Assembly: GCA_965240325.2 (NCBI GenBank)
Contig: OZ251250.1
Span: 186,001 to 250,000 of the forward strand
Direction of reading: 5' to 3'
Source of the DNA: Rebecca billardiae RCC1528
Lineage: Eukaryota; Protista; Haptophyta
Length of the DNA: 64,000 nucleotides
Shown: positions 1-64,000 of the stretch, piece by piece
Numbering within the stretch: position 1 is the first letter of the stretch
How the letters are laid out: each line of letters starts with the position of its first letter
Program-made: the position numbers and the translations under genes
Notes under the pieces: model-generated
Told to the model about the DNA's origin: nothing
The model's input: only the letters and a program-made list of their open reading frames with translations
Databases searched by the model: none

Positions 1-424
1 CCCGTCGCCCCGATCGGCGGCATGCTCTCCGCGCGCGTCCGTGCGTGCGTGGCGCTCGTCGCGTGTAGCGCGCAGCGTGGTGCGGCGGCCGGCGCGCGGT
101 CCAATGTCGCGCTCACGGTCAATCAGCGCGAATAGCGGAAGTCGCGGAGACTTCCTCCCGCCAAAACTCGGCGCCGCCCGAGGGAACTTTCACCAACGAC
201 CGGTCGGGGACCCGGGGTGCAGACCTCCTGGCCGCGGCCGGCGAGAAAATGTGCGCTCGCGAACCTTCGGCTGAGCAAGCACGGCCCGGCTGAGAGGCTG
301 CACCCAAAAATACCGCGCCTTTCGCTGGTGTTCGCTGCGGCGCAGTGATCTCCGCCGGCCAGATCAGCGCAATCACACACGGCTTCGCGCGTCGGGCGCG
401 AGAGGGGCTGCGCGCGTACTCGTA

Positions 425-1428
425 ATGATGGCAGCAGGCGTGGCGCGGCGGCGAGGCCACCTCGCCGTGGTGGCGCTGCTCATCGCGGCGTGCCAGCCGT
501 GGGCCTCCGCCATGCGCACAGTCGTCGTGCGCGCGCGGCCCGCCAGCGCCATGGTCGTCATGCGCTCGGGCAAGCCGACCAACGTGCGCGCAGCGCTGCG
601 CGGCGCGCGCGATCGGCGGGCGGTGGGTCGGCGCGGGCGCTAGTCACCGCTGAGACCGCGCGCGCCGCGCGCGACGTGTGGGCAGCCGATCGGCGTGCAG
701 GTGGGCCAGCTCGTCTCCGGCAAGGTCATCGGCGTGCAGCCGTACGGCGCCTTCGTCCGGCTCAACGTCCCGGACACGAAGCGGGCCCCCACCGGACTTT
801 TGCATATCTCCCAGATCTCGGCGAAGCGCGTGGAAGACATGGAGTCGGTGTTCAAGGTGGGCGCGAAGGTAAAGTGCATGGTGATCGAGAGCGACCCCGA
901 GAAGAACCGCATCTCGCTCTCCACCCGCCCGCTCGAGAGCACGCCCGGCGAGATGCTGCGAGATCAGGCGGCCGTGTACGCGAACGCCGAGGAGGCGGCC
1001 GTCGCCTACCAGGTGGGTAAAATGCGGGTAATATGCGTCGGTGGGTTGGGCGCGTGTGCACGTGTGTGTGCGTGTGTGTGCTCCCGCGTGGGGAGTCGGG
1101 GCGGGGCCGGCGCGTGCCGGGCGGCGCGCAGACGCGCCTGCCGCGCCGTGTGTCCGGCCACGCGTGTGCCTCAATTGGCAACTGCTGGCTGCTGAGCGCG
1201 CCACCGCCTGCGCCAACACCTGCGCCAACGCCTGCCTGCGCCGCTGCCACGCCGCCGCCACGCCGCGCCTCGGTGCATCCCCGCTCGCTCCGCCCGACCC
1301 GCCGGCAGGAGCGCGAGGAGACGCAGCGCCGGCAGAAGCGCGCCGAGGCGCAGGCGGTCATCTTCGGGCTGGAGGACGCCATCATGGGTGACGAGCAAGA
1401 GACGACCGACAGGAGCGCGACCGTCTGA
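425..1428 (+). CDS. S1 RNA-binding domain protein with N-terminal signal/transit-like peptide (possibly plastid-targeted); 3 exons: 425-583, 686-1012, 1309-1428
   Basis: Exon 2 encodes VGQLVSGKVIGVQPYGAFVRL..TGLLHISQIS..VEDMESVFKVGAKVKCMVIESDPEKNRISLSTR, a canonical S1 motif. Phase-0 GT-AG introns 584-685 and 1013-1308 join the frames (an alternative in-frame acceptor at 700 is possible). The N-terminus is hydrophobic, then Arg/Ser/Ala-rich. Confidence 0.85.
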
Positions 1429-1564
1429 CTGCAGTCTGAGCTGCCCGCCCGCCTGCCCCGCCTGCTCCGCCCGCCATCATGGGCGACGAGCAAGAGACGA
1501 CCGACAGGAGCGCGACCGTCTGACTGCAGTCTGAACTGCCCCGCCTGCCCCGCCTGCTCCGCCC
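1377..1564 (+). repeat. Tandem duplication (~95-bp period) of the S1 gene's last codons, stop and 3' UTR
   Basis: CGCCATCATGGG(T/C)GACGAGCAAGAGACGACCGACAGGAGCGCGACCGTCTGACTGCAGTCTGA occurs at 1377 and 1472. Confidence 0.9.
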
Positions 1565-2233
1565 GTGGGCCGACGGTCGCCGCCACCATGCCCATCACAT
1601 CGCGGCGGGACGCGGGGCGGCTCCGAGCGCGAGCCCACGCGCGGACCGCACCGGCGGCGGCGTACGTATAGACGTTACTACTTCCGATTTCATCGCGCGT
1701 CAATCAAGTATGAGCGGCTGTGCCAGGCGCGCTCAGCCCTGACTCCGGGTCATTAAGTAGCAGCCGAATGTACGGTGCAATGATGATATATTATATATAT
1801 ATATATATAATGTCGTAGCGCTCGCGGTTATAACTAGTGCGCGCGTCCGACCGGTCGTCACAGCAAATCAGTAATACTGCCGCGCGCAGGACGGGACAAG
1901 TACCACTGCCACTGCCAGGCGGCCCACTGTGCAGCGTGCAGGACTGTGTGTGCGTGCCTCCGCGTGGGCGAGTGTGCGCCTGCCAGCCGAGCGACCGAGA
2001 TGCCCCGCTCCCGCGGACCCGGACTGGCTCCCGGACCCGGACCGGCACGCATGCGGCGCGGCTCGCATGGCCATGCGCGCGCGGCAGCTGCGCCGTGCGC
2101 TGGCCTGGCGGAGGCCAGCGCGGCCAGAGCGGCGCGCTGGCGAGATCGACGCCATCGCCGTGGCGGGCGCGGCACAACACCCACCCACGGCCCGGCAGCC
2201 CGCCGCTCCGAGCGCCGCCACGGCGGGCGCGCC

Positions 2234-5099
2234 TCAGGTGTCCATCGAGCGGCGCTCGCTGCCGCGACCGCCGCTCGCGCGGCTGCCGCTGGCGCGCGAC
2301 TTGCGCTTGCCATCCTCCGAGTCGTCGTCGTCGCCGCCCGCGCCCGCGGCGGCCTGCGCCGCGGCGATGGCGGCGGCGGCGGCGGCCTCGTCCTCGCCGC
2401 CCGACGGCGAGGTGTACGTCACCGCGTGCGCCGACTCGTACCGCCGCAGCCACGCGTACAGCGCGAAGAGGCCGGACTCATCGACCTCCGAGTCCGGACC
2501 GGTGGGCGGCGGCGGGAGCGGCGGGAGCGGCGCGCGGAGCGCGCCGCCGCCGCCGCCGCCGCCGCCGGCTGCTGCTGCGGAGGAGCCGCGGCCGGCCTCG
2601 AGCCCGCCGGCGGACGCGCCGGGCACGCACGGCGGCGTCCACGCCTTGAGCTCCGACGAGAGCGCGATCTGCAGGCTCTTCGTGTGCCCGACGGAGCGCG
2701 CGGCGTCGACGGCCGACGCGTCGACCAGTGGTAGCCGGCCGCGCGGCGCCCCGTGCGGCCCGAGCGCGTGGCGCTTGGCCATGCGCGCGCGGAAGACGAT
2801 GACGGGGATGGGCAGCGGGAGGATCGCGAAGACGTGCCACGCCGCGCCCGCCGAGCCCGAGAGCAGGATCACCGCGAAGTGGATCAGCGCGGCGAGGGTC
2901 ACCGCGTCCATCGCCTGCTGCGCGCCGAGCGCCGCGAGCGCTCCGGCCGAGTCGAAGAGAGGTGCAGAGACCGAGACGACGTCGACGCGCGCCTCGAGCG
3001 AGGCGGCGGCGAAGTAGAGGAGGCAGATGAACGCGGTGAGCGGCGCGATCGGCGCGTACGCCAGCGCGACGATCAGCACGAACCCGTCCCACGCCGTCTT
3101 CACGCCGCCGCCGAACGGAGGCGCGCGGCCGACCTCTGACGCAGCGAACGGCGTCTTGGCCAGAAGCGCGAGCTTCACCTTGCCCACGATGGCGCGGATG
3201 ACGCCGAGGGCGTTCTTGAGGGCGGAGCACGCGCGGAGGAACACGTACGCCATCATCACGCCGCTCGACGCCGGCACCGACGTCGCGAGCAGCGAGAAGA
3301 TGCGCGTGGGCTCGCTCCCTATCTCGACGAGTGCGGCGAACAGCGAGCTGCCGAGCATCGCGGCAAAGAAGGCGACGATGCGCAAAAAGACGGTGTAGTC
3401 GTGCTGCACGGAGCGCTCGATGGCCGACTTGGACCAGTACCCGCCGAGCTTCGTGTTCAGCACGCGCAGGATCGTCGCCATGAAGTTGAGCATAAAGTCC
3501 TGGATGGCCAGCGGAACGATGGCGGACAGAATAATGAGCGCAGTCTGCAGCGGCACCAGCGGAATCTGCGCGGCAAACTGAAGTGCGGCGACGATAGCGG
3601 CCTGGAGGAGCGCGATGAGGAGCGACCACCAGACGGTGAGGGCTGTGCGGGTGCACGCGGCGGTGGCGGCGGCGGCGGCGGGGCGCAAGGCGGCGTGAGA
3701 CGCTGCGCCCGCCGCGGCGCGCGCGCGCGCGCGCCTACTGGCTGCTCCTGGCACAGCCGCGGCTGTTCGCTCGAACGCCGCGCGCGCCGCCGCGCCGCCG
3801 CACCGCGCGCGCGCACGCACCGCTCTTGATCGCGAGGTTGATCATCGACGAGTTCTCGCGCGTGCGCGCCGGCTTGAGGTTCTCGAGCAGCATCCACTCG
3901 ATGTCGCGCGGCTCGGGCGCGGGCCAGAGGACCCACGCGCGGCCGGGCATCGCACCCTCGGCGCCGGCGACGAGCAGAGGCGCCGTGATCGCGGCGGTGG
4001 CGGTCTTGAGCGAGTCGAAGGCGACGACGGCGGAGCGCGCGCGCGGCGGGATCAGCTTGCCCTCGACCGCCTCCTCCGGCCCGTTCCCGTCCGGCTCGAA
4101 CTGCGGCGCCGTCGCCAGCGCCGCGTTGAGCGCCGCGCGCGCCTGCGCCGCCTCGGCGCGCGCGACGCGCGCCTTGTCGGCCTTTTTCGTCTTCGCCTGC
4201 CCCTTGTCGCGGTTCTTCTTGGCCTCGGCGATGGCGGCGTTGTCGGCGGAGGCGAGCTTCTTGAGGCACGCCGCGTACACCTCCACGCCCAGCCGCAGCG
4301 AGCCGTTCGGGATCTTCTTCCCCAGCAGCTTATCCTTCATCGTCGGCTCGGGCGGCGGCGCAGCGTCGTCGTCGACGCCGCCCACTTGGACCGAGCCGGG
4401 CGCGGCCGCGCGCCCCTGCAGCTCGGCCTTGGAGACGGGGACGGAGTACTTGCGCAGCTGGTGGACGGAGATGACGTTGTCCCCGTGCATCTTGCTGAAG
4501 AAGCTGCCCACCTCGTCGCGCACCGCCGACTTGGGCAGGTCGGTCACGACGGCGCAGTAGTGGTGCAGCGGGGGCGACGTGCGCAGGTGGCGGACGGTGT
4601 ACGCCGCGACGTCGGCGTCGAAGCGGTCGACGGCGCGCAGCGCGATCAGCGTGTTGACCCACACGCCGAGCACCGCCAGCCACAGCTGCCACCCGCCCAC
4701 CGGCGGCGCCAGCGCGTTCGCGAACGTGATCCGCGCCAGGCCGGCGTTCGCGTCGGACGCGAGTGCGTAGATGATTGCGAGCGGGAACGACGTGCAGACG
4801 AGGATGGCGACGAGCTCGGCGTGCATCGCGGCGCGCCAGCAGTAGAGCACGCCGTCGACGCCGCCCGCCTCGAGCAGCGCGTCGTCGTCCACCTCGCGCA
4901 GCCGCAGGATCCACTGGATCAGCCCCTTGGCCGTCACGAGCGGCCCGTCCGGCCGGTGAGGCCCAAACAGCTCGGGCCAGCGGCCGCGGAGGGCGAGGAA
5001 GAGGATGACGAAGACGAGGACGGTGATGAGCTGGAACACCACGAGCGAGATGAACTGCACCACGTCCGTCGCGAAGGGCATGCCCTCGATCGACGACAT
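2234..5099 (-). CDS. OSCA/TMEM63/CSC1-family mechanosensitive cation channel; exons 5099-3821 and 3642-2234
   Basis: N-terminal TM helix and GVDGVLY (GLDA-like) segment. Cytosolic AVVTDLP..FFSKMHG, SAVVAFDS and APEPRDIEW motifs, then a multi-TM region (SAIERSV, LLATSVP, YAPIAPL). GT-AG intron 3820-3643 restores the frame (AIKS-A-LTVWW). Confidence 0.9.
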
Positions 5100-5626
5100 C
5101 TTGGCCGCGGTCGGGAGCTCGCGAGCAAGCAGGTGTGTGTGCAGCCGCCGAAAGCACAGCAGTTGCGCGCGGCTAATCCGCGGCGGCTGCCGACAACCCG
5201 CGCGGCTCGTGAGCAGCCGCTCGCGATCTCCCCGGCGCGATTCCGCGGGAGATCGCCTCAAAACGCTCGGCGGGTGAAATGCTCGCACACGATTCGCCCG
5301 TTGCGGCGTTGCCACCCGTTGCAACGGGCAAGCTTGAATTACTCACGTGGTTGGATGGGAGCGATATTATCTGGCCGCTGATGAGACCTTGTTGATGAAG
5401 TGAGGTCTCGTACTGATCATGTCTGACGTCGTCAGGGCAGCCCTGCGGAATGATAAACAAATCATGAAAACATGAGCCGCCTTCACACATATTGAAGCTC
5501 GCATGTAGGGTGTGGTCATATGCAGCGCTTGAACCCGTGCTACTCGTTCAGTCAACCGTCGTCAGCAAAGCAGGCGCACGTGTTTGATTTCAATATTATC
5601 ATCTGAATATGGCGGTAGCGCGACTA

Positions 5627-6156
5627 CAGGGGGGCCACACTATAAGTGTCAAGTTTGAAACGGCGCCCAGGTTGGGCGAAAAAAAAGATTCGCCCCCTTC
5701 TCGCCCTAGCTCTCAGCATGTCAGGGCATCCGTCAACCACGTGAGCCGTACCACGGCATTGTGCGACAGGTGGAGGTCGGGCATTCGGTCGGGTGCACCC
5801 GCGCGCTGTCTGGCGTGCTTGCCGGCGGCTCCGCGGATGTCATGACAGTCCGCGTTCCCCTCTCCGCGCCCGTGTCCGACCACGCCGCGCCCGCCAATGC
5901 GCGCGCCCCCCGAGGCCGCAGATACGCGTGCGATTTTGTGCGACAGGTGGAGGTCGCGCATTCGGTCGGGTGCACCCGCGCGCTGTCCGGCGCGCTTGCC
6001 GGTGGCTCCGCGGATGTCATGACAGTCCGCGTTCCCCTCCCCGCGCCCGTGTCCGACCACGCCGCGCCCGCCAACGCGCGCGCGCCCCGAGTGCGCACCT
6101 TGGGCGTCTGGAGCTTCGTGCGTTTCAGACTCGACACTTATACTATGGCCCCCCTG
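5627..6156. mobile_element. Non-autonomous TIR element (MITE, Tc1/mariner-like), 530 bp, TA flanks
   Basis: The left end CAGGGGGGCCACACTATAAGTGTCAAGTTTGAAACG matches the reverse complement of 6121-6156 (CAGGGGGGCCATAGTATAAGTGTCGAGTCTGAAACG). TA lies on both sides (5625-5626, 6157-6158). Confidence 0.9.
5759..6091 (+). repeat. Internal direct repeat, two ~155-bp copies, period 177 bp, inside the MITE
   Basis: TTGTGCGACAGGTGGAGGTCG..GGATGTCATGACAGTCCGCGTTCCCCTC.. occurs at 5759 and 5936. Confidence 0.9.
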
Positions 6157-6827
6157 TAGTCGTTGTGGAGGGCATCAGACGAAGAGTTCAAGCTGCGAGT
6201 CTCGTGGGCTAACTCCATGCCGTTGAGGAGCACGAGCACCAGCAAGTTTGTCTCACTTTGGGGGGGAGGGCACTTTGAGACATGACCGCCGTGCGCACGC
6301 CCGAAAGACGGAAGAGCTCACCAACAGCTGGGGAGAGCAAAGCTTCCCATTTCAGGTCAGCTCTTGGCGCGCTTATCTGTCATCAATCTGGCCGTCCCCG
6401 TAGCCGTAGGCCCGTGGCTCACGGTCCAATAGTGAGACGGTTCTAGTGACACTACCGCATGGCATGCGGCCCGCCGTCAGCAGGTTGGCGTCCTCTTGCA
6501 GTACGGGACGTAGACTACCTAGTGCTCACGTCACCGTGAAGGGCACCTTGCATCGCGGTTCGCGGCCGCCTCCAGTGGCGGGCACGTTCACGGCCTTGCC
6601 GCAGGCATGCACCGTGGGCACACATGCGCCGGCGCGCCGCGCCTCGGCAGACTTGCGTCCACCTCACCGGGCGCTGTAGCGCTTGCGAGGCGGGCGCCAT
6701 CACCACGCCCAGTTAGGGCAGCAAGGGCGCCACTGGGCCGCCACTGGGCCGCCGCCTTTGTCTCAAAGTGCCCTCTGTCTCATTCTGCCCTCATCGACCT
6801 GTACCGGCCCGGCCGGCGCAGCCTGCC

Positions 6828-7910
6828 TCATCGGCTCGCAGGCGGCGCGCACGCGCCCGCAGCCGCCTCGCTCCGGCGTGGCTCGTCGGCCAGCACGCGC
6901 GCGCACTGCGCGGACACCGCCTCCTGGCGCTGCTTGTGAGGCCGCCGATCGCCGCTCGGGCGCGCGCGCGCGCGCGCGGCGTCGTACGCGCGCGTGTCGC
7001 TGAGCACGTCGACGCCCGAGGACGCGCGCGGCTCGTCGCCCTCGGCAGCGTGCGCTGCGCTGCCCGCGGCGTGCGCCGCGCGGCCCAGCGAGCCCCCATC
7101 CAGGACGCGCGCGAGCTCGTCGTCGCCGCCCGCGCCGGCGGCGGCGCCTCCGTGCGCGCGTCCAACGAATGCCCACCGCGCGCCGGGCGCGGCGCAGCGC
7201 CCCGAGAGCGCGCGCACGTGCGCGTAGAGCCGCGCGTCGCGCGCGTACGCCCGCGCCACCAGCTCGCGCACCGCGGGGCACGCCTCAGGCCCGAGGCACC
7301 GCCTGCGGCTCGCCTTGGCTCGGATCGGCGATCGAATTTGCATGTGGCGCTGCAGGAGCTCTGGCAGGGCGTCGAGCGGCGCGAGCGCGGCGCAGCGCCG
7401 CGCGAAGGCCCACTGCGGCACGAGGTGGCAGTCCTGCGCGCCCGGCTGCTCCGCCTCGCGCGCCAGCACGCGCCGCGCCCACGCCTCGAGCGCGCCGCAC
7501 GAGTGGCACGCCGCCGCCGTCACGTTGCCGTGTTCGGAGCGCATCTCCTCCGCGCGAAAGAAATGGAGGCGGTGGCCCAGCTCGGAGAGGAGGCGCTCGT
7601 ACGGCTCGCGCACGACGCAATACGAGCGTGGCACGCACGCCTGCGGCGGCGTGTGCCACGTGCTGCACCAGCCGTGCTCCGTCCCGCTGCACGGCGCGGG
7701 CGGCAGCGCGAGAAGTTCGCGGAACATTCCGCCCGCCGCGCCGAGGGCGAGGTAGCGGCCGGTCTCGACGCCGCGGCGCTTCTTGAGCGACTGCTCGATG
7801 GAGCTGCCCCCCGTCTTCGGGATGTGGATCAGCCGGGACAGGTCGATCTCGCCGGCGCCGACCACCACTGCCGCGCAGAGGGCCATAGTGGCGTTCGGCG
7901 TGGGCGCCAT
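6828..7910 (-). CDS. PAPS-dependent sulfotransferase (Sulfotransfer_2-like)
   Basis: 5'-PSB motif IHIPKTGGSSIE, 3'-PB motif VVREPYERLLSE, CHLVPQW, and late VARAYARDARLY. ATG at 7910; the 3' end is less certain. Confidence 0.8.
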   Translation of the reverse strand: MAPTPNATMALCAAVVVGAGEIDLSRLIHIPKTGGSSIEQSLKKRRGVETGRYLALGAAGGMFRELLALPPAPCSGTEHGWCSTWHTPPQACVPRSYCVVREPYERLLSELGHRLHFFRAEEMRSEHGNVTAAACHSCGALEAWARRVLAREAEQPGAQDCHLVPQWAFARRCAALAPLDALPELLQRHMQIRSPIRAKASRRRCLGPEACPAVRELVARAYARDARLYAHVRALSGRCAAPGARWAFVGRAHGGAAAGAGGDDELARVLDGGSLGRAAHAAGSAAHAAEGDEPRASSGVDVLSDTRAYDAARARARPSGDRRPHKQRQEAVSAQCARVLADEPRRSEAAAGACAPPASR

Positions 7911-7976
7911 CGGGCGTGCTTGAGTTTGTACTCGTACCGTTCGCTCCGGCGTTCTTGCCCTCTTGGTGCAGACGTA

Positions 7977-10071
7977 CAGGTGGATACGGGCTAACTGGAC
8001 ACAGGGGCTATCTGGACACTCAGCGGGCGGCGGGCCTCGTGGCGAGGGCTCGTGGGCGAACGAGCACGAGCGCCCACTGGCGGGTCGCCACGACGGCGCA
8101 CGATGTTCGCTGAACTCACCTGGTCGTGAGACGTCGTCTGCGCACGCGCCAGGTCGCGCTTCTCGCCGCCTTCGCCTTGTGGCTTGTTTCGTGAGTCCCG
8201 CGCACGAGGGCGAACGCCAGCGTTTCAAGCCGCAAGGCGCGTGCGCGGACTCAGGAAGGGCGGACTCCGAGGCAAGGCGCGGTTGCGCTGGCGTGGGTAG
8301 GTCCCAGAGCAACCGTCCGAGCCGCTGCACACGCTTTTCCTCCGCGCGCGCGTCTCTGAGCTCGATTCCCATGCCTCAGCCAGTGCCAGGGGCTAATTGG
8401 ACAGTGCCATCCACTGGGCGCAGGAATTTCGGGTGGGGATTTTCTTTTCCGAATATGTTGGTGATGCCGTCAGAGCACCACCAACCTCTGCCGCTGGCGG
8501 CTGCGCTGAAGCGCGCTGGGCGGCGCTGGAGGGGCGAGATGGGCGCCGACTGCGCGCCCTCCTGCGGTAGTTGCGTGCCCGCGAAGGCGGTGCGCGTGGT
8601 TGAGCGCGGCTGAAGAGCAGCCATTTGCGTCGTTCCACCGCTCGCCGTTCGGAATCACTGCATCCGCCGCGCCTCAGGCCATCGCGTGCGCCGCACCAAC
8701 AAGGAAGTTGTGTGCATTCCTCGGCTGACTGCACGCGTGCCGCGAGCAGCGGCGTCGGCTTCCGGCACTTGGTTGCACTGGGCAATGTCCAGGTAGTTTA
8801 TGCACGCGGCATCGCTCGTCACAGTACGCTGCCTGGCATACGCATCTGCACGGGTCACACAGCCGTCAAAAGGCATGATCGAGCATCACGCAGCGGTTGG
8901 CATCGACCTACGGCGAGGGTCGTGTGAGCATGCAAAGCACTGACATGCGCCCTTCTGGATAGTGATGTAGTGAGCACATTCCCGCGTGAAAGGAGCGCGC
9001 GCCATTCAGGCACCGGAAGCGGCGTCGGGGCTGGATGCTCACGTCTTAGGCAGGCTGATGCTGCCTTCCGGCTGCACGGGTGCGTCTATCAAGGCTGACC
9101 GTGTGTGCACGATGCGCACCGTCAAGTTCGACACGAACGTCCAAACGTGAGCTACTGCTTGACAAGGTAGTATACACACATTCATACACGCGCCGTGTCA
9201 TCCGAGGAGGCACATACACGCAGGCCATCATGGGCCTCGTTCAGGTATGTTCTGCATCAGCACGCATGCATGCACGTACTAGCTCGGGCCAAGATTGACG
9301 TCGGAGCACGAGTCAGGGAGTTCACTGCCGGGGCAGAGCTGGACAGCGGTCACGTGTGTGGCCACTCCGCGCGAGCGCACATGCTCCGCGTCACCGCATA
9401 TCAGCATGGCGTGCGCTGCAACGTCATCGTCGGGCCAGAGCGCTTGTTCGACCAATCGGCTCGTATGAATGATGCAATCAGCACACCTGAACGCAGCTGT
9501 TCGGACCCACGCTCATGCGCGGCGGCGCAAGGTAGCGCAGTGCGTACAGCGTAGGCCTCGCCGCGCGGAAGCGCATGCTCCGTATGTGTCTCGCCTCGCA
9601 TGGCGCACGCGGGCGAGGCTGGCCGTGTGGCGGTGTGCACAGACAAGTGCTGGCCCGAGGCAAGTACAGCCGAATGCGATGCGCGGCGCGAAGCGGCGAA
9701 TGGCACTTCAGCACGACTGCCCAGCCTAGCTCGCCGGCTCTGCGCTCGCGGGATCGTCCACACGCACGGGAGCGCGGCGCCGTCGCCCGCTCGCCCGAGA
9801 CGCGCGCGTCCGCCGCGCAGCGCGCGGCTGAATAAATGCAAGGCGGAAATAAAAAGCGCGCCGATTTTCTGATTTCTCCGACCCTGGGTGCCGTGTCCCC
9901 AGTGGGCGGCCGCCACGCGCGGAGACGGGCCCGCAGCGCAGAAAGCGCGCTGCGGCGGAACTCCAGGGACCCCCTGAAGTCCGTCCCTGGCGCCCCTTCG
10001 ACCCCAATGCTCCCAGGGAGGCCTCCGCGTGAGTTGGGTCGGCCACTGTCCAGATCACCCGTATCCACCTG
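7977..10071. mobile_element. Decayed TIR DNA transposon, pogo/Tc1-mariner-like, ~2.1 kb, TA target duplication
   Basis: Left end CAGGTGGATACGGGctaaCTGGACA; right end reverse complement CAGGTGGATACGGGtgatCTGGACA; TA on both sides. Subterminal GGGCTA..TGGACA repeats at ~7988, ~8005 and ~8389. A minus-strand remnant near 9020-9230 (RMTRRVYE..ELDGAHRAH..IQP-D) resembles the DDE_1 motifs WMT / LDGHxSH / QPLD. Confidence 0.8.
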
Positions 10072-11132
10072 TACAGAACCGCCTACAGTAACCGGTCCGA
10101 TACTGCATGATGATGAATGCAGTTACAGTCGTGAAGACATCAATGGCGGCCGCCCTTGCGGCTTCGCTGCTCACGATCGCTTGCGAGTGGACCCTTGTTA
10201 CACTGGCTTGGGGGACGGTTCGGCGCCGAGGCAGGTGTCTACCCAGACGCAGGAAAGTGGCGGCTGGTCGGGCCCGGCACGTCGGCCTATACCTGCTCAT
10301 CATCAAAACCGCCACCACACCACCGTTCGTTATTTGCCTCGCGCCACAGGCGGGCTCTTCAGCCTGGAAGAAACTCCTCATCACCGTGGACGTGGAATCC
10401 GGCGGGTTCGAGTGGTGCCCGCAGGCGCAGGCAATAACTATGGTCGTGCAGTGCACCGCAATACACGCGCCAATCTATCGCGTCTGGCTCCCCGCCGACT
10501 CGGCATCATGCTCGGTGACCTCGTCACTGGTTGAGCTCGCCCTGATCGATCGCGTCGTGATCACGGCCACGCGTAACCTGCGTACGTGCGATTCCTCTCG
10601 CGTCGTTAAATTCGTATCAGGACTGGGGGCACAAGAGCGTCGTCCATGGGCACGGTGAGCGTGCACAACGGAACGTGTCGCTCTCGGAGTTTGCGCACCG
10701 CCTGTAGACGCGACCAGGTCGTTCAAGGCGTGTGGCTTCTTCTGGCTGCCCGCGAATCAGCGACCACGTCGACCCAGTCTGTCACGACTGTAAGTGTAAC
10801 ATACATGCATGTCCGCGCCGAGCGCCGTCGGCGACCCCGCGCGGCCCGGGCGATCCGATCGAGTGCGGAACGTGGCCCGGACGCGGTAGTCCGGCGCGGC
10901 GCCCCGGGGCAGACTGCTCCTGCCCACGACGGGAAACTTTCAGGCGGGCCAGTGGCGTCCGTGACCGTTATGTCCGCCGGATGAGGCCGCCGCCGGCCGA
11001 GTCTTTGAACTCTATAAGTCAGTCTATCTCTATAAGCCTACTAATAATAATAAGGCGGGCCGCGACCGGTGTACGACGGCGGCTGACTCATCGACCAGAC
11101 GACACTACGGACGGACCGACGGGAGCAGCAGC

Positions 11133-12860
11133 TAGGGGGGCCAAACCGCCCATTTAAAAATGAAAAGCAAAGTCGCGTCGCATTTTCGCTCCGCCCTCGG
11201 CCTTTTAGGGTGGCGCGGAGCCTTTTTCTCGGACCCCGCTCGAAAATCGAGCTTCACGCCTTCGGACGCTCAGAGCTCGGTTCCGCTCCAGCGCGAGCGG
11301 CCGGAGGCAGTGGACCGCCGCGCGCTCGCGACCTTTGAGACGCCGAGATGGTCTCGGGTGCGCGCGCGCGTGACGCTGGTGGGCGCTACTGACCCGTGCC
11401 TTTGCGCCACCAGCGGCTCACCACCCGCTTCTTGGCCATCTCGCGCCGTGCGCGGCGCGCGTCGGCCGGCTTGAATTGGCGCGCTGCGTGCGCCCGTCAC
11501 GCTACCGCACGGTGTGGCTCATGATCAACTCGCACAGTTGAGATCGATGCTCGCACCAAGTGCCCATGTATGTATGTGGATGCCCAGCTCGCCTAACCTG
11601 CCCTGCTGCGCCGGAATCGCCGTCAGCAGACCGGCGCGAGCTCGCGCGCAACACCTCCGCGGAGCTCGCAACTGTCATGTTCCGCTTGTAGGGCCCGTGT
11701 TTGCACCTGCCGTGGCACTTGCGATGGTCAGTACGTTGGGTATGGGTCACGTGTGCCCTCTGATGGCGTCTGGGCGCCTCCCATTCGCCTCTCAGGACGT
11801 CGCGGACGTGCTCGCAGGCAGCGGTTGGCTCATTCGACAGGTCCGACGTGCACTCGACCGTGCCTGCAAGCGCGCCCCTGTGACGCTCATGCCTGCAGAA
11901 GCAGATGCAGATGGGCCCTCATGCACCCTGGTGCGCCCAAGACCGGCGGGAGCGTCAGAGACCGTCTCAATCTTGACACCTTGCACACGCCGGCGCTTGC
12001 CGTTGGGCTCCGCGCAGCCAGCCAGGAGCGCCGAACAGCGCCGGATCAGCCTCTGTAGGCCGAATATCCGCCCCTAAGCCCAGAAATAGCGCGGAACAGG
12101 GTAGTGCGTACCTATATGGACCAATCCCATCCAGCCTGGTTTGGTGCAGACACGCCAGCCACCGCCTGGAGCAGACGTTTGCTGCCGAATCGCATGCTCG
12201 GCACTGTGCCAGTGACTGTGCCGCACTGCGACGACGACAGATTTGACCTGCCTCGTAGGTCTCGGCCAGGGAGCGGTGACGGTTGGCTCGAGTCACTTTA
12301 AACCTTGACTATGACCGAGAGCACTCCCGGGCTAAGGACGTGGGGCCGGTGCTTTGGGTCTACTATGTCTGCAATACGCCGTACGCGTGGCCGTATACAC
12401 AGTCTGAAAACGTATCTCGCAGCTCGAGATCAGACGAGGCTGTATTCATCAGCATGGCGCCTATATACACAGTGGGTATGTAACGATCGGTGGCTTCTAT
12501 GAAACTACATATTTGACAGCCTGCCAGTACACAGCCTATATCGCATGTTGGGACCTGCTGCTGCTGGGGACTCAGAACGATCTCGCTGAGATGCTCTATC
12601 AAAGTGAGGTCGACATGGTCTATATGTCACATATAGGACGACCGTTACATACCGTTTCCAATAAGTTCAGGCTCATTCTAATAAGTAAATATGCTAGCCG
12701 TTACGCCCTATATTCAGGGTATGTGCACCTGATTTTTTTACATGGCCGGCCCAGACCCCTCCAGAGGGCAAATGATCCAGCCCGAAATCAGCTCTAAACA
12801 CTCGCTAGGACCCGCGCTCGTGGCCGTCAGTAACGCTACAGTGCCACTTTGGCCCCCCTA
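11133..12860. mobile_element. hAT-like TIR element, 1.73 kb, decayed
   Basis: Perfect 13-bp TIR TAGGGGGGCCAAA (11133-11145 / 12848-12860) with direct repeat CAGCAGC on both flanks. A frameshifted segment at ~12340-12500 (PVLWV..AWP..SLKTYLAA / DEAVFISMAPIYT) is reminiscent of the hAT C-terminal dimerisation domain. Confidence 0.75.
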
Positions 12861-12956
12861 CAGCAGCAGTTAACTCGCATCGGTCGAGTCATATATGCTG
12901 GTCGTCGTATAGCAGTAGCCTACCTACATACGGTAGTCGCAGTACCGGGACTCTGG

Positions 12957-12988
12957 CTCTCTCTCTCTCTCTCCGTCTCTCTCTCTCT
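12957..12988. repeat. (CT)n microsatellite
   Basis: Direct reading. Confidence 0.9.
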
Positions 12989-13186
12989 ATACTACGCCAT
13001 CGTCATACTATAGCGCGCAGTATATGCTGACGCTGCGCTGTACTATATCTACGCGACTAGTAATCGCGGCGGACTCGTGTCCGTACGTCGGGCGGATCAT
13101 CATCAGAGTATTCGTCGGCCACGGGGCGCGGTCGGTCGATTCACCGTAACCCGGTCGGCGGTGGCCTGGGCCACAGCCTCACAGTA

Positions 13187-13189
<3 letters not shown>

Positions 13190-13250
<61 letters not shown>
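13190..13250. repeat. (TA)n microsatellite abutting a TIR
   Basis: Direct reading. Confidence 0.95.
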
Positions 13251-16171
13251 CTGCGTTCCTGAGCCGCAGCGCCAGAATTACGCGAGATCAGAGAACCTTT
13301 CTTTCCTCCCACGCGCGCCATTGGTCGAGACGTCGCTGAAGGGGGCCGAAAGTTGAGCAGCGGGTAACCTTTTGTTAATCACGTGAGTAAGTCTCGCCGT
13401 AGTGGGCCCAAAATTGCAACCTATGACTTTCGCTTGATCGTCCGATCTCTCGAACATCTGCCCCGAAGCGTCGCTTTTGTGAGGATACACAGCAGCATCT
13501 CTCCATCGGTTGATCCTGCAGGCCCTCAACGCTCCTAGACCCTTCGTCGGCGGACGATCTACGAGTGGCGACAGGCGACGCCTCCCCGGCACACTAGTAC
13601 GAGGTCGATGGCGAACAAACGCTCGTGCACGGACTAGGGGATGTTTGAGTGCGCGTAGCCTCGCTCGATACGACTGCGGGCAGGCGCGGCCGACGCAGTC
13701 CCGGCAGCTCCTGTTGTTTCTGCCTGCCACGCCTGCGCCGTTCATCATCCATGCCGCGCGTGGCCCGACAACTTGCCAGCGCCGCCGACAAGTTGGTGAT
13801 CGAAGGGCGCGATTTGAAGGTTCAGCCACCACTCAGGTGGGCATCCCGGGCCCACGTTGAGTTGTCTTCGATGCTGCCCACCGCGCTGCTCTCGACAGCC
13901 TGCGTGCCCTCGTGACAGCGCGCGCGTCCCGGCAGCTGCACGGTGCGGCATGTCGGCATGGCTTGCTCAGTCGCTCTTCACCTCTGCAGTGCAGAGGATG
14001 GGCCACAGCGATTACAGCGATATTGCGGTCGGTGGCAACGAGCATACTTCTCATGACCGCCGCCGCCGCGTGCCGCAGCTACCCGCCACCGGACGTGCTG
14101 CATCACACGTCGATGCTCATGGCTCATTAGACAGGATCTCACGCTCATCTGTGGGCACCGTTGTACGTGCGGCATGGCAAAGCCCTACTGACTTGGATGT
14201 GTGGATGCGTCGGCATGGCGGCAGTCGTCAGTGGCAGTGCTTGGCTCTGTGTCGCAGACGTGGCGCGGCGCCTGGCGCAGTCACGACGCACTCGTTGACC
14301 GGGCCACGCGCTGTCTCGGACACTGGACGGCGCGGCTCCGAGCAACACTCGCTCGCCGCTGGGCCTGGGCCTGCCGGCCCACAGGGCCTGGGCCGCCTCT
14401 GCCCACGCCGAGGCCTGGCCTAAGACGGTAAGACCCCGGGTCACATAGCACGACGGCTCAGTGCCGCTGCCCTCTGGACCAGTGGCGGTGCTGCTCTGCC
14501 GGCTCGGGGCGACCCGCTCGCGCCGCGGGCCGTGGCAGCGCTCATCGACTCAAACGTGCCGCCGACTCGCGCTCAGCTTCATGGCTGACGGGCTGCGCGA
14601 AGCGTCGGCGCTACCGAGAACAGTCGTGCGCCCTACCCTCTATGCGCCTGCGATCATACAGACTCCGAAGCAGCGCCAGACATGGACGGTGGGCGGTCTC
14701 AGCGCCGCGGCGGCACCGCGGGGCACGCAGCGCATCGGTGCGCGCCCGGTCATGCATCACCGCGAGCCGCAGAGTCTGAGCCCGAGGAGGCGGAGGACGG
14801 CCGGACTCCGGTGGCGCCGCTGGAATGTCACATGTGGTGCGGTTCATCGGAGTCAGGATATTCGATCACAGACACGGTCGTCACTACGGTACAGTCGTCA
14901 TCATGCATTTAGCGCAGCATGCCGCGTATAGCGTGACTCACCTTATTGGGTCCGCGTGCTGACTGCTGCATCATCATCAGTATATTCAGCCGTGCATAAT
15001 GGCAATGCTGTCAAGTGTCAGCATCAGCTGCGCGCGCACGGACAGACGGTCAACGGAACCTTAGCCGCGTGCCCGTTGGTGAATAGTGCGGACGGTCCGC
15101 AGTATCGAGTGATGAGCAGTAGTCTTATAAAGCCCCGCGGCCCGGGGCCGGTACGTACCGAGGCTCCGTAGTAGTGAGACCGTAGTAAATGTTGCAGTGA
15201 CTGGGCCCGGCGGGCGTGCGCCGGCAACACGCCGACGGCTGACCCGGCTACGCCTCCAGTCTGAGTCGCAGATTACGGGCGCCCGCGCACTGGCAGCGGT
15301 CGAGCCGACTGGATTGTCAGAGTTAGTCAGCGAGTCGAGCCGCGGGCGCCGGCCAAGGCGGTACGGCCTACGGGCGGTACAGGCATTGCGTGCGCTCGCG
15401 TGCAGCCCCCGGAGCCAGCCTGGGGCTCCGAAGGTGTGCTTGCAGCTGGTGCGTGACCTTACGAGTACTGCACACCGCTTGTTGACACTGCACGCCAAGC
15501 CGATCGAAGGCACAACGTGAGGATGTGAACTGGCGGCAGCTTTCTGCGGATCTAGGCCGTGACCTCTGTAGGCGCGTGGGCACAGAGTGTCCGACGGCGA
15601 GGAAAGAGCTCGAGTGGCCGCTATCGGGGCCGAATAGGAAACGTGCGACTCGCCGTACATCGCACGCCGACTGCTGGCAGGCTCGCCCCCCCCGCCCGCA
15701 CCTGCACGATCAGCGTCAGGAGCAATGATTGCGGAGTGCGCATTAGCCGCAGAAGGGGACCAGGTGCGCACGCGCGTGTGCAAGCAAAGGGCGACGCCCA
15801 ATGTGGACCTACGAAGGTGTGCACGCGGCTGACACTGAGCGCTGATGTCCCTGGACCCGCGCGAGAGCTCCTCAGCCACGCCAGCAATGTCGCAGAGACT
15901 CTCTGGCGGCCTGGCCTGGCCGGGCTGCGTTCGAAGCCCTGCCGCCCGCCGCCGACGACCGGCGACAAAACACTCTCGTCTTGGCCTCTTGAACCCTCGG
16001 TGGCAATCTCTCGCGATCTGCCTCGCCCGCATAGCACGGCTTTGGGCTCGTTCGCTCATCAATCGAAGACCGCCAACCGATGCGGGTGCGCTGAAAATGC
16101 GATTCTTCGTATGTGAACAATTCCGCGGCTTTATTCTCGCGTAATTCTGGCGCTGGGGCTCAGGAACGCAG
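13251..16171. mobile_element. TIR element of unassigned family, 2.9 kb, 37-bp TIRs
   Basis: CTGCGTTCCTGAGCCGCAGCGCCAGAATTACGCGAGA (13251-13287) matches the reverse complement of 16135-16171 with one mismatch. No intact internal ORF recognised and no matching target duplication. Confidence 0.8.
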
Positions 16172-16260
16172 CGTCGCGTCGACGCCAGACGGTGCGTCGA
16201 GCTTCCGCTCGGCGATGGAGTGATGGGCGACTATGAGGGGGGGGACGACGGCGAGGAGCG

Positions 16261-16610
<350 letters not shown>

Positions 16611-16613
<3 letters not shown>

Positions 16614-18465
16614 TGGGCGGGTCTCACTGGGGGACCTGCAAAACAACGGACCGGAGTTTTGGCGAAGCTTCGGCGGTTGCGCGGCGGACGGCGGCGGCGG
16701 CTTCGAAGCCGCCCCCACGAGGAGGCGCGGGCGCTGTGGCGCGAGGCGAATGCAAGTCCGCCGCGTGAGCCGGCGGGGAAGTGAGCACCACGAGTTGTGA
16801 GGCGAACCTGGGCGATTGCGGACGCGCGCAAGCTCAAGGCGCCGCCGAATCGTGGCGACTGGCTCCACGACCAGAGGCACAAGCCGGGTGCCCGCGCTGG
16901 TGCGCGCTCGCGCGGCGCGCCGACCGTGCGTCCGCGGGGTGCAAAATCGGGCACGGTGGTTCCGCACGAGTTTCAATGAGCAACGCGTTCCAGAAGTTCC
17001 GCTTGAAAACGCCCGCCGGAAGCGCGGTCACCATACCTGACATCTGCTGCGGCGCCCCTCGCGTCGACATCGTGCGGCGCGGCCACCGACTCCGCGCCCG
17101 CGCGCAGAATGGGAGGGGCTGGTGCAGGAGCAGATGCAGGACTCGGACGCCGAGGAGAAGTCGAGCGCCACGTTCCGCACCCACCGCTACGCATACGGCG
17201 CTCCTGGGCGAAGACTGCCACTGTGCGGGTGGGCTGTCTCTTCGCGAGCTCTCAGCGTGGAGTCAGCGATCAAGCTGAGGTTGCAGCGCGGCAACATCGT
17301 GCAGGGTGGGCGGGTACCGACGCCGCGCTTCGCACGCCGTCTGCGACGGCATCAAACGCCGCGACCACCGCGGCGCCCGGCCAGCGTGGCAGCATCGGGC
17401 CTGCTGACGGCGGGCGTGACGGTCGGGCGCGGGCGCGGTGGCATCCCGGGGCGCGGGGGCGAGTGCAGCAGCGGACGCGGTGGCGGGCGCGGCTGCTGGC
17501 AGAGCGCATCTCGCGACGAGGAGTCACTCGGCGCGCACGTCACGCCGCGCGCGATATCGATTCGTCGCCCGGCGAGCGCGGCAGCACCGGGCCTGCTGAA
17601 TGCGGGCGTGACAGCCGGGCGGGCGCCGCAGCGGTTGGGCGCTGCGCCTGCCGCGCTGGCGCGGCACTGTAGCCGGGGCGGCGCGGTGGCTAAGACGCCG
17701 CGGCGGCGGACGCCGCGGCGGCCGGCGCGACGGCGGGTGGAGCGCATCTCGCGACGAGGAGTTACTCGCCGCGCACGTCACGCTGCGCGCATCTTCGAGG
17801 GGTCGCCCGGCGAGTGCGGCAGCACCGGGCCGGCTGATGGCGCAGCGACGGCGGTCGCGGCGGCGGCAGCCGGCGCGGCGGCCGCAGCGGCGGCCGGCTC
17901 GGCAGCGGCGGGCGCTGCGGCGGGCGGTGCGCATCTCGCCACAAGAAGACGTTCGGTGCGAACTTCACGCCGCGCACACCATCGAGCGGGGTCTGCGGTG
18001 CTGCTTCGGCGAGCGCGTCAGCTGCACCTCCGGCCGAGCGACGAGTCGACGCAAACGACAACGCGCGACGCATCGAGCTGTTCCGAGCAGTGCCATTCAC
18101 ATTGGCGCTAGTGGCAGCGGTGGGCTGTACACGCTGACGACGCAGCGAGGCGTGAGGTGGTGGTCCACGCCACCGTCGTACCGCGTCGCCTCGCGCACCC
18201 CGAGCGCGCGCGACGAGCTGTACGGGCTCGGAAGCTGACAGCATCCCCGCGCCCGGCGCCGCGACCGCGACCCCGCGCAGGCCAGGGGCCCTCCCGGAGA
18301 GCTGATTTTCGTCCGCGCGCTTTGCTGAAGTCGCGCTGGTGAGCTCAGACGCCGGCGCATACCCCGCCGGCGCTAGTCTGTCGCACCCCGTTTGTTCCGA
18401 GTCGCTGAGACCGCGCCGATCGTCAGATAGTTTTGAATTTCTGCTCCGCCAGTGGGACCAGCCCA

Positions 18466-18468
<3 letters not shown>
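16611..18468. mobile_element. TIR element with hairpin-shaped ends, 1.86 kb, inserted in (TA)n
   Basis: Left end CAGTGGGCGGGTCTCACTGG; right end reverse complement CAGTGGGCTGGTCCCACTGG; (TA)n on both flanks. Internal imperfect repeats (GCGCATCTCGCGACGAGGAG.. at ~17504 and ~17742). Confidence 0.8.
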
Positions 18469-18516
<48 letters not shown>

Positions 18517-18732
18517 CTATATCCGCGCGATAGTCGCGTTGCTGCGTGCTGCTGGCATCATGATCATGCATATGATATATGCGCGCGTCCGCGCCGGGGT
18601 GGGTTACCAATATTTTGCCATAAACTTATTATTCGCCGAAAGTTTGCCAGCCGGGCCGGGCCGCCCGGCGCGCGCACAGGGCGTGCGCGCACCGCCCACA
18701 CCCACGCGGCCCGGCCCCGCGGCCCCGCCGCC

Positions 18733-19776
18733 CTACGGCTGCCAGCTCATCTGCAGCAGCCCCGCCGCCGCGAGCTTCTGCAGCTTGGCCGCCATGGCCG
18801 GGCTGCGGAGCAGCGGGTCGACCGGCCGCGTGTCGCGCGCCTGCACCGCCTGCAGCACGCGCTGGACGTCCGGGTCCTCCAGGACGGCGCGGAGGTCCGG
18901 GTCGGCGAGCGCCTTGTGCGCGAGCTCCTCCGCCTCGCGCTCCGCCGCCGGCACGATGTCCGCGCCGCCGCCCTCGGCGCGCAGCCGCACGCCGCCGCCG
19001 CCGCCGGGCGCGGCGGCAGCGCCGCCGCCGCCGCGCGCCGGCGGCTTCGCGCCGGCGCCGCCCTGGCCCTGCGCCTCGCCGAGCGCGCCAAAGTGGGAGC
19101 CCATCAGCCCCATGAAGCGCAGCAAAAAGTCCTGCAGCGCCGCGTCGCCCTTGTACTTCGCCATGGCGCCCTGCGGGTCTTTCTGCACCTCCGCCATCGC
19201 CTGGGTAAATCTGGGGTTCGTCAATCCGGCGCTGAGCACCGGATCGCGCTGCAGCTTGGAGAGCAGGTCGTCGGTGACCCACTCGGAGGACGTGCCTGAG
19301 AGCTTCGGCGCCGACTCGCGCAGCGCCTCCTGCACCTCGTCCAGCCTCAGTCCGGCCAGCTTCGCCTCAGCCGCCGCGGCCGCGCCGCCGCCGCCGGGGC
19401 CGCCGCCGCCCGCGGGCGGCTGCTTGGGTCGGATGACCTCGAGCGGCTCGGCGGGCGCGGGCGCGGGCGCGGCGCGCGGCTTGCGCGGCTTGGGCGCCGG
19501 CGCGTTGAGGAAGCCCTTCTTCAGGCCGCCCATACCGCCGCCGCCCCCGGCGCCCGAAGCGCCGGGCTTGGCGGCGGGCGCTCGCGCGCGCGCTGCAGAG
19601 CTCGGCGGCGGCTGGTCGCCCTCGAGCGGCGGCGGCGGGTCGACGACGCGCGGCGGGCGCACGGGCTTCGCCGGCTCGAGCGGTGGCGGCGCCTCGTCGT
19701 CCGCGTCGTCCTCGCCCTCGAGCGGCGGCGGGGGCTCGTCGTCCATCATGGCGGTTGGCATCTGCCCGCCGCTCAT
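18733..19776 (-). CDS. STI1/DP-motif co-chaperone-like protein
   Basis: GLKKGFL, then WVTDDLLSKLQRDPVLSAGLTNPRFTQAMAEVQKDPQGAMAKY and ALADPDLRAVLEDPDVQRVL..AAKLQKLAAAGLL (STI1-type DP helical repeats). Confidence 0.75.
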   Translation of the reverse strand: MSGGQMPTAMMDDEPPPPLEGEDDADDEAPPPLEPAKPVRPPRVVDPPPPLEGDQPPPSSAARARAPAAKPGASGAGGGGGMGGLKKGFLNAPAPKPRKPRAAPAPAPAEPLEVIRPKQPPAGGGGPGGGGAAAAAEAKLAGLRLDEVQEALRESAPKLSGTSSEWVTDDLLSKLQRDPVLSAGLTNPRFTQAMAEVQKDPQGAMAKYKGDAALQDFLLRFMGLMGSHFGALGEAQGQGGAGAKPPARGGGGAAAAPGGGGGVRLRAEGGGADIVPAAEREAEELAHKALADPDLRAVLEDPDVQRVLQAVQARDTRPVDPLLRSPAMAAKLQKLAAAGLLQMSWQP

Positions 19777-19904
19777 GTCAAGCAAGCGCCCGCTGCGGCC
19801 AAGGACTGAGGACCCCCGCGCCCGCCCGTTGGAGGTCTGCACAGTGCACACGGCGCCCGGACTCTGTTCATCGAGTTTTGCCGGTCAGGCGAGACCTCGG
19901 AAGC

Positions 19905-21371
19905 ATGGCGTTCGCGCACGCCGTGGCCGAGCGCGTGGGGGCGCCGGGCGAGGCGGTGACGGCGCTCGCGTTCAACGCGCGCACGTCGGTGCTCGCGGTC
20001 GCCTCGAGCGCGACAATTGCGCTCTGGTGCGGCCGTGAGTCCGGCCAGCTGCTCGCCACCTCGCCGCGCGCCGCGCGCGCGGCCGAGCGCGCGCCGCGCG
20101 TGGCCGCAGCCGCGTCTTCGCCGCCGCCGCCGCTGCCGGCGGCGGCCGCGCATGGCGAGGAATGGCTGGTGTGGCGGCCGGACGGGCGGATGCTCGCGCT
20201 CCTCCAACGCCGCTGTGTCACCGTGTACGCCGTGCGCGCGCGCGCCTCCACGCCCGCCGACGACGGCGCGGCCGCGGGCATGACTGCAGTCGAGCGCGCT
20301 CTTCACGGGGAGGGCGGCGCGGCGGCGGGCGGCGGTGGCGGCGGTGGGCGGCGGGCCGCGCCGCGCGAGCGGCCGCCCGGCGTGCACCAGCTGCGCGAGG
20401 TCCGGCTGCACGGCCCCGGACTCGTCCGCGCCGTGGCGGACGCTTTTACCCTGCTAGTGACGACGGAGGATGGCGCTTTGACGAAACTGGAGTGGGCGCA
20501 GCCGCGGCCGCCGCCGCCGCGCCCGCCGACGGCGGGGAGCAAGGGCGCGCCGCGTGGGCCGCCGCCGCCGCCGCCGCCACGCCTGCTGCTCCGCACGCCC
20601 GCGCACGCGGCGCCGCCCGCCCGAGACCCTTCCGCCGGCACCGGCGCGCCGCCTCTGCCTCTGGCGCTCGAGCTCGCGCCGGCGCCGGCGGGAAGTTTCC
20701 ACGAAACTTCGGGCGGCGGCGGCGCCGCCGCGGTGGCGGGCGCGGCGGCGTGCTCGCCGCCGCCTGCGCCGCCGCCGCCCGCGCCACCGCCGCCACGGCC
20801 GCGCCCCGTGCCCGGCCGCGCGCGGCGGCCGAGTGGCGGGAAGTTTCCACGAAACTTCGGCTGCGGCGCGCCGCCGCTTGCAACGCAGCACTCGGCGCCG
20901 CCGCACGCGTCGCCGCGCGGCGCGGGCGCGAGCGCGGCGGCGGGCGCGGCGGCGGACGGCGCTCGGCCGGGCGACGAGCAGCCCGTCGCCGCCGCACGCG
21001 CCGACGCGGCCGAGCCCCGCCCGGACCACCCGGACCACCGCCCGGACTGTCCGGACCGCCGCCCGGACTTGCCCAGCCCGAGGCGGCAGCAGTCGCTGCC
21101 GGCGAGGCGCGTGCCGTGGCCAGGGCTGCTCCTCAGCGATGGCGGCGGGGGCGGCGGTGGCTGCAGCGCGGACGCCGGCGAGGAGGCGGCGGGCGGCGGG
21201 GCGGGGCGGGCCGCCGCACCGTTCCGCGTGACGCGCCTGCGACCAGACGCGCCGCCGCCGCGCGAGATTGCAATCTCGCAGGAGGGCTCGACGCGCGAGG
21301 GCGCGGCCCCGCGCGCGGAGGGCGCGGCGCCGCCCTGTGCCACGCCCGAGCGCGCACGCGGCGGCGCGCCC

Positions 21372-21406
<35 letters not shown>

Positions 21407-21803
21407 CGCCTCGCGAGATTGCAATCTCGCCGCCGCCGCCGCTCCCGAATGGCGGGCGGCCGAGCTGGCATGGTGCGCGCAGCTGGGCGTTCTCGCGGTG
21501 GCGGTGTGGCGCGGCGGCGAGATTGCAATCTCGCGAGGCGGCGGCGTGGGCGAGGCTGTGGGCGTCGCGCTGGCGTGCGCGCCTCCGCGCCGCGCGCGCG
21601 GCGGCCGAGATTGCAATCTCGCGCCCGGCGCGCAGCCGCGCCGCGCGCGGCTTGCGGACGCGCTTGGCGGCGGCGCCGCCGCGAAGGGCGCGCGGGCGGC
21701 GGGCGCGGGCGACGGTGCGGGTGCGGGCGGCGGGCCGCTAGTAACGCTCCTCCACCGCCCGCGCGCCCTCCGAGATTGCAATCTCGCGCCCGGCGGCCCC
21801 GCC

Positions 21804-21867
<64 letters not shown>

Positions 21868-23174
21868 GCCCGGCGGCCGCCGCCGAGCCGCCGCCGCCGC
21901 TGCCGCCGCCGCCCGCGCGCGAGGGCGCCGCACTCGCGCTCTGCGCGGCGCGCGCGCGGCTGGCCGTGGCATACGGCGCCGGTCCCAAAGTGCATGTGTA
22001 CGCGCTCGACGTGGGTAGTGCCGAGCAGCTGAGCACGCGTGCGCGCGCGCTCGGCGCGGCGGCGGCGGCGGCGGCGGGCGGCGCGGCGGCGGGCGGCGCG
22101 GCGGCGGCGAGCGGCGCGCCGTGCGCGGCGGCCGAGGCGGCCGCGCGCGGGGCCGTGCGCGCGCGCCGCGTCGCGACGATCGATCTCGGCGCAATCTCGC
22201 TCCATCTCGCCCCGAGCTCGGCGGCCGCGCGCGGCGGCGGCGGCGGTGGCGTGTGCTGGCTCGGCTGGCGGCCCGGCGGCGGCGGTGACGCCCTGGGCGT
22301 ATGCACGCGCGCGCCGCCCGCGCCGCGGCTGCTTGTGCTCGGCGCCGCGTCGGCCGGCGGCGAGCTCACCGCGGCCGTCCCGATCCGCGCCGCGCTCGGC
22401 GCGCGCGCGCGGCGCGCCGCGCTCGGCGCCGCGCCCGCGGTGGCGTGGGGAAAGGGCGGCGCATCATTGTGCGCCTCCGCGGGCTCGCCCGGCGGTTACG
22501 CCGGCGGTTACGCCGGCGGGTACGACGGGTACGCCGACGTGGCGCTGTGGGCGCCGGTCGCGGCGTGCGGTCGGCACACGGCCAGCTGGGGCGGCGCGGC
22601 GGTGGCGCCGGCGGCGGCGCCGGGCGGCGAGGGCGGCGCGCCGCGGCCGCGCGCCGCCTCCGTCGCCGCCGCCACCGCCGCCGAGGCGGGCGCGCGCGCG
22701 CACGCGCGCGCTCACGCCTCCGCCGTGCACCGCTGCGCGCGCGCGCGCGCGCCCGCGCCTCACGGCGCGCCGCCCGACGGGCCGAATCTGCATGGCGCGC
22801 CCCACGGGCCGAATCTGCATGGCGCGCCCCACGGGCCGAATCTGCATGGCGCGGAAGGCTGGCTGTGCGGGGGGCGGCCGGCGGCGGCGGCGGCGGCGCC
22901 GTCATCGGCGGCGCCGGCGGCGCGCGCTCTGCGCCGCAGCGAGGCGGGCGGCGGCGGCGGCGGCGCGCTGAGCGCGCGTCCGCTCGCCATGCTCGCCGCG
23001 GACCGCACCGTCCTGCTGCTGCACGCCGGCGGGCCGAAACTGCATGGCGGCGGCGGCGCGGCGCGGGGCGCGCCGCCGCCGCGCTGGGTGCCGCTCAGCG
23101 TGCCTCGCGAGTTCTGCTGCACGCGCCTCCTCCGCACACCGGCGGCGGCGGCTGGCGGCGGCGGCGCGGGCCGC

Positions 23175-23206
<32 letters not shown>

Positions 23207-23828
23207 CGCGCACCGCCGGAGCGAGCCGCCGTTACACTCGCCGTTACGCGCGCCGCCGTGTAACGGGCCGTTACGCGACGGCCCGCCGTGTAACGGGCCG
23301 GTGCGCGCCGCCGCGCTTAGCGAGGGCGGCACGCACCTCGCAGTGGCCTCTGACCACGGCCTCGCGACGTGCGCGCTGCGCGCCGCGCGCTGGCGGCTGT
23401 GCGCGCGCCCGGCGGACGATGCGAAATTGCATGCGCGCGCGCTCGGCTGGCTCGGGCCCGAGGTGGTGCTTGCGGTGTGCTCGGAGGGAGATTGCAATCT
23501 CGGCCCGGGCGTGCTCTGCGCGTTCGCGCGCACCGAGCCCTCCGCCGCCGACGCGCTGTGCGTGCTGCGCCTGCCCGGCGGCGGCGGAGTCGGCGGCGTC
23601 GGCGACGGTGGCGGCGGCGACGGTGGCGGCGGCGATGGCGGCGGTTGCGGCGGCGGCGCGCACGCAGATGTTGCGGACGGCGACGGAGGCGGCGATGGCG
23701 TGGAGGAGGAGGGCGAGGAGGGGGAGGAGGCGCGCTGCTGGGGTCTCCACGTGCACCGGCTCGCTGCCGGCGTCGAGGCGAGCGGCGGCGTGGGCGGCGG
23801 CGTCGGCGTCTCAAGCGATGGCGGCGGT

Positions 23829-23861
<33 letters not shown>

Positions 23862-24241
23862 GGCGGCGGCGGCGGCAGCGGCGGCGGCGGCGGCGGCGGC
23901 GGCGGCTGCGAGCTGCTGTGCGGCACAACGAGCCGCGTGCGCGCGGACGGCGGCGCGGAGGCCCTGCCGCCCGGCCCCGTGCGCCCCGCGCTCCCCGCGC
24001 CCCCCACCGCCTTCGTCGTCACCCTCGGGATCGGCCCATGCGTTTTCGTGGTGCTAGCAACTGTCTGGGCGGCGGCGGCGGCAGCGGCTCACAGCGGCGG
24101 TGGCGGCGGCGACGACGGTGGTGGCGGCTTCGGCGGCGGTGGCGGGCGTGGGGGCGCGGACGGGGCTGGCGCGCGCGACGGCGGCGCGGGCGCCGCGGCG
24201 CGAGCCGGCGCGGGCGGCACCGGCTTCTGGGGGGCCCTCTT

Positions 24242-24274
<33 letters not shown>

Positions 24275-27200
24275 AAGCGGCGGCGGCGGCGGCGCGACGA
24301 GCATGGCGCGCCGGCCGCGCGTCGCGCTGTCGGTGGTCGCGACGTTCGCGTGCGACGAGGGCGGGGCGCACGCGGCGTGCGAGGCGGGGCGGCCGTGCGC
24401 GCTGCTCTACGCGCAGCTCACGCAGCCGCCGGCGCCGCTGCCCGACACCGCCTCCATCCCCATCGCCGACACCGGCCGCCATGCTGACGCCGCGGCCGGC
24501 ACAGAGCGCTTCGTCCATTCAGCATGGCCGCCGCCCGCCGCGCTGCGCCATGTGGTGCTCACGGCCTCGCACCCGGGGGAGCGCTTCGAGCTGCGCGGCG
24601 GCGGCAGCGCGGCGGCGGGGCCAAGGGCGCGCAGCGCGAGCGCGCACGACGAGCCCACCGCGCGCGAGCGCGCGAGCGCGGCCGCCGGCGCGGGCGCCGC
24701 GGCCGCGGCGCACGCTATGCCTACGCCGCTGCGTCCGCACGGCGCGTCCGCCGCGGATGCCTCGGCGGTCGGGCGCGCGGCGCCGCCGTCGCGGCACGCG
24801 CACGCGCCCGTCGCGCCCGAGCCCGAGGAGCCGCCCCCGCCGCGCCTCGCGCGGCCGTTCGGCGGCCTCGCCGCCGGCACGAAAGTGCTTGGCTGGGGCG
24901 CCCTCGCGAGCGAGCCGCGCGCGCGCGCGCGCGCGCGCGCGCACGGTGCGCCACGGTCGCCGCCGAGGCCCGGCGACGGCGTGGCGCCGGCGGGCGTGCC
25001 GTCGGCACCCGCCACGCCGACGCCGGGCTCGGCTGCGGCCGAGGCCCACAGTCGCCCGCCCTCGCCGCCGCCAACCGTCGTGTCCGCCATCGTCGTTGAT
25101 CAGAATCTGTGCGACGCCGCGGCGGCGGCGGCGGCGGCGGCGGCGGCCTCGGCGGCGGCGACGGCGGCGGCGGCGGCGGCGGCTGACGTGGGCTGCGCGG
25201 AGGCGGCGGCGACGACAGCGATGACGACGGCGGAGGCGGGCGCGGGGCGCGGCGCCACGCGGCGGCACCCAGCCGCGCGCACCGCGGCTGCGTCCGCGGA
25301 GACGGCGGCGGGTGCCAGCGCACCCGTGCGCGCCGCCGCATGTCCCGCCGCAGCCAGCGGCGCAGCCGGCGCGGCCGGCGGCGGCAGTGCGCAGCGGGCG
25401 GCGGCGGGTGGCGGCGGGGCGGGCGACGGCGCGGCGTGGGGCCCGCCGGGGCTGACGCGCGCGCGCTCGCACTCCGCCCCGCCACCACTCCGCGCCGCCG
25501 CCGCCGCCGCGGCATCAGCCACGCCCGAGCCGCCGGCCGCGGCCGGCCGAGATTGCAATCTCGCGGCCGCGGCCGCGGCCGGCGCGCCGGCGGCGGCCGG
25601 CGGCGGCGCGGCGGAGTGCGCCCGCGCCCTCGCCGTGCTTGGCGTGCTCTGCGCCGACGGCGTCCTGCGCACGCGCACGCTGGGCATCCGGGCGGAGCTG
25701 CTCCGGCCGCCGCCGCGCCCGCCGCCGCGGCAGCCGCAGCAGCCGCGCTCGCGCGCGCCGCCGCCGCCGCCCGCCGCGGCGCGCTCGCACAATCACGATG
25801 GCGGCGGCTCGTCAGGCGGCGACGCCCCTGCGGCTGAGCCGCCGCCGTGCGCCCTCGGCGCGTGGCAGGCGCACGACCTCGGCGCGGCCGAGCTGATTGG
25901 CTGGCACGTGAGTATCCCGAGCGTACCCGCGCTACCCGCATTACCCGCGCTACCCGCATCACCCGCGTTACCCGCCGCGGCCGCAGCGGACGGTGGCACC
26001 GGCGGCGCCGCCGCCGCCGCCGACGACGACGCTCGCGTGCTCGAGGTGGGTAATGCGGGTAAAGACGACGACGCGCGCGTGCTCGAGGTGGGCAATGCGG
26101 GTAATGCGGGTAATGACGACGACGCGCGCGTGCTCGAGGTGGGCAATGCGGGTAATGCGGGTAATGACGACGACGCGCGCGTGCTCGAGGTGTGGACTGT
26201 GCGCGCAGCAGCGCGGCGGCAGTCGGCCGACGGCAGCCGCAGCAGCTGCGCGGGCTGGCACGGCGCCGACGCCGACGCCGACGGCGGCGGCGACGGCGGC
26301 GGTGGCGGCGGCGAGGGCGGGGGCACCGTCCAGTGGCACAGCATCAGCCTGGGGCGCGCGCGCGGCCGCGTCGGCCGCGCGCGGCTGCGCCGCGCGCACA
26401 CTCAGCCGCGGCACGGCGCAGACAAGTGCGAGGTGGCGCTCGCTGTTGTGCCGCCCCTCGGCGCGCTGGTGAGCGCGCGCGGCGCGGACGGTGGCGCGGA
26501 CACCGACGCCGACGCCGGCGGCGGTGAGGAGCCTGCCGGAATGGACGAACCCGGCGCGATGGACGAAGCCGAAGAGGCCGCGGGCGGCGGCGGCGCCGCG
26601 GGCGCGCGGCCGCGCGGCGGCGGCGGCGGCGACGGCGGCGGTGGCGGCGCGCGCGGGCTGTGGCCGGCGCCGGTGGGCGGGCTCCCGCGCCTTGTGCGCA
26701 GCTCGACCGCCCACGCGGCGCTTCGCGCTCTGCTCGACGACGCGCTGGCCGCGTCGGGCGAGATTGCAATCTCGCCAGGTGGAGCCGACGCGCCGCCAGC
26801 GCGCGCCGCCGAGGCTACGGCGCACTTCGCCGAGGCGCTCGCGCGCGCGGCGCACGCGGTGCGCACCGACGGCGGCGTAGACGGCGGCGCCGGGGCGCAC
26901 GTGTTGATCGCGCTGATTTGCGAACTAGCCGAGGAGGCGGGCTCGGGCTCGGCGCTGCGGCTTGCGCTGCGGCTGGCGCGCGAGGCGACCGCGCGGGCGG
27001 CGCACGCGCCAGCGGAGCACGCGCGGCACGCCGGCGCGGCGCAGCCGCACGCCGCACAGCCGCACAGCCGCACGGCGGCGGCGGCATCGCCGCCGCGCGG
27101 CCTCGCCCCCGCCGCGCCGCACAGCCCCACGCCGCCGCCGTTGCCGCCGCCGCCGCCGCGCGGGCTCGCGCCTCTGACGTTTGAATCGTTGCTCGTACGC

Positions 27201-27485
27201 GCCGTGCGCGCGTGCCCGCCCGACGCGTGGGCGCGCGTGCTCGACGCGGCGGGCGTGGGCCCGGCGGAGTGCGCGCGCGCGTGCGTCACCGCCGGCGCGC
27301 TCGACGCCGCGGCGAACTACGTGCTCGTCGAGCGCGAGCTGCGCGGCGCGGACGCGGCGCGCGCGCTCGCCCGCAAGATCCTGGCCGTCGCGCGCGCGGA
27401 GGCGCGCGAGGCCGCGCGCGGCGCGGACGGGACGGGCGCGCTGGTGGCGGGGCTCGAGCGCTTCCTCGAGCACGCGCTGGGCTGA
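19905..27485 (+). CDS. RIC1: RIC1 homologue (Ric1-Rgp1 GEF subunit for Rab6/Ypt6), hugely expanded by low-complexity inserts
   Basis: N-terminal WD-like LVWRPDGRMLAL. Central W.PLSVPREF..NGPVRAAALSEGGTHLAVASDHGLATCALRAARWRL..LGWLG resembles RIC1 NWPIR..G..IAVAG..G..Y....KW. C-terminal FESLLVRAVRACPPDAWARVL..GPAECARACV..GALDAAANYVLV resembles the RIC1 domain. One open frame of ~2526 aa; in-frame introns cannot be excluded. Confidence 0.75.
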
Positions 27486-27964
27486 GGGCGCCGCGCGCGC
27501 GCGCCTGCCGCGGGGGGTCGCGTCGTCACTGAAATCGTCCATCGCAGATCGCTCATCGCTGGCTTGGCATTCCGAGCGCAGCGCAGGACTCGCGCGCTTG
27601 TAAGCCCTCGTGTAAAAATAGCCAGCTCTTCTTATGAGCACATACGCGCGGCCTCGCGAATGTTGAGATTACACCCCGCGCGGGGAGGAACACGACACCC
27701 ATGAAACGCCCTGGTCTGGTCCGGATCCCGCGGCTTCGGCGGGCGCTTCGGATTCCGGCTTTGCAGTTTCTGCAGTTATCGGCCCGCCTAAGAATAGACG
27801 CGTTGTGACCAGGGCCCTTGCCTTGTGAAACGTTGAACGCGGACTTGTCCCCCCTCGGAAGTTAGCGGGCCGGCCGTCCCGGAGCGAGTCGTTTTCGGAC
27901 TGGCGGAGCTGAGCAGTGCAACCGCGCGCCGCCGCGTTACGGCGCGCGGTCGGCCGGGGCGAGG

Positions 27965-30900
27965 ATGGGCGAGCCGCGCCGTCGCAGCCGGCCGGAGATA
28001 CGGATCGTGCTGCCCGCGGAGGACGACCGCGCCGAGGTCGTCCCCGGCGTGCGCACCGAGCCCTCCCTCTCCGCCGCCGCCTCGTCCGCGTCGTCGGCCG
28101 CCACAGAGTCATCGCGCGGGCCGGCGACGGATTCGAGCGCGCACGCGGGCGGCGCGGCGTCGACGGCGGGCGCGAGCGAGATGCTCTCGCCCGAGGTGCG
28201 CGCCGTCCTCTCGCGCCAGGGCCGCTTCACCGACTTCTCGCGCTCCACCGACACCGAGTCGCCGCCGCGCTCGCCCTCAGACGTGCAGTCTCGGCTCGAG
28301 GCGGCGAGGCGGCAGGGTCGCGTCGTGCGCCGCCGGATCCAGACGCCGTCCATCGTGGTGGGCGCGGTGCTCACGATGGCGGGGATTTTGCTGCTCTTCA
28401 CCCTCGCCGCAACCGACTACGCCCACGCGGGCGCGCTCCTCATCGTCCCCGGCGTGCTCATCATGCTTGCCGCTCTCATGCCGACGGACACGGCGGTGGT
28501 GCGACTGGTGGCGCTGCTGGTGTCGGTGTGCGCCGCCATCGTGGGCGCGTTCTACGTCGCGTCGGCGCTGGTGCGCGCGCGCGTCGGCGGTCGCGCGCGG
28601 AGCGGCGCGCGATCGGTGCCCTTGCGCGCGCACGCGTGCTGCTCCGCCGGAGGTGCGCTGACCCTAACCCTAACCCTAACCCTATGCCTGCGCATCGACG
28701 CCGCTGCCCACACCCTTGGCCGGCGGCTCTCGCAGTGGCTGCAGCCCGTCGAGCTCGCGACCGACGGCGCCGGCCGTCTGCGCTGCGCCCTGCTCGCGGG
28801 TAGCGCTGCGCAGCCGCAGCCGTCGTCGGCCGCGCGCGACGCGGAGGCAAATTCCTCTGACCGGGACGGCGGCGGCGGCGGCTCGACGGGTGCGGGGGAT
28901 CAGAGGGTGCGGTGCTGGGCGTTCATGGCGAGCGCGCTCTTCCTCGGGCTGCTCGGCGCGATCGCGTGGGCGCTCGCGCTGCGCACGCTCTCCGACGTCC
29001 TCCGCAGGCTGCCCACGCGCGCGCTGCTCGACCACATCTGGGCGGGCGTTGGTGCGCGCGCGCACGCTGCACTGTGGTGGTGGGCGCGCGTGTGGCCGGC
29101 GTCTGCTCGCGCCCTCTCTCGTCCACACGCCCCTCCTTCCCCTCCTTCCTTGCTCTTCCCTGTTTTGGATTTGTGTTGTTTCATTCCCTTCCCATTGTTG
29201 CCGCGGCGCCAGGCTTTGCATACCTCGCGTGCGCACTGCTCAACGTCGGCGCAGTCGTGGGCTACGCGGTGGCGGGCGTGCGGCCGCCGCCGTCGCAGCT
29301 GGGCACGATGGCGGCGCTCACCGCCTCGCTGTGCGTGTGCGGCGGGCTGGCGGCGACGCCCGGCTTCCGCCGCCGCGTCCACGCCTTCCTCTCCGCGCGC
29401 GGCGAGGCCGTCGCCACCGCCGCGGGCGTCTCCGCCCTCCTCGGCGACCGCACCCCGACCGAGGCCCTTGCCATCGCCGAGCGAAACCTGCGGTGCGTGC
29501 GCGCCGACCAACTCGACTATGAGACTCTGCTCGGCAACGCGCCCTCGCGCGCGCTGTACGAGATCTCGAGGCCGGCGAGGCTGGGCGAGATCGACTTCTT
29601 CCTCAGCCACTCGTATGCGCCGCGCGCGCGGAAATGCGGATGCACTCGGACGAATCACTACGTACTCCGAATGATTTACGACCGCGCGACGCCCGCCGCG
29701 CCGCGGCCGCGCGCCGCGCGCGCCCCTGCGCCGCCACGCGCAGCTGGTCGGACTGCCCCGAGGGCAAGTGGGCCGCGCTGCAGTCGTGGCGCGCCGACTT
29801 TGTGCGCGCGCACGGCCGCGAGCCCAGGCTGTTCCTTGACAAGCTCTGCATTCCGCCCGACGGTATGCTCATGCATGCGCGCAACTGCCGCAGCCGCGTG
29901 CATGTGCATGCGCAGCCGCAGCCGCAGCCGCAGCCGCGGCCGCAGCCGCGGTCGCAGCCGCCGTAGCAGCGGGCGCTGCTACGGCGGCTGCGGCTGCCAG
30001 CTGCGGCATGGCGGCCGCCGCGAGGGCGGCGGCGGCGGTGGCCACTGCGGCTTTGCGGGTGTGCCGCTGGCTGCGGCCGCACTGCCACAGTACAGCTGAC
30101 CGCTTGCTTCCCCTGCCTGCGCGGCCACGCCCTCGGCCCCCCGCCCCGCCGCCCCCCGCGCGTGCGCGCCGCGCGCGCGCGCAGACATCGAGACCAACCT
30201 GGTGTGCCTCCCCGTCTTCCTCGCCGCGTGCAACAAGCTCCTCGTGCTGCCCGGGGACACGTACCTCACCCGCTTGTGGGCGGTCGTTGGTGCGTGCAGT
30301 CCGGTGCGGTCCGGTGCAGTCCGTTGGTCCGGGCGCGAAAGGCGAGGGGCGCGCATGCGCGCGCGCGCGCGCGCCGCGGCGGCTCACGCCAGCCGCCACG
30401 CCGCGCCCCGCCGTGCACGTGCACGCAGAGCTGTACGTCTTCCTCGAGATGGGCGGCACGCTCGAGCAGATCGAGCTGCGCACCGTGCGCTGCCCCCGAC
30501 GAAACACGCGCCCGCCGCACGCCGACGCGACGGTCGCGCCCGAGGCGCGCAACGCTGCGCCAGCGCCAGTGCCGGTGGCTCGTGAGGGCTTGTCCGTCGA
30601 CGGCGGCGGCGGGACGGACGAGCCTGCGACGAGCCTCGGCCGCGCGTGCAGCGCCGCGCTCATCCCGAACAGCCCGTTCTCGCGCCTGCGCCGCGTGAAC
30701 GCCCAGCGCGGCTACACGTGCTCGTGCGAGCTGCCCCACCCGGCCAACCAGCAGCAGAACAATGGCGGCCAGCTGGATTTGGCGGAGGCATGCCGCCGGT
30801 TCGACGTGCGGCAGGCGAACACGACGGTCGCGGCGGACAAGGAGCGGCTGCTCACGATGATCGAGAACGGCTTCGGCACGCTCCGCGCCTTCAACGCCGT

Positions 30901-31468
30901 CGCGCGCAGCCTCCTCGCCGCCGCTCTGGAGCGTGAGGAGGCTGTTCGGTCGATGCCACCAACTGCGCCCACGTCGCGCGCGCGCACACCCGTGCGCGCG
31001 CCGCGGCTGGCGCCGATCGCGGCGGAGTCGCGCGCGTTCCTGCCGCCCCCGCCGATGCGCGCGCTGACCGACGACGCGAGCGGCGCGCTGGCCTCGAGCT
31101 TCGGCAGCATACGCCGGATCGCGCGCCAGACGCAGTCGGCGCCGCTGCCGCAGACGCTGCACCGGCAGCAGTCGGCGCCGGCCGTCGTCGACAACACGCG
31201 CAAGCGGCGCGCAGCGTCGGCCGCGACGGTCGGCGTGAGCTTCGACGAGAACGCGACGGAGGGCGTGCCCGCAGCACGCAGCGGCGCCGAGGACGACGCC
31301 GCGGCCGCCGTGCCTGCGAGCGGGTGCGCGCCGACGGGCGGCAGCAGCGCAGAACCTGCAGAACCGCCGCTGCCCAAGCAGCGGGCACAGCGCGAGCCGC
31401 CCGAGTGTCGACCGTGCGCGCCGCCGGCGTCCCTCGTGCTCGAGTCGGCCGACGCCTCGCCTCGGTGA
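27965..31468 (+). CDS. Multi-pass membrane protein with a cytosolic TIR-like domain; exons 27965-28570, 28736-29051, 29213-29612, 29744-29862, 30185-30289, 30429-31468
   Basis: The spliced product reads IDFFLSHS|WSDCPEGKWAAL..FVRAHGREPRLFLDKLCIPPD|DIETNLVCLPVFLAACNKLLVLPGDTYLTRLWAVV|ELYVFLEMGG. This follows the TIR pattern FLSH / (W/F)LD / Y..R.W...E and is preceded by about six hydrophobic helices. All five introns are GT-AG and phase-consistent. Confidence 0.8.
28661..28685 (-). repeat. Interstitial telomere-like repeat (CCCTAA) x~4, in intron 1 of the TIR-like gene
   Basis: ACCCTAACCCTAACCCTAACCCTAT. Confidence 0.9.
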
Positions 31469-31831
31469 GGGCAGTGCGGGTGCGCAGCAGCGCCTGCCAG
31501 GGGGCGCTGACTCGACGAATCACTCGCCGGCATCACGGCATTAATCACGGTCACGCGCCATCGGGCTGACAGGTGCCTGCCAGCGCGTGGTCATCGCGTC
31601 ATCATAGATGTCTGCTCAGCAGATCATCAAGATGCTGCTGATGAGACTGCTGCCGTTATACTCGTCGGAGAAGCAGCCGCCGTATAGGGGGCGCGCGTAC
31701 CGTTGGCGCGGCCTAGCAGGACCGCGGATCGTCACGCGTGACCGCGCGTGCTTGCCATGCTGAGGCAACGCGGTAGCACGGACTGGCGCAGCCGGACAGC
31801 TAGTGGCGGACACTAGTGGCACGGCCGGCCG

Positions 31832-32869
31832 CTACACACGACTCTGGCTACTGCCGACGCTCCTCCCGCCACCGGCGCCGCCGCCGCTGAGCCTGAGTCC
31901 GGGCAGCAGTGGCGAGTGCTCCCGGGCAAACACGGCGTGCAGGTCGGCAAAGTCTGAAAAGCCTACGCGCCCGCCGCGCGCGTAGCGCGGGAGCTCGTCG
32001 TCCAGGAACGCGCCACGCGCCGCGTCCGCCGCCCCGCCCGCCCCCGAGGCCGCCACCGGACCCCCGTCGAACACCGCCCGGACCGCCTCCAACGCGACCG
32101 CCCCGCCGTCATCCGGACCGAGCCGGTCGAACGCTGCGCGCAGCTCAGCGAGCCGGCGGTCCGAGTAGCGCAGGTTGCGCAGGGCGTCGCGCGCGGTGCC
32201 GTCGAGGAAGACGGCGGCCGGCGTGAAGAGCACCATCGCGCTGAGCGCCGTGCACTCCAGCGCCCAGAAGAGGTACGGCGGCACCTCGAGATCGCGCGAG
32301 ATTGCGAGGCCGAGCACGAGAACGACGATGGCGGCAAAGGCGGCGCCTCCGACAAGGAGGATCGCTGTCTCGACGGCGCCGCGCTTCGGGTCGAGGCGGA
32401 GCATCAGGGCGAAGTGCGCGAGCGCCGCGATCGAGAAGAGCGCCACCGCGACTGTGTGCGCGTCCTTGCTCCACGTCACCGTGAGCACGAGGAAAGCGCC
32501 GAAGCCGACGTGAAACGCGACGAGGCTTGCATAGAACGCGGCGCGTGCGCGCGCGCCGGCATGGGTGATGGTGCTGCGCGAGGCGACAGGGGACCACATC
32601 ATCACGATCGGCACGATGAACAGCGCGGCCATCGCGCCCGTGCCCGCGGGCGTCGAGATGAAGAACGAGACCTGGTGCTTGGTCCGGAGCTCCGCGGCTG
32701 TGCCCTCGCCGTACCCGCGGCGCAGCGGGATGACTTGGCGCTCCGAGAGGACGGGGAGCAGCCAGATGTACAACACGGGCGCAAGCGTGCCCACCACGAC
32801 CCACGCAGCGGCCCAGAGCGTGCCGCCAGGCGCCGTCATCGGGCGCGCCATCTGTCGGCCCAGCGCCAT
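31832..32869 (-). CDS. ~6-TM membrane protein (possibly Frag1/DRAM/DUF998-like) with a degenerate C-terminal EF-hand pair
   Basis: Six hydrophobic segments, with VSFFIS, AHTVAV.LF and FWALE motifs. The C-terminal ELRAAFDRLGPDDGGAVALEAV and GRVGFSDF are EF-hand-like. Intronless. Confidence 0.6.
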   Translation of the reverse strand: MALGRQMARPMTAPGGTLWAAAWVVVGTLAPVLYIWLLPVLSERQVIPLRRGYGEGTAAELRTKHQVSFFISTPAGTGAMAALFIVPIVMMWSPVASRSTITHAGARARAAFYASLVAFHVGFGAFLVLTVTWSKDAHTVAVALFSIAALAHFALMLRLDPKRGAVETAILLVGGAAFAAIVVLVLGLAISRDLEVPPYLFWALECTALSAMVLFTPAAVFLDGTARDALRNLRYSDRRLAELRAAFDRLGPDDGGAVALEAVRAVFDGGPVAASGAGGAADAARGAFLDDELPRYARGGRVGFSDFADLHAVFAREHSPLLPGLRLSGGGAGGGRSVGSSQSRV

Positions 32870-33018
32870 CGCGGGTGCGTTGGCCGTTGTGCCACCCTGT
32901 CCGTGTGGGGTCGTGCCCGCACGGGCGGGCGCGGCCTTTGACCTTTGTCACCTTTCACGGTTTCACCAATGATTCACCCAGCCTGAAGTTGAGCTCCGAC
33001 GACACTGGCTCTCTGGTG

Positions 33019-33747
33019 CTACGCGCCGCCGCCGGCGAGTACGCTCTCCGCGTATGCCGGGCGCTCGCACAGCCGGAGGTACCACTCGTGCGTGCGCGGC
33101 AGCGAGCGGCTTGCCGGCACGCCCGCGCTCTCGAGCGCGAACAGCCGTCGCGCGTGCACACCCGCCGTCAGGTCGGCCATGCTGAGCGAGTCGCCAAGGA
33201 CGAACGGCCCGGCGCGGCGGAGCTGCGCCTCGAGCGCGGCCCAGACCGTGAGTACGGCGGACACCTCGCGCCCGTTCACCACGCTCGGCGTGCCATCCGC
33301 GCCCGTCGAGAGCTGCAGCGCCGAGCCGCGCGGATACCCGGACTCTTGGACGAGTCCGGAATACACGGGGCTCAGCGTTGGCTGCACCGACGACTCGCCC
33401 CACTCGAGCCACTGCCAGGCCAGGGCGACGGCCTCGTGCGTGGGCGGGTACATGGTGGTTCCGGCGCTCCACCGGGCGCACACGTACGAGGCGATCGTGT
33501 TCGACTCGTTGAGCACGAGCTGCGCCGCGCCGTCCGCCGCCGAGTCGCCGCCGCCATGGCCGCCACCGCCGCCGAGCTCAAAGGTGGCGACTGGCACGGT
33601 GCCCTTTGGGTTGAGCTCGAGGAAGTGAGGGTCCGCACGGAGCTCGGCGGTCGGGCGCTCTACCCGGCTGAATGGCGCGCCTACCTCGCGCAGCGCCCAG
33701 AGCACCTTGGCGACGCGCGAGGTGCGCACACCGTACACGACCGCCAT
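33019..33747 (-). CDS. Glutathione S-transferase
   Basis: TSRVAKVLWALREVG, FLELNPKGTVPV, VLNESNTIASY, QWLEW, FVLGDSLSMADL and WYLRLCERPAY cover the GST N- and C-domains. Intronless. Confidence 0.92.
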   Translation of the reverse strand: MAVVYGVRTSRVAKVLWALREVGAPFSRVERPTAELRADPHFLELNPKGTVPVATFELGGGGGHGGGDSAADGAAQLVLNESNTIASYVCARWSAGTTMYPPTHEAVALAWQWLEWGESSVQPTLSPVYSGLVQESGYPRGSALQLSTGADGTPSVVNGREVSAVLTVWAALEAQLRRAGPFVLGDSLSMADLTAGVHARRLFALESAGVPASRSLPRTHEWYLRLCERPAYAESVLAGGGA

Positions 33748-33922
33748 CGCAGCGTGAGCGCGTGGCTGGGGCCGGACCTTCCGGCGCCCACGTTTGAAAA
33801 CGCGCGCAGTCTGTGGAAGCGAAGTCGACGACAGCCTCCATAAGTCCTAGCCCAATCGGGACGGCCGCCCGAATAATACTAGCGGCCGGCGCCAACCGCC
33901 GTCTCGCGAGTGCGCGGGCCCC
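33748..33922. promoter_or_regulatory. Probable bidirectional promoter between GST and queF (175 bp)
   Basis: Divergent ATGs at 33747 and 33923; CCAAT at ~33852; AT-richer patch GAATAATACT. Confidence 0.45.
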
Positions 33923-34852
33923 ATGTCGCCGACCCCTCCGCTCGCCCAGCAGCGCAGCGACGACGGCGGCTTCGGCGTGCTCGGCGAGCAGACCAGCGTG
34001 CCCGAGAAGTACGACCCATCCGTCCTCTTCCCCGTCCCCAGGGACCGCGCCCGTCGCGCCTTCGGCCTCGCCGGCGCCGCGTCGCTCCCGTTCGAGGGCG
34101 AAGACGTCTGGAACGCTTACGAGCTCTCGTGGCTCGGGCCGAACGGCGTGCCGCGCCGCCACGTGCTCGAGCTGCGCATGGATCTGGGCTCGCCCAACCT
34201 CGTCGAGTCCAAGTCGCTCAAGCTCTACCTCAACTCGCTCAACAACCAGCGCTTCGAGTCGGACGCGGCGCTTCTCTCGACGATCCAGAACGATCTGAAG
34301 AACGTTCTCGGCGGCTGGTGGATCGGCGTGGAGCTCGCGCTGCACGGGCACGAGCACGCGGGGAGCGTGAGCGCGCGCGTGCCGCCCGCCGACACCTTCG
34401 AGTGCATCGACGCCGCCCTCGACGGCGCCGAGCTCAGCCCGGCCGTGCTGGAGGGCTCGGCGAAGGATGGCCCACGCCACCTCAAGCTGGCGCCGGGCGC
34501 GGACGCGGAGCCGGCGGTGACCGAGCGGCTGGTGTGCCACCAGCTGCGCACGCTCTGCCCGATCACGCGGCAGCCCGACTGGGGCAGCGTGTACGTCGAG
34601 TACGCCGGGCCCCGCCTCGACCGCGCCGCGCTCCTCACGTACATCTGCTCGCTCCGAAATACCGTCCTGCTGCACGAGCAGACCGTCGAAGCAATTTGGC
34701 TCGCGATCCATGGGGCGGCGCAGCCGACGGAGCTGCGCGTGACGGGGCGGTTCGCGCGGCGCGGGGGGATCGACATCAACCCGACGCGGCAGATGCGCGC
34801 GGCGGACGCGGTCAAGGCGGACGCGGCGGCGGCACCCCCGCCACCGCACTGA
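33923..34852 (+). CDS. queF: NADPH-dependent 7-cyano-7-deazaguanine (preQ0) reductase, bimodular (type II, YqcD-like)
   Basis: LG..T..P..YDPSVLFPVPR; PF.G.DVWNAYELSWL..NG.P; the QueF motif SPNLVESKSLKLYLNS; catalytic CPITRQPDWGS (C212, D219); HEQ (H251, E252); terminal RRGGIDINP.R. All type II QueF blocks are present in order. Confidence 0.96.
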   Translation: MSPTPPLAQQRSDDGGFGVLGEQTSVPEKYDPSVLFPVPRDRARRAFGLAGAASLPFEGEDVWNAYELSWLGPNGVPRRHVLELRMDLGSPNLVESKSLKLYLNSLNNQRFESDAALLSTIQNDLKNVLGGWWIGVELALHGHEHAGSVSARVPPADTFECIDAALDGAELSPAVLEGSAKDGPRHLKLAPGADAEPAVTERLVCHQLRTLCPITRQPDWGSVYVEYAGPRLDRAALLTYICSLRNTVLLHEQTVEAIWLAIHGAAQPTELRVTGRFARRGGIDINPTRQMRAADAVKADAAAAPPPPH

Positions 34853-35287
34853 ACCAACCCTTCGCGGCGGCCGACGCAAGAACGCTCGCTTTATATTGCG
34901 CGGTGCGCACAGACACGGCCGGCGGTCGCCACCCACAGCTGTACACGGGCGAGCGCCGAGCGGCGCGTCTCGCACGTACGCGCCCGGCTGGCTGGTCCGC
35001 GGCCCGTCCCCGGCCCGAAGCCGCGTGCGCCGGCACCGCATCGTCACGCTGGCGGGCCCGGCCGCCCGGACGCGTCAGCGCCGCTCAGTCCGGTCGGGGG
35101 CCACCCCGTTGCGGCCAGGGCAGATCGAGACCTTCCGCGTTCCGGCCGCCGGGTCCCGGTCCGCTGCCAGTACGGAGTGACGGACTACGGTCCGCTAACG
35201 CTTATTGATCGAGGCTCCGGCTTCGGTCCACCACCCCCAGTCCGGTCGTCACACTCACTCAGGACGAGCGCGAGTTACTGTTATACT

Positions 35288-36098
35288 CAGGGTTCGAGAA
35301 TTCGGTCCGAATGAGTAATGACCCACCCTTCGGATTCGGACCCCGAATTTCGGGGTCCGAATTTCGGGGTGGGCCACATCCGGACCCGAAATGTGGCCTC
35401 CCCGGTGGGCGGCTGGCCTGCAATGGCGTCGGCGGATTCGCGTGCCGTCGACGTCATGCCGTGCCCAACTAATATGCTCGCAGCGGCCGTGCCGGGCCAG
35501 CAGCTGGTGGTGTGGTTCGGTCAGAGCCCGGTACACCGATTGTCAGTGCAGTTTCGCGGTGCGGGGAACCGTGTCCGTGGTGACGCGCGTTGACCGGCAG
35601 CGCAACGGCAGCCGGTCTGTGGGCGCCGTGTTCTCGGACGGGGACACTGTCCTCGGCGCCAAGCCTGCCTTGACTTGACTCCTGCCATCTACTGAGTGGT
35701 TGGCGCGGCAAGCAGTAGGCACTGCCTGTGCTCGGCAGCGCTGCGGAGCCCGACTCGCACGGTGTGCTGAGCACAACGCCCGCGCGGGCGCGGACCGGCG
35801 GATGGGACCAGCCATTCGTCGAGATCGAGTCTGATCCTGATGTAGTTAGGGTGAGATCCATGGCTGTGCAGAACTGTGACATTCACTGCGTGCGGACTGG
35901 TGCTGGCGCAGTGACCGACTCACCGTCGCTGTTATGCCCGGGCACGCCACTGTGGCGTGCCATGCTGGGAGTCCGGATCACACGCCCCGACCCGGACAGC
36001 CAGAATTCCCCCCCGAAGATGGAGGCCAGAATTCGGATTCCCCCCCGAAAATTCCCCCCCGAACCATTCGGGCGGGGGGAATTCGGTCACGAACCCTG
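35288..36098. mobile_element. Non-autonomous hAT element, 811 bp, 8-bp target-site duplication
   Basis: Ends CAGGGTTCG / CGAACCCTG; perfect GTTATACT at 35280-35287 and 36099-36106; dense subterminal CCGAAT/ATTCGG motifs at both ends. Confidence 0.93.
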
Positions 36099-36572
36099 GT
36101 TATACTGTACTCTAAGCTATCAATATCGTCATCATACATCCGTCGTCGGCCGCATCCGATATTGACATAATCACTCACTATATATATATACTCAGTCACA
36201 ATAAGTCACAGCAGCATCAGCACGACTGACTATAGCAGTGACTACGTCTACAGTAGTCTAAGTACAGACTAGTCTCGACTGCGCGTCTGCGGTCTGCACG
36301 TCTGCCGCGTCGGCCCGCATCCGCCAATAATATATATAATTTTAATTATAAATTTTAATAACTCACGGGCGCAGAGACGCCAGACGGCACCGCCGTGGCG
36401 GCCGCGCCTGCCGCCAGCCTGCACACTAAATGGCTACGACTACATATGATATTGAGATGCTTATTTCCGAGCTGACGACGATGATGACTACGCCGCGCGA
36501 TGTTTGGCACGGCGTCGTGACGCGGTCGCGGGCGACCCCGGGGACGGTCACGGTGACGCGAGCGTCACCGTG

Positions 36573-38141
36573 TCACTTCCGATCCCGGTTGCGGCACCGC
36601 GGATGCGGCGTGCTGAATGTCTCGCTGGGAAGAGCAGACGAGCTGTCAGAATCGCATGGCGCGACCGAGAGCCAGTGCCCCGGCCGCTGCATGCGCGGCA
36701 GCTGCGCGATGCGCGTCGGCATGCCGAGCTGCTCGGTTTGAGCGGCCGCGCTCACGCCGTGGCCGAGGGCGCCCGACTGCACGCCGCACGAGTGCACGAC
36801 GCCGTCCGCCGTCACGAACAGCGTGTGCGCGTCGCCGAGCGAGCACGCCACCACGCGCTCGTGCGCGAGGCCGTGCGTGCGCTCTGGTGCGAGCAACTCG
36901 CCCGCCGGCTGCCCCAGGCCCAGCACGCCGCACCCGTTGTACCCGAACGTGTGCACGCGGCCGTCCGCGCCCACCACCGCGCTTCGGTAATAGGAGCCAG
37001 CGCTCGCGCGCACGGCGCGCACGCCCGCGAGCGCCTCGATGCGCTTGGGCGAGAACTGCGTCGCCTCGTCGTCGTGGCCGAGGCAGCCGCGCCAGCCCGC
37101 CCCGAACGAGTGCACGCCGCCCGCCGCGTCGACCACCAGGTTGTGGAAGACACCCGCGCTCACGTGCACGGCGCGCACGCCCGCGAGCGCCGTGATGCGC
37201 CTGGGCGCGTGCTGATGCTGCTCGTCGCCGTGGCCGAGGCGGCCCTCCGTGCCGTCGCCGCACGAGAAGACCGCGCCGCTCACCGAGAGGAAGAGCGAGT
37301 GCACGCAGCCCGCCGACGTCCCGCCGATCGGCACGCCGTCCAGCGCCTCGATGCGGCGCGGCTCCCACCGCTCCTCCGTGTCGCCGTGGCCGAGCTGGCC
37401 TTCGTTGTTGTCGCCCCAGCTGTACGCCGTGCCCGCCGCGCTGAGCGCGACGCTGTGGTAGGCGCCCGCGGCGATGTGGACAATGACCTGCCCGCTCAGC
37501 GCTTCGAGCGGTGCGAACGATCGCCGTGTCTCCGTGTCACCGAGCCCCAGCTGGCCGTGGTGGCTGTGGCCGCACACGTACACAGAGCCACACTCAGTGA
37601 GCGCGAGCAGGTGCTGCCAGCCCGCGGCGACGGCGCACACGCGCACCGACCCGAGCGAGGTCACGCGCGTGGGCACGAGCACGGCTTGCAGCTCAGGATG
37701 GCCCAGGGCGTCGACCGGCACGAACCGGCCCGTCCGTCCCCCCGCGTTGTCGTATTCGGTCACCTCGCCGCACGTGTGCAGACCGCCGTCCGCGTCCACA
37801 AAGGCGCTCATCGAGCCCTTGCCGAGACCGCCGCTCACGGCGACGCGCGCATGCTCGCGCGCGAGCTCGATCACGCGCTCGCGCGCGAGCAGCTTCTCCG
37901 TCCACGAGCACACGTCCGGAGGCAGCTCGGCCGGCAGGACGCGCAAATGGCCCCGGGCCTTGGCGCGCTCGCGCAGCGCAAACTCGACGGCCGAGCGGGT
38001 TCCGGGCGCGCCGCGGAAGAGGCGCGATGTTGCGTTGGCACTGGCGAGGTCTTGCGTTTGTGGCAAGCACGTCGTGATGCGTTCGATCACCTCGGGCGGC
38101 AGGTCCGCGAGCAAGAGTCGCCTGGAAGCGTTCACGGACAT
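36573..38141 (-). CDS. F-box + RCC1-repeat protein, copy A
   Basis: LLADLPPEVIERITTCL..QDLASANATSRLFR is F-box-like. It is followed by RCC1 repeats (IAAGAYHSVALSAAGTAYSWGDNNEGQLGHGD, etc.). Intronless. Confidence 0.9.
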   Translation of the reverse strand: MSVNASRRLLLADLPPEVIERITTCLPQTQDLASANATSRLFRGAPGTRSAVEFALRERAKARGHLRVLPAELPPDVCSWTEKLLARERVIELAREHARVAVSGGLGKGSMSAFVDADGGLHTCGEVTEYDNAGGRTGRFVPVDALGHPELQAVLVPTRVTSLGSVRVCAVAAGWQHLLALTECGSVYVCGHSHHGQLGLGDTETRRSFAPLEALSGQVIVHIAAGAYHSVALSAAGTAYSWGDNNEGQLGHGDTEERWEPRRIEALDGVPIGGTSAGCVHSLFLSVSGAVFSCGDGTEGRLGHGDEQHQHAPRRITALAGVRAVHVSAGVFHNLVVDAAGGVHSFGAGWRGCLGHDDEATQFSPKRIEALAGVRAVRASAGSYYRSAVVGADGRVHTFGYNGCGVLGLGQPAGELLAPERTHGLAHERVVACSLGDAHTLFVTADGVVHSCGVQSGALGHGVSAAAQTEQLGMPTRIAQLPRMQRPGHWLSVAPCDSDSSSALPSETFSTPHPRCRNRDRK

Positions 38142-40653
38142 CTCCTCCGCGCGTCGGTGGTTTTGGAGGAGGTGTTGTGCCTTTTGCGTGGTTTTGCCTC
38201 GGTTGCGATTCACCCGCAGCGGCGCATCAGGAACCGAACCGCCTTCAACGAATCTTCAATCTGCATCGTCTGCCGCGCATCGCTGCGGCAAACATATTTA
38301 TACGCGCGCGACCTTCAGAGTTGTAATCATCGTAGTGTCGCACTTGACGAGCGATATCTTCCCATCCAGATCGACACGCTCTCCTCAATATCTGACGACT
38401 CGCTAAATATCTGACGATTCGAGTCAACTCTAGAGGCCACTTCACCGAAATCCAGGTTGGGGAGGATCTCCGCTGCACTGGTGGGGAGGATGTCACCCTC
38501 CCCAGCCGTGGCGACGACAACTTCAGCACGCCAACCGTTTGCCCACTCGCTTTGGCGGTTGTCGAAAAATGGCACGGACCGACGTCCGACGACGACGACG
38601 ACGACGCAAGGCTTCCACGCTGGGAGCGGGGATGAATGGAGCAGATGGGCACCCAGGCCCAAGAAGGCGATGCCGTGAAGCAGAGATGATCGTCTGCAGC
38701 TGCTCAGAGTGCTCATCCACACACCGGCGGTACGCATCACCCCGACACGGATGCCTTGCGGCGCGTCAGCAGGTGATCCCATGGATGAGAATGGACGCGT
38801 GGCGGCGCTTCGCGAGACGGAGGTGATTGGCCGCGCGTGGTATCCCGGCTGTGTCGCAGGGCTCTGTCTGAACCGCCGATGTGCCATGGCAGCCCGCGCG
38901 ATCAAGGTGTTGGGCACAGGCGCTGGACGGCATGCACGACATGGGATGCGCCCGCGCGCACAACAGTGGTACCTGGCCGATCTACGACCCAGGCTCGAAC
39001 GCCGACGCTGAGGCAATGGGTTGGCTGGATGTTACCGTGTAAGCGACTGAGGTCGAGACCGCAAATATGTGCCCATCCAAAGCCGCGACGTGACCGTCGG
39101 CGTGCCCGACGACTGAACGAGCAACGTCGCAAGCTACACGCGTGTGGCAACCGTCAGGCATGAGAGCATGACAAGCAGCTTATGGCGTCAACTCCGCGCA
39201 GGAGCTGTGCGAGTACATTGATATACACATACGATACGCCACGGATGGCTTCGATGGCGAAAGGGAAGCAGTGGCAGCCCTCCTGAGCCTGATCATTGTG
39301 ATTTCTAGCAATGGGGTCCCTGTCGTCCGTGTCGGACACATGCTACGCGCGCGTGCGCGAGAGCGGCTGGAGCGGTGACGCCGGTGGGCTGGGGCGCCAA
39401 CGCCCCAGTCGCATGTTGGGGTGTACCTAGGCTCTCTATCTGCTAGCCACTTAGCTTGGTCCCAGGACCTTTCAGACTGACACTAGACCGAGAATTCGTC
39501 CGTCCTGCCTGGGAATTCTAGACACTTTCGTGTCGTGCCTCTCACTGCCGATGGCGGCCCCCACGTGCGCGCGAGGAGCGCGATTCATGCACTCCTCGGT
39601 GGCCGGTGAGTGCACGAATCCAGTTGCGGCGCTCGCCCGCCTCGGCGTTGTCGCACAAGAGGTACACCCAACACCATGGGTCGTATCCCAGAACTCTCCG
39701 CGCGCTCTGCGCCTGCGCGGCGAGCGCTTGCAGGCTTGTTCTCATCAATCATCTTGGCCAAGACTGCAGCCTGCCAGAAGCGCGAGGACGCGTGTGCATG
39801 CCTTTCCGCGCATTGTGGGTGCGCGTGGCACGCACCGTGCCATAGTATGCGACGAGCAGGCCTGAGCAACCAGCCCACCAACCTGTCGCGATCACGTGCA
39901 AACGGCAGGCGGCAGCTGCATGCAAGCGCACGCAACAGAAGCATCGCACGCTCGACAATGTAGTGGCGGCGGAGCGTGTAGAGCTGGTGGCAATTGCAGT
40001 CCATCTGTGTATCAACTGGATCGCTAACTGACACGGGTGCGAGGCGGCCAAGGCAGAGTGCTTGCAGAGGGCCTGCCGCAGCGGTTCGTGCCGCCGCTCG
40101 TCAGCTGCATCGACATCGTCACACACTGCCGTGCACCGCGAGGAACCCCTGTGGCAAGACGAAGCACCACGACAAGGCGTGAAGGCGAAACCGCATGTCT
40201 TGGCAACATCCTTCGCCCCAGCGCAGCGTCTCGACACGATAATGCGCCAATGACGTGCCGTCAGTACTCCAGACTGGCGCCGGCGCGCTCGCACCAGCGG
40301 GCAGCAAGCCGCCATTTTACCGCGTTTTGGAGGCGAATAGCCGAATACATGAATATTGCCGAATAATGTCGCTCGCGATGCTGGTCGGCCGATGATACAC
40401 ACTATGACTAACACAGTGTGATCGTCTGGCTACCGGATTTCCTGCCAATCTTCAGGGTGCCCGAAGCTGCTGCGGCGCATTACTCATTGGAGTGAGTGGC
40501 GAGCAGCGCCCGGCAGCGGCAGGCGTCGTCATCCTCACGTCCTGCCGAGTAAGTCCGCGGCGGGTCAGTCCGATGTCGCCACCGCAGCACTGTCAGACCG
40601 TCGGCGCGGCCGCCCTGAGTGCCCCGATCGGAAACGATATTAGAGCCGGAGGC

Positions 40654-42138
40654 TCATTGCGCGACCGAGAGCCAGTGGCCCGGCCGCTGCATGCGCGGCA
40701 GCTGCGCGATGCGCGTCGGCATGCCGAGCTGCTCGGTTTGAGCGGCCGCGCTCACGCCGTGGCCGAGGGCGCCCGACTGCACGCCGCACGAGTGCACGAC
40801 GCCGTCCGCCGTCACGAACAGCGTGTGCGCGTCGCCGAGCGAGCACGCCACCACGCGCTCGTGCGCGAAGCCGTGCGTGCGCTCCGGTGCGAGCACCTCG
40901 CCCGCCGGCTGCCCCAGGCCCAGCACGCCGCACCCGTTGTACCCGAACGTGTGCACGCGGCCGTCCGCGCCCACCACCGCGCTGCCGTAATAGGAGCCTG
41001 CGCTGGCGCGCACGGCGCGCACGCCCGCCAGCGCCTCGATGCGCTTGGGCACGAGCTGCGTCGCCTCGTCGTCGTGGCCAAGGCAGCCCCGGCACCCGCC
41101 ACCGAACGAGTGCACGCCGCCCGCCGCGTCGACCACCAGGTTGTGGAAGACGCCCGCGCTCACGTGCACGGCGCGCACGCCCGCGAGCGCCGTGATGCGC
41201 CTGGGCGCGTGCTGATGCTGCTCGTCGCCGTGGCCGAGGCGGCCCTCCGTGCCGTCGCCGCACGAGAAGACCGCGCCGCTCACCGAGAGGAAGAGCGAGT
41301 GCACGCAGCCCGCCGACGTCCCGCCGATCGGCACGCCGTCCAGCGCCTCGATGCGGCGCGGCTCCCACCGCTCCTCCGTGTCGCCGTGGCCGAGCTGGCC
41401 TTCGTTGTTGTCGCCCCAGCTGTACGCCGTGCCCGCCGCGCTGAGCGCGACGCTGTGGTAGGCGCCCGCGGCGATGTGGACAATGACCTGCCCGCCCAGC
41501 GCTTCGAGCGGTGCGAACGATCGCCGTGTCTCCGTGTCACCGAGCCCCAGCTGGCCGCGGTGGCTGTGGCCGCAGACAAACACAGCACCGCTGCCGCTCA
41601 GCGCGAGCAGGTGCTGCCAGCCCGCGGCGACGGCGCACACGCGCACGCTGGCGAGCGAGAGGACTCGCGTGGGCACGAGCACGGCGAGCAGCTCGGGGTG
41701 CCCCAGGGCGTCGGCCGGCACGAACCGGCCCGTCCGTCCCCCCGCGTTGTCGTATTCGGTCACCTCGCCGCACGTGTGCAGACCGCCGTCCGCGTCCACA
41801 AAGGCGCTCATCGAGCCCTTACCGAGACCGCCGCTCTCCACGACGTGCGCATGCTCGCGTGCGAGCTCGAGCACGCGCTCCCGCGCGAGCAGCTTCTCCG
41901 TCCACGAGCACACGTCCGGAGGCAGCTCGGCCGGCAGGACGCGCAAATGGCCCCTGGCCCGCGCGCGCTCGCGCAGCGCAAACTCGACGGCCGAGCGGGT
42001 TCCGGGCGCGCCGCGGAAGAGGCGCGATGTTGCGTTGGCACTGGCGAGGTCTTGCGTTCGTGGCAAGCACGTCGTGATGCGTTCGATCACTTCGGGCGGC
42101 AGATCGCCAAGCGAGAGGCGTGGCGCCGCCGATGTCAT
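40654..42138 (-). CDS. F-box + RCC1-repeat protein, copy B
   Basis: Near-identical to copy A at a constant 4000-bp offset; LGDLPPEVIERITTCL start; RCC1 repeats; ends earlier (WLSVAQ*). Confidence 0.9.
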   Translation of the reverse strand: MTSAAPRLSLGDLPPEVIERITTCLPRTQDLASANATSRLFRGAPGTRSAVEFALRERARARGHLRVLPAELPPDVCSWTEKLLARERVLELAREHAHVVESGGLGKGSMSAFVDADGGLHTCGEVTEYDNAGGRTGRFVPADALGHPELLAVLVPTRVLSLASVRVCAVAAGWQHLLALSGSGAVFVCGHSHRGQLGLGDTETRRSFAPLEALGGQVIVHIAAGAYHSVALSAAGTAYSWGDNNEGQLGHGDTEERWEPRRIEALDGVPIGGTSAGCVHSLFLSVSGAVFSCGDGTEGRLGHGDEQHQHAPRRITALAGVRAVHVSAGVFHNLVVDAAGGVHSFGGGCRGCLGHDDEATQLVPKRIEALAGVRAVRASAGSYYGSAVVGADGRVHTFGYNGCGVLGLGQPAGEVLAPERTHGFAHERVVACSLGDAHTLFVTADGVVHSCGVQSGALGHGVSAAAQTEQLGMPTRIAQLPRMQRPGHWLSVAQ

Positions 42139-43257
42139 GTCTGCTGGTGTTGAGTTCAGAGCTTGGTGCGTGTGAGGCCGCTGCTCGACGGGCGGCTGCC
42201 CAGGGGCGGGTGGGCGCGATGCGTTGCCCAAATATGCGTCGATTCGTGAAGCGCAATGAATGTTTTCGCGCGTCGTATGAGCTGCGCAAATCATGCCGAT
42301 TCGACCTGCGCTTGCCGCCCAATCGTGTGGAGCGGAGAGGTTCCCCAAAACGTCTTGTTCGTACTGACCTATGCAGATATTTGTGAGGTCGAGATTCAGG
42401 TGCGTGCGAGATGCATACGAGATGATGTTCTGGTGGCTTCGGGCTCCCCAATTTGACGAACAGCGAAGAATGGTTTCGTAAATATGACGTTCGGACTTTG
42501 GTGCGATTCACGAGCTTCCTCCCCGCTCCCCCAACTCCGTGGTCGTACCAGTCATTATTCGTGCGCTTGCCAGGCACTTTCCATATGAAGACCTATTGCT
42601 CAGAGCCAACTCCCTAGCATCCGCGATGCGTCGATGGATATTGGCGATATAAAACGGAGCACGGACCGTCTTTAAGCTGCGATAATCATCACCGTTGCCG
42701 CCCGCATATTGGCCATTAGAAAGCTGCGGTTCGATCGACGCACCCATTTAGTAGTTTAGAACCGTTCGCGACATGGAACGGAGGGCAGCTCATGAACGTC
42801 CTTTTAAAGCTTCGCCAATCAACCGGTGCAGCCCATATACGGGCGGTTGAGAAGTTCGGTCCCATCATACAGACCGTTCACATCCTGGACCGATTTAAAT
42901 CATCAGGCTTGTCGGGAATGTCGCAGAACGCGAGCAAAAGTAGGGGTAACCATTAGCGACCCTGTCCGAACGTGAGCAAAAGTACTACGGGTAACAAATT
43001 GGGAAGAAATATAATAAGAGTAAAGAGTTAGGTGTTGACCGTGGTCCGGTGGATGTCCGGATCGAACCCGAACCGACGGGGCGGCCGACGCGACGCGCGC
43101 GAAAAGGCCCAGGCGCGCTTTGTGGCACGCCTTCCGGTTCTCGCCCCGTCGCGCCCCGGCGCCCCGCACGCGTGAGCGCTACGCGCCGGCCGTGCGCTTG
43201 CTCCGGCAAGGCCAGCGCAACGGCGCACCCAGGCGCACCGGGCACGTTTCGGACGCC

Positions 43258-46200
43258 ATGACCGACGCCTTGCTGCTCGCACACGCCGGTGCTCCCACCG
43301 GCGATGGCGCTGTGGCCGCGAGCTGCGCGCCGAGCGCCGCACCCGTCGCGCCGGCCGCGGGCGGCGGCGGCATGGCCAACCACCTGACCCCGCGCATGGC
43401 GAGCAGGCTGCGCGCGCTGCGCACGCGCAACCCCGAGGCCCCGCCCCATGGCCAGCCCAACGAGCCCGGCGGCGGCGCACGCAGGGACGCGTCGGAGCAC
43501 GCGGGCGCTCGCAAAGCGCCGCCGTTCCGCGCGCCGCCGCCGCCGACGGCGCGCGACGACGAGAACATCTTCGCGCAGAACATCGTGGACGACGAGGCGG
43601 CCGAGGCGCGCGGCTCGGACGCCCGCCAGCCCATCGAGGAGCGCGACGGGCTCAAGACGGCGTACCGCGTCGCGCGCGGCCTCTCGCGCGGCCTCTCACT
43701 TGGTGGCCTCTGCGCCGCCATCATTGTGAGTAATTTCTTGGCGTTCCGGGGCACGGACGCGCCGGTGGCGGCGGGGCTGGTGCTCGGCGTGCTCGGCTGG
43801 GTGCTCATGCTCCTCGTGCCGCTGCTCTTCGACCGCGAGCTGCGCAAGAAGCTCACCGGCTCCAAGCCCACCGACGCGATGCGCGAGCAGCTGCAGTCGA
43901 GCGCCTCGCGCGAGTCACCCGGCGGCGGTCGCGCGGCCGACGGCGCCCGCGGCGGCGGCGGCGGCGCGGAGGAGGGCGAGGAGTCGCTGCGCTGGGGGTG
44001 CGCGGCCTCGACGCCGCGGGGCGCGCCGAAGGGCGGCGTGCTGCGCCAGAAGCTCGTCACGCTGCGCGACGCCGTCGGCGGCGCGTCCGGCGGCGCGGCG
44101 GGCGACTCACGCGCGCGCGGCGCGCGGCCGGCCAAGCCGCCGCCGATGATGGCGCGCTGCCCGCCCGCGCACGGCCGCTCGAGCGCGACGCTGCGCACGT
44201 GGGGCGCGGCGGCGACGGGCACGGCGCGGCGGCAGGGCCCGGCGGCGCGCGCGCTCGGCCTCCTCCGCGAGCTCCGCGATGCGCGCCGGGGCGGCGGCGA
44301 GGCGCGCGCCGTGCGCTCGACGCTCGTGGAGGCGCGCGCGTGCGCTCGCGACGAGCTCCGCGCGCTGATGCGCGCGCTCTTCCGGGCGTACGACTCGCCG
44401 TCGTACTGGGTGTCGCGCACGGGGCGCTCGGTGGTGTGGTCGCTCGCGTACATCTGGTCCTCGTACTACCTCGTCGAGCGTGACCCCGCCACCGGCTACT
44501 GGGATTTTACCCACGTGCCGCGCCGCTTCCACCTCGCGGTTCAGATCTCGATCTGGGCGACCTCGTGCGATTACGTGTTCGAGGTGTTCGCGGCGGGCGG
44601 GTGGCAGTTCGTGCTCTCGTTCGGCTCGCTCGCGCTGCTCGTGCAGCAGCCCCTCTTCTTCGTGCTCATCGGCTGGCGCGAACACTTTGGCGCCGCCAGC
44701 GCCGACGAGCCGCACGGCGGCGGCGGCGGCGGCGGCGGCGACGGCAGGTTTGATTCTCTCGGGAACGTCGGGTCTCACTTTTCGGACGAGGTCGCCGTGC
44801 ACACCGACGGCCGGGCGGAGTTCTTCCTGCTGCAGTACGGCTGGCTGCGCTTCGTCGAGCTGTACCTGGTGAACACCACGACCCTCTCCAAGGCGCGCGT
44901 CACCTCCGTCCGCATCCAGGCCGTCTCGCTCGCCATTGGCATCCTTTGCATCCTGCTCACGATGGCGGGCTCGATCCACTCGTTCGAGGCGCCAAGCAGT
45001 TTGGCGCCGGCCTTCTCGTCGTTCGACCACTTCTTCTACTTCTCGCTCGTGACGATCACGACGGTGGGCTACGGTACGCGCGTGCGCGCGCGCGCGCGCG
45101 GGCTCGCCGCGGCTCGGTGCGCGGCGCCGGCACCCCGCGCGCGCGCGCGCACGCGGAGGGGAGGGCGGCAGGCTGCCTTGCGAATCGGCCCGCGCGCCCT
45201 CCGGGCGCTCAGCTCAGGCCGCGGCCGTCGCGCGCGGCGCGCCGCCGGCCCGCAGGCGACTTCTACCCGACGCACTTCCTGAGCCGCACGGCCGCGATGG
45301 CCGGCATCGTGATGGCGGTCACCTGGGTGCCCGTCCAGCTCCGGCGGCTGCAGGCGGCGCTGGCCCAGCAGCGCATGCAGCTGGGCGCGCCGCCGGAGCG
45401 CTCCGAGCCCTTTGTCCTGCTGTGCGGCCACATCTCCCGGACTCAGCTGCGCGTCTTCTTCCGGCAGGTGGCGGCGCACAAGGTGGCGTTCCCGTCGCGC
45501 TTCGTCGTGCTCTCCACCGCGCCGCTCTCCGAGCTCGACGTGCACAACACGCTCTCCCGCGACGAGCAGCGCCACACCTACCTCGAGCAGACGGATCTCC
45601 TGCAATCTCGCGCGCTCGGCACGGACTCGCACCGGCTCGCGCTGCGCAACGCGTGGGCGGTGTACGTGTTCAACTGCGGGGAGCAGCGCGCCGACGGCGG
45701 CGGCGGCGGCGGCGGCGCGCGCGCGCAGCCCGCGGACGACGACGGCGACCAGCAGACCACGATCCGCGTACTCACTTTACTCACGTTCGTGCGCCCGCGC
45801 CGGGTGTGCGTGCAGCTGCAGTCGCTGCACAACGCGGCGATGCTGCGCACGCTCGGCGTGCAGAACCTGCTCTGCCTCTCCGAGATGAAGATGCGCTGGC
45901 TCGGCAAGTCGGTCACCGACTGCCCGGGCGTGATCACCCTGCTCGCCAACCTCCTGCACACGGACCACGAGCTCAGGCGCGCGCACGAGCGCTCCGAAGG
46001 TGTCTCGGAGTTCCAGCGCGAGTACCTGGAGGGCGCGGCGTGCGAGCTGTTCGTGCACAGGCTGCCGGCGTGGGCGGTGGGCAAGGCGGCGCACCGGCTG
46101 TACGACGTGATGGCGCGCGTCGATGGGCTCATCCTCCTCGGCATCAAGGTGTCGCGCGCGCGCGCGCGCGAGGCGCGGCGGCGCCTGGTCGCGCGCGCCG

Positions 46201-48931
46201 GGGCGGGCCGCGCGCGAGCTCGGGCGTGCGCACGCGGCGCGCGGCGTTGCCACCGCCCACTCGCCGGCGCCCTCGCCGCAAGCCCCGCCCCGCGCATACC
46301 GCCGCCCACCCGCCCGCCCACCGCGCGCCCCACTGACCCTTGCCCCACACCCAACCCCTCCGTATCCGGCCGCCATGCTGATGGCACGATCAGCATGGCG
46401 ACCTCATGCAGATCTGGCGCGGCGACTTTGAGGTGAGCGCGGAGCACGCGGGCGTGTGGATCGGGCGCGACTTTGAGCAGGTGCGCGCCTTCTGCGAGCG
46501 CTCGCAGCCGCCGCCCTCGCTGCTCACGCTCGCGGCCGAGCGAACGGCCGCACGCAAGGCGGGCGGCGGCGCGGGCGCCGCCGATGGCGCGCCGCACGGA
46601 CAGCACGCTCGCTCGTCGATCCAGATCACGTCGCACATCCAGTGCGCGCTGGGCGCGGGGATGGGCACGTGCGCGGGCCCACGCGGCCGCCCGTCCGGCG
46701 GCGCCCGGGCGCTGCTGCTCGCCAGCGGCGCGCACGGCGCACGCGCGGGCGCAGGCGCGACGGCCGCCGCCGCTCACGGCGGCGCGGCGGGCGCGCGCGA
46801 GGCCGACGAGGGCGCGGCCGCGCGCGGCCGGCCGTGGAGCCTCGGCGCGGCGCACGGCTGCTCGGCGCGCGGCGTGGTCCCCCCGCCGGCCCAAACCCGG
46901 CTCTCCATCGACGCGGCGCACGCGAGCGCGCGGCCGGACGACTCACGCACCTCGGCGCGCGGCGGCGGCGCCGGCGCGGCGGACGTGGCAGAGGCCCTGG
47001 CGAGCTCGGCGCCGGCGTCCGAGGGCCCGCCCGCCGCCGTGCGGCGGCAGCCGACGATTGGGACGAGCATCGCGCTCGGGCTCGGCCTCGGCGACGCCTC
47101 CGCCGGCCGGCGCCACGCCAAGCGCGGCAGCACGCCCGGCGGCGGCACGACGGCGGCGGCGGCGGCGGCGAGCCGTTGGCTGCGCAGCTTGAGCTGTGAT
47201 GAGCGAGGTAGTGGCGGCGGCGCCGGCCGGCCGCGCGCCGCGCCGGAGCGCCAGCCGCCGCCGAGCAGCGCGGCTGCCGAGGGCGGCGGCGCGCCGCGCG
47301 CGCCCTCGCCGCCCGCCGAGCCGCGCACGCTGCCGCACGAGGCGCGGCGCGGCGTGCGCATCGTGCTCTGCGGCTGGCCGAGAAACGTCGAGAAGCTTCT
47401 CGAGATCTCGGCGCGATCTCCCGACGTGAAGTTCGTCATCTTCGCGCCGGTGCAGCCAGAGCACGCGTCGCTCTCCGCGCTGCGGCCGTTCCAGGACAAG
47501 TTCGTGTTTGTGCGCGGGCGGCCGCTCGACCGCGAGGAGCTCAAGCCGCTCATTCTCAAGCCCGGGCTGCACTCAGTGATCGTCTTCAACGAACAGCTCA
47601 CGGCCGCGGCGCCACTCGCGTCGCCCTTAGACGTGGTCGTGTGCGCGGCGAACGTCGAGTCAATGCTCCCGCCCGGGCAGGGCCGCGTGCAGGTGCTCGT
47701 CTCGCTGAGCTCGTCGGCGGACATGCGCTTCGTCGACCGCACGTCGTGGTGGCCCTCGAGCGAGGACCCCACCTACGGGTGCGCGCGCGCGCGCTCGGGC
47801 GCGCGCGCCGCGCCGCGCCCTCGCCACGATCAACCGACCGGCCGCCTGCGCGCCGCGCGACGCCGCCGGCGCAGGCACGTCTCGTCGCCCACGTTCGCGT
47901 CGGGCACGGTGATCGCCGACGAGATGCTGTACCCGCTGATGATGGGGTGGTACAAGCACGGGCTGATCGAGTTCTGCAACAAGCTGACCGACTCGGTGCT
48001 CGACCCGACGGAGGTGCGGCTCGTGCCCGCGCCGAGCGCCAAGCAGTTTGGCGCCGGCGTGGCGCGGCCGCGCAGCTACGGCGAGCTTGTGCCGCCGATG
48101 ATGGCGGCGGGCATGCTGCCGATCGCGCTGTACCGGCGGCGCGTGGGCAGGTCGGCCAAGTACATGCAGCCGTACGTGCTGACGAACCCCGCGCACGGCA
48201 CGCAGCTGCGCTCGTCCGACCGCGTGTACGTGCTCATGCGGAACAACGCGAATTCGGTCTATTCGAATCATTCTTCCGCTGCTGCTGCCTCGGGGCGGGC
48301 GGGCGCCGCGCCTTGCCCGAGTGACGACTGTGCCGCCGGTCGGCGCAACTACAACTACGCGGCGTCGGTGAAGCGGCTCGAGCGCGCGGCGCGCACGATC
48401 CAGCGGCACTACCGGATGGCCGCCGAGGCGGCGTGGGAGGCGCAGTACTGGGGCGCGCGCGCCGTCGAGGCGCGCGCGGCCGAGCACGCGCGCGAGCGCG
48501 CGCGCGCGCGCTCGTCTGCGCCGCCGCGCGCGCTCGCGCGCCACGGCAGCGCCGAGCTCGCGCGCAAGCTGGGGATGCGCCTGCCGTCGGTGGGCGCGGT
48601 GGAGGTGGAATACGGTGGCGAGCGCGCGAGCGGCAGCCGGCGCGCCTCGGCGGGCGCGTCCGCCCTCGCCGCCGCCGAGCACGCGGCGCGGCGTCGCAGC
48701 TCGGCCGCACCCGCCGCACCCGCCGCCGCCGCCGCCGCGCCACGCCCTCGGCCGCAGCCCGGGAGCCTCCCGTGGGCGGAGCCGATGGGCGAGGAGCAGC
48801 CTGGCGCAGAGGTCGATGGGAGCCCGCCGTCGGACACCGTGCGCCCCTTCGGCCCCGACGACGGTGCGCACGCGCCGGCAGGCTGCCAGTCGCGACTGGC
48901 GTCAGCGGTGGCCGCCATCGTGGACATCTGA
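43258..48931 (+). CDS. Slo/BK-type potassium channel with RCK domains; exons ~43258-45073, 45256-46148, 46412-47778, 47875-48931
   Basis: Pore YFSLVTITTVGYG|DFYP, split by intron 45074-45255. RCK1: FVLLCGHI..DDDGDQQTTIRVL..CLSEMKMRWLGKSVTDCPGVITLLANL..EYLEG. RCK2: IVLCGW..FASG..SYGELV..LPIALYR..YVLTNP...LRSSDRVYVL. The start codon is uncertain. Confidence 0.9.
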
Positions 48932-49090
48932 TGCGATTGTCCCGCCTTCTCAGGCGACGAGCCGGACCGGAAGGTCTGAAAACACTAAAACAGCGCCGAG
49001 CCGTCCGAAAGGGTGAGTTCCGAGCACTTTCGCTTTCGACAGCGCGCGGCCCAACACGCAAACACCCGTCCACGCCCCTCCGCCGCGACG

Positions 49091-50317
49091 ATGACTGCCG
49101 CCTCGGCGAAGAAGGCCGCCGTCTGGTGCTTCTGCGCGGCGACCTGCCTCGGCGTGCTGAGCGTGGGCGTCCTCATCAGCTCCAACATCATCCCCGCCGC
49201 CATGCGCTGCGTCGACTCGTGCAACTCGGACGGGCTGGCGTGCGTCGGCGCGCTCGCATGCGCATGCGAGTGCGACGGCGGTCCCGCGAACGCGTCGCAG
49301 CCGGCAGTCTCGCTCGGGCTGGGCGAGGAGGAGTGCTCGGGGCTGAAGGAGGCCCTGACCGAGCACTACAAGGCAACCATGTTCGACGCGCTCCACGACC
49401 ACTTCCACCACGGCCACCACAGCCACCACGACCACGGCCCAGACCAGAATCACCACCGCCACCAAGACCACACGGCGGAGCAGGCGGGCGAGAGGCACTG
49501 GCGCACGGACGGGCGCCACGGCGAGGCTGACGACGACCACCACCGCGGCTGGGGCGGCGAGGGCGACGACGCCGACGAGGACCGCCGCCGTCGTCTCGCC
49601 GCGCACGAGCCCGGCGACGGCGGCGACAACGACCCGCGTGCGCACCGCGGCTGGAGCGGCAGCGACGGCTCGTCCCACGAGCCGTGGCGCTTGTGGGCCG
49701 ACGCGGAGCACGACGGCGACGACCACGGCTGGGAGCAGCGCGCTCGGCTCGCGCGCGCGCGGCTGCAGGCTGCGACGGCGCGCGCGCAGGGCGTCTGCGC
49801 GCTGCAGCTGAGCGCCGACCCTACCGCGATGGCGGCATGCCCCGACTTCCGCGCAGCGGGCGCGGCGGCCACGCAGCAGCCGTCGGGCCAAGCCCGCTTC
49901 GAGCGCGCGCGCGCGCGCGCGCCCGGCTTCGACGCCTGCGCCGCGCAGCACGCCGAGTGCCTGGCCACGGTGCCGGCCACGTGCGTGGACAAGCGCGCCG
50001 CCGGCGCGGCCGCGGCGCTCGCGGCGCTCGGCGCGCTCTGCGCCAGCCTCGGCGTGGTCATGCTGCTCGCGTCCTGCTGGGCTGGGCGCGCGCGCGGCGT
50101 GGCGCGCGCGCGCGCGTACGCGCGCGCGCTGCGCGAGGCGCACCGTGCCGAGCAAGCATGCTGCTCAGTGGCGGCCGGTCGGGCGGCGCGCTGCGACCGC
50201 GCCGCGTCGGTGGCGCCGTGGCACCGCATGGCCCAGGAGGCTGACGAGGAGATCCCTGTCGCCAAGGCCGTCCCCGCGTACCCCGGCTGCGAGAAGCCCG
50301 TCACCACGGGCTGGTGA
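49091..50317 (+). CDS. Membrane-anchored protein with Cys-rich and His/Asp-rich luminal region, function unknown
   Basis: N-terminal hydrophobic helix, Cys cluster, HDHFHHGHHSHHDH tract, RRRRL motif, second Cys cluster, C-terminal TM (ALAALGALCASLGVVMLLASC). GC3-rich coding-like codons. Confidence 0.7.
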   Translation: MTAASAKKAAVWCFCAATCLGVLSVGVLISSNIIPAAMRCVDSCNSDGLACVGALACACECDGGPANASQPAVSLGLGEEECSGLKEALTEHYKATMFDALHDHFHHGHHSHHDHGPDQNHHRHQDHTAEQAGERHWRTDGRHGEADDDHHRGWGGEGDDADEDRRRRLAAHEPGDGGDNDPRAHRGWSGSDGSSHEPWRLWADAEHDGDDHGWEQRARLARARLQAATARAQGVCALQLSADPTAMAACPDFRAAGAAATQQPSGQARFERARARAPGFDACAAQHAECLATVPATCVDKRAAGAAAALAALGALCASLGVVMLLASCWAGRARGVARARAYARALREAHRAEQACCSVAAGRAARCDRAASVAPWHRMAQEADEEIPVAKAVPAYPGCEKPVTTGW

Positions 50318-50799
50318 CGGGGCCTTCGCCGAGTGACGCATACGAGGCGCCGGTCGCAGAGTCAGAAGCATCCGACAGGCGCTACTTACACTCAGCACTC
50401 ATCTGACATCAGTGATGATGACGACGACTCTTCTTCGGAGCTGCCTGCCACATACTGATGCTGATAATAGACAGTTTAATAGTACGCCGGCTTAGTGCCG
50501 CTGCAGCGGTCCGAGCAGGCCGCGTGCGGTTCGGTTTGTCATCACTACGTCGTGGCGGCTGCGGAGGTGCTGCTGCCTGCTGTTCTGACGACGCTGCTGA
50601 GGACTATATGACGACTCCGACTGATGACGCGAATGACGATCATCACAGTGCACTACAGTCTCGTCGACGTCGTCGCCCGGGCCAAGCCGCACGCGCAGCA
50701 AGGCCAAGGGCTTCTTTGCTTGCCCTTGGTTTTATCGAATGACGATGACGCCATGATGAAAATGAAAATCGCCGCGCCATCGACGACCGCGATCGAACG

Positions 50800-51351
50800 A
50801 TGGCGTACGTGGCCGAGCCCCTCGGCGCAAGCGCTGGCGTCGCCCCCGCGTGGCCGGCGCCCATCTCACCGGGCGGCGTCACCCCTTCCGCACCGCGTGC
50901 GCGTGCGCAGGTACCATCAGAGTCGCGCGTCGACAGCGAACAAGGAGGTCAAGGTGCGCGTCGCGTGCCGCGCGCGCGCGCTCGCGCCGACGCACGGCGT
51001 CGGCCACGCGCGCTCACGCGCGCCCGCCGCGACCGCGCGCCTCGCGCCGCGCAGGAACGAAACGAGGAGGAGGAGTTCGCGACGGGCCCGTTGTCCGTGC
51101 TCACGCAGTCCGTCAAGAACAACACGCAGGTCCTCATCAACTGCCGCAACAACAAGAAGCTGCTTGGCCGTGTGCGCGCGTTCGATCGGCACTGCAACAT
51201 GGTGCTCGAGAACGTGAAAGAAATGTGGACGGAGATGCCGAAGGCGGGGAAGGGGAAGAAGGCGGCGAAGCCGGTGAACCGCGACCGCTTCATCCCCAAG
51301 ATGTTCCTGCGCGGCGACTCGGTCATCATCGTGCTGAGGAACCCAAAGTGA
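50800..51351 (+). CDS. SNRPD2: Small nuclear ribonucleoprotein Sm D2; exons 50800-50804, 50911-50953, 51055-51351
   Basis: [84 protein letters not shown]. Two GT-AG introns give [24 protein letters not shown]. Confidence 0.97.
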
Positions 51352-51890
51352 TGCGAGGCGGGCGGCGCGGCGGCGCGGCGGGTCGGGCGGCGCGGCGCGG
51401 CCGCCGATGGCCGAGGGCGCGTGAGACGGCGCGCCGGCCAGCTGGGTTGCTGGCACGTCCATGGCGGCACGGGCGCTGGGGGCGTCCCGGTCGGCGCACG
51501 CGTCGTGCGTGGGGCCCTGTGCACGGTGGCGGACGAGAGTCTCGGGTGCGCTGACTGACTACAGGCCCGGATGGCCCCGATGGCCATCACACGGCCGCAG
51601 CGGCGCGGTACCAGGCTCTTGAGCGTTGAACTTCATATCATCATCGTCATCATCAATGCGCTGTAGCCGGGGATAGACAGTAGTCAGTAGTGCGGATGGC
51701 ACTGGCTGCACACCGCGCTGCGGCCGACGGGTGTGCGGCCGCCGAGCCGGCCGAGCCCGGGCTCTGCAAAGGGCCCGATGGATGAGGCTGCCCGCTGCTC
51801 ACCACCTTAGTCCGGTGCTTGGCGATCGGACGACGGACGGCGGCCGGGCGCTCGGGCGCCCACGAGAAGCGAAGGCGCCCGCCCCGAAGC

Positions 51891-53014
51891 ATGGAGGGCC
51901 CGCCGGCCGAGCACCGCGGCGCGCGGGGGGGCGAGCGGCCGGGTGAGCGCTGCGGCGACTCGGACTACGCGGTGGGCGAGCGGGTGTGGTACACCGCCGA
52001 CCTCGCCAACCGCTCGACCCGCTGCACCGCGCGCATCCTCCGCTGGAGGCAAGCCGAGTGCCGGCGGCGCGCCGGCCGCGGCGCGCGCTCGGGCGCGCGC
52101 GCGGACGCGGTCGAGGTGGAGCTGCTGCACATCGCGCGGAACACGCGCGAGTGGGTGATGCTGGAGCACGTGGCCGCGTACTCCGACGCGCACCTCGCGC
52201 CCGCGCCGCCGCGCGCGCGCGCGACCGTCGCCGCGGGCGGCGGCGCGCCGGATGCGGTGGTGCCGCGCGGTGGCAGTGGCGGTGGCGTGGCTCCGACGGC
52301 GGGAGCGGCAAGCGCATCCCAAAGGGCGCGGGCGCCTGCGGGGCCGCCGGCGCCCGTGCCCTTTGAAGTGCGCCTGCTGCTCCCGACGTCCGAGCTGCCC
52401 CGCGCCGCGGACCCGCCGCCCGACGGTCTGGCGGCCGGCCGTGGCGAGCGCTCCGGCGGCGGCGCCGGCGGCGGCGGCGGCGCGCACGCGGCCGAGCGCA
52501 GCCGCGGGCTGGGCGCGGCGGGCTCCGGCCCGCGGACGTCCTCCTCACCCGGCGCGTGCGCGCACGCCGCCGCCGACGACGCGAGCTGCGCGCTCCTCTC
52601 CGCCGGACTGCCTGACGCCGCCGCGTCGGTGCCGCCGGCGCGCACCGCCGCGCCGCAGCCACCGCCGGGGCCAGGCACCGGACCGCCGGGGCCAGGCACC
52701 GGACCGCCGGCGGCGGGCACCGGACAGGGTGGGTGCATGACATCCGCGGCGCCGGTGCCATCGGTGGTGCAGGAGCTGACGGACGCGGCGGCGCGGGCGA
52801 TGGCGCGGCGCCGCGCGGCGGGCGGCGCAGGGCTCGTACGGTCTGGGCTAGGCGGCCCTACATTAGGGTTAGGGTTAGGGTTAGGGTTAGGGTTAGGGTT
52901 AGGGTTAGGGTTAGGGTTAGGCGGTCCGTCCACGGCCGCCCGAAGCCACGGCAGTGTGACCGGCCTGGCAGACGCGGGCGGCGGCGGTGGCGAAATGGAC
53001 GCGGACGACGACGG

Positions 53015-53046
<32 letters not shown>

Positions 53047-56000
53047 CCACCGCGCCGTGCCTCGACCAAGTGGGTGCACAGACGGCGGCGGCGGCGGCGG
53101 CGAGCACAGCGGCCGCGGCCGCAGCCGCGCACGCCGCGCGCGGCGCGGCGGAGCGCGCGGCGTGTGCCGCCGAGCTGGCTGTCGTCGAGGCGGAGGCGCG
53201 CGGCGCGCACGCGGAGGCGGCCGCGGCGCGCTCGGCGCGCGCGCACGCGGAGGTGCGGGCTGCGCTCGAGGCGCTGGTCGGCGCAGTCGAGGCGGACGCC
53301 GGCGCGCGCGCACTCGCCGACGCGCGCGCGGCCGAGGCCGAGGCGCGCGCGGCCGCGAACGATGTCGCGGGCTGGGCGATGCGCACGGTGAACAGCGCGG
53401 CGCTCGCGGCGGAGGCGCGCGCGGAGGCGCGGTGCGGCGCTGAGCGCGGCGTGCACGAGCTGCGCGCCGCGCTGCTCAGCGCCGAGCTCGCCGACGCCGA
53501 GGCCGCCGCGGCCGCGGCGCTGCGCAGCCGCGCGGCCGCGCTGCAGCGCCAGGGTCAAGAGTACGTCGCGCGCGTGCGCGCGGAGGGGCGGGCGCGCGCG
53601 CACGCCACCCGAGCCACGGAGCTCGGTGCGGCGGCGAGTGCGGTGCGCGCGCAGGCCGAGCGCGACGTGGCTGCCCACGCGGAGGCGGGCCGGACTGTCC
53701 TGCGCGCGCTCATGGCGGAGCGCGCGACGAGCGATGGGCTGCGCTCGTGGCTGAGCACGGCGCGGCAGCCGCAGCCGTGGTCGCTGCCGCAGCCGCAGCC
53801 GCAGCCGCAGCCGTGGTCGCTGCCGCAGCCGCAACCGCAGCCGCAGCCGCAGCCGCAACCGCAGCCGCAGCCGCAGCCGCAGCCGCAGTTGCAGCCGCAG
53901 CCGCTGCCGCAGCCGCTGCCGCAGCCGCAGCCGCAGCCGCAGCCGCAGCCGCAGTTGCAGCCGCAGCCGCAGCCGCAGTTGCAGCCGCAGTTGCAGTTGC
54001 AGCCGCTGCCGCAGCCGCAGTTGCAGCCGCAGCCGCAGCCGCAGCCGCAGCCGCAGCCGCAGCCGCAGCCGCAGCCGCAGCCGCAGCCGCAGCCGCAGCC
54101 GCAGCCGCAGCCGCAGCCGCAGCTGCAGTTGCAGCCGCAGTTGCAGCCTCAGCCGCTGCCGCAGCCGCAGTTGCAGCCGCAGCCGCAGCCGCAGCCGCAG
54201 CCGCAGCCGCAGCCGCAGTTGCAGCCGCAGCCGCAGCCGCAGTTGCAGCCGCAGTTGCAGCCGCAGCCGCTGCCGCAGCCGCAGTTGCAGCCGCAGCCGC
54301 AGCCGCAGCCGCAGCCGCAGCCGCAGCCGCAGTTGCAGCCGCAGCCGCAGCCGCAGTTGCAGCCGCAGTTGCAGCCGCAGTTGCAGCCGCAGCCGCTGCC
54401 GCTGCCGCAGCCGCAGCCGCAGCCGCAGCCGCAGCCGCAGTTGCAGCCGCAGTTGCAGCCGCAGCCGCAGCCGCAGCCGCAGTTGCAGCCGCAGCCGCAG
54501 CCGCAGCCGCAGCTGCAGTTGCAGCCGCAGTTGCAGCCTCAGCCGCTGCCGCAGCCGCAGTTGCAGCCGCAGCCGCAGCCGCAGCCGCAGCCGCAGCCGC
54601 AGCCGCAGTTGCAGCCGCAGCCGCAGCCGCAGCCGCAGCCGCAGCCGCAGCCGCAGCCGCAGCCGCAGCCGCAGCCGCAGTTGCAGCCGCAGTTGCAGCC
54701 GCAGCCGCAGCCGCAGCCGCAGCCGCAGCCGCAGCCGCAGCCGCAGCCGCAGCCGCAGCCGCAGCCGCAGCCGCAGCCGCAGCCGCAGCCGCAGCCGCAG
54801 CCGCAGCCGCTGCCGCAGCCACAGTTGCAGCCGCCGTTGCAGCCGCACCCGCCCCAGCCGGCCGCCGCCGTCGGCGCGCACGGCGGCGGCGCAAGCACGC
54901 ACGCGCCGCTGAGCGCGCCGGCGGCCGAGCAGCTGCGCGCGCGTGAGGCCGAGATCGAGTCTGCGCGCGCCGAGATCGAATCTGCGCGCGCCGAGATCGA
55001 AACTGCGCGCGCGGAGCTCGAGGCCGCGCGCGCGGCGCTCGAGGCGCGGGGCCGACGGCTCGAGCTCGAAGAGGTGGCGCCGTCCGCGCAGCGCCGCTCG
55101 CGCGAAGCCGCGCTCCGCGCCCAGCTCGCCGCACGCGACGCGAAGATCGAGGCCCTGCGCGCGGCGCTCCGCGTGCGGCGCGGCGGCAGCGACGGCTCGG
55201 AGACGGAGGGATCGGATACCGGCGGATCAGATACCGACGGCGCGGGGGGCGACGAGGAGGGCGGCGGCTGCCGGCCGAGCGTTCGCATCAGACTGAGCGG
55301 CGAGGGCGTGCTTGGCGGCCGCGCGGCGGCGGCGGGCGCGGCGGCGGCGGCGGGCGCGGGCGAGCGGCGCAGTGGCAAGCGCAAGCGCGGCGCCGCCGAG
55401 CCCGCGCTTGCCGCGGCGGCGACGGCCGGCGGCCGCGGTCGGGGCCGCGGTCGGGGCCGTGGTCGGGGCCGCGGCCGCGGCCGCGGCGCGGCCGCGCATC
55501 TCGTGGGCGGCGCGGCCGCGCCGGGCGGCGGCGGCGCCGTCGGCGCCGACGCCGACGCGCCCTTGGCGCCGCTGCTGCGCGCCGTGCGGCAAATGCGCGA
55601 CACCGCGCCGCGGCTCGGCGAGCGCGAGATCGCAATCTCGGCGCTCGACGCGGCGGAGGCGCCCGAGCGCGTGCTTCGCCACGCGCTCTCGTCCCTCGAC
55701 GACTTGCACCGCGGGCGGCACTGGCGGCGCGCGCTGCGCGTGCGCTTCGTCGACGCGCGCGGCGCGCGGCGCGCGCAGGACACGATGCAGCCGGGCGTGG
55801 ACGAGGGCGGGCTCAGCCGCCATTTCTACTCGTGCCTCTTCGACGCGGCGCGGCGGCCGTGCGCGGGCGGGCTGCGCTTCCCGCTGCTCGTGCGCCCGTG
55901 CGCCTCCGCCGCGTTCCTGCTGCCGCTGCCCGACGCGCATTGGGACGGCGGGGAGCCGCCCCGGACTGCCAGCCTTCCGCCGCCGGAGCCGCCCCGGACT

Positions 56001-58061
56001 GCCAGCCTTCCGCCGCCGGAGCCGCCCCGGACTGCCAGCCTCGCGCCGCCCGGCGGCGAGGGCGGCGGCGCGGGTGAGGGTGGCGGCGCCGAGGGCGGCG
56101 GCGCGTGCGCCTCGTGCGCGCCCGCCGCCGCGCCCGCCGCCGCCACCTCCGAGCCCCTACCCCCGCCCTCGCCCTCGGCGCGCCTTGGCGCACCGCCGCC
56201 GCCGCCGCCGCCGCCGCCAACGGGCGGCGAGCCGCTGCCAGACGCCCAGCCGCCGCCAGCAGCCGGGCAGCCGCCGCCGCCTCCCGTCTCCGCGCCGCCG
56301 CGGCCGCCGCCGCCGCCGCAGCCGCCGGCACGCGGCGGCGAGCCGCCGCCGCCAGACGCCCAGCCGCTGCCGGGCTCGGAGGAGCGGCAGCTCGAGCTGC
56401 TCGGCCTCGCGGCGCTGCTGGCGCTACGGACGGGAGTGCCGCTCGGCGTGCGACTCTCGCCGCTGATGCTTCTGCCCGCGACGGCGGCGGCGGCGGGCGC
56501 AGGCGCTCACGGCGCGCGGCCGCGCGCCGCCGCCGCCGCCGCGCCGGACGCGCCACCCGATGCGCCGCCGCTGGCGCGCTCGCGCTTCGGCACCGCCGAG
56601 CGCGCGCTGGACACGCTGGCCTGGGCCAACGCCGAGCTGGCCGCCGCGTGGCGGGAGACGCTCGCGGGCGCGCGCGCCGCCGCCGCGCAGGGCCGCTGCG
56701 TCGGCAGCCTGGGGCACACCGCTGGCGACTTTGCAGGGCCGGCGGCGCGCGCGGCGGCCGCGGCGCGGCAGCGGCAGGGGGGCGGCGCCGAGCGCGCCGC
56801 GCCGCGCGCCGCGGACTTCGCACCGCCGCCTCGGAGCGCCGAGGGCGGCGGCGCCGGCGCCGCCGACGCGGCCGAGCGCGGCGGCACGGCCGCCGCGCTC
56901 GCGCGCGCGCCGGCAGCGGCCGGGCCGCCGGCGGCGAGCTCGCCACCGCCCTCGCCGTGCGGCGCGGCGCCCGCGGCCGCCGCCGCCGCCGCCGCGCCGC
57001 CGAGCTCGCCGCCGCCTGTCTGGCCGCCGCCGCCTCCGCGCGTGCCCACCGGCTTCGGCGCTCCCCAGCCTACCCGGCTTACCCAGCTTACCCGGCTTAC
57101 CCAGCTTACCCAGCTTACCCACGTGCCCATGGAGCTCGAGCCAATCACGCCGCCGCGCGCCGAGAGCGCCGCCGAGCCCGCGGCGGCGCAGCTCTCGCCG
57201 TGGCCAACGGCCGCCGCCGTCGCCGCCGCCTGCGCCGCCGCGTGTTCGCCGCGGCCCGGCGGCGGCGACGCGGAGGCGCCGCCGCCCGCGGCTGACGGCG
57301 CCCTCGGCGGCGACGACGCGCCCGGCGGCGGCCGCGCCGCCGCGCCGCCGTCGGCGGCGGGGCTCCGCTCGCTCGCCGCCGTCGAGGCGGCCGTGATCGC
57401 CGGCGCGCGCGCCGAGCTGGGCGCCGTGTGCGCCGCGCACCGCGCCGGCCTCGCCGCGTTCCGCCGCGGGTTCTATGGAGAAGAACCGTCGGTTGAGCGC
57501 GCGCTGCGCGCGCTGCCTAGCACCGAGCGCGCGGCGCGCGAGGTTGTCGATCTCGTGTGCGGCCGCGACGAGCTGACCGGCGAGATGCTCGCGGCCGCGT
57601 GCCGCATCGACCTCGGCGTCGGCGACGGCGGGGCGGGGGGCGCAGTCCGGGAGTCCGGGAGCACGGAGTCCGGGAGCACGGAGTCCGGGAGGGGCGACGG
57701 GGAGACGCCCGGCGGGGACCCGCTCGTCGTCGGCAGCGTGCAGCGCGAGCTGCTCGCGCGCGCCGAGTGGCTGCTCGAGCTGCTCGGCAAGCGCTTCGAC
57801 GCGGCGGAGCGGCTGCAGTTCCTCAGCTTCGTCACCGGGCTGCGCTGCGTGCCCGACGGCGCCGCCGGCGGCACCCTCGAGATTCTCGTCAGATTCGACG
57901 GTCTGCGGCCCGGCGGCAACGGCGCGCTCCCGGCCGCGCGCACGTGCACTAACGAGCTGCTGCTGCGGCACGCGCTGCAGTACGAGAGCGCCGAGCAGCT
58001 GGGCGCGGACCTGCGCCGGGCGATGAGCTCTGTGCGGCACGGGGACTTCCTCCTCAAGTAG
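51891..58061 (+). CDS. HECT-type E3 ubiquitin ligase with a putative N-terminal Tudor/chromo-barrel-like domain, coiled coils and a long PQ tract
   Basis: HECT blocks LRVRFV..PGVDEGGLSRHFY, LLGLAALLAL, AFRRGFY, LVCG, ERLQFLSFVTG..VP and LPAARTCTNELLL..YESAEQL..L..AM, with the catalytic Cys present. The N-terminus reads YAVGERVW..ARIL..LLHIARNTREWV. Confidence 0.85.
52863..52921 (+). repeat. Interstitial telomeric array, (TTAGGG)9 + TTAGG, in frame in the HECT ORF
   Basis: Direct reading; translates as LGLGLG... Confidence 0.95.
53765..54846 (+). repeat. (CAGCCG)n hexamer array with CAGTTG/CTGCCG variants, encoding ~360 aa of PQ/LQ
   Basis: Direct reading. Confidence 0.97.
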
Positions 58062-58236
58062 CTGACGAGCGAGCTCGTCCGTCCGAGCTCTCCGCAGAGC
58101 GTGGCTGACCGCGGCACGAGTGTCGTCAGCCGTCACGGCAGCATCGTGGCGGACCGTGCAGGTGCTGTCCGTGGCGACGGCCCGCGATTGACCGGCGCGG
58201 CATCGCCCGGCCGCGATCGGTACGTACGACATATAT

Positions 58237-60254
58237 GATTAAACTTTCTTCAGGAATGCGCACCAGAAAAAGCCTTAACAACCCGCGCGGCCCAAGATGG
58301 GGTCGGCGGCCACGACGGCGGTTATGCGCCCTTGCGCGCCTTGGAGCGGCTCGTGCGCGCCAGGAAGTGGGCCAAACCATGCTCGCGACATGCTCGTTCG
58401 TCGACGCTGATTGTTGGCCGATTGCATGCCAGCCCACGCCGACGTCTGAGTGCGCCTCGCCGCGCACGGTACAGCTTGACGGTACACGGCACGATTCGGC
58501 CGCGAGCAGCCTCGTGCGCGCGACCGACCCAGAGGTGGTCGTCGAGAGTAGCACGAGCGGCGGCACACAAGCGGGCCTGGTCGTTGCCGAATATCTGACG
58601 CACCAATCGACCTCGCCCAGCGCCATCTGCTCGTTTGTGCACGTGTTGGAAAGGATGAGCAGCTGCGTGCAAACGCCAAGCGCGCAGATGAGGCGTGGGC
58701 GAGCGAAGGGGCGGCGAGGGCCGGCGCGTGCGCGCGCGTAAATTCGAGCCTCCCCATACGCATCGAAACACACCGCGCTCGCTCGTCGAGCTGCGCACGG
58801 GTATCGGTGCGCGCGCGCCAACGCGGCGCGCCGTGCTCGCGCCCCGGGCAGCTGCAAACCTGCTCGCGCGCGCACGCGTGCGTGATGGACCGAGGAGGTC
58901 GCGCGAGCATGCGCGATGTGTCTGGATGGAGCGTGTAGGAGGTGTAGGCTGCGCTCCGCACGCGCTCCGCCACCGTGCACCGCGCTGCCCCTCGCCCACG
59001 CGGTCGCCGCCGAGCCCAGATTCAAACGCGTGCGAGCGCTCGAGCGCACCTCCGAGCAGCAGTCGCAGCTATCGTGTCGAAGGCGTGGCGAGAGGCAGAT
59101 GTGCATGGCAAGTAGCGCCATGGTGGTGCCCATCACGCGCACACACTCGCGCACGCTCGCTACACCACCTCGTCGCGCCCACGTGCAGCGCGCGGGGCGC
59201 GCTTCACGCCCGGAGCAGCTCGGCCGAGCGGCTGCTGCGCGCGGCGCGCGCGGCGAGTAGGGCTCAGCCAATGGTCCGAGGGCGAGCCTGCCGAGCGTCG
59301 TGCGTGGCGCGCGCGGACCTAGTACAACGCCGCGTACCACTCGCTGCCACCATAGGGCCCGTACCGGCGAGCTGTGGCCGCCGCAGACACCACCGTGAAT
59401 GCAGCCCAACGGTCACAGCGCGCGACAGCCGACGAGCGCTTGACGCGCGCGTCCACCACCGTGCGATGAGCACGGACGAGCGCGCGCGCCCGTGTCGTAG
59501 CTCAGGTGGGGTCCCCCGATCGCACTCACCACCGCGCTGCCACGCCTTCGACCATCTTGTGTCACCATGTGGCCGCTCGCCGCTCGCGCCGAGCGGCTCA
59601 GGCGGCGCAGCTGCACGACCGGCAAACCGACGGTCAGCGCGCAGCAAGGGTGGAGTCCGGCGAGGGTCGGCCGGACTGTCCGGCGCCACCAAGGTGGACC
59701 ACGCGGTGGTCACCGGCGCGCTCGTCACCACGCTCGAGGCCATGGAGGCCGCCCACGAGCAGAAATGCTCACTGCATCTGCCTGTGCACTGCCTTTGCAG
59801 TGCTCCTTTGCGCGCGCACGCAGCGGCGAAGAGCGAAAGCGTTAGAGGCGACCTCGTCCGGGTCTCAAGGGTAACACCAACAAAGAACGGAATGCGCGCG
59901 AAGGTCGCCTCTAACCATTTTTGTGTCGCCCGTGCCGCGCGCGCGCGAGCACGGCCAATGCGGCGAGCTGCAACATCTGCTGCAGATCGGCTCGTGCTCG
60001 ACGAGGGCGGCGAGGAGACGGGTGCGCGCTCGCGAGCGCGCGTACCTGAGAGTGATATCGGCATCCGATCAGGAAGAGCGGGTCGATCTGCCCGCAGCTC
60101 GTCGCACGATCGCGAGAGCGCACGTGCGGTCGACGAGGAAGAAGGCCCGCATCGTGGCGTTTCCGCCAGTGGCGGGCCGGCCCGAGATTTTACGGCGAAA
60201 CTCCAGCGGGTTGTTATAAGGCTTTTTCTGGTGCGCATTCCTGAAGAAAGCTTA

Positions 60255-60257
<3 letters not shown>
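58237..60257. mobile_element. TIR DNA transposon, 2.0 kb, probably Sola-like, with a decayed minus-strand transposase
   Basis: ~50-bp TIR GATTAA(A/G)CTTTCTTCAGGAATGCGCACCAGAAAAAGCCTTA(TA)ACAACCCGC; ATAT on both flanks. Minus-strand motifs occur in order: ICLSPRLRHDSCDCC, VCFDAY, LLILSNTC, VRGEAHSDV. Confidence 0.85.

Positions 60258-60295
<38 letters not shown>
60258..60295. repeat. (TA)n microsatellite
   Basis: Direct reading. Confidence 0.95.
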
Positions 60296-60301
<6 letters not shown>

Positions 60302-60748
60302 CGACGACGTACTACTATAGTAGCGCGCTATACGCCGATTATACGCGACGATATATATATATATATAGCATCACTGACGGCGTACTGCACAGCGGTATGA
60401 TCAAACGCGGCCTGCACAATATTAGCTAGAATAACTGTGCCGGACGAGACGACGGACTAGCGCAGCTTATATATTATTTTGCTGCGGCGGCTGATGCGCG
60501 GCGCCGGCCCGGGCACGACCGGCCACTACCGGGCGGCCGAATCGGCGGGTCGGACCCGGCCGCGGGGGCCGCCGATCGATCACACCCCGGCTCGCCAGCA
60601 GCGCCGCGCGAGCAGCAGCGGGTCCCCGCGCGCGTCCGCGTGCGGCGTGTGGTGCGGCGGCTGCTCCGGTGCGCCGCCGCCGCGGCCGAGGAGGCGCGCC
60701 GCCACCGGCGCGCGAGCCGCCACGCTGCGCGGCGACCGGCTGCCCTCG

Positions 60749-62533
60749 TCACCGGCTGCCCTCGTCGACGTCGGCGCAGGGCCAGGGGCCTCGGGCGCCA
60801 GTGGGCGGTCTCAGCTCGGACGCGGACGCGCAGCGCGCCGCGCCCGGGCCGGCGGGGGGCCGGAGCAGCAGCTCGGCGGAGGAGGGCACGCACGGCACCG
60901 CGTGCCCTGCGAGAGGGTCCAGCCCGCCGCCGCCGCCGCCCGGGCCGCGCTTCGGCCCGCCGCCGCCGCCGCCGCCGCCGCCGTCCGCCAAGCCGGTGCC
61001 GAGCCCCAGGCTGGCCAGCAGTGAGTGTGACGCTCGCGTCAGGTCGAGGCTGTTGAGGCTGCGCTTGCGCGTGCGGCCGGCGGAACCCGCGGCGCGGCGC
61101 GGCGTCTCGTCCGCCGCCTTCGCCGCCTCAGCCGCCTCGGCGGGCGGCCCCGCCGCCACCGGCGCAAGCGCCGTCGAGGAGGACATGCACGCGCGCGCGC
61201 CAAACCTGCGCGCGCACGCCCTGGCGATCGCGGGCCGCGCGTGGCGCAGCCCGTCCTTCGCCTTGCTCACGAACACGTCGGCGCCCATCGTCGCGTACCG
61301 GCGGCGGTCGGGCGACGAGCCGTTCGCGGAGACCACGCACGCGACCAGGTTGGCCTCCGCCTCTGGCACCGTCGCGCGCACGTGCTGAATCACTTGCGCG
61401 CCGGTAGGAACTCCCACGCCGAGATCGTAATCTGAGAAGAGCACGACCGGACCGGCGCGCACGAGCGCGGCCAGCGTGCGCGCGTAGCCGTGCAGCGCGC
61501 GCGCCGCCTCCGGGTCGGCGTCGGCGAGCTCGAGCGGCGGGATCACCGTCGGCTGCACGCCGGGCGCGCAGAGCTGCGCGAGCACGCGCGTGCGCACCAC
61601 GCACCGCGTGAGACGGGAGTCGTCGACTATCACCACCGACGCGCAGGCGGGCAGGCAGAAGGCGTCGATGCGCTCGGCGGTGAGCGTGCGCACGCGCACG
61701 GGGAGGGTCAGCTCGACCAGCGCGCAGCGCGCGTCGGCGTCCGCGTCGGCGGCGTCCGCGTCGGCCGCGTCGGCGTCGGCGTCGGCGGCGGGTGCGGCGG
61801 CGGCGGCGAGCGCCGAGTGCCCGACGCTGCCATCGCCCCACGCCGCACGGCCGCCGAGCGCGTGCGCGCACGCGTCCACGAGCGCGTTGGGACGGTGTGC
61901 CGCGCCCGGCCGGCGCCAAGCCGCGCCGTCCGCCGCCGTGCTGCTCGCGTGCGCGCCGCCGCTCGCGCGCACGCGCACGCGCAGCGCCCCTGCGCTCAGG
62001 CCCAGCTGCAGGCGGAGCGAGCAGGGCGCGGCGGGTGCGCGCGGCGCGCCGGGCGCGGGCGCGTCGGCGTGCCGGCGGAGCGCGTCGATGGCGGTGCGCA
62101 GCGGGAGGGGATCGATCTCGACCACCTCGTCCGGCGCCGTGCCCGCCGCGTACGTCACGCGCACGCCGGGCGCGCGCGCGGAGCTCGCGAGCAGCTCGCG
62201 CAGCTCGAGCGAAAGCACGCTCGGCTCGTAGTCGTGCGCGAGGATGGCGGTGCGCGAGATCGCGGTGTGCAGCGTGTCGATCGCGTGGGAGATCTCGGCC
62301 GAGACGCACACCATCGCGTCCGCCACCTCGGCGGCGCTCGTGCCGCCGGGCTCGCGCGCGCACCGCTGCATCACGTCGACGAGCGCCGCCGCGCGCACGA
62401 GCGGGTTGCACACCGAGTCCTGCAGCGAGAGGAGCGCGCTGTTGTCGTCCGTGCCGCCGAGCATGCGCGCTTCGGCGGCGGTGGCCGCCGGGGACGAGCC
62501 GGACCGGCCCGTCGCGCCGGCTCGCGGCTCCAT
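60749..62533 (-). CDS. Response-regulator receiver protein with a degenerate histidine-kinase module
   Basis: Receiver: VVIVDDSRLTR..VLFSDYDLG..TGAQVIQHVR..VVSAN..RRRYATMGADVFVSK. Upstream SAEISHAIDTL is H-box-like and VEIDPLPLRTAIDALRRHA is an eroded N-box. The start codon is uncertain. Confidence 0.7.
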   Translation of the reverse strand: MEPRAGATGRSGSSPAATAAEARMLGGTDDNSALLSLQDSVCNPLVRAAALVDVMQRCAREPGGTSAAEVADAMVCVSAEISHAIDTLHTAISRTAILAHDYEPSVLSLELRELLASSARAPGVRVTYAAGTAPDEVVEIDPLPLRTAIDALRRHADAPAPGAPRAPAAPCSLRLQLGLSAGALRVRVRASGGAHASSTAADGAAWRRPGAAHRPNALVDACAHALGGRAAWGDGSVGHSALAAAAAPAADADADAADADAADADADARCALVELTLPVRVRTLTAERIDAFCLPACASVVIVDDSRLTRCVVRTRVLAQLCAPGVQPTVIPPLELADADPEAARALHGYARTLAALVRAGPVVLFSDYDLGVGVPTGAQVIQHVRATVPEAEANLVACVVSANGSSPDRRRYATMGADVFVSKAKDGLRHARPAIARACARRFGARACMSSSTALAPVAAGPPAEAAEAAKAADETPRRAAGSAGRTRKRSLNSLDLTRASHSLLASLGLGTGLADGGGGGGGGGPKRGPGGGGGGLDPLAGHAVPCVPSSAELLLRPPAGPGAARCASASELRPPTGARGPWPCADVDEGSR

Positions 62534-64000
62534 GTGGTGTGGAGCGTGCGCCCGAGGCCTGTGAGCTTGCTCAGCGTGGGGACCGGGCCAGCGCAAGTTC
62601 AAGTCGAGGTGTTTCGGTTTGGTGGCGCCCGGCCTGCATGGATCTGCGGGAGTCTTCGTCTACGGCCCTTGCTTCGTCCCTCCCCAAACATTGATCCTGC
62701 TGATTGCGCCTTTGTGTGCCACGGCGAATCAGCGATGAGACGGCTGCTCCCGTGCGGTGCGCCTTTAATGAAATGAATATCGGTGTTGAAAGTGCGAGCA
62801 CCAGGTTGATTGAATGATTGCTCTCATATTTTAGCTGTTGGCGGGAGCACATGGCTGATGATTCATCAAGGAGCGGTAGCTGATCCACGTGATGGAGCCA
62901 AAATTACCTGCTCGATTCTCATTCGACGGGCCGATCCACCAGTGATTCAAGGAACTCTGTCGAAGAATAATGAGCAATCACAGATTGACTGCTCACCACC
63001 CTCGGTGGGCCAGATTTGGGCCAGATCAGCATCACGTTGGTCGGAGGAGATCCCCCCAAAATATTATGATGACCATCAAGATGATTGAGCAGGATTTAAT
63101 TAAGGAACTTGGTGACCCCGACGATCCCGCGATGGTGCCGCGACTCAGGGCGTCCACAGCAGGCGAAGTGCGCGGAAGGGGGGGGTGGGACGAGCCGGGC
63201 GCTAGCCGCCAGCGGTTCGCGGTGCTGCTGCCGCAGTCGTGGGACCTGTCCCATCAGATGCTTGAGCGGCGAGTGAGCCGCGCCGCCGGTTCCGGCGGCC
63301 CCGTGCGCCGTAGTTCCGCGAATCGCGCCTCTACGAGTCTAAGCCGCGGTCGGCGTGTGACCCCGGGCCGGAGGCAGGGGCCGGCACAGCCGAGTCTAGC
63401 AGCACCGGGCCGCCTGCGCCCGGCAAATGAAAACTGCATGCCACCAGGGCGTTCGTGAGCTCGCGCTTGACGTGTGCTCCAAACCCCTGGCTCGGTGCTG
63501 TCACTAGCTGTCTGTCTGAGTGCCGGCGGCGGCGCGGCCGGCGGACGGTGCCGTGCGAGACTCAGACCCGTCCGGCACGGGTGACGTGAATGAGTATACT
63601 ACAGGTAGTACAGAGTAATCGTGACTCCGTGAGTGAGCGTATGAAAACCACGACGTATATAGATAGCGTAGTATATGCTTCAATGCTGAGTTTGTGCTCG
63701 CCGCTGCCACATGGCTAATGACGGCCAGTCCGCGCCGAATCTTGATTCTTGTCAGAAGTCTCGGAACCGTGACCGAATCGGCCTCGGGAGGCCATTGCGG
63801 TTGTGCCCCGAGCGAGGGCGAGGGTGCAGGTCCGGATGTCAGACGGCAGTCTCAGCCGCTGGTAGCAGCTGGTCGAGCCTGCCCCGTGCCGTCCCCGGGC
63901 GGTCGCGTACGCGCTTGCCGCTCGATCCGCAGCTGGCTGGCTGGAGGCGGCTGGTGCTGCGGCGGCGTCCACGGGGGGCGCCTTCGCCCGCTCAGCTCAG

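What the first reader, a model, noticed from the sequence alone, without database searches (positions are those of the whole stretch)
33923..34852. Intact bacterial-type queF (de novo queuosine pathway nitrile reductase) in a eukaryotic nuclear genome
Seen: a full-length 309-aa bimodular QueF with ESKSLKLY, catalytic Cys212/Asp219, His251-Glu252 and RRGGIDINP. It is intronless, matches host GC/codon style, has no obvious targeting peptide, and sits among spliceosomal-intron genes and eukaryotic transposons. Established: QueF reduces preQ0 to preQ1 in bacterial queuosine synthesis (FolE-QueD-QueE-QueC-QueF-Tgt-QueA-QueG/H), whereas eukaryotes are generally held to salvage queuine with QTRT1/QTRT2. 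Inference: this alga acquired queF horizontally. It may make or salvage 7-deazaguanine precursors (for example bacterial preQ0) for tRNA or another deazapurine product, which would be an unexpected eukaryotic deazaguanine pathway.
Basis: partly seen in the sequence, partly recalled or inferred. Interest (0 to 1): 0.9.

Follow-up and report, generated by a model that had tools for sequence, protein, structure and literature searches.

The report
Bacterial-type QueF gene in algal nucleus
This GC-rich haptophyte-like alga carries an intact nuclear gene for QueF, the bacterial enzyme that turns preQ0 into preQ1 on the way to the tRNA base queuosine. The gene is not a private acquisition: it belongs to an old QueF clade shared by haptophytes, a cryptophyte, diatom-like and prasinophyte algae that I could not find described in the literature.

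Summary
ORF 33923-34852 (+) encodes a 309-aa two-domain (bimodular) QueF. Every catalytic and NADPH-binding residue that is invariant in 119 homologues is present. An AlphaFold model (pLDDT 88) matches Vibrio cholerae QueF. The gene has no intron, uses the host's codons (GC3 0.94; RSCU r 0.97 against its neighbours), and lies in a window with RIC1 and HECT genes.

This is not a lineage-specific transfer. The protein is sister to Pavlovales sequences inside a strongly supported clade (SH-aLRT 99-100, long stem). That clade holds every named eukaryote sequence and no named bacterium: Diacronema, Pavlovales CCMP2436, Prymnesium, Chroomonas, Pycnococcus/Pseudoscourfieldia, a diatom-like contig and three MMETSP transcripts. 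The five relatives' genomic loci I examined have eukaryotic gene contexts.

The clade scores below the NCBIfam QueF cut-off. It has also lost the second, protective cysteine: Ala in 40 of 44 members, Thr254 here.

The most likely role is cytosolic reduction of preQ0 to preQ1, feeding a bacterial-type queuosine route. Whether preQ0 is made or salvaged, and whether this gene is expressed, could not be tested. The scan noted this same stretch twice more on this genome (s1-365394, s1-365588), not on other DNA.

The parts
33923..34852 (+). queF coding sequence: 309 aa plus stop, single exon
   Evidence: ORF list; Pfam QueF_N + QueF; TIGR03138 at 244.9 bits; PDB V. cholerae QueF E 2e-46; AF2 model pLDDT 88 with TM 0.81-0.85 (normalised to the target) to Vc QueF
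34004..34312 (+). N-terminal T-fold domain (QueF_N, aa 28-130)
   Evidence: Pfam PF14819, E 1e-34
34205..34228 (+). QueF motif E95-S-K-S-L-K-L-Y102 (NADPH-binding signature)
   Evidence: Read in the sequence; invariant or nearly so in 119 homologues
34574..34798 (+). C-terminal catalytic T-fold domain (QueF, aa 218-292)
   Evidence: Pfam PF14489, E 4e-22
34556..34558 (+). Cys212 codon, the catalytic thiol (equals V. cholerae C194)
   Evidence: Aligns to the residue changed in the C194A structure; invariant in 119 of 119
34577..34579 (+). Asp219 codon (equals V. cholerae D201)
   Evidence: Invariant in 119 of 119; alignment to 3bp1
34673..34678 (+). His251-Glu252 codons (equal V. cholerae H233-E234)
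   Evidence: Aligns to the residue changed in the H233A structure; invariant
34682..34684 (+). Thr254 codon, at the position of the second, protective Cys (V. cholerae C236, B. subtilis C99)
   Evidence: Cys in 71 of 75 bacterial rows; Ala in 40 of 44 eukaryote-clade rows; Thr only here. PDB 5udg's title names the Cys55-Cys99 disulfide
34757..34783 (+). R279-R-G-G-I-D-I-N-P287 motif; R280 equals V. cholerae R262
   Evidence: Aligns to the R262L mutant chain; R279, R280, G281 and G282 invariant
33748..33922 (.). 175-bp spacer between the divergent GST and queF start codons; presumed shared promoter region (inferred only)
   Evidence: Coordinates; sequence; no sigma-70-like promoter found

Best explanation
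The ORF is a functional, nuclear-encoded and probably cytosolic NADPH-dependent preQ0 reductase (bimodular QueF, EC 1.7.1.13). By analogy with the solved bacterial enzymes, Cys212 would attack the nitrile of 7-cyano-7-deazaguanine (preQ0) to form a covalent thioimide. Asp219 and His251 would relay protons, Glu252 would hold the deazaguanine ring, and the ESKSLKLY motif with R280 would bind NADPH. Two hydride transfers would then give 7-aminomethyl-7-deazaguanine (preQ1). The gene descends from one ancient bacterial-to-eukaryote transfer and was inherited vertically in this haptophyte-like lineage. It belongs to a distinct algal QueF clade that has lost the protective second cysteine. The preQ1 most likely feeds a bacterial-type tRNA-guanine transglycosylase and QueA plus QueG/H, giving queuosine in tRNA. 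That would let the alga use preQ0 and not only queuine. Shown here: gene identity, an intact active site, the fold, nuclear context and clade membership. Inferred: enzyme activity, cytosolic location, the downstream pathway and the source of preQ0.
For: Domains and structure. All universally invariant residues are kept. The PDB point mutants pin C212, H251 and R280. Host-like GC3 and codon usage. RIC1 and HECT in the window. Three independent Logan assemblies are 100% collinear with window 30836-35346. The eukaryotic clade has SH-aLRT 99-100 in three trees, with the window sister to Pavlovales. Orthologues sit on nuclear scaffolds or chromosomes of Diacronema (beside VPS53), Prymnesium (beside VPS13) and Pycnococcus (beside WW-domain and protein-kinase genes), and on a contig that also encodes a diatom pyrenoid-shell protein. 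Five clade members, among them Pavlovales CCMP2436 and Chroomonas, are recorded in the MMETSP transcript collection. There is no N-terminal extension. A 2025 paper reports bacterial-type TGT, QueA, QueG and YhhQ in green and red algae (PMC12301720). Unchecked scan notes report a QueA-QueH fusion and a chlamydial-type TGT elsewhere in this genome.
Against: No transcript evidence for this gene could be obtained, because no sequencing run was listed. No pathway partner was verified here. The score on the NCBIfam QueF equivalog model is below its cut-off (244.9 against 293.45 bits), as for the seven other clade members tested. This protein ties for the most deviant member of its clade at clade-conserved columns: 7 of 82 against a median of 1. 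Four of those changes (E247T, G249L, F250L, A254T) cluster beside the catalytic His-Glu. That could mean an altered pocket or relaxed constraint. The source of preQ0 is unknown.
Confidence: 0.7

Rival explanations
1. QueF is the fifth step of a complete endogenous de novo pathway (GTP cyclohydrolase I, QueD, QueE, QueC, QueF, then TGT, QueA, QueG/H). On this reading these algae make queuosine themselves.
For: QueF is useful only if preQ0 is available. The gene has been kept in at least four algal phyla, including diatom-like lineages that do not feed by phagocytosis. Notes on the later pathway steps exist for this genome.
Against: None of the 4301 first-stage notes on this genome mentions QueC, QueD or QueE, although that is weak evidence. 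The Chloropicon paper found only the late steps plus a preQ0/preQ1 transporter in green algae. Many bacteria keep QueF purely for preQ0 salvage (PMC5699537).
Confidence: 0.17
2. The enzyme works outside tRNA queuosine synthesis. It might supply preQ1 for a 7-deazaguanine DNA modification or a deazapurine metabolite, remove imported preQ0, or reduce another nitrile.
For: 7-Deazaguanines are used in bacterial and phage DNA and in antibiotics (PMC5699537). The window protein has unusual substitutions next to the substrate-binding His-Glu. It has no organelle-targeting peptide, whereas the algal late-step enzymes were predicted to be mitochondrial.
Against: All residues that recognise preQ0 and NADPH in the solved enzymes are invariant across the clade. 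No DpdA-like or toyocamycin-type partner is known here. The unusual substitutions are private to this one sequence, not to the clade.
Confidence: 0.08
3. The copy in this lineage is losing or has changed its function (relaxed constraint), even though the reading frame is open.
For: Seven deviations at 82 clade-conserved columns, against a median of 1, including F250L beside the catalytic His. The terminal branch is the longest in the Pavlovales group, at 0.39-0.58.
Against: The ORF is intact, with a very strong third-position codon bias (GC3 0.935). None of the 40 columns invariant across 50 homologues is changed. This is the only sampled member of a deep lineage, so a long branch is expected.
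Confidence: 0.04
4. The gene is bacterial contamination or a chimeric assembly.
For: The gene has no intron and its family is bacterial. I saw no read-level data.
Against: Codon usage matches the neighbours. Three separate assemblies reproduce the ORF345-GST-queF block. Its nearest relatives are haptophyte nuclear genes at 53-57% identity, against 38-47% for the bacterial hits. The neighbouring GST is also closest to Diacronema.
Confidence: 0.01

Closest known systems
Bimodular (type II, YqcD-type) QueF of Proteobacteria, such as V. cholerae QueF (PDB 3bp1, 3s19, 4ghm)
   Same: The same two T-fold domains. The QueF motif is in the N-terminal domain, and Cys, Asp, His-Glu and RRGG(I/L)DINP are in the C-terminal domain. 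Sequence identity is 37-39% and the model superposes at TM 0.81-0.85 (normalised to the target).
   Different: It is nuclear and eukaryotic. It scores below the TIGR03138 cut-off. The second cysteine (Vc C236) is Thr here. The inter-domain linker is longer. There are clade-specific residues, for example G221, where most bacteria have Ala, and F277, where most bacteria have Tyr.
Algal QueF clade (Diacronema lutheri KFE25_014195, Pavlovales sp. CCMP2436, Prymnesium parvum AB1Y20_001889, Chroomonas CCMP1168, Pycnococcus provasolii XRB03385.1, Pseudoscourfieldia marina XRB18111.1)
   Same: The window protein is a member, sister to the Pavlovales sequences at 53-57% identity. Like the other members whose loci I examined, it has no intron. 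Like most members, it has no targeting peptide and has lost the second Cys.
   Different: It is among the most deviant members at clade-conserved positions (E247T, G249L, F250L, A254T and three others). Only here is the gene head-to-head with a GST; the Diacronema GST and queF lie on different scaffolds.
Bacterial-type queuosine salvage in Chloropicon and red algae (BL-TGT, QueA, QueG, YhhQ; PMC12301720)
   Same: Both are bacterial queuosine-pathway enzymes encoded in algal nuclei, and both imply use of precursors other than queuine.
   Different: That paper starts at preQ1 and does not mention QueF. Its enzymes are predicted to be mitochondrial, whereas this QueF has no presequence. QueF moves the entry point one step upstream, to preQ0.
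Unimodular (type I, YkvM-type) QueF of B. subtilis and the archaeal QueF-like amidinotransferase
   Same: The same T-fold and the same thioimide-forming Cys.
   Different: Those are single-domain homo-oligomers. QueF-like was matched only over about 100 residues at 20-22% identity. From my own knowledge, untested here, QueF-like lacks the NADPH motif and makes archaeosine. The window protein is bimodular and keeps the NADPH motif.

Membership tests
Bimodular QueF (NADPH-dependent preQ0 reductase, EC 1.7.1.13) | Two tandem tunnel-fold domains (QueF_N + QueF) | tested here: met
   Pfam hits on both domains. The AF2 model matches V. cholerae QueF over about 265 residues, TM 0.81-0.85 normalised to the target.
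Bimodular QueF (NADPH-dependent preQ0 reductase, EC 1.7.1.13) | QueF motif E(S/L)K(S/A)hK(L/Y)(Y/F/W) for NADPH binding | tested here: met
   E95-S-K-S-L-K-L-Y102, invariant or nearly so in 119 homologues.
Bimodular QueF (NADPH-dependent preQ0 reductase, EC 1.7.1.13) | Catalytic Cys forming the thioimide (Vc C194), with Asp (Vc D201), His-Glu (Vc H233-E234) and Arg (Vc R262) | tested here: met
   C212, D219, H251, E252 and R280. The positions are fixed by the C194A, H233A and R262L PDB chains and are invariant.
Bimodular QueF (NADPH-dependent preQ0 reductase, EC 1.7.1.13) | Score at or above the curated NCBIfam TIGR03138 equivalog cut-off (293.45 bits) | tested here: not met
   244.9 bits here. 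Seven other eukaryote-clade members score 246-289, and three bacterial members 333-379. This is a clade-wide divergence, not a defect of this gene.
Bimodular QueF (NADPH-dependent preQ0 reductase, EC 1.7.1.13) | Second cysteine able to form a protective disulfide with the catalytic Cys (Bs C99, Vc C236). It is conserved but accessory. | tested here: not met
   Thr254 here; Ala in 40 of 44 clade members; Cys in 71 of 75 bacteria.
Bimodular QueF (NADPH-dependent preQ0 reductase, EC 1.7.1.13) | Measured conversion of preQ0 to preQ1 with NADPH | not testable with these tools
   This needs an enzyme assay or complementation of E. coli delta-queF.
Eukaryotic (algal) QueF clade | Groups with named eukaryotic sequences and apart from all bacterial ones | tested here: met
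   SH-aLRT 100 (44 rows), 100 (47 rows) and 99 (20 selected rows against 80 named bacteria), with stems of 0.44-0.82. The window is sister to Pavlovales at 99.
Eukaryotic (algal) QueF clade | Located among eukaryotic nuclear genes | tested here: met
   Window: RIC1 and HECT. Relatives: VPS53, VPS13, WW domain, protein kinase, kinesin and diatom pyrenoid-shell neighbours.
Bacterial-type queuosine route in algae (as in PMC12301720) | Bacterial-type TGT, QueA and QueG/H present in the same genome | not tested
   Only unchecked first-stage notes on other pieces of this genome (s1-353000, s1-363512).
Bacterial-type queuosine route in algae (as in PMC12301720) | Organelle-targeting presequence | tested here: not met
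   Only 27 residues precede the domain, as in bacteria. There is an in-frame stop upstream and the N-terminus is homologous to that of Diacronema. A few other clade members do carry hydrophobic N-terminal extensions.
De novo preQ0 synthesis (FolE, QueD, QueE, QueC) | QueC and QueE genes present in the genome | not testable with these tools
   Only this 64-kb window is readable. No scan note mentions these genes. The protein searches cannot be restricted by organism.

The most novel reading that the evidence does not exclude
Marine algae of several phyla (haptophytes, cryptophytes, diatom-like lineages, prasinophytes) run a complete bacterial-type pathway through preQ0 to queuosine. They would then be producers of this micronutrient, not only consumers, which overturns the rule that eukaryotes can only salvage queuine.
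Probability: 0.15. Interest if true: 0.85.

Novelty: new member of a known kind. Interest (0 to 1): 0.5.

Why it matters
Reviews and recent papers state that eukaryotes obtain queuosine only by salvaging queuine. In 2025, bacterial-type late steps starting from preQ1 were reported in a few green and red algae. A conserved nuclear QueF in haptophytes, a cryptophyte, diatom-like algae and prasinophytes moves the entry point one step upstream, to preQ0. It suggests that abundant marine primary producers use, or perhaps make, 7-deazaguanine precursors. That bears on how the micronutrient queuosine flows through marine food webs and on alga-bacteria exchange. The clade-wide loss of the protective cysteine is a concrete, testable biochemical difference. 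The enzyme itself is ordinary, and homologues are already named automatically in databases. The value therefore lies in the unremarked distribution, not in a new mechanism.

Tried and rejected
1. Expression and linkage by reads: the look-up of sequencing runs listed no run for 32800-35600 or for the gene alone (one search failed as busy), so read laying could not be used. The three Logan contigs that carry the gene are collinear with the genome and all end at 35346, inside a repeat. They do not tell RNA from DNA.

2. Intron in a homologue: the split QueF on L008 is caused by frameshifts in a contig of 0.7x coverage, not by an intron.

3. Functional pairing with the GST: rejected as a conserved feature. 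The Diacronema GST orthologue (48% identity) and queF lie on different scaffolds. The five relatives' genomic loci examined have different neighbours from one another, and none has a GST beside queF.

4. Domain fusions in the longer clade members: none found. The extra length is linker or N-terminus.

5. Donor lineage: a single-protein scan of bacterial genomes with the nearest sister (P0198) found nothing. The profile scan returned mostly Beta- and Gammaproteobacteria at 35-44% identity. In the tree the nearest rows are unnamed metagenomic sequences plus one Syntrophaceae bin, and the immediate sister has weak support (28). The donor is unresolved.

6. Pathway partners (QueC, QueD, QueE, YhhQ, QTRT1, QNG1): no scan notes exist, and there is no way to search this genome or restrict the protein searches by taxon.

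7. Literature: ten full-text searches combining QueF, preQ0 or queuosine with haptophyte, alga, diatom, phytoplankton or Emiliania found no description of an algal QueF. Zallot 2014 and Yuan 2019 are not held.

8. Bacterial promoter or terminator signals: none above chance.

Full report
**Observation**

The ORF at 33923-34852 (+) is real: ATG to TGA, 309 aa. An in-frame stop lies 25 codons upstream, with no other start codon between it and the ATG. Pfam finds the two domains of bimodular QueF: QueF_N (aa 28-130, E 1e-34) and QueF (aa 218-292, E 4e-22).

The closest solved structures are V. cholerae QueF (E 2e-46, 37-39% identity). The deposited point mutants C194A, H233A and R262L let me fix the equivalences C212, H251 and R280 directly from the alignments.

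I aligned 44 eukaryote-clade and 75 bacterial homologues. Twenty-one motif positions, including every catalytic residue, are identical in all 119 rows: E95, S96, K97, S98, K100, L101, C212, T215, Q217, P218, D219, H251, E252, E256, R279, R280, G281, G282, I285, P287 and R289. The remaining motif positions, such as L99, Y102, P213, D284 and N286, are nearly invariant.

An AlphaFold2 model built on 50 sequences has mean pLDDT 88 and pTM 0.87. It superposes on V. cholerae QueF at TM 0.81-0.85, normalised to the target. Unimodular B. subtilis QueF, archaeal QueF-like and GTP cyclohydrolase I follow as more distant tunnel-fold matches.

**Is it a gene of this eukaryote?**

- *Composition.* GC3 of the ORF is 0.935, against 0.83-0.92 in five neighbouring ORFs. 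Relative synonymous codon usage correlates at r=0.97.
- *Window content.* The window also encodes a RIC1 beta-propeller and a HECT domain.
- *Independent assemblies.* Three Logan assemblies (ERR14847148, ERR14847150, ERR14847151) reproduce the ORF345-GST-queF block at 100% identity. All three end at 35346, inside a repeat.
- *Bacterial signals.* There is no sigma-70-like promoter.
- *Neighbouring GST.* The GST at 33019-33747 (-) has its best named relative in Diacronema lutheri, at 48% identity.

Contamination or chimerism is therefore very unlikely, although I saw no read-level data.

**Relatives**

The best database hits are not bacterial:

| Hit | Identity |
|---|---|
| Diacronema lutheri | 57% |
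| Pavlovales sp. CCMP2436 | 53% |
| Prymnesium parvum | 50% |
| Chroomonas sp. CCMP1168, three anonymous MMETSP transcripts, many unnamed metagenomic proteins | 44-58% |
| Beta- and Gammaproteobacteria | 38-47% |

In a tree of 119 sequences, every named eukaryote falls in one 44-row clade with SH-aLRT 100 and a stem of 0.44. The window protein is sister to a Pavlovales group at 99.

I then added 144 representatives from an exhaustive search of 1.8 billion cluster representatives. This enlarged the clade to 47 rows, still at 100. One of the added clusters contains Pycnococcus provasolii and Pseudoscourfieldia marina, which are prasinophyte green algae. NCBI already names these proteins as this reductase.

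A third tree set 20 clade members against 80 named bacterial genomes. It kept the clade at 99, with a stem of 0.82.

Genomic context confirms eukaryotic residence:

| Organism or contig | Setting of queF |
|---|---|
| Diacronema | 385-kb scaffold, between VPS53 and an NBP35-like gene |
| Prymnesium | 3.2-Mb chromosome, beside VPS13 |
| Pycnococcus | 714-kb chromosome, among WW-domain and protein-kinase genes |
| Metagenomic contig L009 | with a diatom pyrenoid-shell protein |
| Metagenomic contig L007 | with WW, CAP and DnaJ-TPR genes |

All five of these loci are single-exon genes; the low-coverage contig L008 is treated under negative results. The internal groups (Pavlovales, Prymnesiales, a large diatom-containing group, and a cryptophyte plus prasinophyte group) roughly follow the organisms.

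The transfer was ancient and the gene was inherited here. The bacterial donor is unresolved. The nearest rows are unnamed metagenomic proteins and one Syntrophaceae bin, and the immediate sister has weak support.

**What distinguishes the clade**

- *Family cut-off.* The window protein and the seven other clade members tested score 245-289 bits on NCBIfam TIGR03138, below its 293.45 cut-off. Three bacterial members score 333-379.
- *Second cysteine.* The position three residues after the catalytic His is V. cholerae C236 and B. subtilis C99. In PDB 5udg, C99 is shown in a disulfide with the catalytic Cys55. This position is Cys in 71 of 75 bacteria. It is Ala in 40 of 44 clade members and Thr254 here. 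The algal enzymes therefore cannot form that disulfide. That the loss reflects life in a reducing cytosol is my inference.
- *N-terminus.* Most clade members, including this one and the other haptophytes, have no N-terminal extension. This predicts a cytosolic enzyme. Two small subgroups carry hydrophobic N-terminal segments. The longer members contain no extra domains.

**What distinguishes this copy**

At the 82 columns conserved in at least 90% of the clade, this protein deviates 7 times, against a median of 1. The changes are G43A, L47F, F108N, E247T, G249L, F250L and A254T. Four of them flank the His-Glu pair.

None of the 40 columns invariant across a 50-sequence alignment is altered. 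I read this as a divergent but probably active orthologue on a long, sparsely sampled branch. Relaxed constraint or a retuned pocket cannot be excluded.

**Mechanism and role**

The chemistry (thioimide on Cys212, two NADPH-dependent reductions, preQ0 to preQ1) is inferred from the retained residues and the solved bacterial complexes. It was not tested.

For the pathway, the papers I could read say that eukaryotes salvage queuine only (PMC5699537, PMC11695743). The 2025 Chloropicon paper reports bacterial-like TGT, QueA, QueG and the YhhQ transporter in green and red algae, and proposes that they use imported preQ1. It does not mention QueF (PMC12301720).

Unchecked first-stage notes on other pieces of this same genome describe a QueA-QueH fusion and a WHEP-fused chlamydial-type TGT. 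If those notes hold, the alga would have every step from preQ0 to queuosine in tRNA.

I could not determine whether preQ0 is made (QueC, QueD, QueE) or taken up. No notes mention those genes, only this window is readable, and the protein searches cannot be limited to a taxon. I put salvage ahead of de novo synthesis, at roughly 0.55 to 0.17, but this is the main open point.

**Negative results**

- The head-to-head GST is not conserved next to queF in any relative examined.
- The apparent split gene on L008 is a frameshift artefact.
- No sequencing run was listed, so expression of this particular gene is unshown. Five clade members are recorded in the MMETSP transcript collection.

**Novelty**

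Ten full-text searches found no paper describing an algal or eukaryotic QueF. Two key subscription papers were not available. Public databases already attach the QueF name to several algal homologues.

The enzyme is a known kind, and the gene is a new member of an existing but undescribed eukaryotic clade. I score interest at 0.5. It is a modest surprise for queuosine specialists and makes 'can eukaryotes use or make preQ0?' directly testable. It is not a new mechanism.

Noticed in passing
window 35282-36104: An element of about 820 bp, bounded by 18-nt inverted repeats (83% complementary), lies about 430 bp downstream of the queF stop. It contains short CCGAATTTCGGGG-type repeats. All three independent Logan contigs end at 35346, inside it, as expected for a dispersed repeat.
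   Followed up: partly
window 33019-33747 (-): A single-exon GST (GST_N_2 + GST_C_2) lies head-to-head with queF, 175 bp away. Its family is narrow: only 12 proteins at E<=1e-10 in 5.8 billion. The best named hit is Diacronema lutheri at 48% identity, and the nearest solved structures are bacterial-type GSTs. The pairing with queF is not conserved.
   Followed up: partly
window 31832-32869 (-): A 345-aa ORF next to the GST has no Pfam match. It was called as a gene on a Logan contig (partly on a second).
   Followed up: no
proteins P0024, P0025, P0034, P0039, P0041 (relatives, not in the window): Two subgroups of the algal QueF clade carry N-terminal extensions of roughly 20-50 aa with a hydrophobic, Ala/Leu/Gly-rich segment. 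This may be a membrane anchor or a targeting signal, unlike the haptophyte proteins.
   Followed up: no
L010 (Pycnococcus provasolii CP150562.1) against P0306 (Pseudoscourfieldia marina): Nearly identical QueF proteins are annotated as 420 aa and 310 aa. The extra 110 residues in Pycnococcus look like an over-extended start rather than a presequence.
   Followed up: no
window 20000-26000 and 52000-58000: Blocks of 80-83% GC coincide with very long ORFs (2600 and 2080 aa) that carry the RIC1 propeller and HECT matches. At this GC content, ORF length alone says little about exon structure.
   Followed up: no
L008 6001-6835: A diatom-group QueF on a contig of 0.7x coverage is broken into three frames by sequencing errors and was called as two genes. 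Such fragments inflate the protein clusters (P0135, P0137, P0138).
   Followed up: yes
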